DNA from: Balanoglossus misakiensis
Taxonomy: Eukaryota > Animalia > Hemichordata
DNA: 64,000 nt
Reading direction: 5' to 3'
Assembly (NCBI GenBank): GCA_040954595.2
Contig: CM082587.2
Span: forward strand, 10,421,403 to 10,485,402
Shown: positions 1 through 64,000 of the stretch, one piece after another
Layout: each line of letters opens with the position of its first letter
How positions within the stretch are numbered: the stretch's first letter is position 1
Made by a program: the position numbers and the translations under genes
The notes under the pieces: generated by a model
Database searches by the model: none
What the model saw: only the letters and a program-made list of their open reading frames with translations
What the model was told of the DNA's origin: nothing

Positions 1-679
1 TATTTTGTTTGATAGGAGAAGTAGTTTTTGTTGTGTGATTTCCATACAGACTAGAAAATACCGAGTATGTTTATGCTGCAATTCTATGTAATTGTGTGCA
101 TAATAGGTCAAACAGTGACTTTGTCCCTTTAAAATAACACTAATTACAACTGAGTGTATTACTGTCATTGTCTTCATTGTTTATATTTTTGTGTTTGTTC
201 TGTAAAGTTTCTTATTCTAATCTATAAAACATATTGATTGTAATCACATCATATGTGTCAGTAACTTTCCCCTTTAAGAGAGTCCTGTCAATTTCTTCAT
301 GTTGCTTACACACACTTATCAGTGATTGTCATTGGTATGCTTGAGGTTTACTAATCAACTGTTTAATGAATTGAAATGTATTTATGTATAAGGCCAATGT
401 ATTTATGAGATATTAATATGTGTTGAAGTGTATATATAGGTGTTTTTTGTAAAAAAAAAAAAATACAATTCTTGGGGGGGGGCAATATTTGTCGAAACAT
501 AATGTTTATATTTGAGACAATATATTGTTTTTCTTCAATTGGCATATGTGAGAGTTTCTGTGAATTACTGCATGAAATGTGAAATGTGCTTTTCGGTAAG
601 TGATATTCAATGAGGGAATATTTCTCTTCCAATAGCTATTGGAAATTGCATATTGAATGCCATCACGTGATTAGTCTTA

Positions 680-1620
680 CAGTTATTACCGGGTTTTACT
701 GATAGTGCGCCAAGGGCAATTAATTGGAAAATGAGGAAATTAACAGGTGCACACCTGGAACCAATTAGTCAACCAGGGCAATACTTTGGCTATATTGAAA
801 ACACCTACTTTGATGCAAGCGTCATGTGATCTGATTGCTCATTGACAGCTGTTCTGCCTACCCACCGAAGATTGCTTTAACAAACATCTAGTTGAGATTG
901 TTGCCACCGAACACGAACATGCGCATCATCGCTAAACGCCATTGCTGATATGTCATGAAGACGTTCACCATCTTGGATGCCGTGTACATGGCGAAGGAGT
1001 CGTGGGACAATGTCATGCCGTAGACACTTGTTGGTTGCTCAGATTCGGACTCTGTGGTCACCGTTTAATTGGACGTGTTTACCGATGTCCCCATGCCAGA
1101 TATGACGCCAATGGACTGCACGCATAATGTTGAGATGAACAGTGCTGTTCACTGGTGAGCTGCGCGATGCAGAGTCGCCTGTACTGACCTCCAAACAGAA
1201 GATGGACATGATTGACCACCTTGGCCAGTTAACCCAGGGAAAGGGAACACACTACCGATGCTTCGCGAAATTGACAACGCCGTGTTGGCCGTTGTCGCAG
1301 AATCGAAGACCACCGCACCGTCGACTTGTGTCTCCAAGAACGTCTTGTTTTCAATCTGGTGTTATTCAATATTTATTGTACTTTTTCTTGGATATTTTTG
1401 CATGATTTCTCTTGTGATAGAAAAAAGGAGGACACTGCTCTGGCAAAACGTTTAGGTACAGTAATCGTCTGTCGCTGGACGTCTTTGGTGAATTGTTGAT
1501 GTTGTATTTTCCATGCCAGAAATTCAATTTAAAAATCCCAAATAGTTGGCCACCAGCCAAAAAATTGCCCAACAGCAATTTTTGGATGGGCGAACTATCA
1601 GTAAAACCCGGTAATTACTG
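680..1620 (+). mobile_element. Internally deleted pogo/Tigger-like DNA transposon
   Basis: About 32 bp TIRs (cagt(t/a)attaccgggttttactgatagt.cgcc at 680 and its reverse complement ending at 1620), TA on the left side. Degenerate DDE_1 motifs from 835: LLIDSCSAYPP...LTNI*LRLLPPNT...TILDAVYMAKESWDNV. Confidence 0.85.
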
Positions 1621-2909
1621 AAGTAAATTTGATGTAATGTTTATGCTGTTATAGGTCTAATATTGTAAGACAATATAGTCTCTTATAGACCCATACTTGT
1701 ACTGTTGACCAGTGTTATGTTAATTACCAATTAACATCCATATTTAATGCATTTGTGTAATTAGCATTATGCAGCCACAGTAATTGCAGCATGTTTTAAA
1801 AAGTGGTTGCTATTGTTGTTTTTCAATTATGCAACTGAATTGGTTGAATCGATGGAGAAAGATTTTACAAAGTACACCCTACATTTATTGGTTCAACAGA
1901 CATCTCGACTGTAAGGTGCAATTGTCTATGTTTTCCTTGGCTCTGTATGTGTTGTAGCCAGCTCTATTAATTTGTTGTTGCAAGAAATCACATTGTGTCA
2001 ATTATACATGTCCTTGTATCATTTAGTGTAACAGACATATGTTATAATTTCTATTATGTATTTCCCATTGCCACGTTAATTTCATGATTGATATTTCATG
2101 AATACACAGTTACTGCAATTTCATACATACATTCTTCATTTTGAAGAATAGCATATTAGAATGTGGTGAATCTGGTTTGTCCTTTTCTGGTTGTTATTAC
2201 TCTTGATTGAGATTACCTCTTCAAAGTAATTATGAGCACATGTACTTAACAAGAATTAAAAGTTCGTAGTAATTGTCATTTAACAATGTGCTCAATATTT
2301 TCAAAGATAAATATACTAATATGTTTTTTAAAAGTTTTAACAACATTTTGCAATTGAGTTGTGTGATGAACGAAATATTTTTGTGGGTGGAATACTAAGG
2401 GTATTGTATAAATGGGAAAAAAAGAAAACATGTAGAAATACAGGTCAATGTAAAATGAACCCTAATGATGAAAACCCCATGCATGTGAAACTTAGCTTTT
2501 TCAATTTACATACTAGTATTACATTATGGGGTATGTTGTTCTTCACTACTGTAGTAAATTTTGATTACTTACACTTCCTCTTATGTTTGATTATTTGTGA
2601 AAATTTAATAAAGAATGGTAAACTTTGTCTGAAATGTGATTGCTCATAATTGAATATGTCTAGAAATCATTTAAAACTTAAGCAGGAAGTTCCCATGTCA
2701 AAATCTCCAAACAAATATACGGGTATTACAGACCCTCATCAAGATCACGTGACATTTAAGCAAAATTGTTTGGTCCCATATAATTGGTATCTCTCCACCT
2801 GAAATTAGCTTCCAGGGTGTATTTGTTAGCCCAAAATTAGATATGCACATATTTGATTAGGGCCGAGGTCAAGGGCATGTTCATTACAGGTGTGTGCTTA
2901 TTCCTACAT

Positions 2910-4622
2910 TAACGTCAAAGGTCATGTGAGATCACCTGAAATTTAGGCAAAAAAATTTGACCCCATACTAATCCAGGTCCAAGAAAAACCAGACCTCTAT
3001 CCCTATTGGTTTGCCTAGAATTATGTATGCACATAGTTAAAGTGTAAGGCTCAATTAGGAGTTCCATCCCTCCAAATGTCAAGGCTGTATTTGCTGTGGA
3101 TACTGAGATATGGTAAAGTAGGTCAAATGTCACCTGATATTTATGTCATATTAATGTCAAAGGTCATGTGAGGTCACCCTCAATTTGGGCAAACAGTTTT
3201 GATCCTCATACTAGTCCAGGTCCAACAAAAACCAGACCTATAGCCCTATTGGTTTGTCTGAAATTAGGTATGCCCATAATTAATGATGTAAGTGTAAGAC
3301 TCCATTAAGAGTTCAATCCCTCCAAACACAAATGCTGTACCTGTTCTAGATGCCAAGAGATAGGAAAGTATGTCAAAGGTCACTTAAGGTCACCCGAAAT
3401 TTTGACCCAATACTAGTCCAGGTCCATAAAAAAACAAACCTCTAGCCCTATTTGTTCACCTAGAATTAGGTATGCAGATAATTAATGAGGTAAAGTATAA
3501 GACTCCATTAGGAGTTCCATCCCTCCAAATGCCAAAGCTGTATCTGCTCTGGATGCCGAGATATGGGAAAGTAGGTCAAAGGTCACCTGAGGTCACCCAC
3601 AATTTGGGCAAGAAATTATGACCCCATACTGGTCCATGTCCAAAAAAAATCAAACCTCTAGCCTTATTGGTTAGCCTGGAATTAGGTATGCACATAATTA
3701 ATGAGATAAGCAGGTGTCACATGTGACCCCCAATCTTGGCTTTTCAATTGTAGTCCCAACCATCCAAACGCCAAGTCTGTACCTGCTGTAGATGCCGAGA
3801 TATAGGAAAGTAGGTCAAAGGTCACCTGAGGTCACCCAAAATTTTGGCAAATTTTTTTGACCCAATACTGGTCCATGTCCCACAAGAACGAAACCTATAG
3901 CTCTATTAGTTACCCCGGAATTAGGTATGCACATAATAAATGAGTTAAGCAGGTGTTACAGGTGAGCCCAAAATTTTGCCTTTTATTTTGGTCCCATTCT
4001 GCTCACTGGCCAATAGACAGTCACTTTACAGGACCATTGCACAGACCAGAATTACACAATAAGACGTGGACATAGCTTAACTATGGAGGTATAAGTAAAG
4101 GTATAAATTTAATAAAAAAATTAATATAAAAAAATCGGTTGATTTTTCATATTATTTTTTTCCTCTTAAAATGATTGACAAATGCTAGGCTAGCTGCACA
4201 GCAACTTTGGAATTGATCGGCCGAACAGATTTTGAGATATGTATGCATATTTATCCAAAATAATCTGTGGTCATAGCTTAACTATGTAAAGTATAGGCCC
4301 ATGGCTTGGGCGAAAAATATGGAAAATAATACTTAAAAATCTTCTTCTCAAAATTGACATGGCTTATGGCCTTGACATTTGGCATGTAGAACCCTGGCCA
4401 TATGGTCCACAAAGCATCTGAACAGAATTTTGATATCTCCATTCATATGCAAATTAGGCCAAATTGAAAATTTTGCCCATATATGGTCATCAGGTCACAT
4501 GACTAATTACACATTCACAAGGGTACTGCACGAGCTCTCATAGGCCTCCACCATTGTGCCAAATGTGAGATTTGTAGGTTCAGCCGTTTTCACGATCTAG
4601 CTGGACAAAAAAACGACACAAG

Positions 4623-4654
<32 letters not shown>

Positions 4655-6444
4655 GAAGAAATATAGCTGCAAGCAGCGATGACGGGCCCAAGCTTAAGCC
4701 GAAGGTCAAAGGTCATAAGAGGTCACCCGAAATTTGGGCAAGAAATTTTGACCCCCATACTGGTCCGTGTCCCACAAGAACAAAATCTCTAGCCCTATTG
4801 GTTCGCCTACAATTAGGTATGCGCATAATTAATGAGATAAAGTGTAAGGCTCCATCAGGAGTTCCATCCCTCCAAATGCCAAGGCTGTATCTGCTGTGGA
4901 TGCCGAGATATGGTAAAGTAGGTCAAAGGTCACCTGAGGTCACCCAAAATTTGGGCAAAAAATTTTGACCCCATACTGGTCCATGGTCAGCATAAATCAA
5001 ACCTCTAGCCCTATTGCTTAGCCTGGAATTAGGTATGCACATAATTAATGAGATAAGCAGGTGTCACAGGTGACCCCAATTTTGGCTTTTCAATTTTAGT
5101 CCCAACCCTCCAAACGCCAAGTCTGTACCTGCTCTGGATGCGGAGATATAGGAAAGTAGGTCAAAGGTCACCTGAGGTCACCCAAAATTTGGGCAAGAAA
5201 TTTTGACCCTATACTGGTCCATGTCCTACAAGAACGAAACCTCTAGCCCTCTTAGTTAGCCCAGAATTAGGTATGCACATAATTAATGAGATAAGCAGGT
5301 GTCACAGGTGACCCCAATTTTGGCTTTTCAATTTTAGTCCCAACCCTCCAAACGCCAAGTCTGTACCTGCTCTGGATGCGGAGATATAGGAAAGTAGGTC
5401 AAAGGTCACCTGAGGTCACCCAAAATTTGGGCAAGAAATTTTGACCCTATACTGGTCCATGTCCTACAAGAACGAAACCTCTAGCCCTCTTAGTTAACCC
5501 AGAATTAGGTATGCACATAATTAATGAGTTAAGCAGGTGTTACAGGTGACCCCCATTTTGGCTTTTCAATTTTAGTCCCAACCCTCCAAACGCCAAGTCT
5601 GTACCTGCTCTGGATGCGGAGATATGGGAAAGTAGGTCAAAGGTCACCTGAGGTCACCCAAAATTTGGGCAAGAAATTTTGACCCTATACTGGTCCATGT
5701 CCCACAAGAACGAAACCTCTAGCCCTCTTAGTTAGCCCAGAATTAGGTAAGCACATAATTAATGAGTTAGGCAGGTGTTACAGGTGAGCCTAAAATTGTG
5801 CCTTTTATTTTGGTGCCATTGTGCTCACTGACCAATAGACAGTCACTGTACAGGACTATTGCACAGACCAGAATTCCACAATAAGACATAGACATAGCTT
5901 AACCATAGAGGTATAATTAAAGGTATAAATTTAATAAAAAAAATAATATAAAAAAATCGGTCGATTTTTCATATCATTTTTTTTCGCTTAAAATTATTGA
6001 CAAATGCTAGGCTAGCTGCACACCAAAGTTGGAGATGATCGGCCTAACAGATTTTGAGATATGTATGCATATTTATCCAAAATACGATGTGGTCATAGCT
6101 TTACTATGTAAAGTATAGGCACATGGCTTGGGCGAAAAATATGAAAAATAATACTTAAAAATCTTCTTCTCAAAAGTGACATGGCCTTTGGCCTTGACAT
6201 TTGGCATGTAGAACCCTGGCCATATGGCCCACAAAGTATCTTAACAGAATTTTGATATCTCCATTCATATGCAAATTAGGTCGATTTGAAAACTTTGCCC
6301 ATATATGGTCATCAGGTCATGTGACTTATTAAACATTCACAAGGGTACTGCACTAGCTCTCATTGGCCTGCACCATTGTGCCAAATGTGAGATTTGTAGG
6401 TTCAGCCGTTTTCAAGATCTAGCTGGACAAAAAAATGACACAAG

Positions 6445-6476
<32 letters not shown>

Positions 6477-9400
6477 GAAGAATATAGCTGCAAGCAGCAA
6501 TAGCGGGCCCAAGCCAACATAGCAACATAGCAATAAGCATATCTGCACTTGATGCCAAGATATGGTAAAGTAGGTCAAAGGTCAACTGAGGTCATGTTAT
6601 ATTTAGGCAAGACATTTTTACCCTATACTGGTCCATGTTCAACAAAAACCAAACCTATAGCCCTATTGGTTAGCCTGGAATTAGGTATGCACATAATTAA
6701 TGAGGTAGGCAGGTGTCACAGGTGACCCCCAATTTTGGCTTTTCAATTTTAGTCCAACCCTCCAAACCCCAAGTCTGTACCTGCTCTGGATGCCAAGATC
6801 TGGTAAAGTAGGTCAAAGGTCACCTGAGGTCATGCAAAATTTGGGCAAGAAATTTTGACCCTATACTGGTCCATGTTAAGCAAAAACTAAACCTATAGCC
6901 CTATTGGTTAGCCTGGAATTAGGTATGCACATAATTAATAAGGTAGGCAGGTGTCACAGGTGACCCCCAATTTTGGCTTTTCAATTTTAGTCCCAACCCT
7001 CCAAACACCAAGTCTGTACTTGCTCTGGATGCTAAGATCTGGTAAAGTAGGTCAAAGGTCACCTGAGGTCATGCAAAATTTTGGCAAGAAATGTTGACCC
7101 TATACTGGTCCATATCCAACAAGAACGAAACCTCTAGCCCTCTTAGTTAGCCCAGAATTAGGTATGCACATAATTAATGAGTTAAGCAGGTGTTACAGGT
7201 GAGCCCAAAATTTTGCCTGTTATTTTGGTCCCATTGTGCTCACTGCCCAATACACAGTCACTGTACAGGACCGTTGCACAGACCAGAATTCCACACTAAG
7301 ACGTGTAGTGTTCATAGCTTAACTATAGAGGTATAAGTAAAAAGGTATAAATTTAATTTAAAAAATTAATATAAAAAAATCGGTCGATTTTTCATATTAT
7401 TTTTTTTTCGCTTAAAATGATTGACAAATGCTAGTCTAGCTGCACACCAAAGTTGGAGATGATCGGCCTAACAGATTTTGAGATATGTATGCATATTTAT
7501 CCAAAATAATATGTGGTCATAGCTTTACTATGTAAAGTATAGGCCGATGGCTTGGGCGAAAAATATGGAAAATAATACTTAAAAATCTTCTCCTCAAAAT
7601 TGACATGGCCTATGGCCTTGACATTTGGCATGTAGAACCCTGGCCATATGGTCCACAAAGTATCTGAACAGAATTTTGATATCTCAATTCATATGCAAAT
7701 TAGGGCGATTTGAAAATTTTGCCCATATATGGTCATCAGGTCACGTGACTAATTAAACATTCACGAGGGTACTGCACCAGCTCTCATTGGCCTGCACCAT
7801 TGTGCTAAGTTTGAAATTGGTAGGTTCAGCCGTTCTCCAGATCTAGCTGGACAAAAAAACGACACAAGAAGAAGAAGAAGAAGAAGTAGAAGAAAAATCC
7901 CAGTAATACCAATAGGGCCCAAGCCTGCTGGGCTTGGGCCCTAAATATAGCTGCAAGCAGCGATGACGGGCCCAAGCTTAAGCCGAAGGTCAAAGGTCAT
8001 AAGCGGTCACCCGAAATTTTGGCAAGAAATTTTGACCCCATACTGGTCCGTGTCCCACAAGAACAAAATCTCTAGCCCTATTGGTTCGCCTACAATTAGG
8101 TATGCGCATAATTAATGAGATAAAGTGTAAGGCTCCATCAGGAGTTCCATCCCTCCAAATGCCAAGGCTGTATCTGCTGTGGATGCCGAGATATGGTAAA
8201 GTAGGTCAAAGGTCACCTGAGGTCACCCAAAATTTGGGCAAAAAATTTTGACCCCATACTGGTCCGTGTTCAGCATAAATCAAACCTCTAGCCCTATTGG
8301 TTAGCCTGGAATTAGGTATGCACATAATTAATGAGATAAGCAGGTGTCACAGGTGACCCCAATTTTGGCTTTTCAATTTTAGTCCCAACCCTCGAAACGC
8401 CAAGTCTGTACCTGCTCTGGATGCGGAGATATAGGAAAGTAGGTCAAAGGTCACCTGAGGTCATCCAAAATTTGGGCAATTTTTTTTAACCCCATACTGG
8501 TCCATGTCCCACAAGCACGAAACCTCTAACCCTACTGGTTAGCCTGTAATTAGGTATGCACATAATTAATGAGATATGCAGGTGTCACAGGTGACCCCCA
8601 TTTTGGCTTTTCAACTTTAGTCCCAACCCTCCAAACGCCAAGTCTGTACCTGCTGTGGATGCCGAGATATAGGAAAGTAGGTCAAAGGTCACCTGAGGTC
8701 ACCCAAAATTTGGGCAAGAAATTTTGACCCTATACTGGTCCATGTCTCACAAGAACGAAACCTCTAGCCCTCTTAGTTAGCCCAGAATTAGGTATGCACA
8801 TAATTAATGAGTTAAGCAGGTGTTACAGGTGAGCCTAAACTTGTGCCTTTTATTTTGGTGCTATTGTGCTCACTGACCAATAGACAGTCACTGTACAGGA
8901 CTATTGCACAGACCTGAATTCCACAATAAGACATAGACATAGCTTAACCATAGAGGTATAATTAAAGGTATAAATTTAATAAAAAAATTAATATAAAAAA
9001 ATCGGTCGATTTTTCATATTATTTTTTTTCGCTTAAAATTATTGACAAATGCTAGGCTAGCTGCACACCAAAGTTGGAGATGGTCGGCCTAACAGATTTT
9101 GAGATATGTATGCATATTTATCCAAAATACGATGTGGTCATAGCTTTACTATGTGAAGTATAGGCCGATGGCTTGGGCGAAAAAATATGAAAAATAATAC
9201 TTAAAAATCTTCTTCTCAAAATTGACATGGCCTATGGCCTTGACATTTGGCATGTAGAACCCTGGCCATATGGCCCACAAAGTATCTTAACAGAATTTTG
9301 ATATCTCCATTCATATGCAAATTAGGCCAAATTGAAAATTTTGCCCATATATGGTCATCAGGTCACATGACTAATTACACATTCACAAGGGTACTGCACC

Positions 9401-9496
9401 AGCTCTCATAGCCCTGCACCATTGTGCCAAATGTGAGATTTGTAGGTTCAGCCGTTTTCAAGATCTAGCTGGACAAAAAAACGACACAAGAAGAAG

Positions 9497-9528
<32 letters not shown>

Positions 9529-10966
9529 GAAGAAAAACCCCAGTAATACCAATAGGGCCCAAGCCTGCTGGGCTTGGGCCCTAAATATAGCTGCAAGCAG
9601 CAATGGCGGGCCCAAGCCAACATAGCACATAGCAACATAGCAATAAGCATATCTGCTCTGGATGCAAAGATACGGTTAAGTACGTGAAAGGTCACCTGAG
9701 GTCATGCAAAATTTTGGCGCGAAATTTTGACCCTGTACTGGTCAATGTTCAACAAAAACCAAAACTATAGCCCTATTGGTTAGCCTGGAATTAGGTATGC
9801 ACATAATTAATGAGGTAGGCAGGTGTCACAGGTGACCCTCAATTTTGGCTTTTCAATTTTAATCCCAACCCTCCAAACGCCAAGTCTGTACCTGCTCTGG
9901 ATGCCAAGATCTGGTAAAGTAGGTCAAAGGTCACCTGAGGTCATGCAACATTTGGGCATGAAATTTTGACCCTATACTGGTCCATGTTCAACAAAAACCA
10001 AACCTATAGCCCTATTGGTTAGCCTGGAATTAGGTATGCACATAATTAATGAGATATACAGGTGTCACAGGTGACCCCCATTTTGGCTTTTCCATTTTAG
10101 TCCCAACCCTCCAAATGCCAAGTTTGTACCTGCTCTGGATGCCGAGATAAAGGAAAGTAGGTCAAAGGTCACCTGAGGTCACCCAAAATTTGGGCAAGAA
10201 ATTTTGACCCTATACTGGTCCATGTCCCACAAGAACGAAACCTCTAGCCCTCTTAGTTAGCCCAGAATTAGGTATGCACATAATTAATGAGTTAAGCAGG
10301 GGTTACAGGTGAGCCTAAAATTTTGCCTTTTATTTTGGTGCCATTGTGCTCACTGACCAATAGACAGTCACTGTACAGGACTATTGCACAGACCAGAATT
10401 CCACAATAAGACATGGACATAGCTTAACCATAGAGGTATAAGTAAAGGTATAAATTTAATAAAAAAATTAATATAAAAAAATCGGTCGATTTTTCATAGT
10501 ATTTTTTTTCGCTTAAAATTATTGACACATGCTAGGCTAGCTGCACACCAAAGTTGGAGATGATCGGCCTAACAGATTTTGAGATATGTATGAATATTTA
10601 TCCAAAATAATATGTGGTCATAGCTTTACTGTGTAAAGTATAGGCCCATGGCTTGGGCGAAAAATATGAAAAATAATACTTAAAAATCTTCTTCTCAAAA
10701 TTGACATGGCCTATGGCCTTGACATTTGGCATGTAGAACCCTGGCCATATGGTCCACAAAGTATGTTAACAGAATTTTGATATGGCAATTCATATGCAAA
10801 TTAGGCCAATTTGAAAATTTTGCCCATATATGGTCATCAGGTCATGTGACTTATTAAACATTCACAAGGGTACTGCACCAGCTCTCATAGGCCTGCACCA
10901 TTGTGCCAAATGTGAGATTTGTAGGTTCAGCCGTTTTCAAGATCTAGCTGGACAAAAAAACGACAC

Positions 10967-10998
<32 letters not shown>

Positions 10999-13900
10999 GA
11001 AGAATATAGCTGCAAGCAGCAATAGCGGGCCCAAGCCGACATAGCACATAGCAACATAGCAATAAGCATATCTGCTCTGGATGCCAAGATATGGTAAAGT
11101 AGGTCAAAGGTCACCTGAGTTCATGCAAAATTTGGGCAAGAAATTTTGACCCTATACTGGTCCATGTTCAACAAAAACCAAACCTATAGCCCTATTGGTT
11201 AGCCTAGAATTAGGTATGCACATAATTAATGAGGTAGGCAGGTGTCACAGGTGATCCCCAATTTTGCCCCTTCAATTTTAGCCCCAACCCTCCAAACGCT
11301 AAGTCTGTACCTGCTCTGGATGCCAAGATCTGGTAAAGTAGGTCAAAGGTCACCTGAGGTCATACAAAATTTGGGCAAGAAATTTTGACCCTATACTGGT
11401 CCATGTTCAACAAAAACCAAACCTATAGCCCTATTGGTTAGCCTGGAATTAGGTATGCACATAATTAATGAGATATGCAGGTGTCACAGGTGATCCCCAT
11501 TTTGGCTTTTCAATTTTAGTCCCAACCCTCCAAACGCCAAGTCTGTACCTGCTCTGGATGCCGAGATATAGGAAAGTAGGTCAAAGGTCACCTGAGGTCA
11601 CCCAAAATTTGGTAAACATTTTTGACCCCATACTAGTCCTTGTCACACAAGAACAATACCTCTAGCCCTATTAGTTAGCCCGGAATGAGGTATGTGCATA
11701 ATTAATGAGTTAAGCAGGTGTTACAGGTGAGCCCAAAATTTCGCCTTTTATTTTGGTCCCATTCTGCGCACGGGCCAATAGACAGTCAGTGTACAGGACC
11801 ATTGCACAGACCAGAATTCTACAATAAGACGTGGACATAGCTTAACCATAGAGGTATAAGTAAAGGTATAAATTTCATAAAAAAATTAATATAAAAAAAT
11901 CGGTCGATTTTTCATATTAATTTTTTTCGCTTAAAATTATTGGCAAATGCTAAGCTACCTGCACACCAAACTTGGAGTTGATCGGCCCAACAGATTTTGA
12001 GATATGACTGCATATTCATCCAAAATAAAATGTGGTCAAAGCTTAACTATGTATAGTATAGGCCGATGGCTTGGCCGAAAAATATGAAAAATAATACTTA
12101 AAAATCTTCTTCTCAAAATTGACAAGGCCTATGGCCTTGACATTTGGCATGTAGAACCCTGACCACATGGTTCACAAAAGTTGCTAAAAGAATTTTGATA
12201 TCTTCGTGCATATGCAAATAAGGCAGATTTGAAAATTTTGCCCATATATGGTCATAAGGTCACATGACTTATTGAACATTCACGAGGGTACTGCACCAGC
12301 TCTCATTGGCCTGCACCATTGTGCCAAATTTGAGATTTGTGGGTTCAGCAGTTTTTCAGATCTACCTGGCCGAAAAAAGTGCCCAAGAAGAAGTAGAAGA
12401 AAATATAGCTGCAAGCAGCAATAGCGGGCCCAAGCCAACATAGCACATAGCACATAGCAACATAGCAATAAGCATATCTGCTCTGGATGCCAAGATATGG
12501 TAAAGTAGGTCAAAGGTCACCTGAGGTCATGCAAAATTTGGGCAAGAAATTTTGACCCTATACTGGTCCATGTTCAACAAAAACCAAACCTATAGCCCTA
12601 TTGGTTAGCCTGGAATTAGGTATGCACATAATTAATGAGGTAGGCAGGTGTCACAGGTGATCCCCAATTTTGGCTTTTCAATTTTAGTCCCAACCCTCCA
12701 AACGCCAAGTCTGTACCTGCTCTGGATGCCAAGATCTGGTAGAGTAGGTCAAAGGTCACCCGAGGTCAAGCAAAATTTGGGCAAGAAATTTTGAACCTAT
12801 ACTAGTCCATGTTCAACAAAAACCAAACCTATAGCCCTATTGGTTAGCCTGGAATTAGGTATGCACATAATTAATGAGATATACAGGTGTCACAGGTGAC
12901 CCCCATTTTGGCTTTTCCATTTAGTCCCAACCCTCCAAATGCCAAGTCTGTACCTGCTCTGGATGCCGAGATATAGGAAAGTAGGTCAAAGGTCACCTGA
13001 GGTCACCCAAAATTTGGGCAAGACATTTTGACCCTATACTAGTCCATGTCCCACAAGAACGAAACCTCTAGCCCTCTTAGTTAGCCCAGAATTAGGTATG
13101 CACATAATTAATGAGTTAAGCAGGTGTTACAGGTGAGACTAAAATTGTGCCTTTTATTTTGGTGCCATTGTGCTCACTGACCAATAGATAGTCACTGTAC
13201 AGGACTATTGCACAGACCAGAATTCCACAATAAGACATGGACATAGCTTAACCATAGAGGTATAAGTCAAGGTATAAATTTAATAAAAAAAATATTATAA
13301 AAAAATCGGTCGATTTTTCATATTATTTTTTTTCGCTTAAAATTATTGACAAATGCTAGGCTAGCTGCACACTAAAGTTGGAGATGATCGGCCTAACAGA
13401 TTTTGAGATATGTATGCATATTTATCCAAAATAATATGTGGTCATAGCTTAACTATCCAAAGTATAGGCACATGGCTTGGGCGAAAAATATGAAAAATAA
13501 TACTTAAAAATCTTCTTCTCAAAATTGACATGGCCTATGGCCTTGACATTTGGCATGTAGAACCCTGGCCATATGGTCCACAAAGTATGTTAACAGAATG
13601 TTGATGTGTCCATTCATATGCAAGTTAGGCCAATTTGAAAATTTTGCCCATATATGGTCATCAGGTCACGTGACTTATTAAACATTCACAAGGGTACAGC
13701 TCATGCTCTCAGAGGCCTGCACCACTGTGCCAACTTTGAGATTTGTAGGTTCAGCCGTTTTCAAGATCTACTTGACGAAAAAAACGGCACAAGAAGAAAA
13801 AGAAGAAGAAGAAGAAAAACTCCAGTAAAAACAATAGGGCCCAAGCCTGCTGGGCTTGGGCCCTAAAAAGCCAACAATACCAATAGGGCACAAGCCTGTA

Positions 13901-14447
13901 GGGCTTGTGCCCTAAAAAACCCCAGTAATACCAATAGGGCCCAAGCCTGCTGGGCTTGGGCCCTAAAAAACCCCAGTAATACCAATAGGGCCCAAGCCTG
14001 CTGGGCTTGGGCCCTAACAATAGGGCACAAGCCTGCTGGGCTTGTGCCCTAAATATAGCTGCAAGCAGCAATAGCGGGCCCAAGCCAACATAGCACATAG
14101 CAACATAGCAATAAGCATATCTGCTCTGGATGCCAAGATATGGTAAAGTAGGTCAAAGGTCACCTGAGTTCATGCAAAATTTGGGCAAGAAATTTTGACC
14201 CTATACTGGTCTATGTTCAACAAAAAACAAACCTATAACCTTATTGGTTAGCCTGGAATTAGGTATGCACGTAATTAATGAGGTAGGCAGGTGTCACAGG
14301 TGACCCCCAGTGTTGCCTTTTCAATTTTAGTCTCAACCCTCCAAACGCCAAGTCTGTACCTGCTCTGGATGCCAAGATATGGTAAAGTAGGTCAAAGGTC
14401 ACCTGAGGTCATACAAAATTTGGGCAAGAAATTTTGACCCTATACTA
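2910..14447 (-). repeat. Tandem array of about 8 Helentron-associated non-autonomous (HINE/DINE-1-like) units, 1.4-1.8 kb each
   Basis: Unit junctions near 4660, 6481, 7944, 9583, 11003, 12401 and 14051. On the minus strand each unit has a 5' subTIR palindrome (gggcccaagcc-N5-ggcttgggccc, present in some units), a (TTC)n microsatellite, a ~700 bp core, 3-4 copies of a ~240 bp repeat, a 3' subTIR gcttgggccc, a short hairpin gctgcttgcagc and a T-rich end. Confidence 0.8.
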
Positions 14448-14554
14448 TGTGACCGTGATATATTAGTCATATACCACAGTCATATATCATAGTCAAAGAA
14501 AATGCCTTTTTAAAATGTTTTATGCAAAGTTTCAATATACTGGCATAATATAAT

Positions 14555-14697
14555 AGCAATAAAACACCCCCAGCCATGGTATACCACTCAATTTTGACCA
14601 GTTCAACTCCATATACGCACTCGCTATCGCTCGTGCGTATATGTCGTGAACTGGTCAAAATCTCGTGGTATACCATGGCTGGGGGTGTTTTATTGCT
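14555..14697. repeat. Long imperfect palindrome (~143 bp)
   Basis: agcaataaaacacccccagccatggtataccac ... gtggtataccatggctgggggtgttttattgct, centred on cgcactcgctatcgctcgtgcg. Confidence 0.85.
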
Positions 14698-14763
14698 TAA
14701 ATAAATACTGGTGCATATATATTAGGTATATCTGTACAATGTATGTGCACACTTGCGCAAATA

Positions 14764-15588
14764 ATTAGGGGTTATTACACGAATTTTGGTCGATAACGCG
14801 TCGTATTCGGGTGATTGTCCGTATTTTGACGAGTTGCGCTGCGCAACTCGTCAAAATACGGACATCACGAGAATGTGTCGCGTTATCGACCAAAATTCGT
14901 GTAATAACCCCTTTATCATACATGCCTACCTATAAAACAGTACGATTTGCGAAAATGCGCCGATACTGGTGCATATATATTAGGTATATCTGTCGTATTC
15001 GAGTGATTGTCCGTATTTTGACGAGTTGCGCTGCGCAACGAGTCAAAATACGGACATCACGAGAATGCGTCGCGTTATCGACCAAAATTCGTGTAATAAC
15101 CCCTTTATCATACATGCCTACCTATAAAACAGTACGATTTGCGAAAATGCGCCGAGAAAAACAATTTCAAATTTGAACCGGGCGCTGAGATCACGGCAGT
15201 AGCCATGTTGTGATGTATGATGTGTGGGCCGTAGTATCATTTTAAGGGGGTTGGCAGCTTTCATTACGATGGGCACATCCGCATTCTAAATAAAATTGTC
15301 TACGTTCTCTTTCAAAATATCATGTTAACAATTATTTTGCATTGAGAATTTCGAAGAACTAAACATGACAAAACCGCCAGCTTTGAAAACTTTATTACAG
15401 CTTCTAATAACCGAATTTTACAACACCCCTCTCCACTAGAGTCCTATGGCTCGTGTGTCGCTCGCGCGTGCAGCGAACTGTCGCGCCGAGACGCGGACGC
15501 GATATTTTCACATTGTGAAATACCGTATAATATCTTCGGGGCGAGAACAATAGAAAGTGTTAAATACAGGTTTTGCATGTATGATAAA
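14764..15588. mobile_element. Non-autonomous long-hairpin element (putative Crypton-type) with internal duplication
   Basis: Palindrome at 14767-14912, short IR ttatcatacatgc (14913-14925) / gcatgtatgataa (15575-15587), partial duplication at about 14964-15153. Confidence 0.55.
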
Positions 15589-15627
15589 ACACTTTAACAT
15601 ACCAAGAGAACATATTCGACTGCTTAC

Positions 15628-17123
15628 CCAATATAATGTGCTGAGCATTGACAGCTATAACCATCTGCAGTGTTGGTACAGGTACCACCATTCAAACAAG
15701 GCGACATGTACTCGCATATATCAATAACAGAAATAAACGATGTAAACATAAAACCATAATGATCAAATTTGGTCAATATGTTTTTTTTTTGCAAGAAACT
15801 CAAGAAATAGGAAAAGAATATGTAATCAATATATAAGTAAACCCTTCAATTTTTATGCCAAATGTACCTACCTATACAGTCATCCAAACTATTGGCACCT
15901 TCATGCGTTGTACGCAGTCCTGTTGGACATGGGTTGCATTCTCTGGAACCACTCTCATTCTGGTAATAGTGACGGGGACAAAGTACACATGGCTCAAGAC
16001 CAGTGTTGGAATATGAGCCAACTGTGCATTTTTCTGGAAGTTAAATACAAATTGAAATTTTAATATGATGTTGTATCCTGGAAAAGATGAAATGAGGCCA
16101 AAATAAAAAAATATGTGCTGTTCCGATTACCCGACCTACCCTAATTATAACCTGCTGACCCTAAACTTTTTAGAGCTTCGTAAACCCAGAAGTAAAAAAA
16201 AAACATTGTTGTCAAACATACAAAATTTATGAAAATTGCGCAAATCATACGAGAACTATGACGAAATCGCGCACATCACGCAGGACTATGATGTCATTCT
16301 TCTACACTATAGTTTTTTCTGATGTGAAATGCACATTGAGAGCTAAAAAAATCGCAAAATAAAAAAAAATCCTTACCTACCTACCTACCCTATTTCTGAA
16401 AACCATGTAATCGGAACAGCATATACTATTTTTTTGGCCCAATAAAAACTTGGCATTGTAAAATAATCTTCCTACCTTTGCAACTCTCTCCTACAACTGC
16501 TACCCCGTGTGTTGACGTGTCATTTGGGCACAGATGACAATCAGTAGAACCATAATCTGGTTGATAAGATCCTTGCACACATTGTGTACATGGAGCTTTA
16601 CCATCATCTGAGTAATAGCCAGGTTTGCACAACTCTAAAAGTTAAAAAAAGATCACAATTTGACCTTAAACACTATATATTCATAAACTGCATGTACTAT
16701 TTAGTTTTGAATCATCACGTCATAAAAAGATTGAAATCTAGAGAAGTCAATAGCAACACAGTCTTTTTACAATTACATCCAACAGAAGCACCTTGTTTGC
16801 ATGATGTGCGATCTGTAAAATTCAAAGTATTCATGTAATGGCTTTTTTTAAAATCTCGTTTGTACGTGTTACCAAAACCGTATGTGGAATAAAATAAACG
16901 AGTCTGTCAGTCACAGTGCTAGCTCATCAGAGATGATGTGGTATTTGTTATAGACTATTTCTCTTACCAATACAGTCATCTTGACTCTTGCTGTGTTTAT
17001 CGTGTGTACTATAACCTGATGGACAGGTAATGCATGATGTTTGACCAGCGGAATTTTGATAAGATCCAACAGGACAGCTAGCACATTCATCTCCTGTATC
17101 ATAAGTTCCAGCTGTACACGTCA
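15628..17123 (-). CDS. Three Cys-rich GCC/ephrin-receptor-like repeats (16968-17123, 16476-16634, 15872-16033) and an EGF exon (15628-15727)
   Basis: C.SCPVGSYQ...G...C..CP motifs; DICEYMSPCLNGGTCTNTADGYSCQC...YIG. Confidence 0.9.
16095..16440. mobile_element. MITE (Harbinger-like); inverted partial copy at about 20760-21030
   Basis: TIR ggccaaaa..atatgtgctgttccgattac / gtaatcggaacagcatat..ttttggcc. Confidence 0.65.
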
Positions 17124-17435
17124 CTACAATGTAACAGATTAAAAAGACAAAGATGTTTAAAGTGAAGGGGTCATCGCGACACATTTGTTTGTTTATAAAC
17201 ATTATAATGCATCCACAAATCTCTGAAAATAGATAATTCTTAGGATGAATAACAAAGCAGCCAACCGCAGCATAGACTGGGCATGACAGAAACTGAAGAT
17301 CCTAGTAGGTCTTGACGACTGCAGTGGGGTTTGTGCTTGTATTGGAGGACATATTCTCATCAAGGAGGACACCCACGCGGTGGGACAACCTCTTCCCTTT
17401 AACTCATCAAGGCACAGAAGTGACACATATACCAG

Positions 17436-17625
17436 TACAGTAAAAATTGTCTTAACTGAACACCAAATGGACTGAAGAAACTGTTCAGTTTGCAGAGGTG
17501 TTTGGTTTTATAGACTTTCTTTTAACATGGTGTTCTACATGTATGTCGAAGAGACAGGACAATGTGTTTGGTTTAGACAGGTTTCCAGATTCGACAGGGT
17601 TCAGTTTAGACAGGTTTTACTGTAC
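17436..17625. mobile_element. Tc1/mariner-type MITE
   Basis: ta-cagtaaaa...ttttactg-ta termini. Confidence 0.55.
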
Positions 17626-17880
17626 TAATTAAATTATGCATTTTTTCGGAGCAACTGTCTATGAACAATTATATCAGGATAAATTGTGATGATAATGATG
17701 CTGTTTATAAGCTGTTGTGTAAGGTGTATATGCATGTAAGCCTTGGAGATATGTCGAAGCATATGGTACACCAGTATAAGTCACTAGTGGGTTGGGATGA
17801 AAATATTTATAAGTTGACAAGTAATTGACACCATAAACTTAGACTCTTGGTTCAAGGTATATTGGATTGATGATACTTAC

Positions 17881-20365
17881 AACAATAACAGCCACTGAGA
17901 ATCTTTCCAGATGGACAGCAACATCCTGAGAACTCATTAGTTGGGGCTCCTGACAGATTCAATTCTGGACAAGCACCATTTGCCTCGATTTTGATGAGAC
18001 TGTTGAATTGACTGAACTGAGTTGTAATTGCACTCATTATACTATCACCGCAGGTTTGGAGATCTAAACTTGTTGCGTTGTCTGTCTTTGCAAGTAATTT
18101 CATGGCAACTGTTGCATTCACCTACCGGTATGAAAAACACCAAATAGAAAGTTTGGTTTAATGGGTTAAAAGGACAAAATAGCTGTAACTTTTGGCTTTT
18201 TTTCAGTATTTTCTTCCGTGTATCAAACGCTATTTCTTGTTCTACTCCAAACAGCATGTTACTATACCCAGTACTTATCATGTATGCGTGTAACAGCCAT
18301 TGTTATTGTTGACAAAGGAATTCTAGTCTGAAATTAAATTTTGCACAATAACAATGCTGACCATTCACATATATGTTGTGTTGATATTAAGCCAAATGCT
18401 CAACATTTTATGATTCTTCAGGTATTTGAACAAGAAACTGCAGTAGATACACAAAACAAACACACTGAAAACGTAGCAAAAAGATAAAGCTATTATGGAG
18501 CATTTAAAGGGATTATGTTTGATACAATTACAAGACACTGTTTATGTTATTCTACATGTGGATATATAGAGAATCAATGTTTGACCACACACAACTTCCA
18601 TCCTCTTGTAGACGCGACAGTGAAAAAACACGCGAAAAATGAATACCATTCATTCATTTTGGGCGAGTTTTTACTCTCATATCCTACAAACAAGATGGAA
18701 GTTGTGTGTGGTCAAATGATGATTCACTATATATCCACATGTAGAATAACATAAACTGTGTCTTGTATCAAACATAATTAATGGGAAAACGGCAGCGAGC
18801 GAGAGACTTTGTCCCTCCAATAACAAGATAATGCTTCTTAAAAATGACACACCTTGGAGAACCCAACCTTAGGGTAACACATTGTACAATAATGTAACGA
18901 CAGAAATCAAATAAAGGATTACATCAACCTTCTTCTTCAGCATAAAACTGTAAAATTTTCCAGCAGGACAGATAATAATACCTGATTGGAGTCTACTATG
19001 GCCATTGTTGAATAGTCACTTCAACACTGTCTTCAATCGAGTTACACAGGACCGACAACAGTGGTTCAACAGACTGCACAATTCCAAGCAGACTCGACTC
19101 GTAATATGAGATACATTGGTTGGTATCACTTGGAATGGTTATCACAGAGTTGTATACACCTCCCACAGTCAGGCAATAATCTGGAACTTCCTTCTCTGTG
19201 GAAAGATCAATATGGAAGATAATTTAACTTCAGGCCGACTAGTTGAATTGTCAATCGTCAATCCAGTTTTCGCTTTACTAAGCTGGTGAAAAAATCCCAT
19301 TTTTGCTAATCCACTCAAATCTGGACTAGTGCCATCTTCCATGCGGTAATGTAGGTATTGACGGATTATAAAAATGTAGGTATTGACTGATTATAAAAAT
19401 GTAGGTATTGACTGATTATAAAATGATCAGTTTATATAAGGGCACACATAGCAAACTGGAAAACACAAATTCCCTCACATATCAGCAATATACAGAGAAA
19501 ATTTGAACCAACAGTAACACTGAATTAGTTGGTTATTTTGGTTCTTCAAGTTTATTATCTGCATCAGCATTCACATATTATTTTGGGGGCCTAATGAATA
19601 TTGATATGATATCAGTTGAATTTCAATTACGCAAAAATAGATCAGTAGAAGCCCATACACACCAACACAATCAGGTACGTAATTATGGGGTAGCCATGTT
19701 CCACCAATTATGCAGGTGTACATTCCTCCAGGTGAATCAATTTCTTGAATGAAATCATAACCAGCTTGACAGGACAATGCACATGAGAATCCTGAACCCA
19801 GTGGTCCTCCAATGACACGGGTGCAAGTCTTCTGTCCACCTTCTGGTGTAGGTAGTGACCACTCTGGACATGTATCAGCTGAATAACTAAATGAGATGTT
19901 AAAAGGTGAAATGTCTAATGTCTCAAAACAATGCCATATTAACTTCTAAATGTTTAAAGTCTCTGCCACCACTTTTTGCATTATTTTCGAAACTCAACTC
20001 AGTACCAGAAAAACGCTCAAAGCAGCATGCACACAAAAAGTATTATAAAGACAAAAAATCACCACAAACACACAAAAGTATTGAGATTCAAAATTCACCA
20101 AGCGACTAGTGGGCTAGTTTAGCTGAACACTTACGTTGAACAGAAACATCAAATTGACACTGAGCCTGGTTGCCACTGTAATCGGTTGCAGTAACAGTCA
20201 CTGTGATGTAGTTCCTGGTTTCAACTGCAGTTCCATTTGGTGGTTCATATATGACGTCACTGATTCCGTGGTTGTCTACAACAGAGACTGCTGGATATGA
20301 CACATTGTGTTCCACTTCATCAACAAGAATTACGTACGTGTCTGGACAGTCTAGTGGCATGGTAT
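17881..20365 (-). CDS. HYR (20135-20365), sushi (19663-19878) and SEA-like domain (18982-19195, 17881-18121)
   Basis: DCP...V.DNHG...VTVTATDYSGNQAQCQFDV (HYR); CPEWSLPTP..C..C..SCQAGY..C..W..VPDC; KEVPDYC...CPEL...CCCPSG. The 18982-19195 exon is frameshifted. Confidence 0.85.
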
Positions 20366-21039
20366 CTGCAAGCCAAAATATATTTCATAAGATATGAGAC
20401 TGTAATCTGCCAAGTTTGTAACCACAATACTTGCCAGCCATTAAAGCGACATAGTAATCTTGAATTCAGCTGGGAGAAGAACTGTTCTGTAGGTGGCTCC
20501 ATGACAACCCCAATTGCTAAACCAGTTGAACATCGTCCTTTTTCCCAGTGATGTTGACAACCACTCCAATGATGGACCATTTATAAGCTTTGTGATTTCC
20601 ACAAATGAAAGCAGGCAGACAATGCATGAAATCAAATCAAATCAAATCAGAATGAAACACAATCAGAATCAAATTAGAATGAAACACAAACAAACATTAA
20701 AATCCAATTCCAACATTGGTGATTTCATTCAAGAACTCAATCTGGCGGATAAATTGCTAAATTGTGCTGTTCTGATTACATGGTTTTCAAAAATAGGGTA
20801 GGTAGGTAGGTTTTTTTATGTTGCATTTTTTTTATTACTCTGGCCGCCGTAGTGTATAAGAATAACGTCATAATTCTTACGTGATTCTTGCAATTTTCAT
20901 AAATTTTGTATATTTGACATTGTTTTTTATACTTCCGGTTTAGGAAGCTCTAAAATGTTTAGGGTCAGCGGGTTATAATTAGGGTAGGTCGGGTAATTGG
21001 AACAGCACATATTTTTTTATTTTGACCTAATGAACATAC

Positions 21040-22616
21040 CAATACAAACAGGTGCAGTGCCATTCCATTTAGCATTAGTGAGAAATGATGACTGTTCAGA
21101 TGCATCCCTTCTTTTCCTCACAACTTCCACTGCGGCTGCTGTTGAAATAAGAAGAATTTTTTTTCTGTAAGTAATACTTAATTCATGCTTGTAACACACC
21201 GCTCATAGCATGCATTTACCTGATGACCGTGCCTGTTTATGAAATACACATTACAGAGCCACGAATTTAGTCGATAATAGAAGAAAACTGCTGATTCAGC
21301 ATTTTTCACCAATGGTTTGTCTATGGGCAAATTTTTTTTAATGCAATTTATCTCAAAATAGAGCAAGGTGACCCTTATATTTTAAGTGACCAATGAATTT
21401 ATATTTACTGGACTGAGCTATGTAGAAAATTTTGTGACAATGACAATAGAAGAAGTTTGTTTTCTAGCAATTATCAATGTAATCCTATGGGAAAAAGACG
21501 GGTGCGTGCAGTTTTCCGGTTTATGTTCTGCGCGTACATCCTTAAAAGAAAAGAAGAGATATAAGCGCCACTTTAGTGTGAATAAAAATAATGATTTTAT
21601 ACATACTGCATCTGACATTCTGGAAGAGCTCATATCCTTCAGGACAACAGAATGTTGCATCATCTTCTTGAATTGGGTTTGCAGAAGATGATAGTTCTGG
21701 ACAATTGTCTGAACTGTCAATGGCAACCAAAACTGGAAATACACTTGGATGGTTGGTCAGATAAAAGATTAGTTGAAGACCACATCCCGACAATTCTGCA
21801 TTGTCGTATCCAGGGCTCAATGGGTCTATGGGTTCAATCAGTAAGTTCAGCCCCACATCCATTAAAAGCTGCAGGTAATGAAAATACAGTCATAAGCATT
21901 TGTTTTAAAAGATGTTATGTTTAATATGCTTTATTATTATGCATCTGGCACCAAGAACAATAGAATTTAGCGTGTACTAAAAAGCCATACGGAACGGTAC
22001 GTACGGAACGCGTGTTAAATACCCCTTAAGTTTCAAGGCGCCCCAACTCACCGTGTACAGGTATGTACTAGCTGTTATGCGGATGGTTTCAAGACATCCC
22101 CACTCCAACGCACGTAAACAAAAAAGAAAGATGACTGCTCACTGTTTCAGCTGAGCAGTTTACGATCGATTGTATCGACAAAATTAAACATCGCATGGTT
22201 GTCACATTTGCATGAAAATATTCTCCCAATATGCATTTTTTCTTTGGATATGCAATCTGAAGAGCATGTGAGATAAAATGCTATGAAGTGAACAATTTGT
22301 TGAGTGTAATATTCTAGACTCCAGAAAGAGTCTACAAGATTTTCTGCAAGACTGAAAGAGACAGTTAGAGTACCCACCGAATTATCCGATAGCGAGGTGA
22401 GACTGGTGGTGGATAATGCGATATTGATTGTAACCAGACCAGCAAGAGGAACACATGCTCCTGATGGATCTTGAGACAGGAGTTGAGTTAAACCATTAAC
22501 AAGTTGTGTTGTTATTTCTGTACCATAGTAGTTGCCACAGGATTGCTGGTCTGTAATCTGCCCACTACCATTATATGACACACTAAGCTGTGCACAGTAG
22601 TCAGGAACGTCACGGT
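21040..22616 (-). CDS. SEA-like domain copy (22378-22616, 21607-21868), then RKRR furin-type site and C-terminal half of the split sushi (21040-21138)
   Basis: DRDVPDYC...CPEL...CCPEGY; VVRKRRDA...NAKWNGTAPVCI. Confidence 0.75.
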
Positions 22617-23040
22617 CTGCAAAGTAATTATCGAATAATTGTAAATACAGACCCATACAACTTCTATTCTCTTCAGGTCAATTTGTTCAAAGCATAAATG
22701 GGTTCAACTCTTTGTGGTTTATTCTGATTTTAAATTTAACTGTATTATTACTTCATGGTGTGTATGAAAGATACAAGAAAAAAAAATCACTTTTTGAAAT
22801 AAACATTTCTCTGTTAATTATCAAGTTCTGTTAATTATCGAGAATCCCCTAAAAGTATATATTTTCTGAAAGTAAATATAGGAGAACATTTTGGTGTGAC
22901 CATTGTTTACACAACTATCATGTGACAAGCAATTTAAATTAACTTCCAAAAACAAGTTTTCTGGATGTTTTGTTTTAACACTTTGAGACATCACTCAAAT
23001 ACAACACGTTATCAACCAAACTAAGGGTAATATCTCTTAC

Positions 23041-24264
23041 CTGGTAGTTGAGTTGGAGTTGGTAGGGTCGTAAGACCACCTGTTGTGGCTTTCAGAGTTG
23101 TTGCTGGTTTCGTAGTTGGTTTAGTACTGACATCATGATATACTGTATAAATGAAATTGAATGAATACTTTATATTACACACTGGACATGGGTGTCTATA
23201 TGATAAGAGTGGAAGAGTTATTTGACCAACCGTATACAGATCAATTGCACTGAGCATTGTTATTGCCTCATTTGTGACATAGAGTCTGATTCAAACAACG
23301 ATGATGATGGTAACTAACAATGTATAACTGTTTAACTGTTTACATTAGAGGTATTATGAATTTTTTTTTTCAATTGAAATTTTCACTGTACCCGTACATG
23401 AAGTTTCTATCAATAAAGCCAAATTTTCAATGTTTTATTATTCATAGTTTACTTTATCATAATAGGAAGTAAACCTACATTTCTTTGAAAAAAAAGTGAG
23501 GAGTGAATATGTTTTCTCCTTTCTTCCACCCCTCACCCCCTAAAAATAATGGTGTCATCCAGGAGCTAGAGTCGTGTCAACTAAGTAAACAAGATCCATC
23601 CTTACTTTGGAGCTCATAATGCTGAAAAGTGTAGAAATTCGTATACATTCACCTTTTGATGTTAACAGATCTGTCGGTGCCTCAGTTGTATGTTTTCTTG
23701 TTGTTCTTCTTTGGGAAGTGGCAGTTTCATCAGTTATCATTTGTGTTTGCCATTCTGTGGTGCCTTCTACCGTTTGCCAATATTCTGTGGTGCCGTCCAT
23801 TTTATTTGTTGTCAAAAGTGTCTCTGGTGTGGTGGCGTCCATTTTGTTTGTTGTCAACAATTTCTCTGGTGTGGTCCATGACTCTGTTGGCATCACATCA
23901 CTTGCATCGTCATACTCTGAAGTCTGGTCTGCAGGAGTAATATCCACAGATTCTGCTGTTGACATCATTTCTGTTTTTGAGATCGGAGCAGATGTTGTCT
24001 TGTATGTACCCTCACCTTCTGTGCTTGACTGCTGATCAGGCTTTTCAGAACTTGCCTCTACTGTTGTCACGACAACAGGCATGGTTACTGTAACCATAGT
24101 AACTGTTGTGGTTGACTTGCTTTTTCCAGTTGTCACAGCCGGTATATTGTCTGTGTCCAACACAGTTGTCATTCTGGGCGAAGTTATGGCATATCCATCA
24201 GTTGAGATGCTTTTTTCTGTGCCTTCGGTGTAGGGACTAGTTAAATATTCCAGCGTTGTTTCAT
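23041..24264 (-). CDS. Second mucin-like stalk (exons 23653-24264, 23041-23142)
   Basis: Long Thr/Ser/Glu-rich open frames with ag/gt boundaries. Confidence 0.8.
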
Positions 24265-24810
24265 CTGTTGATAAAAATGAACATTACAATTTGAATAATC
24301 TAGAACAAGGAAATCTAATGTTATATTGTTCTCCACTAACATGAACAGTATTGAATCAATGTTCCTGGCAGGAGACAATTTCAAGGTATTCTCATCCCGG
24401 TGTGTGATTCAAATGATATTGTGTTATTATTCTATTGCTTTCTTTAATGCAATTGTTTATGAGGGTGTTGAGATTTCTTATTCAAAATACAGTAAAATAG
24501 GAAATTTCCACGAACGATAAATTTACTGGTGAAAAAAAAGTCGCTTATGGTTTTCAGAGATAACGATGCAGTGAAATACCAGAACGTGAAAATTAATCGC
24601 CACGTAACAGTTGCCACATTTGATATCATGAACATTTCCTCTTGCGAAAATTTTGCATAAGAGTGTACCAGATATTGGTGTGCAAAACACAATATCAGAT
24701 ATCACAGCTAATGTAACAAATTCAGCTACACTCCATTGAAATCATCAGCAACATTGACCTATGTTATACAGTAAACTAATTACATATTGTATAAAATGAA
24801 ACCATCTTAC

Positions 24811-26337
24811 CTTCAAGCGTACTCTCAATTGTTGTAACTATTCCAAAGTCTGGAAGTGTAGAAACTTCAAGCTCATCATCCTCACAATGTCGAAATTGCT
24901 TGGAGGTGTCAATAATCTCATCAAACTCAAAGTCTGTAACCCTGTAGTTAATTTTACCAGACACCGAATAGACCTTGACATTGAGAGGGGCTTGTATATC
25001 ACCAGAACCAATGGGTGGTTCAAATAAGTTATCACTGAGTCTGTCTAGAGTAATCCAGGGACCAGTTGTGTGGACTTCCACAGTGGTGACAGGGTAACGA
25101 TGATCCAATATTAATAAGCTGAATGATGCAGAAATGCTCTCTGCAAACTAAATAAACAAATCAATCAATCAATATGCAGTACACTAAAAAGATGAACAAC
25201 ACAGTCCCTGGTTGGTCCTAATACTTTGAAATTTAGAGCAAGACTTACTGTAAAATGGGTTATTTTCGCGAGCATAAATTTTCGCAAAATACGCAAGATC
25301 TAAAAGAGACGTGAAAATAAATGTCGTGTGAAATGTTTTTCAGATTTAACAATGCAGTTAGTGAAATACAAGAACGCCAAAATTAATCCTCGCGTAACAG
25401 TTGCCTCTTTTGATATTGCGAAAATTTCCTGGCGTGAAAATTTCCCGTTTTACAGTATTTGCAACAAATCATTGTCAATGACCTAGTCCCCACTGGATCT
25501 TCCCTTGTCCAAATCAGTTGAGACTGGTTTGATTTCCAGGAGATCTAAACTTCCAGTAAAGAAACAGATGAATACTCTTGACAATTTAAACTTCAATATT
25601 ACAAATACTTAAAAAAATGGCTAGGGAGGTTTCAAACAAGTTTGCCAAGATGTGACAATTAAAGACAAGGGTATATAAATTAGTTAATAATTGTGTTGTT
25701 TCACAAACCTTGAACTTGATAGAGACATCCTCAGGACAGGCAACAACTGAGTAGGATACAAGAAGAGATGAAGGACTTTCACCATCTGACAAGATGTTGT
25801 AAGCATCCTGACTTAGAACCAGACCATCTTCATCACTCATGCAGTACGGGTACATGCACATGTCTGTTACCCGGACAACTACAGATACATCATTTGAACC
25901 AATCACGTTCAGGCATTGCCCGCAAACCTGCAATTACACAAACCAAAAAACTCCTTTAGACAACACTGGAAATACTACAGTATGCAGTTTTTTTCAAGTA
26001 CATTTAGTGATTAAATCAATCTTGGGTGAGAAATTTAAAAAAATACAGTGCAACACATAAAACAAGACAAAATAAAATCATTCATAACAATGTTACAAAT
26101 CACAATGAGAAATTGGAGACAATCTGGTCAGTATTGACACTGGAGCAAAACATTTACCGGTACATAGACTTTCAAGAACTAACTTTATACTTACATGTGA
26201 ATCTTGAAAATTGGCCATACCAGCAACCATACTTGTGTAGAATGTTCCAAATGAACAGGTACCATCAGTTGGTGTCTCAATGTACTTCTCACAAGTTGCG
26301 TTTACAAAAGTCTCAAAGGTTCCACAATCTCTACTGA
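24811..26337 (-). CDS. Expansin-like module: DPBB domain plus CBM63-like domain (exons 26195-26337, 25709-25927, 24811-25147)
   Basis: GTCSFG..SMVAGM..CGQCLNVIG..SVVVRVTDMC..GLVLSQDAYNIL..VSYSVVACP..IKFK|..DHRYPVTTVEV..GPWITLDR..DNLF..G..PLNVKV..SG..DTSKQF, colinear with microbial EXLX-type expansins. Confidence 0.85.
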
Positions 26338-27033
26338 CTGTAAAATCAACAACACAATCAGGATATTCTTTGCTGCAAGAAGAGTTAATATCCTAACATG
26401 GGTTTGTGTGGTACATTTTCTAATCTGGTGAAATGTGTTTGTGTGTAAGCTTTTATCATTTATTTACAGGTATGGGACCTTGTACAGTGGTGATATACCA
26501 TCTACAATGAAGACCAATTGATGATGTACAGAAGAGAAATTTCCTGATTTGTGCTGCTTTCTGATACTGAAACACATATCGACTAGCCATGTTCGGATAA
26601 CAGCATACGTTTGTGTCCCCTCGGGAATGCAAATTACCCCCAAAACAATCTGTTTCCATCGGCCTTCAGCCTCTAGAAACAGACTGTTCTGGGTTGACTC
26701 ACAGTCCCTTAGGGAAACAAATGTATGCTGTTGCCCTCACTGCCAGTCAATATGCACAGTTTATCGGTACACACACACATTCAGCAGAAGGCATAATATT
26801 GTTCAGTAATTGCAATGTATATTACTATATATGTGACAATGGGGCAAGACTTGACTAGCGCTATGCTATGTTTCTTGCTCCATATTGCCAATGTAAAAAA
26901 TTAGATATACTGGTATACGGTATTAAGTATTTACCATTTCTCTGCCACAAAATATATTCCTTTCTTAAATTGTGGCAATAAAAGGACAAATACTGATATG
27001 AATACGAATTATACGAATACACAGTATAATTAC

Positions 27034-28090
27034 CTGTTGATACATCATGAGAAGGTGTCACTGGTTTTGTTGTTGATATTTTAGTTGAAAGTGGTGCACT
27101 AGTAGTTTCAGATGTTGTAAATTCTTTATCTGAATCTGTCGTTGGTTTTCTTTCAGTCACAGTGATTGCCTGCGTTGATGGCGCCTCATAACCTGCATAT
27201 GGAAATCAAGTCATTCTGCATTAAAATATGTGAGATTCCATAGATCTCACTAATGATTATTTAATATCAATTATTTAATATAACTATATGATAAATAACT
27301 TGACTGGAATGGAATTTGGATTTTATTGCTACATTTTGCTACACAACCTATTACTGATGTACACACAGAACGTAAACTTGTAAACTGCGCAAATTCGTGC
27401 ACATTTGTCTCTTCGCATGGGATTAGATTGATATAAACTCACTACTGTCATTTTCATGACAATTTAGCTCAGTTAAATGAAAATAAATTCATTGGTCAAA
27501 TAAAATTGTATGGTCACCACAGTCTATTCAGAGATAAATATCGTTAAATGTTTTTGGGTGAAGAAATGCTGACTCAGCTGTTTGTTTGTTTTTCAACTAC
27601 ACAAGGCCATGACTAAATTCAAGCATGGTGACCCCTGTATTATACAGCTTTTCATTATGCTAACAAATGAGAAACCAAAAATCCACAATTAAAAGAAATG
27701 AGATACTTTCACTTCCACTGAGAGGACATCTGTAAAGTAAACTTGTCATATTGTTTTCAGATATTCAGTGGATGTTTGTACTTGACGTACCTGTTGCATC
27801 TCTTGTTTGAGCATCAGTGTGTACTCTTGCCGTCGTGGTTACCAAATCATCTGTGTGTACTTTTGTCGCCGTGGTTGCCACATCATCTGTGTGTACTTTT
27901 GCCGTTGTGGTTACCATGCCATCTGTCTGTGCTCTCTTGGTGGTTCTCATAACATCTGTGTCTGCAGCTGCTGTGGAGATTTTCATCCGCAATGTGGTCA
28001 CTTCTTCCTCTTCTGTTGCCGCTCTATCAGTTCCATCCATTTCTGTCGTCCCAAGCTCTGCAGTTGACATGTCTGTGACCGTTTCCGTTT
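27034..28090 (-). CDS. Thr/Ser-rich mucin-like exons (27791-28090, 27034-27192)
   Basis: Open T-rich frames with 33-bp coding repeats (TTAKVHTDD..), phase 1-1. Confidence 0.8.
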
Positions 28091-28299
28091 CTATGACAAT
28101 GGAGGCAATAGAGGTTATGCTGATTGAATTCTGTTTGTCAAGTTTCACTTCAACATTCAAATAGCTTTTAAAGCCTCTCTGTTGTTTTGGAAGCGGGCAT
28201 TCTGAACCATTTCTCCATATATCACACTACATGAACATAGAAGTTATCACGGTACTGTTTCAGCACACCACGATGTTTATAACAACAGTATATACACAC

Positions 28300-31200
28300 C
28301 AGTAGTTGTAGTAGAAGGTGTTGTTGGCAACACAGTCACAACATCTCCTTCACACATCAAAGGGTTTGGATGGCTTGGTGTGAATCCATAGTCACAACTG
28401 AATGACACTATAGAACCAATGTCGAAATCATTGCCATGTCTCTGACCGTTGACTGGTGTACCAGGATCTTGACATTCTCCTGAGGTCAAGAAGCAAAGTA
28501 TCTTATCAATATTAAATCATCAACTCAGACAGAAGTCATTCCTTACAAAAACATTCTATATACATCATTCTACAGAATTCATTAGCCTTTTGAATTTCTA
28601 TATAAGTTTAAATAATTTCTATGGACATCTATATATTTGTATGTAGTTTTCGAAGTTGCTTAAAATGTTTTTCGGAAATAACGATGCAGTGAAATACAAG
28701 AAAGTGAAAAAGTAGTAGTCGCAGTGTAACAGTCGCCTTTTTTGATATTGCGAAAATGTCTGGCCCAAAAATTCCCCATTTTACACTGTATTCAAACAAC
28801 ACATTGTGTGTGAATGTCATGAATTTCATCAGAGTATAACTATTATCAAACAGAAGTGATTGCTTCTCTGAAAGAAATATTCTTTTCTACGTTACCCTGA
28901 GCAACACATCTTGGTCTGGTGCCATTCCATGTTCCATCTTCAGTGCAATATCTCCTGGTGTTACCAAGTGCTTCATATGCCATGTTACACTGGAGTGTAG
29001 CAACACTATCATACCAAGTGCCATCACTATTCCCATGAGCCATCTTCAATCGCAGTCAACAAACCACAGTCAACACCTAGAAATAATAATAGTGAGTTCT
29101 TATATAGCGCACATATTTTCTTTGAAGTATTGAAGCCTGTTTCTATTGAATTCTATAGAAATGATAGAATCTATAGAATGACAATTCAGAGTTTTGCCGT
29201 GGTGATCTTCGGTACAATATGCATTAAAGTTATGTAGCACTCTTTGATCAACAGTTGAAATTACAGCATGAGCTTGGAATCTTCCACGAGTGCATCTGAA
29301 GAAGGGGACTACATGTTCCCGAAAGCTCATGCTGTAGTTTCAACTGTTGATCAAAGAGTGTTACATAACTTTAATGCGTATTGCAATCTATAGAATGCAA
29401 AAGAATTCTAAGGAATATAAGGTATAGCATTATTCATTCCTGTTACTTACGTTGACAGACAGGAGGAGAGGAATTCCATCGGTAATCACCATCTTGATTG
29501 CTGTAGGTACACACTCTGACATGGCTACCATATAAGTTGTATCCAATGTCACAACTATAGGTCACTTCACTCTGATAGTTGTAGTTGGGATCATTGACCT
29601 CGTAGCTGCCATGATCAATACTCTCTGGTTCACTGCAGACAGCAGCTGTAGAAAATACACGTAGAGTTGAGTTGAAGGAAGAGCCTGGGATAAATCTGTA
29701 ATCACTTTTTAAGGGACAAAGTCTCTCTCTCGCTGCCCTTTTTCCATTAATTATATTTAATACAAGACACCGTTTGTGTTATTCTACATGTGGATATGTA
29801 GTGAATCAACGTTCAACCACACACAACTTCCATACGCCAAATTCTATTGTTCTCGATGTCAGATGTATAATAATATCAAGGTTTTCTGATTAAAAAAAAA
29901 AATATTGACTTACGTGTGCAAGTTGGAAAGTCCGCATCATACTGGCCTTCCACTGTACACAACAGAGTGGACTGTCCATTCAGTTGAAAACCCTCCAAAC
30001 AATAGAATGTAATGGTGCTATTGAACTCCACCAGAATATCACCAGTTTCCTCTATGTTCCAGACTAGGGATCCTTCACGTGGATTTGGAAGTGAAAAATT
30101 CAGCAATTTTTGGGAGAAAAAAAATCTGTGAAATAATTAGTTGAACATTTCCTTCTACAAAACAGTTCAGCTGATATTTTAGAGAAAACAGATGAACATT
30201 TCCAGGAAATGACTGTTTTTAGGTTGTGAATGAACTTAAAAGATAAATTATGATAAAGTTGTGTCAAGGTGATGGCAACACTTATGTCTGTTGAAGAAAA
30301 TTTAAAATTACAAGGAAATTCTGAAAATTTATCCAGATAGTTTGGAATGTGTTAAATGTGAATAGTGACTTGAAGTTACGTTGTATGTGACTGGTTATGT
30401 CTCACCTTTGCATGCTGTTCCATTCACATCCGGTTCAAATCCCACCAGACATGCACACTGATAGTCACCATCTCTATTTTCACAGACTTGATTGATTCCA
30501 CATGGTGCCACCAATGTACTACATTCATTGATATCTGAAATGCTATTCATCAAGATATGATCAAAATCCCAGAGGTCCAAGGGGAAAATTCGGACCAACA
30601 AGTTTAGCTGGGTATTAGACCAACGGGAAATTTTCGCAAACAGTAAATTTTTACGCTAGAGAGCCAAAAAAGACGTAGTGAAAATAAAAATTCGCTTAAA
30701 AATGTTTTTCAGTGATGACAATGCAGTGAAATACGAGAACATGAAACTTAATTGTCTCGTAACAGTTTCTGCTTTTTATATCGCGAAAATTTCCGGTCGC
30801 AAAAATTTCCTGTAGCGATAAAGGGCACTTATATGAGGATATTAAAACTCAGGGGGTGGGGGTGAGGGGTGGGGGAATTGTGCAGTCACGCACTGGTCGA
30901 ACAATTGGAGGTTTTAGAATAATTAATTATCCAAAGATTAGTGGGTGGTCAAACTAATGGAGCAGTCGAATTACTGGAGTGATTACAATAACTCAGGCCA
31001 AAAAATGAAATGTTTCTGGTCAGCGCGCGGGTCACTTGAATAACAGCGCGTCACCCCCATTTTTTTCCTGGTTTGTGGTGGCGGCCACGGCAAACTCAAA
31101 CTGCTTCAACTAGATATAAATCACAGGACACTTTGGGGCGTGTAATCAATGACTGCATGAACAGTGTACATGTGACTATATTGATAAAAACTATAAAACT

Positions 31201-33861
31201 GACGGCCTTCCTCCCTTGAGGGAAATTTTTATTTTTAAATTTGCGTCCCCCCACCAGTTTTTAAAGAAGGGTCTGACCAGAAACATTTCCTTTTTTGGCC
31301 TAATAAGCAGACAACCACATGAAGACGAATCATGATGTGAACTTACCAATGCATGATGGTATTGCATCATTCCACTGTAAATCTGATTGACAAGTCAGGT
31401 AATCAGCACCATTTAATTCATAGCCAGCATCGCAATAGAATGTGATGTTGCTGCCCATATAATATGGTCCACTATCTGGGACAGCTTGTAAATGTTGGTC
31501 TGTTATGAGTATGTCACTGCAGTTTCATCCTGCAAGGAAAAAAAAATAAAACATCTTTATGGATTATGTGGATTCAGACTTGGTTGTGGTATACCGGTAT
31601 GTATCAGGTACCTGTATTGTGAAACAACTTTAACCTTTTCACCCCAAGTTCCCACTATAAAAGTCCAGATACCATAGACTCCTATTATCGACTGAATTCA
31701 TGGCTCTGTATTTCAAAAACAAGCACGGTGACCCGTATATTTTATTACTGATTTTCATTATACATACAAAGGCGAATCCAAAAATCAACAATTAAAAGAA
31801 ATGACCATACTTTCAATTTTAGTGAACGTACATGTCCTTAAATGACTTACGTTGACAGTATCCTGGATCTCCAATCCAAGATCCATCTTCACCACATGTA
31901 GAGACAGTGTAGCCAGTCAGACTGTAGCCAGATGGACATGAGTAGGCAATGGTTGTTCCAAAAACCAATGAATCACCATTAACAATTTCATAAGATAAGT
32001 AGTTGTCTACATTCGGTGGTGGACACTCACGAGCTGTTTGGGTAAGATGAACAGATAACATCACAAGCGTGTTACTACTAGGAAAAAAGTTTAAAGGGAC
32101 ATTACATGTAGCTACAGTAACTTGTAATTGGCTTTATTTTAAGTACTGCAAAATGGGCTATTTTTCGCGAGCAAAACATTTCAGCGAAATACGCGAGAGC
32201 CAAAGAACATGAAAATAAAAAGTCGCGTAAAATGTTTTTCAGAGATAACAATGCAGTTAGTGATATATGAAAACGCGAAAATTAATCCTCGCATAACAGT
32301 TGCCTCTTTCGATATTGCGAAAATTTCCTGTTGCGAAAATAACCTGTTTTAGAGTATTTTTTGTTCTCTGTACCAAATGCAATGTTTTGTTCTACTCCAA
32401 ACAGTAGGCCAATATACCCTGTAAAATCCGTCTCCTACGTGTGCACTACAATGACAGTTTAATTGTTTTCAAAAATATCAACTTACGCTCGCATTGGGGC
32501 ACAAGCGGACCCCAGACACCATCTGCTTGGCATTCCAATGAAGTCACATTATTTATAAACTGATGGCCCTCAATGCATTGATAATAAGCAATTCCACCAT
32601 ACACTGTACTGGTAACATTGGTAAGAATTCCACTGCTGCACTCAGCGGGTCCACCACATGTTATTCCTAAAAAATAAACAACAAATTAGTGTCATTCAAG
32701 TTGTTACTAACAATAGATTCAAGGGACAAATTAAGTCTATCTCGCTGCCCCTTTTTCATTAATCATCTTTGATACAAGACACCATGGTATAGTGAAACAA
32801 CATTCAACCACACACAAATTCCATCCCATTTATAGACACAAGAGTGAAAAACTCGCCAAAATGAATAATCGGTCTCTACCATTTACTCATTTTGGCGAGA
32901 TTTTTACTCTCATTACTCAACAGTATGGAAGTTGTGTGTGGTCGAACGTTGATTCACTATAAATGTATACCCACATGTAGAATAACATAAACGGTGTCTT
33001 GTATCAAACATAATTCATGGAAAAGGGCAGTGAGTGAGACTTTGTCGCTTTAAATGTTCATAAAATATAAGTTAGATTGAATCATATCTTCACATTAATA
33101 ATTCCCATCACAGAAATTTTATAGCTACACACAACATGACACCTGTACGAGAAGTCATTAATTCCTACATGAGTTACAGTTCACATTGAGACGACTTTAG
33201 TTTTCTCCTAAACTTGACTGAACTGTGGAACAGGAAATGTAGGCTTGTTTACGCACTGGAAATCAACAGGCAATGGGTTTCTAAAAATGTTTTTTTTTTC
33301 TTCTGAAAGAGTGACCTCAAAGCTACCAAATTATGTAGAAATTAGCTGGACCCCTTCTACTGGATTCGGTCCTACCAATTCTTTACTATCAATCACGTGA
33401 TCTGGCCATGTGACCCACGGTGTTGTCATTTACAGATGACGGGCAAACAATATTTCGGCATCCAGTAAAAGTTTTTCCGAGTATGTTTTTACTTTAGAAC
33501 TACCAGACACGTAACATGTATCAGGTATGGTGCCTCATCAGCCTCATGGCGTTTCATCTGCACTGTCTTTGTCTGCACCAAGTTGTTGATGTTGCCCGTC
33601 ATCTGGAAATTTGAATGCCAACGGAACTGCGTCAGACGTTATTTGATATCGAAGAATAGTGCACTATTGCCTTACTTTGACATGCTGGTAACTTGAGAGG
33701 ATCCTCTTCATTCCAGTTTCCACCAAAGAGACAAGTGAGAGAAGAGACAGTACCAGACACTTTCTGATAACCATCCAAGCATTGGAATGAGACAGTGACA
33801 TCATAGCTTCTATCATCTTTACTGGTCACCACGCCCTCACCAATCACAATTTCGGGACAGT
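28300..33861 (-). CDS. Sushi/CCP repeats and one calcium-binding EGF (exons 33676-33861, 32487-32666, 31851-32033, 31347-31529, 30406-30534, 29914-~30091, 29451-29645, 28896-29076, 28300-28479)
   Basis: C..P....G...F.C..GY.L.G....C...G.W....P.C pattern in phase 1-1 exons; DINEC...CENRDGDYQCAC..GF for the EGF. Confidence 0.9.
29181..29384 (+). mobile_element. Short Penelope-like insertion with inverted arms
   Basis: 13-bp TSD aatctatagaatg (29168-29180 and 29385-29397); about 60-bp inverted arms (about 29216-29276 vs 29323-29383). Confidence 0.7.
29292..29332 (+). ncRNA. Minimal type I hammerhead ribozyme
   Basis: GCAU-CUGAAGAA-GGGGAC(UACAU)GUUCCC-GAAA-GC-UC-AUGC: stem I GCAU/AUGC, 6-bp stem II, both core boxes, short palindromic stem III. 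Confidence 0.75.
30995..31301. mobile_element. MITE (Harbinger-like)
   Basis: TIR aggccaaaaaa.gaaatgtttctggtcag / ctgaccagaaacatttccttttttggcct. Confidence 0.7.
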
Positions 33862-35030
33862 CTGTCAGAACAAGGATCACAATGATAAGAATGCATGCAG
33901 ACAAATACTTTGACTCATAAATGTGAGGGGTCGTCGTGCCGCATTTGTATGTTTATTATCCAGTGTTTCCTCTGGGTTTCAAAATCTTCTAGCAATTTGG
34001 CTAAAAGACATGAAAATTTACTAGCCAAACTTGACTTTGCATTAGCCAAACCAATGCTGCCGCAACAGCTGATTCGGAGGGGGGGGGGGTGTCACAAAAT
34101 TAACAGAATCAGGGCTTCAAATTAAGCTTTGACTGATTGCCTTGGGCAACTAAATATTGATGCACTGTATGTTTAACTTATGTTGGTGGTTCTTGATGAC
34201 AAGTTCACAAGTATTTTGTAAGGAGACTTAGGGTGTTTGCCTGCTGTTGGTCCTTGTTCGTCTTCATGTTTTTGTTTGTTTTGTTTTTTTGAAAATTGAC
34301 CCAACAGGCAAATAGAGAATGTCTGAGTTTGATAGTGAATATTGAAGTGTATTTATTTTTTTCCTTCTCTTTATATTGAGAGATGAACTTGATATATACG
34401 CTCATAATTGAGACAAGAGATATTGTGGATACTGTTGCTGGTTGATTTTCAATAAAACAATATAAAAAAAAAAACTTTAAAAAAAATATTGATGCAGGGC
34501 ATGTAAATTGTCAACCTAACTTGCACGTTTGGGCAGCCAAAAAATTACGTACTCCACTATGCACGGCCAGCTTTTGACGGGCAAGCCACTACACTAGCGT
34601 TTCTAAACAGAGAAACTTCCATAACAACCTGTACACTTGACGCGTTCCAGTCAAGGCAGACCTAAAATGTATCAATTTGTAAGCATAACCCATTCAAAAT
34701 ATGCAAATTGGGAAAAGACGCACATGCATTCTTTGCGTCCCCAGAGACACACACAGGAAATCAAGCGAGTGCGACCACTAGCTGGAAGAGCTGAATTCAA
34801 TGCATTGCCTTACGATGTTCATGATATACAGGGGGTGATGATCAATGAACAGAACAACGGTCCACTTTCACGCGTTGTAGTGCAGTGAACTCGCGCTGAT
34901 CATGGCACAAGAAACGACGATGTTAGATAGCAGTGCTTCGCAAGTTTGGCTAATTTGTATGAAAATCGTCTTGCCAAACACAATTTTTTACTCGCATTTG
35001 CGATTTGGCGAGCGGGTAGCGGAAACACTG

Positions 35031-35776
35031 ATTATCATATGCCTATATTCACGTGCCCACGTAAAGTCTATGGGGAAAAGCGCCCTCACATCCGTGCAGT
35101 TTTTTTGCTTATCACGCCCCGGCCCGGTGACCATATTTGGAAGACGCGTTCAATATCCGGATCTAGTTTTGTGTTTATTGCGCGAGATTCGAAAGTTGTC
35201 ATTGCTACGTTCGGAATTAAATTTTTCTGGTGCGGTGTCAGTGACTAGTGCACTTGCAGTGTGTGTATGTCCTATGCCGCTACCGAATCCCATCATCTTC
35301 CGTAATCGCTGCATGTTGTAGAGCTTTATTTGGAAATATGAATAGTCAAATTGATGATTTGATTTGATTAATGTGTGACTGTCGGCGTCGATCGTCGCAA
35401 AGAAAAAATGTTTTGCTCGCGCTCGGCTCTGTGAGTTCGAGCGCGTCTATATCTCACGTGCAATAGAATATAAACAAATGACATCGTGCATATCAATCCG
35501 CAAGAACTGGAGGAATGCGCCTCTATGCTCCGGGATAGATCATTCCAAAACGATAGATAAACACATAATATTTACATTCCAAAATATTACAGAATGTGTA
35601 TTTTATTAGTTTCTTGTAGATTATCGTTCAATAAGGCATATGATAAAACCTTTACGGCCCTGATACGGGTTTTGCGGCCATCGGTCGTACGACGATTCCC
35701 GCCCTCCCTGCGGTCAGGCGCTTCCGCCGTACGACCTCGGGCCACAAAACCCGTATCAGGGCCGTAAAGATTATAA
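35031..35776. mobile_element. Non-autonomous long-hairpin element (putative Crypton-type)
   Basis: Short IR ttatcatatgcc (35032-35043) / ggcatatgataa (35635-35646) followed by a palindrome at 35650-35769. Confidence 0.55.
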
Positions 35777-35952
35777 ACATTACAATTCATCCACAAGTCC
35801 CTGAAATTAGATCATTCTTAGAATGAACGAAGCATATTCAAAAATCTTTCCACCTTTCACTTAATGACTCTAAATCATAAGGAATAAAGGGAGTGCGTGT
35901 TTCTAAGAATTCTGTAACATCCTTTTCTGAAATGTTAGTAAGTTATGTATAC

Positions 35953-38900
35953 CTGGTGAAAATGACGCCCTGAATCCTTTAGCTGGTCGTGTTCTACTAC
36001 TCCTGAACACAACCGAAAAGTGTCCAATGTCTGTACGGCAATCGGGTGGTGGTAATGTGCCATCAATGACTTCATCAGAATTGCCACTCCATGGACCAAT
36101 AATGACATCATCATCACTCTCAGTACCATTGTATACCTTCAGAAACAAAGACAAATTAAGCATGCATTGTAAATACCGTAAAACGGGAAATCTTCACAAC
36201 AGGAAATTTTCGCGATATCAAAGGTGGCTACTGTTACACAACAATTAATTTTCACATTGTCATATTTTACTGCATAGTTATCTCCGAAAAAAACATTTTA
36301 TACGACTCTTTATTTTCATGTTTTTTGGCTCTCACGTAGTTTGCGAAAAATTATCATTCACGAAAATGTCCCGTTTTACAGTATTCAATCCTTGTTGCAT
36401 TTCCTGCTGTAACAGCTACTCAAATACTGTAAAACGGGAAATTTTCGCAAATGATAAATTTTCGTGAACTATGCGAGAGCCATCAAAACGTATAAAATAA
36501 AAAGTAGCATAAAAATGTTTTTCAGGGATAATGATGCAGTGAAATACAAGAACGCGAAAATTTCATGTTGCAAAAGTTTACCGTTTTACAGTATATATGT
36601 GTTTAATTGAATTTCAAAATTGTGTTCCAAAGTTGTATAGTTTGAAGTAATGTCTGCCAAAATTGTCAAACTAAAATCACTGCAAAATAATATGACAAAA
36701 TTTTGTCAGCATTAAAGGGACAAAGTCTCTCTCTCTCTGCCCTTTTTCCATTAATTATGTTTGATACAAGACACTGTTTATGTTATTCTACCTGTGGATA
36801 TATAGATACATTTGTAATCAACCTTCGACCACAAACAACTTCCATCCCATTTGTAGGGTATGAGAGTAAAAACTCGCCCAAAATGAATAAACAGTAATAA
36901 CCGATTATTCATTTTGGCGAGTTTTTCACTCTTGTGTCTACAAGTGGGATGGAAGTTGTATGTGGTTGAACGTTCATTCACTACATATCCACATGTAGAA
37001 TAACACAAACGGTGTCTTGTATCAACATAATTAATGGAAAAAGGGCAGCGGGAGAGAGACTTTGTCCCTTTAACATGGCTGACTCCTGATCATATCTGAT
37101 ACTTACAATGATGTAATCAACATCTGTGTTCCTCTCTAATCCAAAGTTGTCATCAAAGATAAGAGTTAATGGTCTTCCAGTTGGTTCCTTGATTACCCAG
37201 CTACACATAACATCATCAGGGTAAGTGCTAACATCATAGCCTGGTGACTGAATCGTACCAAAACTACGCAGAATTTCAATTCCCTGGCAACCTTTGAAGA
37301 AAAAATACCAAACAAGAAATAATTAATTCAATCCACAGGTTTGGTGTAATCCTGGCTGCCTTTTATTTCGTGCTAGGGGATCAAATCACATAATAATTGC
37401 CTTCTGGATAAAAAGTCGTAAGCGATAGAAGAAATGACTGTTAACTGTATTTTATGACTTCCTTAGGTCAAACATTTCTGTCGTTATACATGTAGTTAGC
37501 AAATTAAACTCATTTAACTTTTTTCACATTTTGTTATTTTTTCTGTTGAAGGGTCTCTCTCCAGCTGCCCCTTTTCCATTAATTATGTTTGATACAAGAC
37601 ACTGGTTATGTTAAAGCCCCAGTATTTCTCGTGTGTATCCATTTTTCATCATCGAAAAATGCCCGTTTTTCCCGTACATTCATCATGGAATACTACATAA
37701 TGAAGATAGAAGAAAGGTTTGGGCTACGTGCAAGCTGTAAATATTGCCCGTAACACTTGAAATGATGCGCGGGTTTGTTTACAACGGAAATGTTGTACAT
37801 GTCGATCAGCAAACGTGCCACTTTGACATTTGATGGTCAGACCATTTTCGGATTTGATCTGGTTCCATCGACTGATTTCTCCCATAAAGTTATCTTCCCA
37901 AAATTTCGCCGAATTAGTGCGCATTTCTTCGCTGAGTCGCTTGATTTGGGGCGACCAAACCTCTTCCGCATAGATTCACATTTGAGTGCGCATGCGCAGT
38001 AGTCACGTGTGTCAACAGAGCCTGACTTTCTGTCCGGACAGAAAGTCATTCTTCACTCGTTATATTGTAAATTGTATGAGTTTATTAGCAGAGCTGGGGA
38101 TGATGACTGTTCGATTCAGTATCAATTATCATCTACTTTTAGAAATTATAGATGCCGTTTCAAACAAAATTTTGCCCCTACGAGAAATACTGAGGCTTTA
38201 ATGTAAATGTGGATATATAGTTAATCAATGATCAACCACACAAAACTTCCATCCCACTTGTATGATATGAGAGTAAAAACTCGCCCAAAATGAATAAATG
38301 GTAAAGAACGATTATTCATTTTGGCGAGTTTTTTCACTCTCCTGTCTATAAGAGGGATGGAAGTTGTGTGTGGTTGAACGTTCATTCACTATATATCCAC
38401 ATGTAGAATAACAAACAGTGTCTTGTATCAAATATAATTAATGGAAAAAAATGCAGCGAGAGAGAGACTTTGTCCCTTTAAAAAGTTCCATAATGACCCA
38501 GTATCAGATTAGCTTATAAACCTTCAGAAAGAATGGCAAAGGAAGATATATTTGTGATCCTTACAATTCCCACTGGGTTGAAATTCTTTGGGAAGGATTT
38601 TAAGTGATTTAAAGGGACAAAGTTTCTCTCTCTCGCTGCCCTTTTTCCATTAACTATGTTTGATACAAGACACTGTTTATGTTATTCTACATGTGGATAT
38701 ATAGTGAATGAACATTCAACCACGCACAACTTCCATCCCGTTTGTAGGATATGAGAGTAAAAATCTTGCCAAAATGAATAAACGGTAGAGACCGATTTTT
38801 CATTTTGGCGAGTTTTTTCACTCTTATGTCTACAAGTGGGATGGAAGTTGTGTGTGGTTGAATGTTCATTCACTATATATCCACATGTAGAATAACATAA

Positions 38901-41900
38901 ATGCTGTATTGTATCATCATAATTCCTGGAAAAAGGGTAGAGAGAGAGAGACTTTGTCCCTATAAAACATTGTTCTCTTGTATCATGAATCCTTGATTGC
39001 CTCTTCATTCAAACAACATCTTGATCAATTTGAATGCGTTACCTACCTGCCCAGTAATGTGCATGAAAACCTCTCATTGTAACTGCATCATCACTCTTAA
39101 AGTCAACTCTCATCACACTTTTGGAAGATATGATGACATTGGGTAACTCCATCCCAGAAAATAAAGCAAGTCGGAGGACGGGATTCAGTTCAGCGCCATC
39201 GTATACAGACACTTGATCAGCCCCATCTTCTGTTGCAAAGGAGATAAACTGAAAAGATATAAAAAATAGCATCAAAGACACTGTGCTCCCATTTGATATG
39301 TACATTTAAATGTGACATACCGTACAATCATAGTGATCACAATTTCCTACGCAAAACCATTAAGGGGCAAAGTCTCTCTCTCGCTGCCCCTTTTCCATTA
39401 ATTATCGTTTGATTATCGTTTATGTTATTCTACATGTGGATATATAGTGAATCAACATTCCATCCCGCTTCATTTTGGGCGAGATTTTTACTCTCATATC
39501 CTAAAAATGGTCGAATGTTGATTCACTATATATCCTCATGTAGAACAACATAAACAGTGTCTTGTATCAATCATAATAAACGGGAAAAGGGCAGCGAGAG
39601 AGAGAGACTTTGTCCCTATAAGGGTACCTTTAGCATTGATGAGGTAATATAAGAATAAATCTGATGAAGAATATTTTCACATCCCAATAAACCAACATCC
39701 AAAACAACTGGAAGAGCAGTTTCTGACATAAGTGGACTTTTGGACCAAAAATGTCTAAAACTACCCACCCCCCTCCTCCCCAGTATTGATATTTGACACA
39801 TGTTTATGTACACCATAATAAAAATACTTGTAGGTCCTTGTAAACCAAATTTTAAGAAATCAGAAAAGTGGCTACTGAGAATTGACCAGAAATGACAAAA
39901 ATAAAATGTATTTTTAAAAATACAATTACTAATTTTTGTCATGCTGTCAAACAACTCACACGATTAATTGCATCTGAATCCACTAATAACATGAAATGAA
40001 TTGTTAAAAAGAGAAAAAAAAATGAGTTCATCTACATGTAGTCTCCTATTTACCTGTAAGGTGACAACAAATTATGTTGTGAATGATGCTAGCTGCCAGT
40101 TACAATCTTCATTGTTGAGATAATTCTTGCCTTCAAAATATTCTGTACTGCTGAGATTCTGTTTATATGACTGTGCTATGAAATTCCCACCACACAAAGA
40201 ATATACTGGAAGAAAGAAAAAGTCATCTTAACATACACACCTCACAAACAGAACATCAGCAAGATCACAGTCAAGGTAGGGCCAATATTGCCTACACGTG
40301 CAATCTATAATGTTATACCTGGTTCACACAGGGTAAAATTTGAAACGTTTCAGAGACAGTATTTGCCTAAGGTAAACACAGAGCATTAATTTCTCGTTTT
40401 AAAGTATGTACATGTACAAAACTTAGTATTACCTGCTTGCCAAGATGCTTCAAAGCCAGTAGCAGTATGATAACTATCTGAGAGAAATTTCACCAACATT
40501 GCATTACCACTGCTAATAACTTCATCAGGCTGGTCCGGTCCACTATATGTTGCAAGAACTTTGGATTGGTCAAACACAGACCCATCGACAATGACAACAG
40601 TATCATGATAAAGTTCACTGTCAAAATACGGAAACTGAAAAGAATAAAAACAAAATGTTACAACACACATCATACATAGTGAGCTGTCTCAAGCCAATAT
40701 ACATGAAAATAAACACAGATTCATGACTTAAGCCCCATTAGCTGTAACTTCTTGCATTTTTCAGTATTTCTATTCTGTGTATCAACCATAGTTTCTTGTT
40801 CAGCTCCCCAGGGCAGAGTTAAATCCATAGTCTTAATCTTCTCATTGAAATATGAGAAGATTAGTGTACATAAGCTTTGTATTTCATTGAATGGCACAAT
40901 CTGTAATTTAGACACTTTAACGAAAAAGAGTTTGAAATGTAATTTGAACGACCGTATTATAGAGACTCCAAAAAGTCAAGCAACACTGGAAAAAATGTTG
41001 AATATATTTAATCTAAACTGGGAAAAAATGTATGACTTCACTTACAAGTTATCAATACATTGTAAGGCTAGAGCTTTTCAATTTAAATTACTTCACAATA
41101 TTTTGTATACAAACAAACAGCTAAACAGGTACAATCCACAGAAATTTCCAACTGCTCTTTGTGATTTATGTAAAGTGGAAACAGAGTCCATCGACCATTT
41201 ATTTCATAGTTGCAATTGTACTACTGCTCTCTGGAGGGACCTACTGTTTACGTTGGGTATCCCTCTTAAATTGAAAAAACCACCATCAGTGTTATGTATG
41301 GTTTTGGGTGACCCAAACGAGACTTTTATAGTCAATTTTATAGCAATGCAAGTTAGAATGTACATTTACTACTGTAAATTAAATAATCGAATTCCGAATA
41401 TCACTGGGTTTATTGTTCAGCTCAAAAACATACATGAAATTGAACTTAAGATTGCAACTGCAAATCATAAAATGTATTTTCATCTTAAAAAATGGTCGTC
41501 ACTTATGAGGTATATAACAAACTGAGAATACCAGATTGTTTTGTTTTTTTTCTCTTCTTTCCATTAAGTTATGCTTCCAAAAAATAATTGTCAATTTTTT
41601 TTTTTTTTTTAAATCTACTTATGTATCAAAATGACTGTTTGTGTTCCCAATAAAAAGTATTAAAAAAAAAAAAAAAAAAAATCTTCTCATTGAAATATAT
41701 GAGTGCACAATCGGCATTGTTGTTGTTTGAAAACATTTGTAAATAATAACAATGGTCAGTACATACACATGACTTGTTGACAAGCAGAGAGCTGCAGGGG
41801 TGTGATGGGTTACTCATAAGGACAGGAAATGTGTTTTATACACAAAACAAAAATACTGATAAACTAGCCTGAAGTTATAGATAGTTTGTTATAAGGAAGA

Positions 41901-42160
41901 AACTTTTTAATACAGGTGTCCAGTTTATTTCATAGAGGTTCCTTTAAAATTGTGTTTGTACGACGAATGGATGGGAAAAGGTGTTCTGTATAGGCAGGTT
42001 TCCAGATTAGACAAGTTTTACTGTACCTCAAAATTTATTCTGGATGTTGCAGGTCCCTGGATTGTCCAAATACATTCTTGTAGAATGTAATAATTATCAT
42101 CTGGGTATCCAGTGCTGTGAAAGGTCCCTGAGACACCAGTTTCCAAACCACCACATGTTC
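35953..42160 (-). CDS. Three CUB domains (exons 42027-42160, 40433-40634, 40054-40205, 39047-39248, 37107-37291, 35953-36136)
   Basis: CGG...HSTGYP...ECIWTI; FLSD...GFEASW; VDFKSD...RGFHAHY; CSWVI...GFRASF. In-frame TAA at 40072-40074. Confidence 0.9.
36173..36593. mobile_element. Two adjacent copies of a ~200 bp TA-flanked MITE family (others near 24490, 25246, 28650, 30620, 32143, 42471)
   Basis: ta-c(t/c)gtaaaacgggaaattttcgc ... gcgaaaatttcccgttttacag-ta. Confidence 0.7.
36715..37069. mobile_element. TTAA-flanked MITE family, Kolobok-like (others near 18505, 29711, 32720, 37550-38480, 38612, 39363)
   Basis: ttaa-agggacaaagtctctctc ... gagagactttgtccct-ttaa with long internal inverted arms. 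Confidence 0.7.
37615..38197. mobile_element. Kolobok-like non-autonomous element nested in a MITE
   Basis: TTAA TSD; TIR agcc(c/t)cagtatttctcgt. Confidence 0.75.
40854..41680 (+). mobile_element. 5'-truncated L1/Tx1-clade LINE (zf-RVT C-terminus)
   Basis: FQFKLLHNILYTN...CDLC...ESIDHLFHSC...LW; aataaa at 41649; poly(A) tail; 18-bp TSD atcttctcattgaaatat (40836-40853, 41681-41698). Confidence 0.92.
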
Positions 42161-42942
42161 CTGAACATCATCAAAATAAAAAGAAAGGGTTTATTTGTGT
42201 GATGAATGGTCATAAAGCTTCAGCTCTTCAAGTTGAAGAAATTTCATTGATGATAAAATTACTTCACCAACAGTGAGTATCCAATGTACATGTATAAAAC
42301 AAATTTTATATTAGTATAAATCAAATGTAAAATTTTGAAACAACATTTATCACACCCGAAAATTCCAAGAACAGCATATTATTATTCTCTAAGCTCAAAC
42401 TATCAGTGTGAAAGATGCCAGATTCTTAAAATACTTGACCCAGTTTTGTTTCTGATTTATAATTATGAAATACTGTAAAACAGGAAATTTTTCGTGATAT
42501 CAAAAGTGACAACTTTTATGCGATGATTAATTTTCAAATTCTCATTTTTCACTGCATTGTTATCTTCGAAAAACATTTTTACACAACTTGTTTATTTTCG
42601 TGTTTTTTGGCTCTCGCATAGTTCGTGAAATATTTATAGCTCGCGAAAATTTCCTGTTTTACAGTACGAAATTCTTTGAGGATCAGAATTTCTGCTGACA
42701 GTTCAAAAGTAGTCTGTAGTTGCAAAGGAGATGTACAAATAATTATGGTCTGGTAGTTTGAGGTTGGCACATATCAGTTGTCATGCATATTTACAAGATT
42801 CTTTTGTATAATGACTTCAAGCCAAAACTACACTATACCACACATTTAGGAAACTTGGTCTCATCACCTGGGCCCACTTTGCAATGATGTTGAGGTGAGC
42901 GTAGAGAATATGATTGTTTCAGACCACTTGCCAAAAACATAC

Positions 42943-43047
42943 CTGCACATCCAATCTCATCAGAGAAATCACCATCACCACAGTCAACTGTACCATCACA
43001 AACCCAGTCAGGATTTATACAATTACCATTGGAGCATCGAAAGTCAC
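42943..43047 (-). CDS. LDL-receptor class A exon
   Basis: [35 protein letters not shown], flanked by ag/gt. Confidence 0.9.
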
Positions 43048-43530
43048 CTGAACAAAAATTATTTAAAAAATAAAGATAACATTTACATTGATGGATATTT
43101 TTTTAACTTTTGTCATAATACTGATATATCTTATTAATTTTCTGTATGTAGGAAAGGACATGAAAGTTTTTGTATCAAACCCATAAGCTTTTAAGTTTAT
43201 GAACAATATCACACGATCAATATTGTATCTCTGCCAAAAGTAAAACTGCTTTAACAAAAAAGCATGAAAACCTGTTTCACATAAATAGTCTAAAAGTATA
43301 ATTTAAAGATAACAATTCAATTAATGAGTGGAATTATTTAGCGACAAAATTACTGGCCAGAATGAAGTAACTCTCCTCCGTTTTGAATTTCAAATATAAC
43401 ACCATTCTGCACCGCAGGAGACATGATCTCATCTGATCCCCTTTGTTTAACTTTTAGTGGTGAGCTCTTCCAAGTCTAGATGTTTAAAGTTTAATATCCT
43501 ATCACATGTATATCTTGTATGGCTTAGGGG

Positions 43531-43818
43531 ACTCTCTCACTCTCTCCCTCCCACCCCCTCTCCCTCCCCCCTCCCTCTCTAGCTCTCTCCCTCCCCCTCT
43601 CCCTCCCTCTCCCCTCGATCCTCCCTCCCCTCTCTCTCCCCTCCCTCTCCCCTCCCTCCCTCTCCCTTTCTCTTACCGCCCCCCTCCCTCCCCTCTCCCC
43701 TCCCTCCCTTTCTCCCACCCTCCCCTCGATCTCCCACTCCCCTCGATCCCCCTCCCCTCTCACTCTCCCCTCCCACCCTCTCCCTCCCTCACTTTTGCTC
43801 TCTCTCTCTCTCTCTCTT
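43531..43818. repeat. Polypyrimidine (C/T) low-complexity tract
   Basis: About 290 bp of almost pure C/T, ending in (CT)n. Confidence 0.9.
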
Positions 43819-43906
43819 AGTGTAGGGAAGTGACCACAGCAGTGTGAGAAAAGTAAAGACCTGATGCTAGTAAGGGCAGATTCTAGTTGATTTGAATCAG
43901 ACTTAC

Positions 43907-44675
43907 CCTCAGCACAAGCTGCTACTTCACACATTGACGGACTGACATCATCACATCTTGCATGATACCATGGGTAAATATTTTCAAAGAGGTTTAACCT
44001 CACACATTGCCCAGTGGAGGCATCAGGTTCTGTGTCTGCCCATCGACCATCAAAGACACTACCTTTCCTGCCATCTGAATAATCATATTCCACACTGCCA
44101 CCTGGATTGGGTACACTAAATCCTATAAAATGGAAATAAAGAAAGAAGATGCATACAGCAGTGTTTCATCCAGGATGGGGGGATATGTCCCCCTTTGCAA
44201 GAATAGTTGCACTCTTGCAAGGAGGGGAATGAGTGACATCGCTGAGTCTGTAACGGGCACCATTTCCCCCTTGACAAATTTCTAGGGGGTGCCAACATGC
44301 TGACAGTGGGCGAATTCCCCCATCCCTCCGTCTGGATGAAAAACTGCATACAGAGTCACTTGGCAAGATTTTGTGAGGTGATTGAGATGTAAAAAATAGG
44401 CTTTTCAATTACCATCTTGAGACAATTATCATTCAAGTGTTACTATGCAGTGCTCACTTGTAAACTGTCAAATTCCAAAACCAGTTATTTTTTACACTTG
44501 ATACACCCACAAATTATTTGGGAACACTGAGAAACACTGTTAAAAGACACACTCACCAATCCAACCATGGTTCGCTGTTTCATTGGAAGTCTCTTCAATC
44601 TGGTTTACAATCTCTGCTCCAGCATAAAGATTTTCAGAATAACCCTCAATTACTGTCAAGTGCCCACCATAAAAT
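43907..44675 (-). CDS. C-type lectin domain exons (44557-44675, 43907-44122)
   Basis: FYGGHLTVIEGYSEN...HGWIG / YDYSDG...RWADTEPD...GQCV...WYHARCD...MCE. Confidence 0.85.
44159..44346. mobile_element. MITE with CAG termini (hAT- or P-like)
   Basis: TIR cagt(g/t)tttcatccag; 7-bp TSD catacag. Confidence 0.75.
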
Positions 44676-45681
44676 CTGAAAATAAACCAATTTATAACAC
44701 ATCAAACATGTTCCAAACTAATTTCGAAATTCCAGTCCGAGAATAATACCTTTCCTCTTTGAAAACATTTAATATTGGTGAATAAGAGGTTCATAAATGT
44801 ATAACATTAGATTTTTGTTTGTAAAGTCTATAATTTGTGTTACACCTTTCCAATAAGTGTGTAATTAGTGTAGATTTCGGCAGAATTTCTGGGAAAAAAG
44901 AATCTGTGAAAAATTCACCTGAATTTTGGGGAGAAAAAAATCTGCTGAACGTTTCCTTTCAATAAAAAAGTTCAGCTTAATTTTTTTAGAGAAAACATGA
45001 CAATTTCCAGGAAATGGCTGTTGTTGTTTTGTTTTGTTTTTGGTGTGAATAAACTTAAAAGACAAATTCTGATACAGTTGCATCAAGGTGATGGAAGAAA
45101 ATCCCAGATTAACAGGATATTTGGAAAATTTATCCAGAATTCCAAAATTAGTTCGAAATGTGACATTGTGTTATCAATGATCTGTGTTGAGCAGTCGAAC
45201 GATGAACGGGTAGTTGACAATTCCCACGAGCACACCCCGTACCCTTTCTCGGTAGTTGCGCCGGGCCGGTCGGCAATGTCACAGAAAAAGTGGTACGATA
45301 TGCCAGCTGAGTCATTCCTAGTCTAAAATTCAGAGTATACAAGGCCGTCTCTAGCTAAATATTATAATAACTATCGAGAAAGATGGCAATATCAGCGAAT
45401 GTGGGGCTGCAGGCATGCAGAATATATGACCAAAGGATCCGCGTGAAAAAAAGACAATTACCTACTTTGCTACCGTGGGTCTTTGACTGATTAATACTCG
45501 ATAACGTGCATCAAAGCCAGCCCAGGCTTCAGGGGCATAATATTCCCGAGTTTATACGCGAAGAAACCAAGAAATATTCATGAGTATGTCGACAGAACTT
45601 GTCTTTTAGCTCAAATTTGACCTGGCTTAAGGTCACTGCGACAGCGCAGCCAGCGGTAGAATTCCTGATTCCCGAATAACT

Positions 45682-45716
45682 AACTCTCGCGAGAGTTGAT
45701 CTAGTGCGCTTGCGCA
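45682..45716. promoter_or_regulatory. TCTCGCGAGA palindrome and NRF1-like GCGCTTGCGCA upstream of the THAP ATG
   Basis: Perfect 16-bp palindrome aactctcgcgagagtt at 45682-45697, about 105 bp before ATG 45803. Confidence 0.45.
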
Positions 45717-46661
45717 GTGTGTGAAATGTTTGTCCTACCGCTTGGAGGGTAGGACACTTTCCGACTGTATTGTTTACAAAGTGACCTGCGGTTGCTAGGA
45801 TAATGCCCGAGTTTCAATGCGCAGTTACGGGTTGCAAATCCCATACACGGAAGTTGCGTAACTTAGATTAGTACCCGTTGATGTCAGGAGTGACTTTCCA
45901 CGCATTTCCGCATCGAATTTACCAGAAAAATATTCGCCGAAAGTGGATATCAGCGTGCCACCGGGAACCATCTTGGATTCCCAACAAGTTTTCAAGGTTA
46001 TGTTCACGCCATTTCGATGAACATAATGTTCCGTCAACGGGTGACTGGAAGCACAACATCGTCCCACATAAATTTGCATATAATGACTGGGGGCAACGGA
46101 ATTCATCAGAATCATTACGTCCACGAAACCTGTGGCAGCAACGCCAACGGATTTACGATGTACCGGTACACACGGTACAGGCCGCCGCTGAGCAGACGGT
46201 AGATTTTGCGACCAGTTGCCGACCCACGTCTGGAGTTTCTGCTGACTGCTGCCTCGGAAGCCAAACGTGTCACCCGTCTGTGTCCACCAAATGTAAGTAC
46301 TACATGTATACCGCTTTGAACGTCCATGTGCACCCGTCAAATGACGTGTGAAAATACAAGTGGTTGTCTCATGTACTTTTCGTTATCACAACGTACTAAA
46401 ACATTTACGATCACCGATCTGGTCATTGACAAAAGTTTCTCGTTTGCCGTACTTTCTTTCTGTCGGCATGAATATTGCTAGGATATGAAAACGCTGATAA
46501 TTTGAAGAGAAAAATGTATTGTCTCTTGTAACCTAACGAAAACTGGTCACCATTCACAAACGCGGATGCCAAAACCACGTTGATATAAACGGCGCGCTTG
46601 TGCGCGTCTACGCGTGTGATAATCAGCGCGTCTGCGCCGCCATGTGTTCAATGCATGCCGG

Positions 46662-47073
46662 TGTTGTGCCGAATTCGGCCCCATGCCGAATACGTCCCCG
46701 CGCATGCCTTGACAAACAAACCATGGCTTCTAAGGGATAAGATCGGCAGGTAAAGCTGCTGATTTCAGCCCCGTTGCCGATTAAGACCCCAACTAAAGTC
46801 ATGTTAACTATTGAAAGCTAAAAGTGATGGTTTCGGCCTAAATGGGTGAATATCTGCCCATGGCCCTGATTTGTTGGTGGAATGAAATTAAATCCTTGCG
46901 GTAATGCAATGTCCAAGTTTACAGTGCAGTACAATGTACATTCATGCACAGCCTTACATGCACGTTGGATGGCAAAACTTTCACACAAGAAAATGCAATA
47001 TTTCAGACACATGTTACTGATGACCCGAGCATGCGCGGGACGTATTCGGCATGGGGCCGAATTCGGCACAACA
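46662..47073. mobile_element. Non-autonomous Ginger1-like element (internally deleted)
   Basis: TGTTGTGCCGAATTCGG... TIRs with TGT/ACA ends and CCGG on both sides. Confidence 0.75.
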
Positions 47074-47107
47074 CCGGTGTTGTGCCGAATTCGGTACCAT
47101 GCCAAAT

Positions 47108-48315
47108 CACGGGCGTCATGGAACAATAAAGTGTATAGATAAACGCGACGTCCTCAATGAACAAAGAATAAAATATTTCATGGGTTTGTTTGGTGTGGAC
47201 GAGAAATGCACTAAAGCTAGGTCAGTGTTAACTTTATGTGCAAAACCACACCGTACGCGTATCTAATAGGGGATAGGCACCGTGTGTACATGTATACGAT
47301 CTCGTCTTGAGCAGTAAAGGCGATGTCTACGCATGCGTGCGCGCCCGCAACTGATCTGTGTACGTGAGTACACATATATACAGGGTATGAAACGAATTTT
47401 CAGCCCACCGCCATTTGGCAACTATTACGAAGACAATCGCTACCAAATCAGAGTATGCGTTTTAGATGACAGAGAAACCTAATGTCTGGCTTTTCAATTT
47501 TCAAAAGTCGGTCGAACATTCGAGATATTATCGATCGAAAAGTGTCACTCGTCCTGGGGACGTGCGTTACCGACGTAAAATGGCGTTTGGGCGATGTCGC
47601 AAATTTCGCCATGAAAGGTATACATAGGACAAACTGTTTTCATCCAAAAAAAATCATAGCAAATATAACAGTGATGCACATGAACAACGTCCACCATGAC
47701 TGGGAGGAGCTGAGCTGAGCTCACGCATAGTTTCATACACATGATATAAAACCCGGCGATCGAACACGGCACTTCCGGTCACCAGATTCGCAATGGTTTT
47801 GTATACGGATTTGTTGTATTTTTCACGTTTTCCGTTTTTTATTCATGATTAATCCAACACTTTTCAAGACACATTCTAAGCAAAAATGAAAACTATTGAC
47901 TACACTTCGATGGCACTCTCTGCTCCGTAGAACAAAGTGTGCCCCCTGTCCCCCCTTTTTGGTAACGCACGTCCCCAGACTCCATGTGAGCGATTGCATA
48001 CCCTTCCTTACACATGTTACATACACTGTATACGAACGCGTCTGTCCTGGCTAGCAACGGAGTCGTACGATCGTCTGCCGCGCGCGCTGGGCCGGGCGCG
48101 TGCGCGCGTGCGGTTGTAGATTGCTCCATCACTTCCCTGTTCGGCGCGTTCGGCGGCGCTAGTGCGTTCGCTCGCATATTTTGCGTGTCCAGCTGTAGCT
48201 AGGCCGTTCGTGAGTGTAGTTCTCGTTCACATAAAAAAAAGGAAATAATTTATTGTGTATTCGTTTAGACCTATGCTAAGTTATCCATACACTTTATTGT
48301 TCCATGACGCCCGTG
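47108..48315. mobile_element. Non-autonomous TIR element, P-like
   Basis: TIR cacgggcgtcatggaacaataaagtgtat; about 7-bp TSD gcc(a/g)aat; CA..TG ends. Confidence 0.7.
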
Positions 48316-50933
48316 GCCGAATACGTCCCCGCGCATGCCTTGACAAACAAACCATGGCTTCTAAGGGATAAGATCGGCAGGTAAAGCTGCCGATTTCAGC
48401 CCCGTTGCCGATTAAGACCCCAACTAAAGTCATGTTAACTATTGAAAGCTAAAAGTGATGGTTTCGGCCTAAATGGGTGAATATCTGCCCATGGCCCTGA
48501 TTTGTTGGTGGAATGAAATTAAATCCTTGCGGTAATGCAATGTCCAAGTTTACAGTGCAGTACAATGTACATTCATGCATAGCCTTACATGCACGTTGGA
48601 TGGCAAAACTTTCACACAAGAAAATGCAATATTTCAGACACATGTTACTGATGACCCGAGCTTTTACTCTTACATAAGTTTGCGTGCATGAACCATGTTT
48701 TGGTTTGCAGTGGAAATTCTAGTCGAAACTACTGCCAACTTAGGGGAGGCATCGGCCGCGCGGTAAGGGCCTGGTCAGAATTAACAGGGGGGGTAGGGCC
48801 GGTGCGATTGGGGGGAGGGTCACCATTTCTCATGCAACGGTTTGGGGGAGGGCCGCTACATTTTGGGCACTTGTCAAGGGGAGGGTCATTAATTTTTGTG
48901 CAAGGATGACACCGATAATGTCAAAAATTTGAAGTGTTACAGAGAAATCCTGAAAAGAGACTTGCGCTCATATAGGCACTCCTGTATGGATGTATTGACA
49001 TCCCTTGTACTACAAAATACATCACACAACTCACAAAACATACACATGTACCAGTATGTGATCTTAAACCCCCTAACCCTAACCCTAATTAGGGTCCAAC
49101 GGGCATTAGGGGACCTGAGATTTCGGGCTCTAACCCTACTTCCTTGCCAATGTTTGTTTTACCCCTCCTTTTGATACAATGTAGGTAAACATGTAAACAA
49201 CAACAACAAATATCAACAAAAACAAGTCAACCCTTCCATGTTTTTTTAAGGTCGAGTCCCCCAATGCCCAACTTATGTCTTGTTTGGCCAAAAAAAGAGG
49301 GTTAGAAAAAATTGTTTGGATTTATTTTGTTATCTTTTAGGTTGTTGTTATTGATTTTGGTCCCCTGTCTAACCCCAGCCTTTAAAAAAACATTTTTAGA
49401 AAGGCCAAAAAAATGCCTTGGTGGGTATATGCAAGTTGCTCCAGACGGCAAGTCCAAATTGTGCATGGACGGATTTCTTGGTAGGTACTTTTAAATTTTA
49501 CATAAACCATAACAAACTATATATTTTCAGAAAGGTCTCGGCGAGTTCTATAACATACTAAAATTTGACCAACTTTGAACTTGACCTTGAAAAGTTATTG
49601 CGGAAAAACCTATTGAAAAAAACATACTTTTTAGGGTACGCGGTGTCACCCCCTTAATATAGTTGGAAACCACTGAAAATTACAGGATAGATTGATAATA
49701 AGTTGTTTTAATGTGGTGTGGTGAAAAAATTTTGAAATTCGAAGGTCAAGGTCAACTTCGCCATTGCTTATAGTTGTTGGTTTACCTATGTCGGATTTCA
49801 TTATCCTTTGACCTTTGACCTCGAAATTTGGTACACAAGTAGAGTGTCTATCTATAAACTCTTGACAAAAGTTACATTTAAATATTTTAACATAAAAGCA
49901 CTTTTTTGACCAAAAAGCAAACTTCTGTAAATTAGCTGTAAATTAGCTTTTTTTTAATATACACTTTGCTTTTTTAAGATTATTTTTTTATTTTAAGCAT
50001 TTCAAAGATGAAACTTTCCAGAAACCATCATGAGATGTTCTAGAATATAAAAGTTCTAGAATATAAAAAAGTTTACACTTTTGAGATTGGACGCCATTAA
50101 GTATTCCAAATGTTGTTGCAAAATAGACTGAAATAATGCCCATAGACGTAACATGTATAAAAACAAAAGAATAATTTTTTTGGACACTTGGAAATTTTTT
50201 TTTAATGTATTTGTTTTGTCTTTTATATATGATATAGAGTAGTAATTGCTCTATTCAAAACACTATTTGGTTTAAAGATCTGATTTCATTTAGTCTTTTA
50301 TTTTAATTTATTCTATTGTAATTATGCATGTTCAAGTATAGGGAAAATATTCAGTTTTGAGGTTAAGTTTGCATTACTTTTAACACACTTAGGGTTGGCC
50401 GATCTTCAAACTGTAACCAGTTTTGAGACCACCAATAACTGCTCTAAAACATATTGAAGACCGGATGTAAAATCATTAAGAATAAATTTATAGGTGGGGC
50501 CACAATAAAGGGATGTAAAAGAAATTATTTCGCTTTAATTGCATGTTAAAGAATAGGAAAAAAATGATAACATTAGAGACCCTATCCTAAAATGTAAAAT
50601 AAAGGAGCTTAAGAGCTGATTTTTCCAGGAATGATAGACATTTAAATTCTCAATTCTGGGGTACCTTAATATCTAAGAAATGTAGACAAGAAGTTATAAA
50701 AATATAATTATGAAACAAAATGTTTGTGCCTCATAGGCTTTACACTGTAGAAAACAGGGTGTCATAGGTAAAAAATTAGGAAAGTAAGAAAACATGTCAT
50801 TTAAAGCTTGTAATTTTCAGAGACTGTTAAGAACATGTTGGGATACTACCTACATTTTTTTAAAGTTGTTACATGTACAGCAATGCCAGTAACTATGGAT
50901 ACAAACTAGGTAATTCATAAACCTCATATAGAA

Positions 50934-52172
50934 CTGTGACATCACTTTACTTTTGGCACACCTGTTTATTTATTATTAAAGATTTCACATCGGGTCTTCA
51001 ATATGTTTTAGAGTAATAGTTGGAGATCTCAAAACAGTTTACACTTTAAAGATAGACCCACTCCAAGTGTTACAGTATTATTGCAAACATTACCTAGAAA
51101 CAGTGATTCACCCTATACTTTAAAATGATTGTAGACATAAGATCCACTGTAACATCACTTTACTTTTGGCACACCTGTTTATTTATTATTAAAGATTTCA
51201 CATCGGGTCTTCAATTAAATAATAACACATGTTAGCGAGGGCAATATCATGATCTTTGGCCTGCACGAGGGATGGTGATCTCTGACCATAATATTGATGA
51301 TGCCCAAGCCGCAGGCGAGGGTATTATCAATATTATGGTCAGAGATCACCAGCACGAGGGCAGGCCAAAGATCATGATATTGCCCGAGCATGACATGTGT
51401 TATTAATTTTATTATACCGAACATTTGACCATACATACAGCCTAGAGGGTTGCGTCCATGTCGTACATTGCAGGTTGCCGGAACTAAAATATCTCGCCAT
51501 ACCTACTTCGAACTCAGATAATCTTGAGGAAACCGCGCTGTTGGTTGCGACTTTGGTGTATTTACTGCCCGTTTGCGTTAAAATATCGTCCAGTTGAACA
51601 GCTGTTAATCCTGTGTGTCGCTTTGAAGCCATATATGCGGGAGTTGACTGATCGTAAAGGAAGCCATTGAACGACAGTTTGTTATGCGCAGAAAAGATGC
51701 GCAGAACCTAAAACCCGTTCTCAGCCTGTAATATTCTCTCAGCGCGCGCGTAGCCCCTACCAACGGGCCATATACTCTGTCAACCATGTAATATCACGTT
51801 CTTTTCTATGTCACGTGGTACGGTCTCAGCCAATCAATAGTACGGAATACAGAGTGAGGTATAATAATATGTTTTAGAGTAATAATTGGCGATCTCAAAA
51901 CAGCTTACACTTTAAAGATAGACCCACTCCAAGTGTTACAGTAGTGTTGCAAACATTACCTAGAAACAGTGATTCACCCTATACTTTAAAATGATTGTAG
52001 ACATAAGATCCACTGTAACATCACTTTACTTTTGGCACACCTGTTTATTTATTATTAAAGATTTCACATCGGGTCTTCAATATGTTTTAGAGTAATAATT
52101 GGCGATCTCAAAACAGCTTACACTTTAAAGATAGACCCACTCCAAGTGTTACAGTAGTGTTGCAAACATTAG
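50934..52172. repeat. 213-bp tandem repeat, about 3 copies, the second interrupted by an insertion
   Basis: Unit ctgt(g/a)acatcactttacttttggcac... starts at 50934, 51147 and 52013. Confidence 0.85.
51216..51868 (-). mobile_element. Long-hairpin element with Crypton-like ORF start
   Basis: Clean insertion into the 213-bp repeat; palindrome 51221-51404; IR ttattatacc / ggtataataa. ORF MASKRHTGLTAVQLDDILTQTGSKYTKVATNSAV resembles the N-terminus of DUF3504/Crypton proteins. Confidence 0.65.
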
Positions 52173-52582
52173 CTAAAACTTACATTTTCCCCAACCCTAA
52201 CCCTAACCCTAATTTCTTAAGGGAAGGGGAGCACAGTACGATATTTTACCCACAATTCTCCATGATTTGTATCATCGAGGTTGTCCATTTAATAACTTTT
52301 TCTGTTTTAGATACTAACAATGATATGAAGTACATATAACTGTATTTATCTAGGAAAAGTATGTTGAGGAATAAGAGTGAAAATTTCAAAATGAATATTT
52401 AAAAGCCATATGAATCAAAGTATTCATGTACTGCAAATGTCACACTTTGGAGGAAACAAGCAAATAACTAACTGAGGTGTATTTAATAGTGGTCGACAAT
52501 TTTCTGTACACATGTGAACTTTGCCTGGTTTGACTGAGTAATATCTGATTGTACAAATCAGAATGAATCATCGGATATTGTG

Positions 52583-53018
52583 TAGCCCGGAGACACAGGC
52601 GTCGATCTAGAATACAACGCCCGGGGACTGTCGAGAAATTTCCTGCTGAGCTGAAAGATAGTAGCCCTGGCAATGATCAGGGTCGCTTAGTAACGAATGG
52701 ATAACGATTGATCTATCAAATGTTGACGGGCGCCAGTGGTTGGATGATATAATTAACAAAGCTTGGTTATGAATATTCATACACCTTCAAAACCACTCCC
52801 ACACCCCCGTTGCGGGAATTTCACTCATGACTCCACCTCTATTTCCTTATTTAGAATGCGATGATGTCATTTGGTTTACACATTGTTACATTTAAGTGAC
52901 CAATTAGCTTACACACAAGATTTACCACCCGTGTCCTTCTGCGCACAGAATTTGGTGCGTAAATAGAGACTGTCCCCGGGCGTTCCTTTTCCCCTACTAC
53001 GCCTGTGTCTCCGGGCTA
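52583..53018. mobile_element. MITE with 9-bp TSD (hAT- or Mutator-like)
   Basis: TIR tagcccggagacacaggcgt; TSD gatattgtg (52574-52582, 53019-53027). Confidence 0.85.
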
Positions 53019-55944
53019 GATATTGTGGGGAGGGTCACTTGATTTTGTTCACGGAGAAGGGGGAGGGTCAGCATTTTTTGTGCAAGAAATCGGTGGAGGG
53101 TCAGTATTTTTCATGCATGCGGATTTTGAATCGCACCGGCCTTCCCCCCCCCCCCCCTGTTAATTCTGACCAGGCCCTAAGACACACAACTTGCCACACG
53201 TAGCATGGTGGTACTACGTGATACCACACAGCGTTGCTTCCGCTCCCACTTGTCGCTTGCTCGACCACGTACTGTCGCCAAGCACGCACCGGCGCGGTGG
53301 TCGACACGTCGTGTGGGGCCGTTTTCTGAATAGAAATCACGCTTGTTTGTCAAGGCATGCGCGGGACGTATTCGGCATGGTGCCGAATTCGGCACAACAC
53401 CGGCGCATGATAATGATGATAGCATCGCTTTCGTTCGTTCGAATTGAAATGTACTTGGTCTTGTTGTGACCTTCAGTTATTTTTGGACCTAAACATTGGC
53501 CAAATGACTGTAGTTTCGTGAAAGGAATATGTCAACGATAATATATGGTTCTGATCATTTTGTCAAACTTTACCATAGATGCAGTCTTTGATATCACCAA
53601 TCCTCCAAGTGATGATCATGCCTACTGTAGAACTGATCTGAATGAAAATAGTTCTGGTGTGTCTGTTGCTACCCAAACAGATATTACAGGTAAAGTATAG
53701 TACTAATTGTCTTTAACACTCAAAGCTCATTTTTATAGATGATTATTGATATTTTCTTTTAATTTGTTGTCAATATTTTTATATAAATTTGTCTGTTTTA
53801 AAAAAGGATATTTTATACAACCTTATTATCACTGTTGTTGTACAAATAAATGATCATATCCTCTTCAGGAAGTAAATTGTTGTACATGTACATTTTGCTT
53901 AAACATAGACAAGAGTTACAGCTAATGGAACTTAAAATTAACAAATTTTTAATTTTTTGTTCAAGGGTCACATCTGCAGCAAGCCCAAGAAATCAATATA
54001 TTTTTACAAAAAAGGGTAAATGAACTGGAGAATGTCTTGAGTGATAAAGATAAATTACGGCGCGATTTAACTGTGGATTGTTTGCTGAAAAGTGATAAAA
54101 GCTGCATGAAATACACAGGTAAGCTATGGAAATCATGTATATGGTACATATTGGAAAAAAGCTTAGACTTGGCAATGACTTCACTGTTTTCCTCATTTTA
54201 CAGTGAAGAGTGGTATATCTGCTGTCTGTATTTGTAGGGTTTTTTAGGGGCCCGTGCCTAAAGGGCCTATGGTCAATCTGGAAAACCACAGCAGCTACTG
54301 GGCTAAAGCTTGGAATAGTGATAGAGGCCAATGAGTTGTGTGCCATGAACTTGTGAATTTTTTATTTTGTCGTGAAATCTGATAATTAGATAATTTCTTA
54401 TTACATACTGTAGGTATAAAATCAAGAAGCCAACTTACTGATGTTTTTGATATTGCATCATCATCAACAAATATAAAATACTGGCAAGGAAAACCTAGTC
54501 TCAGGTAATATTTCCATTTTTTTTGTTATTTCTCAATCATTTGTTACTTTGATTCTGTGTCAGAAAGAGATAGTGTTTGACCATATCATTGTGCATGTAT
54601 CTAGCCAATGACATATTTTCCCTAGGTGACTTTGCGAAAAGTTTATATATTATTTAGACACTGCTCTAACCATATATTGGCATATGTAAATTGTTTGCAG
54701 CCCTTTAAGATGATGGATAACTTGCTGGGCTCTATTCATGCTTGTTTTTCTGACCATTTGTCCATCAGAAACTCTTCGCTAGGATAGGGATGGTTTACCT
54801 TCATGAACTTTGTTTCACTCATCACTTGCTTTTATCCCAACATAATGATTTATTGCTGGCCAATTTTCAGGGAAGAGAACAATGGAGGAACCATACCCAG
54901 GAAACGAGGAAGACAGCGAAAACTCAGTCCTTTTCAGGAGTTTATGTTGACACTCATGAGGCTACGGGTGGGATTGTCTTTGTTTATTTTAGCTGACATG
55001 TTTGGTACATCAACCACTCGAGTGTCCCAGGTGTTCATAACATGGATTAATGTATTGTCGTCAGCTATGTCTCCTCTTCTGAAATGGCCATCCAGGAGAC
55101 GTGTGTCGAAAAACTTGCCTCGTAGTTTTAAGTCAAAGTATAGAACAACCAGAGTAATCATTGATTGCACAGAATTTTATATACAAAAACCATCAATGCC
55201 CAAAGCACAATATATAACATACTCTAATTACAAATCACCAAATACATGTAAAGCTCTTATAGGTATAACACCAGATGGGTTCATCAGTTTTGTTTCAAAG
55301 TTGTGGGGTGGGAATGCATCTGATCGACACATTACTAAGGAATGTGGTATAATTGATTTGCTTGAAAGGGGGGACTTGGTCATGGCTGATAGGGGTTTTT
55401 TGATAAGGGATTTATGTTTGAAAAGGCATGCAGATCTTGCAATTCCACCGTTCACACGCAAATGTTCATGGGGAAAGGGTAAACATCTTAGTTTGAAAGA
55501 AATTGTGAAAACTCGTGATATTGCCAGATTGAGAATCCATGTTGAGAGAGCCATTGAAAGAATAAAAAAATGTTCCCTTTTATCTCAAATCATACCATTG
55601 TCTCTTAAAACCTGTTACCAATCAGATGTTGATAGTTGCAGCAGCACTGTGCAATCTTTATGAACCACTTGTGAAGAATTAACATTCGCAATTCTGGTGC
55701 AACAAAATGACAGAAATGCAAATAAATATAATATATCAAGAAAATTATGCTTTTTCTTTTTTTTCATTTACAGCATAATTGTCCCCTAACATAAATTTTC
55801 TCATGGAAAAGATTGTATTGCTGTCTTTTTCCCCAGAAACCACTCAGAGAAATGAATGTTATAATTCATGTGGGGTAAAACTGTTATTTATTACCGGATT
55901 CAAAACACAACACTCAAAAATTTACAGTGGCAACAAATTTCTCT

Positions 55945-58523
55945 TTAAATGTTTGGAAACACCCAAGAAAGGAATATATCTGTCAATCTGGTGCTTAACA
56001 AATCCCAGAATTCTTTATCATGGTATATTCTCTCTACATGAACATATGGATGCTTTCCTAAATACAAAACAAAATCACAGTATTCCACCCTGGCTATTGC
56101 CATCTGCATTTGAATTTGGGTCAGCCATGGACCAGATTCGAGATGAATATTTTTGTTTTGGTCCATGCTGACATTATTTTTCAGTTTCACGTATTCTTGT
56201 AAATCACACTCGGCACCAGTGCTTGGGCATTTAATTTCTATTACCCCCCTCCCATGACACTGACATTCAACCATGCCATCTGGGCTTGCCCCAAAATGTG
56301 GTTGACCTGGGTCAACAAATAACCCTGTTTCCCTTATTTTAAAATTTTTATGCGTTTTTTCATTTTCTATAAAATATAAACTTCTAGCAACATTTTCTTT
56401 TTCTATGCCATATTCAGTGTGAAAATTTCCTGAGAAGTGATTACAATTAAGAATGGATTTAAGAATTGAATGATTGGATGATTGATTTTTAACATGAACA
56501 ATTTTATAAGCTAAACTGGCGGTAATTCTCCCAACCCTCTGATTAACCCACCCTTGATTGGTTGCTTGACCCCTGGTGCTTTCCTCAATTAAATTACATA
56601 GATCCTGGGTATATTCTGACGCAAGTGATTCAATCCCCCCATTTAATTTATGTTTCCTGCAAATTTCTGTAAATGTTGGTAAATGAGCGTCATCACTTTC
56701 AGAGTCACTGTCTGACAAGTAGCGGCTGGCAAGTGAATCTCTTTCACACACACGTTTCCATCTGAAACAAAATATAAATATGTTGTCTGTGGTGTCGGGT
56801 CCATCAGTGAAGTACACAACAGGTTGACTCAAAGAACAACTTTAATGCATGCACAACACGAGTCAGCAAAACTACAGAAGCGAGGCTTGATCATCGCCGG
56901 GCATCATGGGAAATACAGGCCATGCAATGTAAACCATATGTGTAACAACTACTCATGCCAGGCTCATATGACTGGCGTGGTGCTACATGGTCCTAATTCT
57001 TACCTTTTTTCAAGGTCATCTGGAATTGTTGCAGGCTTGTACATGCTAACTGTTGGTTGTGTCAGTTGAGAGCTCCTCTTTTTTCTAACATCGATCAGTG
57101 TTCGAAATTCATAGGAAATATCAACCAGTCACCAGGACTGGCAACTTCAAAAAGTTGCCAGTCCTGCCAAAAACTTACCAGTCCTGATATTATGCCTTAC
57201 AATTAAATGTAAATCAAATATAACTGAGAAGATATTACCTTATCTGTGAACAATTGAAGATGGGATGGAATCATATTTCTCTTAACATTACTTTGATTTG
57301 ATAATTTTCAAGCTTTTACATCATTGTTTCTTTTATTTGCAATACATGAACTGGGGAAAGTCTAAAAGATGCCATGATACCACTGGTCAACTCCCATGTT
57401 TCAACCTGTCTGTCGGACTGGTAACATTTTATTTTTACCAGTCCTACAGAAAAACAACCAGTCTCGGACTGTCGGACAGGCTTTATTTCGTACACTGCAT
57501 CGATGTCGTCCAGGAGCTGTGGTACCACAGACTTTTTGGGGCGGTCCCATTGACACTGGACATCAGTCCCAACCACAGTGTTTCTGTCCTGGTGTCGCTC
57601 GCCAAACGACCATTAGCCAAACAACATGGCGGCAACATGTTTGCACGCCTGGTCATCCCTGTGACAAGAAATGCAGTTTTCATCAATGAATTGATTCAGC
57701 TAACTGTCTATAAAATGATATTGCCTGATAGTAAGTTTGAAAAAAAAATGATTACCGGGATGCATCATATTCGTACTTTGGTTATAAATGTGTGAAATTG
57801 TATTTAGTTGCTACTTACGCAGGGCATTCACAAGATGACGACATGATATTTGCTTCCTCTAAAATCACCCATAACTTGTACAGAGCTTGTTGTTCAGTTT
57901 CTCTGACACACACTCCTCTTACATATATAAATCTGTCATCGATCTTGTACATTTGTACCTAACACAAGTGAAGTTGTCAAGAAGGAAAAAAAAGTTGGTC
58001 AAATTATGATGCAATGCATATAAGAACTTGGATTAAAACTGGGTCCAGCTCAGCGCTAGCAATGTGGGTTAACCCATATATAATGTGCTACATTATTCCT
58101 ACACATCAATGATCATATGAAGCAAAGAATTCGTCAGGCTATCATCATTGCTTGATGTGTGCACAAGGGACTCAAAGCCAATGAGCCCACACAGGAGATT
58201 CACTACAACTATAGTGTACAAGCATTTACATGTAAAGCAAACTGTACTCAAACTATTTTTCTATATACATTCTGAGATTCAAGCAAAAATGGGAAAACAA
58301 GATACAAGTAGAAACTTACTTTATTGACATGGCCATCATTATGTAGTTTCCATCCATCTGATAATTTGTAATTATTGATCATTGACTTACACCACCCATT
58401 GGAAAATAAAAACATAATAACCCTTGGAAGTTCAACATCTGGTAAAAGGTTCAGATCATCTGTCCATTCCTTTACACTGTCAGGGTTAACCAGCAATCTC
58501 GCATCAGAGGTAGTTCTGTACAT
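55945..58523 (-). pseudogene. YqaJ/lambda-exonuclease gene of the ISL2EU element (upstream SWIM-like exons degraded)
   Basis: TRGQ...W...RVGRITAS...YG...E...GASPDG...IEIKCP...QIQMQM..CDFVLY in 55945-56761; ACKHVAAMLF near 57630-57660; convergent with the transposase. Confidence 0.85.
57096..57497. mobile_element. MITE inserted in a YqaJ-gene exon
   Basis: TIR cagtgt(t/a)cgaaat; 7-bp TSD catcgat. Confidence 0.8.
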
Positions 58524-58798
58524 CCAAAATGAAAATACAGTCAGATAAAAATATCATGAGCTAATATTTATTGACCATCGTTTAATTGTAAGCTTCTTGT
58601 AAAACTGTGATGCATGCACTCAAAGATTATGTAACTTTTGTGTGATATGCACGCAAAAAAAAAAAAAACATTGAAAGAAAACAGAACGGGCGAGGCTAGG
58701 ACTCCGATCTGTAGGCGCTTTACATGCTGTAGCAGTATCGTACAGTGATGTAGGCCTACGTACGTGCGGTAACCCGAACCACAAACTGGATTGGGCAC

Positions 58799-58945
58799 AT
58801 GTCAGCTCTATAATTTATGCACGCAGAAACCATTAATGTCAGCTCTATAATTTATGCACGCAGAAACCATTGATGTCAGCTCTGTAATTTATGCACGCAG
58901 AAACCATTGATGTCAGCTCTATAATTTATGCACGCAGAAACCATT
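58799..58945. repeat. 37-bp minisatellite x4
   Basis: atgtcagctctataatttatgcacgcagaaaccatt(a/g). Confidence 0.9.
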
Positions 58946-59095
58946 TAGATGACAACAAGTAGGGCTTTTTGCTGATACATGTAACACAAAAATTCGCTAC
59001 CTTGTATGTACTAATGCGTGGGGGGGGGGACCAACACTATCTCTTTCATGATGTTTATTTACTTCATTCGCTAGAGGGTGTGGGGCTAGCTAGAC

Positions 59096-60774
59096 CACGG
59101 GCGTCATGGAACAATAAAGTGTATGGATAATTTAGCATAGGCCTAAACGAACACACAATAAATTATTTCGTGTTTTTTTTATGTGAACGAGAACTACACT
59201 CACGAACGGCCTAGCTACAGCTGGACTTGCAAAATATGCGAGCGAACGCACTAGCGCCGGACTTGCAAAATATGCGAGTGAACGCACTAGCGCCGCGTTC
59301 CGCGGAAGTGATGGAGCAATCTACAACCGCACGCGCGCACGCGTCCGGCCCAGCGCGCGCGACAGACGATCGTACGACTCCGTTGCTAGCCAGGACAGAC
59401 GCGTTCGTATACAGTGTATGTACTGATGTAAGGAAGGGTATGCAATCGCTCTCATCATGCTCATGGAGTCTGGCGACGTGCGTTACCAAAAAGGGGGGAC
59501 AGGGGGGACACTTTGTTCTACGGAGCAGAGAGTGCCATCGAAGTGTAGTCAGTAATTTTCATTTTTGCTTAGAATGTGTCTTGAAAAGTGTTGGATTAAT
59601 CATGAATAAAAAACGGAAAACCTGAAAAATACAACAAATCCGTATACAAAACCATTGCGAATCTGGTGACCGGAAGTGCCGTGTTCGATCGCCGGGTTTT
59701 ATATCATGTGTATGAAACTATGCGTGAGCTCAGCTCAGCTCCTCCCAGTCATGGTGGACGTTGTTCATGTGCATCACTGTTATATTTGCTATGATTTTTT
59801 TTTCATGAAACAGTATGTCCTATGTATACCTTTCAGAGAGAAATTTGCGACATCGCCCAAACGCCATTTTACGTCGGTAACGCACGTCCCCAGGACGAGT
59901 GACACTTTTCGATCGATAATATCTCGAATGTTCGACCGACTTTTGAAAATTGAAAAGCCAGACATTAGGTTTCTATCTAATCTAAAACGCATACTCTGGT
60001 TTGGTAACGATCTTCTTCGTAATAGTTGCCAAATGGCGGTGGGCTGAAAATTCGTTTTATACCCTGTATATATGTGTACTCACGTAGAGCACGGGCGTCA
60101 TGGAACAATAAAGTGTATGGGTAATTTAGCATAGGCCTAAACGAACACACAATAAATTATTTCCTTTTTTTATGTGAACGAGAACTACACTCACGAACGG
60201 CCTAGCTACAGCTGGACTCGCAAAATATGCGAGCGAACGCACTAGCGCCGCCGAACGCGGAAGTGATGGAGCAATCTACAACCGCACGGCGCACGCGCCA
60301 GGCCCAGCGCGCGCGGCAGACGATCGTACGACTCCGTTGCTAGCCAGGACGTACAGACGCGTTCGTATACAGTGTATGTTAGGAAGGGTATGCAATCGCT
60401 CATATGGAGTCTGGGGACGTGCGTTACCAAAAAGGGGGGACAGGGGGGACACTTCTTTCTACGGAGCAGAGTGCCATCGAAGTGTAGTCAATAATTTTCA
60501 CTTTTGCTTAGAATGTGTCTTGAAAAGTGTTGGATTGATCATGAATAAAAAACGGAAAACGTGAAAAATACAACAAATCCGTATACAAAACCATTGCGAA
60601 TCTGGTGACCGGAAGTGCCGTGTTCGATCGCTGGGTTTTATATCATGTGTATGAAACTATGCGTGTGAGCTCAGCTCAGCTCCTCCCAGTCATGATGGAC
60701 GTTGTTCATGTGCATCACTGTTATATTTGCTATGATTTTTTTGCATGAAAACAGTATGTCCTATGTATACCTTT
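59096..60774. mobile_element. Two tandem truncated copies of the P-like element, inverted relative to 47108-48315
   Basis: TIR cacgggcgtcatggaac at about 59096 and 60089; the second copy is cut by the Gypsy LTR. Confidence 0.75.
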
Positions 60775-63700
60775 TGTTAAGGGGGGAAATTATAGGAAAG
60801 CACACACCAGCCAACGGTATCGTTTCAGTCAGTATATTCTGGAAAACGGGAACTCGTAACGTCAACATGTACACAAGGGAACTCGCCCCAAAACACCACA
60901 CACAAAAGCAATAATTCCGCCCGACTCAAGAGGGCGCCTGAACACGCGAGGTCAGGGGTCAAGTCCTTTCAACAAGTCCAATGTTTATAATCGTACCCTT
61001 ATCACTCCTCCGCCCTAAACTACGGCAATTCAAAACATTGAAACAGCATGCAATTGAATGTTTGTGCTAATCACTAAAAGTTTATCAGTTGTAACAAGTG
61101 TCATTTGAGAAAGTATCATGCACAACATGGTCCAACAACAATTCAGTCACTGTCTTCGCTCATACAATAATCCTGGTGCCACTGGGGTGTACGACGCATC
61201 CGTTGTGGTCTTTGCACTTCTGCATCTCCCAACTGCTCCAGTGGATGTCCATCATCAGAGTGTATATTTGCACCGTCCAGATGATCGACTTCACTATCAG
61301 ACTCCGAGTACGGCAAACATACGGGTGTTTCTGGCTCCTCCTCTGAATTCTCAGTTTCATCACTTGCCTCGGAACTGCTATAACACTGGGAGAGGTGAGG
61401 CGGCCTTTCCTGGTGTCTTTTCAAACGCTTATGGTTCACTATTTTGAATTTTCCGTGAACACCGATTGGTCGTAATTGGTAGGTTGTTTGTCCAGTACGA
61501 CTGTTGACAATGTAGGGTCCTTGCCAACGTTCTCCAACTAGTTTCTTAGAGAGTCCCTTTCTTTTCTTCGGATTGAATATCCACACTTTCTCCCCCACCG
61601 AAAATGGCCTGAAATGTACTTGTGGTTCCTGGCGCTTGTGTCGAGTCTCATGTTCGGCCAGTATTCTTCTCCTCCCCGTTTCATGAATCCTCTTGAGATT
61701 GTCCAACCGTTTCGAGTAATCTTCCACACCTCTCCTCCTTCTATGCGCAGATGTCGCTGGGGATAAGAAATCTGCCTTGTTGCGAGCTTCATATCCAAAC
61801 AGCATGTAGTATGGCGTTTCCTGTGTAACACTACTCTCAACTGTTCTGATAGCAGACAGCGCAGTTGGGAGTTTGTCATCCCAGTCTGTCTGATCAGCCG
61901 CTTCAATCATCATAGACAGACGTTCTGCAGTCGTCTTGTTCATCCGTTCAACTTGGCCATTGCCGCGTGGATTGTACGGTGAACTGCGCGTGCGTTGAAT
62001 ACCCAGCCGTTGACACAACTCCTTCAAGACACAAGCTTCAAAGTTTTTCCCTTGGTCCGAATGTAACCCTTCAGGTATTCCATATCGACAAACAATCTCA
62101 TCATATATTACGGCCGCTGTTGTTTTGGCTGTCTCATCAGGCACTGCGAATGCTTCTACCCATTTACTGATTGGGTCTGTTAGCGAAAAGATGTATCTGT
62201 TTCCACGTGGTGTCTTAGGTAAAGGTCCTGCAAAATCCATGTGCCACCACTGAAGGGGTCGATCAGGAATTGGTAAATCACCTTCAGGTGGGCGGTCAGG
62301 TATAGTTGGAGTTTTGCGCTGTAAGCATGACTGACATGAGCGACACCACAAATTGACATCTCTTTTCCAGTGAAACCAGAAATACCTTGAACCGACGGCT
62401 GATTTTGTTTTAGCTGGTCCAAAGTGTCCAAGTTCGTCATGAAGTGCTGTGAGTACACGCTCTACTTCTGTCTGTGGAATAACAACTTGTTCTACTGGCA
62501 TGTCCCCCTTCTTTGTCTTGAGAACCAACAAATCGTCACGGAAGTCCAACATTTTCCCATCCTTGACAAGGAAACTGTTGACATGGTTTGGAATGTTTCT
62601 GGGTTTTGTGCCATCCTTTACCCAACGACGCATTATGCCAACATGTTGATCATTTTGCTGTAGTCTGACTAGTTCGTCTATCGTCCAAATGCCAGCCAAA
62701 GTAACTGCATGAACATGTGGTGCTCTTGACAATGCATCAGCCACAGTCATCAACTTCCCTGGCCTGTGTGAAATTGTGAAGTCGTAGTTGTCTAGTGTTA
62801 CCCGCCAACGTGCTAGCTTTCCTTTAGGTTGCTTCAGTTGCCGTAGGTACGTCAGGGGTTTGTGATCCGTTATCACAGTAAAAGGTCTCCCTTTCAAGTA
62901 CATGCCAAATTTCTCGAGGGCCCATACAACACCAAGGCATTCTTTCTCTGTTGCTGAGTAGTTCTTTTCTGCCTTGTTCAACGCTCTAGACGCATATTCT
63001 ATGACATGGCCACCTTGGCAAAGGAGTGCACCCAAACCGATATCACTGGCGTCAGTCTCAACGACAAAGTCTTCTGTGAAACATGGATATACCAACACAG
63101 GGTATGACATCAGCTTTTCTCTCAGTTGATCAAATGCATTCTGACAAGCATTGGTCCAGTTATAACCTACATTTTTCTGGGTGAGTTCATGTAGGGGATG
63201 AGCTATGTCTGCAAATGTGTTGATGAAACGTCGATAATACGACGCCATACCTAAGAAGCGACGCAACTCGGCAACAGACTGTGGTCTTGGGTAATTTGAA
63301 ATCGCAGATACTTTGTCTGGGTCCGGTTGTATGCCCTCTTCGCCAACAATATAGCCTAGGTACTTCACCTGCTTCCGAGCAAAAACACACTTCTCCACAT
63401 TCAATTTCAAGCAAGCTGCACGAAGCTTTCCAAACACTATTCGCAGGTGCTCCAGGTGCTCATCAAAACTGCTCGAAAATACAATGACATCATCAAGGTA
63501 GATTAACACTATCTCCCAGTTCAGTTCGCTAAAAACTGATGTCATAAGTCTCTGAAAAGTTGCAGGGGCTCCCTTGAGCCCAAAGGGCATGGTGTTGAAC
63601 TCAAACAAGCCTCTGTGACAGGCAAATGCTGTTTTGTGGCGGTCCGATTCCTTCCCAGGTAACTGCCAATACCCCTTCGCTAAATCAAGTGTGGTGAATA

Positions 63701-64000
63701 TCTTTGCCCCGCCAAGTGCTGCTAGACTGTCATCAATTCGTGGAATCGGAAATGAATCGCCAACAGTTACTTCATTTAACTGTCGAAAATCAACACAGAA
63801 GCGTGTTGAGCCATTCTGCTTCTTCACAAGTACCAAAGGGCGAGCTCGACCATGGGCTATGGCTCGGTCTGATCACATTTGCCTTCAGACCATCCTGTAT
63901 GAAGTTCTCCACCTCATGCAGTTTGTTGAAGGGCACACGTCGTGGCGGTTGAGCAGTAGGAGCTGCCTGGCCTGTAGGAATTTCATGTTCTATCTTATCA
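60775..64000 (-). mobile_element. Gypsy/Ty3 LTR retrotransposon, 3' part; 3' LTR 60775-61004, PPT 61005-61016
   Basis: LTR ends tgataaggg...cccttaaca; PPT agggcggaggag; pol order RT-RH-IN. Confidence 0.92.
61143..63836 (-). CDS. pol: Gypsy Pol (reverse transcriptase, RNase H, integrase)
   Basis: RFCVDFRQLN, MPFGL, YLDD, TDAS, HHCC zinc finger, HSDQG...GQVERMN, W.GPY. Frameshift near 63840 separates it from the upstream PRRVP...SPWSS frame. Confidence 0.95.
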   Translation of the reverse strand: MVLVKKQNGSTRFCVDFRQLNEVTVGDSFPIPRIDDSLAALGGAKIFTTLDLAKGYWQLPGKESDRHKTAFACHRGLFEFNTMPFGLKGAPATFQRLMTSVFSELNWEIVLIYLDDVIVFSSSFDEHLEHLRIVFGKLRAACLKLNVEKCVFARKQVKYLGYIVGEEGIQPDPDKVSAISNYPRPQSVAELRRFLGMASYYRRFINTFADIAHPLHELTQKNVGYNWTNACQNAFDQLREKLMSYPVLVYPCFTEDFVVETDASDIGLGALLCQGGHVIEYASRALNKAEKNYSATEKECLGVVWALEKFGMYLKGRPFTVITDHKPLTYLRQLKQPKGKLARWRVTLDNYDFTISHRPGKLMTVADALSRAPHVHAVTLAGIWTIDELVRLQQNDQHVGIMRRWVKDGTKPRNIPNHVNSFLVKDGKMLDFRDDLLVLKTKKGDMPVEQVVIPQTEVERVLTALHDELGHFGPAKTKSAVGSRYFWFHWKRDVNLWCRSCQSCLQRKTPTIPDRPPEGDLPIPDRPLQWWHMDFAGPLPKTPRGNRYIFSLTDPISKWVEAFAVPDETAKTTAAVIYDEIVCRYGIPEGLHSDQGKNFEACVLKELCQRLGIQRTRSSPYNPRGNGQVERMNKTTAERLSMMIEAADQTDWDDKLPTALSAIRTVESSVTQETPYYMLFGYEARNKADFLSPATSAHRRRRGVEDYSKRLDNLKRIHETGRRRILAEHETRHKRQEPQVHFRPFSVGEKVWIFNPKKRKGLSKKLVGERWQGPYIVNSRTGQTTYQLRPIGVHGKFKIVNHKRLKRHQERPPHLSQCYSSSEASDETENSEEEPETPVCLPYSESDSEVDHLDGANIHSDDGHPLEQLGDAEVQRPQRMRRTPQWHQDYCMSEDSD

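Follow-up and report, generated by a model that had tools for sequence, protein, structure and literature searches.

A sushi domain split by a variable loop with a furin-type motif in a Uif-like gene of Balanoglossus misakiensis

A Uif-like gene with a divided sushi domain

SVEP1 and SRPX combine sushi, HYR, sushi, GCC, EGF and pentraxin modules, and their sushi (CCP) domains are not known to be interrupted. Notch, at its S1 site, and SEA-domain mucins are cleaved, yet their chains remain associated. Insect Uninflatable (Uif) may carry one FA58C (discoidin) domain inside a loop of the sushi that precedes HYR. Drosophila Uif is described as a single-pass apical protein with a lectin-like N-terminus, three CUB domains, about eight CCPs, HYR and an EGF array (PMC3340373); it has two FA58C and three HYR domains (Xie 2012, PMC3340373), and a presumed cleavage site is mentioned (PMC12867482).

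We analysed a 64,000-nucleotide stretch of the B. misakiensis genome (hereafter, the window). Its minus strand carries a gene collinear over its whole length with an uncharacterised Saccoglossus kowalevskii protein, LOC100378937 (XP_077862127.1; shorter model UniRef100_A0ABM0MZ98), with 54% identity over 439 columns downstream. The two share domain order, split sushi, mucin/expansin/SEA-like filling, and RKRR and WNGTAPVC ahead of HYR. The Saccoglossus ortholog is intact, with an EGF array, LamG/pentraxin and a membrane anchor, and follows the Uif plan (three CUB, about eight CCP, HYR, EGF array, single membrane span). In contrast to Drosophila Uif, it has no FA58C and two HYR domains; hence, we call the gene Uif-like rather than Uif. 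No F5/8 match was found in the ortholog at E up to 5, and none of the 20 homologs scanned, out of 47 hits, bears FA58C; one nematode homolog fragment begins at HYR. Pfam Lectin_C matched neither the N-terminal exon of the window nor the ortholog, and the CTL-like label of that exon in Table 1 is our assumption from sequence motifs. The modules listed above for SVEP1 and SRPX are shared with the Uif-like gene, whereas its sushi is split.

Table 1 Features of the Uif-like gene, in window positions, ordered along the minus strand
Feature	Position	Strand	Basis or remark
Upstream exons: CTL-like, LDLa, CUB x3, CCP1-4, EGF, CCP5-7	28896..44674	-	collinear tblastn to XP_077862127.1; Pfam LDLa, CUB, Sushi
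In-frame TAA in CUB2 exon (Gln in ortholog)	40072..40074	-	comparison with ortholog
In-frame TGA, start of CCP4 exon	31525..31527	-	exon reading and ortholog
Interspersed repeat	30091..30337		69% to 44906-45138
Frameshift in CCP7 exon (exon length 181 nt)	29028..29038	-	tblastn frame change
Sushi (CCP8) N-half, C1+C2+C3, then start of mucin stalk	28300..28479	-	180 nt, AG/GT, phase 1-1
Mucin-like exon 1	27791..28090	-	31% S+T, no Cys, phase 1-1
Mucin-like exon 2	27034..27192	-	42% S+T
Expansin-like exon 1, start of D1	26195..26372	-	aligns to ortholog repeats
Expansin-like exon 2, DPBB core, D82 position Val	25709..25927	-	44-45% to ortholog repeats
Expansin-like exon 3, D2, CBM63-like, aromatic platform lost	24811..25147	-	PDB YoaJ E 0.009
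Mucin-like exon 3	23653..24264	-	35% S+T
Mucin-like exon 4	23041..23142	-	35% S+T, 15% P
SEA-like unit, first exon	22378..22616	-	30% to exon 19193-19011
SEA-like unit, second exon	21607..21868	-	35% to exon 18121-17882; 50% to ortholog
Furin-type RKRR and sushi C-half (W..P.C, C4; WNGTAPVC), predicted to complete the CCP	21040..21138	-	99 nt, phase 1-1; motifs also in ortholog
HYR domain after split sushi	20135..20365	-	Pfam HYR E 1.7e-7
Frameshift near end of SEA-like b1 exon	19005..19016	-	comparison with ortholog
Downstream exons: CCP9, SEA-like b, GCC (ephrin-receptor-like) x3, EGF	15628..19878	-	tblastn to ortholog; Pfam

Eleven exons between 28479 and 21040, with canonical splice sites and phase 1 ends, join in our model into one open frame of 894 aa without a stop. 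This frame runs from sushi C1-C3 through 842 aa to the sushi W..C strand, with HYR in the next exon. A preliminary description of this DNA had placed a cassette of mucin, expansin, mucin and SEA-like modules plus RKRR between the half-sushi exons; that order stands, with the SEA-like unit a duplicated one, but its length of 2373 nt does not, since the model gives nine exons and 2403 nt. Exon 28479-28300, which is 60% identical to the Saccoglossus ortholog, matches positions 1-46 of the 56 in the Pfam Sushi profile (E 6.9e-6) and stops before W..C, while the WNGTAPVC exon supplies the missing end about 7 kb on, ahead of HYR, as had been proposed. The hallmarks of the domain, four Cys and a Trp before C4, are thus distributed over two exons, and they are conserved in homologs. 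The joined halves score 30.9 bits across the whole 58-position sushi profile. When loop-derived control 11-mers replaced the W..C strand, one of 825 scored higher than the real strand; from the window by itself the assignment is suggestive and not unique, and it is settled by the ortholog, which has an identical WNGTAPVC ahead of HYR. Cysteines number 3 in the N-half, 18 in the loop and 1 in the C-half, leaving C2 and C4 without other partners; this parity is consistent with the predicted C1-C3 and C2-C4 disulfides.

The preliminary description had suggested modelling the two half-sushi segments together. We used AlphaFold (AF2) on the short form of the ortholog (residues 1038-1351, with a 121-aa rather than an 842-aa loop; 9-row alignment). 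Both sushi halves were modelled at pLDDT 86-96 and the loop below 50, with pTM 0.49. Foldseek alignments cover only about 105-120 columns, and we judged closure of the CCP by VIA search, in which model residues 60..235 matched CD55 SCR4 (Z 8.3, rmsd 1.5 A, 63 of 65 residues). The halves are thus predicted to fold as one CCP, in line with the earlier proposal of a single domain split by a large insert, although the closure may reflect the familiarity of sushi folds to AF2. Single-sequence prediction of the empty-loop sushi gave a useless model (pLDDT 36).

Modules within the loop

Every cassette module is a 1-1 symmetric exon set. Serine and threonine make up 31-42% of the mucin-like exons, which agrees with the S/T-rich stalks described previously. 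The SEA-like unit in the loop duplicates the gene's own downstream unit after CCP9 (homolog profile match, E 2e-11). SEA domains have a GSVVV-type autocleavage motif. Our term "SEA-like" is a label from the first reading of the sequence; there was no Pfam SEA match in the window or the ortholog, and no PDB match with a 2-row profile.

The first expansin exon has two candidate acceptors, AAG at 26367 or CAG at 26372 with a 34-nt micro-exon (26501-26468), and both choices preserve the frame; a contig from another sample covers this exon, with differences in the neighbouring intron. The second exon matches Pfam DPBB_1 below the cut-off (E 0.0023) and, in the PDB, EXLX1 alone (7wvr, E 0.53). For the third, the best Atlas match is Expansin_C at 0.88 (<0.9), a lead. 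Against solved expansins, the ortholog repeat gives E values from 8.5e-10 to 5e-6, those for microbial expansins of the EXLX1/YoaJ kind running from 8.5e-10 to 1.3e-6, and its DPBB_1 match lies above cut-off. The window domain thus has the two-domain order (DPBB, then CBM63-like D2) and sequence match of microbial expansins such as EXLX1 and YoaJ, but it is spread over three exons and embedded in an animal membrane protein. An expansin survey treats animal copies as unconfirmed and possibly contamination (bioRxiv 10.1101/637728), a dispute on which the window domain bears. We dropped contamination as its source because the domain has introns and a Saccoglossus ortholog. Three spliced exons in an animal multidomain gene, together with that ortholog, indicate that the expansin fold here truly belongs to the animal and has apparently been repurposed.

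Two alternative readings concern what the loop contains. The W..C strand could close a local pseudo-sushi formed with the SEA-like tail (CPEL..CCPEGYEL..C), leaving the N-half as a truncated domain. The tail does weakly resemble sushi C2-C3 (10.4 bits), but the local candidate aligns to 19 of the 58 profile positions and reaches 10.9 bits, whereas the joined halves cover all 58 and score 30.9; moreover, the same tail occurs downstream with no W..C after it, and in short-loop homologs the N-half is followed by W..C without an intervening SEA-like unit. We dropped this reading on the profile scores and regard it as close to refuted. We also discarded the possibility of two separate genes, the ortholog being one record. 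The expansin, for its part, could be an active cellulose-binding or wall-loosening head that replaced a discoidin. Both expansin domains are present in order, and acorn worms feed via mucus on microbe-rich particles (PMC4729200). Against this, the position of EXLX1 D82 is Val, and those of W125, W126 and Y157 are non-aromatic, in four of four copies (the window and all three Saccoglossus repeats). EXLX1 depends on these residues for its activity and for binding cellulose, although one bacterial expansin has Leu at 82 (PMC5072189). With four residues for cellulose binding and wall loosening missing, the "carbohydrate-binding head" of the preliminary description is unsupported, and an active head seems quite improbable. 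The domain is most likely a non-loosening adhesion or recognition module extended into mucus, not a cellulose binder. Its ligand could be a glycan, for instance peptidoglycan or chitin, at less than even likelihood.

State of the window copy

Outside the eleven exons described above, the gene carries two stops, two frameshifts and one deletion of about 90 aa, with introns kept (Table 1); the deletion removes ortholog residues 868-960 (second EGF, linker, and CCP5 start with C1), which have no match at the position of the interspersed repeat. Given several independent lesions with introns retained, the window copy is probably a pseudogene or null allele. The preliminary description had not noticed the disabling lesions. 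The 2682 nt of the eleven exons contain none, which at the outside rate has P of about 0.05-0.09, a slight argument against uniform decay. Nothing in the window matches the first 77 residues of the ortholog or its final ~1330, the membrane anchor among them, so that the 3' third is missing there; these ends could lie beyond it. A 1406-bp array spans about 8-14.4 kb of the window, and related repeats begin at 3.2 kb. We compared the window with low-depth DNA contigs of two runs from one other sample. Of the 40 differences listed out of 168, modelled exons contain 11; these alter the residue in 5 codons and leave it the same in 4, a tally that is uninformative about selection. The window copy is a poor reagent, and the Saccoglossus gene is the better object of study.

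A variable slot and its proposed processing

We tallied the family, whose members are very large animal surface proteins, from the 47 homolog hits, scanning the 20 of at least 300 aa. Unrelated repeat proteins (P0012, P0023, P0036, P0046) and plain sushi arrays (P0014, P0019) were left out, as was P0048: its W..C-HYR motif fits, but its sushi is intact and its architecture different. Six related loci show both sushi halves, and their loops measure 8, 32, 35, 38, 954 and 121/1819 aa, the last pair being two gene models of Saccoglossus; the long fillings all rest on automatic gene models. In four of ten loci we infer the filling, because the N-half is absent from the record. The Saccoglossus ortholog has three expansin repeats and an odd number of Cys (31) in its long loop, whereas the window has one expansin in 842 aa. 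A profile scan of the 954-aa Ptychodera filling found no family. Contents differ between orthologs and paralogs, as expected from the slot with variable filling proposed earlier; read narrowly, as an exchange of lectin heads, that proposal is too restrictive, since the fillings seen are mostly not lectins. A tree of family sequences had none of nine inner branches well supported, and word-index protein searches returned nothing useful or only bacterial HYR proteins. We conclude that a cleavable insertion slot in Uif-like proteins is real and family-wide, the cleavage itself being predicted from sequence. We found no published description of such a slot in the open-access literature.

Within the open 894-aa frame, RX[KR]R occurs once, as RKRR. 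The furin site noted earlier is conserved as a motif: RX[KR]R occurs in or before the loop in 8/10 family loci, within 30 residues of W in 6/10, and in hemichordate, crinoid, mollusc and annelid records; the RKRR stretch is predicted to be disordered in the ortholog (AF2). Seven long ectodomains have 0-3 such motifs each. The two loci with no motif (P0013/P0051 and P0026), one of which has a 32-aa loop, suggest that cleavage is not obligatory.

Taken as a whole, the sushi before the first HYR is split by a loop of variable length and content, and we consider it likely that furin cuts RKRR, that a predicted C2-C4 disulfide joins the resulting chains, and that the window copy, which retains this layout, is a pseudogene or null allele. 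The divided motifs, exon phases, loop lengths of 8-1819 aa, diverse contents, recurrent basic motif and lesions are seen directly in the sequences; the folding of the halves into one CCP is a prediction. The split and the slot could be real with the basic motif unused, or merely trimming a linker, the cargo then being a closed loop on a tolerant surface hairpin. The motif-free loci favour this, we found no cleavage data, and the available text of the Uif papers mentions just the "presumed cleavage site" (PMC12867482); however, the recurrence of an otherwise rare motif across four groups, in predicted disorder, makes it distinctly unlikely. The gene might instead be functional, its stops and frameshifts stemming from misassembly or from a minor haplotype. 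Each frameshift falls at a short homopolymer, the 2.7-kb region of the split sushi is fully open, and one contig of the other sample (depth 3.6) diverges exactly at the repeat edge, 30339, so that at least the repeat/deletion lesion may be haplotype-specific. Two nonsense substitutions and the loss beside the repeat are atypical of consensus errors, and both ends of the ortholog, anchor included, lack a counterpart in the window, though these could lie outside it; a functional copy is accordingly unlikely, if somewhat less so than an unused motif.

If the loop is cut by furin, the protein would fold in the ER while the insert protrudes as a loop between two neighbouring strands, and Golgi furin would then open the loop, which would thus act like an internal terminus. 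After the cut, the chains would stay linked by the predicted C2-C4 disulfide. Where the site lies at the C-terminal end of the loop (window, Saccoglossus, two molluscs, annelid), the cargo would become a free-ended O-glycosylated arm on the N-terminal chain, which the sushi disulfide would in turn hold to the membrane-anchored chain. Processing of a loop in Notch at S1 and in SEA mucins likewise leaves two chains held by one shared domain; here, in contrast, a sushi would be the shared domain, its link is predicted to be covalent, and entire domains sit in the loop. Since the site is already present in loops of 35-38 aa, the cleavable loop probably predates its cargo, which would then have been gathered via the phase-1 intron within it; in support, the cassette modules are all 1-1 symmetric and one is copied from further down the same gene. 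Class 1-1 insertion into phase-1 introns is a known exon-shuffling route (PMC3927616).

A sushi of 60 residues hosting up to 1,800 is an unusual domain insertion. The series of loops runs from empty to huge, for which there is a testable reason, namely that cleavage makes the loop behave as a terminus. The series also points to a site of Uif-family processing, and how the outer arm stays tethered or is shed. More tentatively, an ancient bilaterian furin-opened sushi loop in Uif-like proteins could be a disulfide-clamped internal terminus that lineages have loaded independently with unrelated cargo, with exon skipping perhaps toggling the cargo. The cargoes listed under this broader reading are the insect discoidin, an acorn-worm domesticated microbial-type expansin on mucin stalks, mollusc SEA-like repeats and novel helical repeats in Ptychodera.

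The split sushi domain and its predicted fold

The window carries an animal gene with many introns on its minus strand, the exons of which we modelled from splice sites and open frames. The encoded domains run in the order CTL-like, LDLa, three CUB, four CCP, EGF, three CCP, a split CCP (sushi), HYR, CCP9, a SEA-like unit (a label taken over from the preliminary description), three GCC and one EGF. The 11 joined exons that span the split sushi (28479 to 21040) encode 894 aa with zero stops. Between the two halves lie 2403 nt of exonic sequence, with 842 aa from C3 to the tryptophan of the W..C closing strand; the N-half has 3 cysteines, the insert 18 and the C-half 1. Both half-exons, and all modules between them, have phase-1 ends. 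On the evidence of the window by itself, the closing strand scores well without standing out from every competitor: 1 of 825 control 11-mers outscores it. The proposal of the preliminary description that one sushi is split is borne out by the half-exon motifs, the open 894-aa frame and the same split in the ortholog, Saccoglossus kowalevskii LOC100378937; the large exonic insert stands too, but at the length given here rather than at 2373 nt. A possible 34-nt micro-exon (26501-26468, minus strand; AG / GTAAAT) would preserve the frame with a stronger CAG acceptor.

AlphaFold2 modelling of ortholog residues 1038-1351, from a 9-row alignment, gave pLDDT values of 86-96 in both halves and below 50 in the loop. 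In a VIA search, two-CCP structures aligned across model residues 1-234, and a single CCP (CD55 SCR4, 2qzd) aligned to residues 60-235 over 63 of 65 residues (1.5 Å, Z 8.3). The modelling supports closure of the two halves as one CCP, as a prediction of a familiar fold with a 121-aa loop.

Features of the window gene and of its homologs (P-numbers denote homologous proteins)
Feature	Position or record	Strand	Remark
TAA replacing Gln, CUB2	40074-40072	minus	relative to ortholog
TGA, CCP4 start	31527-31525	minus	relative to ortholog
Repeat cutting into CCP5	30091-30337		ortholog residues 868-960 without match
Frameshift, CCP7	~29033	minus	relative to ortholog
Frameshift, SEA-like b1	~19011	minus	relative to ortholog
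Sushi N-half exon	28479-28300	minus	Pfam Sushi positions 1-46 of 56, then S/T-rich sequence
RKRR + WNGTAPVC exon	21138-21040	minus	HYR next
Loop, 8 aa	XP_013402106.1
Loop, 32 aa	Saccoglossus paralog
Loop, 35 aa	Glandiceps
Loops, 38 and 954 aa	two Ptychodera paralogs
Loops, 121 and 1819 aa	Saccoglossus LOC100378937		shorter and longer model
Second basic cluster	P0004 2606, P0015 2600, P0025 1637, P0045 2859, P0024 2051, P0038 2203

An insertion slot in Uif-like proteins

A HMMER search with the CCP9 exon as query returned 47 proteins, the best two of which are models of Saccoglossus LOC100378937. Exon for exon, these two run collinear with the window, which therefore probably comes from an acorn worm. 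In the 4825-aa model the identical split is present, with a filling of mucin, three expansin repeats and a SEA-like unit, and with RKRR and WNGTAPVC; in the 3097-aa model, only a short mucin and RKRR fill the slot. A motif tally across 54 proteins gave 14 rows from 11 loci, 10 of which belong to the Uif-like family. Both sushi halves are visible in six family loci, the shortest loop being in a protein that we take to be from Lingula. Partial records from Owenia, Solemya, Nucella and Anneissia lack the N-half, and non-sushi sequence precedes their closing strand. The loop series indicates that the slot is a feature of the family, with a filling that varies even among paralogs, and agrees with the earlier suggestion of an insertion slot, since loops among relatives range from 8 to 1819 aa with differing fillings. 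We hold the split CCP and the slot to be very likely.

The slot filling of Ptychodera XP_070544274.1 (P0045, ~383-1336) is about 950 aa long, contains cysteines, is visibly repeated and has zero matches to Pfam; its basic sites lie on the N-side of the loop, and its accession adjoins that of the paralog with the 38-aa loop. An Owenia record (P0054, 1-137) has a Cys-rich segment, with CC...CN at its end, ahead of RKKR and the W..C strand; the segment has no Pfam match and by motif presumably resembles a Ly6/three-finger module.

In insect Uif, an FA58C domain may lie inside the loop of the pre-HYR sushi, as the preliminary description suggests. There are two FA58C domains in Uif but none in the Saccoglossus ortholog; the accessible text of PMC3340373 lists CLECT, three CUB, eight CCP, two FA58C and three HYR for Uif. 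A split sushi was not described in the open-access literature searched: the accessible parts of PMC13178913, PMC7444548, PMC4729200, 10.1101/229468 and PMC3927616 do not describe it, and PMC13114784 mentions neither sushi nor CCP. We judge the slot to be real and see it as a new variation among proteins of the Uif-like type.

Modules and basic motifs of the loop

Expansin-like exons 2 and 3, taken separately, have expansins as their best PDB matches, and the whole ortholog repeat matches expansins with an E-value of 8.5e-10. In EXLX1, loosening requires D82, and W125, W126 and Y157 bind cellulose (PMC5072189, available part). These residues are replaced in the window copy as well as in each of the three Saccoglossus repeats: Val stands at the D82 position, and the other three positions are non-aromatic. 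Thus, the carbohydrate-binding head of the preliminary description is probably wrong; the fold has been retained and the classic function probably lost. A glycan other than cellulose is a possible, if doubtful, ligand. Animal expansins are treated as possible contaminants in the available part of one survey (10.1101/637728). We argue that the window expansin is genuine animal sequence and no contaminant, because it comprises three spliced exons within an animal gene and is found in the ortholog. In one contig from another sample, two expansin exons are matched, and the intron between them holds a different 270-letter stretch at the place of 25940-26189.

The SEA-like unit inside the loop is a copy of the unit downstream of CCP9. 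Copies recur in both molluscs, Nucella (P0024, 1-500) and Solemya (P0020, 1-117), where they shortly precede RX[KR]R and the closing W..C strand (E-values from 3e-5 to 7e-3). Hence, the SEA-like portion of the filling may be ancient.

Of the 10 family loci, 8 carry the motif RX[KR]R inside the loop or ahead of it, and in 6 it stands no more than 30 residues from the tryptophan; the 8-aa and 32-aa loops are without it. This conservation upholds the furin motif noticed earlier, and on motif evidence we consider furin cleavage at the loop quite likely. A second basic cluster (RRRKR-type) occupies one equivalent place in the membrane-proximal unit of six of seven long homologs, in a part of the protein that is missing from the window. 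It is likely a second furin site, and possibly the 'presumed cleavage site' named for Uif in the accessible text of PMC12867482.

We propose that furin would open the loop in the Golgi, and that the C2-C4 disulfide would keep the chain anchored in the membrane joined to the lectin/CUB/CCP arm with its cargo. Once opened, the loop would act as a terminus and would therefore accept symmetric exon sets of any size. Here the cargo would be an O-glycosylated arm with the SEA-like unit at its end, and the expansin fold midway along it may serve in adhesion or recognition within mucus.

Lesions of the window copy

Relative to the ortholog, the window copy is broken by two stops, two frameshifts and a repeat, a state that the preliminary description missed; the ortholog's first 77 and last ~1330 residues have no match within the window. 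At the first stop, the protein would terminate far ahead of the slot. A copy that is neither a pseudogene nor a null allele is favoured by the position of both frameshifts at homopolymers, by the absence of lesions from the exons of the split sushi and its insert (P about 0.05-0.09), and by the contig of the other sample, which departs at the repeat edge. Weighing these points with the lesions, we regard a pseudogene or null allele as the fairly probable reading of the sequence. A tandem array (3200-14450; 1406-bp period, internal repeats of ~238 bp) occupies the expected place of the gene's 3' third. Elsewhere on the minus strand lie a 909-aa open frame for RT / RNase H / integrase, belonging to an LTR retrotransposon (61146-63872), and a YqaJ-like / alkaline exonuclease frame (55948-56841) that is probably part of a DNA transposon.

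Follow-up and report, generated by a model that had tools for sequence, protein, structure and literature searches.

The window (the whole 64,000-nt stretch of Balanoglossus misakiensis DNA analysed here) covers the front part of a large host gene, in a setting of animal genomic DNA with spliceosomal introns. The traced exons encode, in this order, a lectin-like start, LDLa, three CUB domains, eight sushi domains, EGF and a mucin-expansin loop, and then HYR, sushi, three ephrin-receptor-like repeats and EGF (Table 1). The lectin-like start, like the membrane span of the homologs, was recognised by eye. The best relatives were P0010 (Ptychodera flava XP_070567428.1, 4527 aa) and P0001 (Saccoglossus kowalevskii XP_077862127.1, 4825 aa), both exon-by-exon collinear with the window gene and both with uninterrupted reading frames. 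Outside 15600-44700 the window yielded no additional exons of the host gene; this includes a satellite-like array at about 3200-14050 (238-bp units, blocks about 1.6 kb apart, AAG runs).

Table 1. Position of the host gene, its lesions and the parts of the expansin-like module in the window
Feature	Position	Strand	Remarks
Host gene as traced	15627..44674	(-)	collinear with P0001 and P0010
In-frame stop	40072..40074	(-)	second CUB domain
In-frame stop	31525..31527	(-)	start of fourth sushi exon
Gap	30090..30406	(-)	place of the homologs' second EGF exon (P0010 865-940); fifth sushi exon apparently cut at its start
Seventh sushi exon	28896..29076	(-)	181 nt, frameshift
Eighth sushi, N-terminal part	28300..28479	(-)	interrupted by the mucin-expansin cassette
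Mucin-like exon, Thr/Ser-rich	about 27790-28100	(-)	upstream of the module
Mucin-like exon, Thr/Ser-rich	27034..27192	(-)	directly upstream of the module
Module exon A	26195..26337	(-)	phase 1 in, phase 0 out; N-terminal bracket Cys, beta-1, first conserved Cys, Phe-Tyr pair
N-terminal bracket Cys (RDCG)	26326-26324	(-)	exon A
Glu at the Thr12 position	26290-26288	(-)	exon A, beta-1
Phe-Tyr pair	26242-26237	(-)	exon A
Module exon B	25709..25927	(-)	phase 0/0; rest of DPBB domain D1; CGQC, CxxxxC loop
Asp71, kept	25864-25862	(-)	exon B
New Asp	25828-25826	(-)	exon B
Val for Asp82	25819-25817	(-)	exon B
Module exon C	24811..25147	(-)	phase 0 in, phase 1 out; CBM63-like D2; HRYP kept
Ala/Ser for W125/W126	25129-25124	(-)	exon C
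Asp for Y157	25033-25031	(-)	exon C
C-terminal bracket Cys (QFRHC)	24886-24884	(-)	exon C
Two mucin-like exons, Thr/Ser-rich	24264-23653, 23142-23041	(-)	downstream of the module
Furin-type RKRR exon	21039..21138 (approximate)	(-)	with C-terminal part of split sushi (WNGTAPVC)
Frameshifted exon	18982..19195	(-)	214 nt, frameshift close to the exon's 3' end

By its domain list the host gene resembles Uninflatable; no arthropod Uif was among the 49 homolog matches. Drosophila Uif, as described in part of PMC3340373, has a lectin-like start, 3 CUB, 8 sushi, HYR, many EGF and one membrane span. P0010, which has a similar make-up to Uif and SVEP1-like proteins, contains three CUB, eight sushi, two HYR and 11 EGF stretches and a single membrane span. 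Uif carries two FA58C carbohydrate-binding domains; no F5/8 type C domain was found in P0001 or P0010 at E 0.01, and both of these proteins have mucin and expansin modules. The mucin-expansin block ends in a furin-type RKRR, after which the closing WNGTAPVC of the eighth sushi follows. This sushi is whole in three gastropod homologs (P0042, P0048 and P0052), whereas bivalve homologs carry a mucin insert with basic sites in it, without an expansin; the insert is thus shared by hemichordate and bivalve homologs and not by the three gastropod ones. In P0001, P0038, P0044 and P0046 the insert exceeds 1,000 residues and ends in furin-type basic sites. The expansin module is missing from all seven mollusc homologs of the host gene.

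In the window the gene is present as a disabled copy or allele, which inherited the altered state of the module. Its 29 modelled exons hold two stops and two frameshifts, and one exon is missing. An additional candidate lesion, exon y, was rejected since homologs show the same split sushi. A contig assembled from X1/X2 (DNA-like runs from one sample, depth about 3.5, covering neither the sushi-7 frameshift nor the missing-exon gap) reads Leu at the fourth-sushi stop, as in P0010, and differs by ~7% in that exon. Because this stop is open in the contig, an open allele or duplicate of the window gene probably exists. Run X21, possibly from another organism, contributed no reads. The region upstream of the traced gene start (45872-56841) contains ORFs for THAP (45872-46351 +), a DDE_Tnp_4 transposase (54788-55663 +) and a YqaJ-like recombinase (55945-56841 -), by which the initial exons of the host gene may have been displaced. 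Other mobile elements are a LINE-type fragment with zf-RVT inside the intron that splits the first CUB (40713-41525, +) and an LTR-retrotransposon pol ORF (61143-63872, -), which stays open for 909 aa and includes domains for RT, RNase H and integrase.

Structure and motifs of the expansin-like module

The module spans 26337-24884 and therefore extends beyond the interval of the original prediction (24980..25830). With the acceptor that ends at 25148, its three exons give one reading frame free of stops. Both borders of the module are phase-1 introns, and the two internal introns are phase 0. A hidden exon in the B-C intron (25550-25483), proposed for an apparent phase clash, was discarded because this acceptor gives a join that matches the homologs, and the stretch DINSS...VDFT, considered as part of exon A, turned out to be intron.

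The NCBIfam model NF041144 (expansin_EXLX1) matched exon B (E 3e-7) and exon C (E 5.6e-6), and PDB 2bh0 matched exon C (E 0.009), so the resemblance is not due to chance. Exon A alone gave no match to NF041144, and Pfam DPBB_1 stayed below its cutoff on exon B (E 0.005). In P0010, NF041144 scored 131 bits over two stretches. A structural model of Ptychodera module 1 (pLDDT 79.8, pTM 0.76) kept the two-domain fold, with TM values of 0.73-0.78 to EXLX structures and 0.78 to EXLX1 3d30; the model was built from a 17-row alignment that includes true expansins, so this fold match is not independent. On the NF041144 matches and this alignment-biased model, the module, with DPBB followed by CBM63, belongs to the EXLX fold family.

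It could be argued that the expansin exons were joined to the host by mistake in the gene models, being in truth contamination or a separate gene nested within it. An alternative Saccoglossus model, P0009, indeed omits the whole mucin-expansin block, and the expansin exons may be skippable or hard to model. However, the module occupies the same position in three species, has two internal spliceosomal introns and phase-1 borders that match the flanking exons, lacks a signal peptide of its own, and is included in all three Ptychodera isoforms among those listed. We consider an artefact of this kind scarcely credible.

We then compared the module with microbial EXLX proteins (Bacillus subtilis EXLX1/YoaJ 2bh0 and 3d30, Clavibacter 4jcw, Talaromyces 7wvr and the NF041144 family), using EXLX1 residue numbers derived from alignments to PDB 2bh0. 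The order of DPBB and CBM63, the HxYP and QF motifs, Asp71 and the predicted fold (TM 0.76-0.78) are common to both. In contrast to the microbial proteins, the embedded modules lack the Thr12/Thr14 motif, Asp82, W125, W126 and Y157, and they are intron-split and lie inside an animal membrane protein of 4,500-4,800 aa. According to PMC5072189 and PMC12779228, Asp82 is required for activity and W125, W126 and Y157 form the cellulose-binding surface. The original prediction, that LVLS replaces LDLS and that the aromatic platform is gone, was borne out: Val stands at Asp82, SISASF places Ala/Ser at W125/W126, and SDNLF places Asp at Y157. The W125/W126 loop of the window module is one residue shorter than in its closest homologs, and the W125 column holds Ala or a gap depending on the alignment; whichever alignment is used, it holds no aromatic. 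The predicted bracket of cysteines, in RDCG and QFRHC, is present as well.

Conservation and origin of the altered module

Since the window copy is broken, the hallmark residues might have been lost by pseudogene decay after it was disabled. The two stops, two frameshifts and missing exon speak for this, and so does a ninth Cys in the window module, absent from the homologs and located at a small-residue position. We therefore turned to the two uninterrupted homologs, a comparison named beforehand as one that could overturn the prediction. P0010 contains two embedded modules and P0001 three, of which m2 and m3 are near copies; with the window this makes six modules in three species. Position 82 reads V, V, A, V, V and V, and no module has an aromatic at 125, 126 or 157. 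Thus the Asp and the aromatics are absent from the intact homologs too, and the same replacements, often by the same residues (Val82, Ser/Ala126, Asn/Asp157), occur in uninterrupted reading frames of two other species. In addition, X1/X2 contigs over exons B and C show no change at the hallmark codons (among 40 of 61 differences listed), and the sushi-4 stop is missing from another X1/X2 contig, as mentioned above.

Levels of identity point the same way. Against Ptychodera module 1 the window module reaches 62% identity (exon A alone, 62% to P0010 1615-1664), and between the window and P0010 the flanking folded exons have about 55-77% and the mucin exon 25%; judged by its folded exons, the window is likely closer to Ptychodera than to Saccoglossus. 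Between Ptychodera and Saccoglossus, lineages that separated >370 Myr ago according to part of PMC4729200, the module retains 48-49% identity, sushi domains 47-53% and CUB 64%. The module is, by these alignments, as conserved as the neighbouring sushi and flanking folded domains. Because homologs with intact frames share the losses, and because conservation equals that of the neighbours, the loss is not pseudogene drift. Decay, which the original prediction had offered as an alternative, thus fails on the five modules of the two uninterrupted homologs, and we regard it as very improbable. The proposal that the module is not a cellulose-loosening protein is upheld in the sense that it appears non-canonical, the hallmark residues being absent from six of six embedded modules.

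We then looked at where the embedded modules come from. Their closest relatives are free tandem expansins of hemichordates (P0002, P0003, P0004, P0006 and P0007; Ptychodera XP_070533744.1 and Saccoglossus APU50764.1, XP_006825173.1 and XP_006812521.1), one of which, APU50764.1, is already named 'expansin-yoaj protein-like protein 170' in GenBank. They likewise have tandem modules with the same Cys pattern, but are short secreted or singly anchored proteins. Among the free modules the hallmark residues form a gradient, with Asp82 kept in two of seven and W126 in four of seven. The near-identical Saccoglossus proteins P0006 and P0007 read DINLS and DIDLS, respectively, at the Asp82 position; the change seen in DINLS is one that inactivates EXLX1, and a natural replacement of Asp82 is known in one bacterial expansin, both according to a portion of PMC5072189. 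P0004 (XP_006812521.1, Saccoglossus), which has a mucin stalk and probably spans the membrane, carries two altered modules with neither Asp82 nor the aromatics (82 is Thr, 157 is Arg); it is sister to the embedded clade.

The alignment and tree comprised 20 rows, 13 from hemichordates and seven from bacteria, the latter all of one phylum; L008 (partial), P0005 (an unrelated repeat protein) and the near copies of P0006 (P0003, P0008 and P0007 module 1) were left out. In the tree rooted on the bacterial rows, the embedded modules fall within the free hemichordate expansins: intact free modules come first, partly altered ones follow, and P0004 and the embedded clade stand last (98/96, 99/98). The six embedded modules form one clade (support 97/90), which suggests one old loss and not six events. 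Probably, then, the hallmark residues were lost in a single old event that was followed by long constraint. Since the outgroup is a single bacterial phylum, the tree shows neither the donor nor horizontal transfer itself. The nearest Atlas clusters to the module include fungal and bacterial ones. The module is likely microbe-derived.

A sample of 401 genomes of the G001 phylum contained seven with full EXLX genes (L002-L008), most of these genes coding for a pair of terminal Cys; genome G146 has three copies, two of them adjacent. The EXLX proteins of this Bacteroidota phylum (L002-L007) share with the embedded modules the terminal Cys bracket (five of seven rows), the CxxC loop and the GxC/CG cysteines, but keep Asp82, WW and Tyr157 in all seven rows. 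DNA-pattern scans for bacterial relatives returned 0/329, 1/77 and 0/594. A profile of the 20 modules, run against 74 proteins, matched no non-hemichordate, the seven mollusc homologs of the host gene included, and a search for exon B homologs among longer proteins gave 71 candidates, none at E 0.01. A region search with P0001 module 3 recovered only itself among 793 candidates although P0010 exists; such searches therefore miss true relatives, and absence from other phyla is weak evidence.

The cysteine bracket had been read as a sign of repurposing. However, every one of the 20 aligned modules has the N-terminal Cys, and 17 of them, all seven free hemichordate modules among them, have the C-terminal QFxxC Cys. 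The five bacterial EXLX rows that carry the bracket all keep Asp82, WW and Tyr157. The bracket is thus common to motif-intact free hemichordate and bacterial expansins and, being inherited, carries no information on repurposing. By elimination among the cysteines, the N- and C-terminal ones likely pair with each other.

Possible roles of the module

All in all, it seems likely that the module had been reused as a binding module long before the window gene copy broke. We think it reasonably probable that the module is an old pseudo-expansin of hemichordates which has no loosening function and serves in binding or cross-linking at the cell surface (glycocalyx) or in mucus. In such a scheme a free surface-tethered expansin would have entered the mucin stretch within the eighth sushi by shuffling, and the loosening site and cellulose platform would have been lost, probably once. 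Four disulfides, the inherited N-to-C bracket among them, would stabilise the module between unstructured mucin segments, and the giant Uninflatable-like surface protein would present it on a loop predicted to be O-glycosylated; after cleavage at RKRR, the split sushi would keep this loop tied to the membrane part.

The residues of D1 suggest where binding could take place. Asp71 is kept in six of six embedded modules, each of which also has a new Asp three residues before position 82. Thr12 is replaced in all six, by Glu in five and by Val in one. A new F/Y-Y pair places an aromatic at window position 32 in six of six modules and at position 33 in five of six, and the disulfide loop beside position 82 is lengthened. 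Taken together, the D1 groove looks remodelled by the change of Thr12 to Glu, the new Asp and the new aromatic pair. With Glu at 12, Asp71, the new Asp and the F/Y-Y pair, it might accommodate either a protein or a glycan that is flexible, perhaps together with a cation, and its target would not be crystalline cellulose. The embedded modules are acidic (pI 4.05-4.63); motif-intact Saccoglossus modules have pI 4.13-4.16, so this property is not specific to the embedded ones.

A purely structural role, in which the module would be a protease-resistant, disulfide-locked spacer or a self-association unit in the mucin loop with no glycan site, is unlikely but deserves serious thought. CysD domains of gel-forming mucins offer a parallel. 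One to three copies of the module lie within Thr-rich stretches, Cys, Val, Gly and Pro account for many of the 37 invariant positions, and every known glycan contact save Asp71 is lost. D1 and D2 are equally conserved among the embedded modules (33-60% and 32-65% identity, respectively), and since D1 is not the more conserved of the two, a site in D1 only is not favoured. On the other side, the clade has conserved polar or aromatic residues of its own (Glu at position 12, the new Asp, F/Y-Y, Ser158, Lys120 and Tyr188), which a mere spacer would not need.

Alternatively, the active site could have been rebuilt by moving the carboxylate from 82 to its partner position 12, so that D1 would still distort or cleave a glycan, for example chitin, peptidoglycan or a polysaccharide of algae. 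In EXLX1, GH45 and lytic transglycosylases a hydrogen bond links Thr12 and Asp82, as stated in passages of PMC5072189, and the replacing Glu lies on the predicted beta-1 strand; the constancy of Asp71 fits this idea as well. Nevertheless, Ptychodera module 2 has Val at 12 and Ala at 82, as well as lacking one aromatic of the new pair, and the D2 platform that would deliver the substrate is gone. A rebuilt site is, in our judgement, doubtful. As a broader scenario, a bacterial expansin might have been domesticated as a phase-1 shuffling module, its carboxylate shifted from 82 to 12 and new aromatics gained, so that a deuterostome surface receptor arose which detects or modifies glycans of microbes or algae in the feeding mucus; we hold this to be unlikely.

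With respect to earlier work, a literature search found no description of an expansin-receptor fusion or of hemichordate expansins, although the animal table of an expansin survey may list Saccoglossus. That survey calls the few animal expansin genes 'empirically unconfirmed' as real versus contamination (bioRxiv 10.1101/637728). The hemichordate genome paper does not mention expansins in its main text or in two supplement files, and the main text of an arthropod HGT-chimera survey mentions neither expansins nor hemichordates (PMC13389597). That three hemichordates have an intron-split module at one and the same place of a receptor gene speaks strongly for animal expansins being real. Within the family, modules range naturally from intact to fully altered, which provides a panel for studying the expansin fold without Asp82 and the aromatics. 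It also represents a deuterostome case of a microbe-type domain turned into a shuffled extracellular module. Microbe-animal gene chimeras are already known, as part of PMC13389597 documents: the arthropod HGT-chimeras likewise join an animal gene to a microbe-like fragment under constraint, but their carbohydrate-related examples, as far as covered there, keep catalytic residues, whereas the embedded expansin module lost them.
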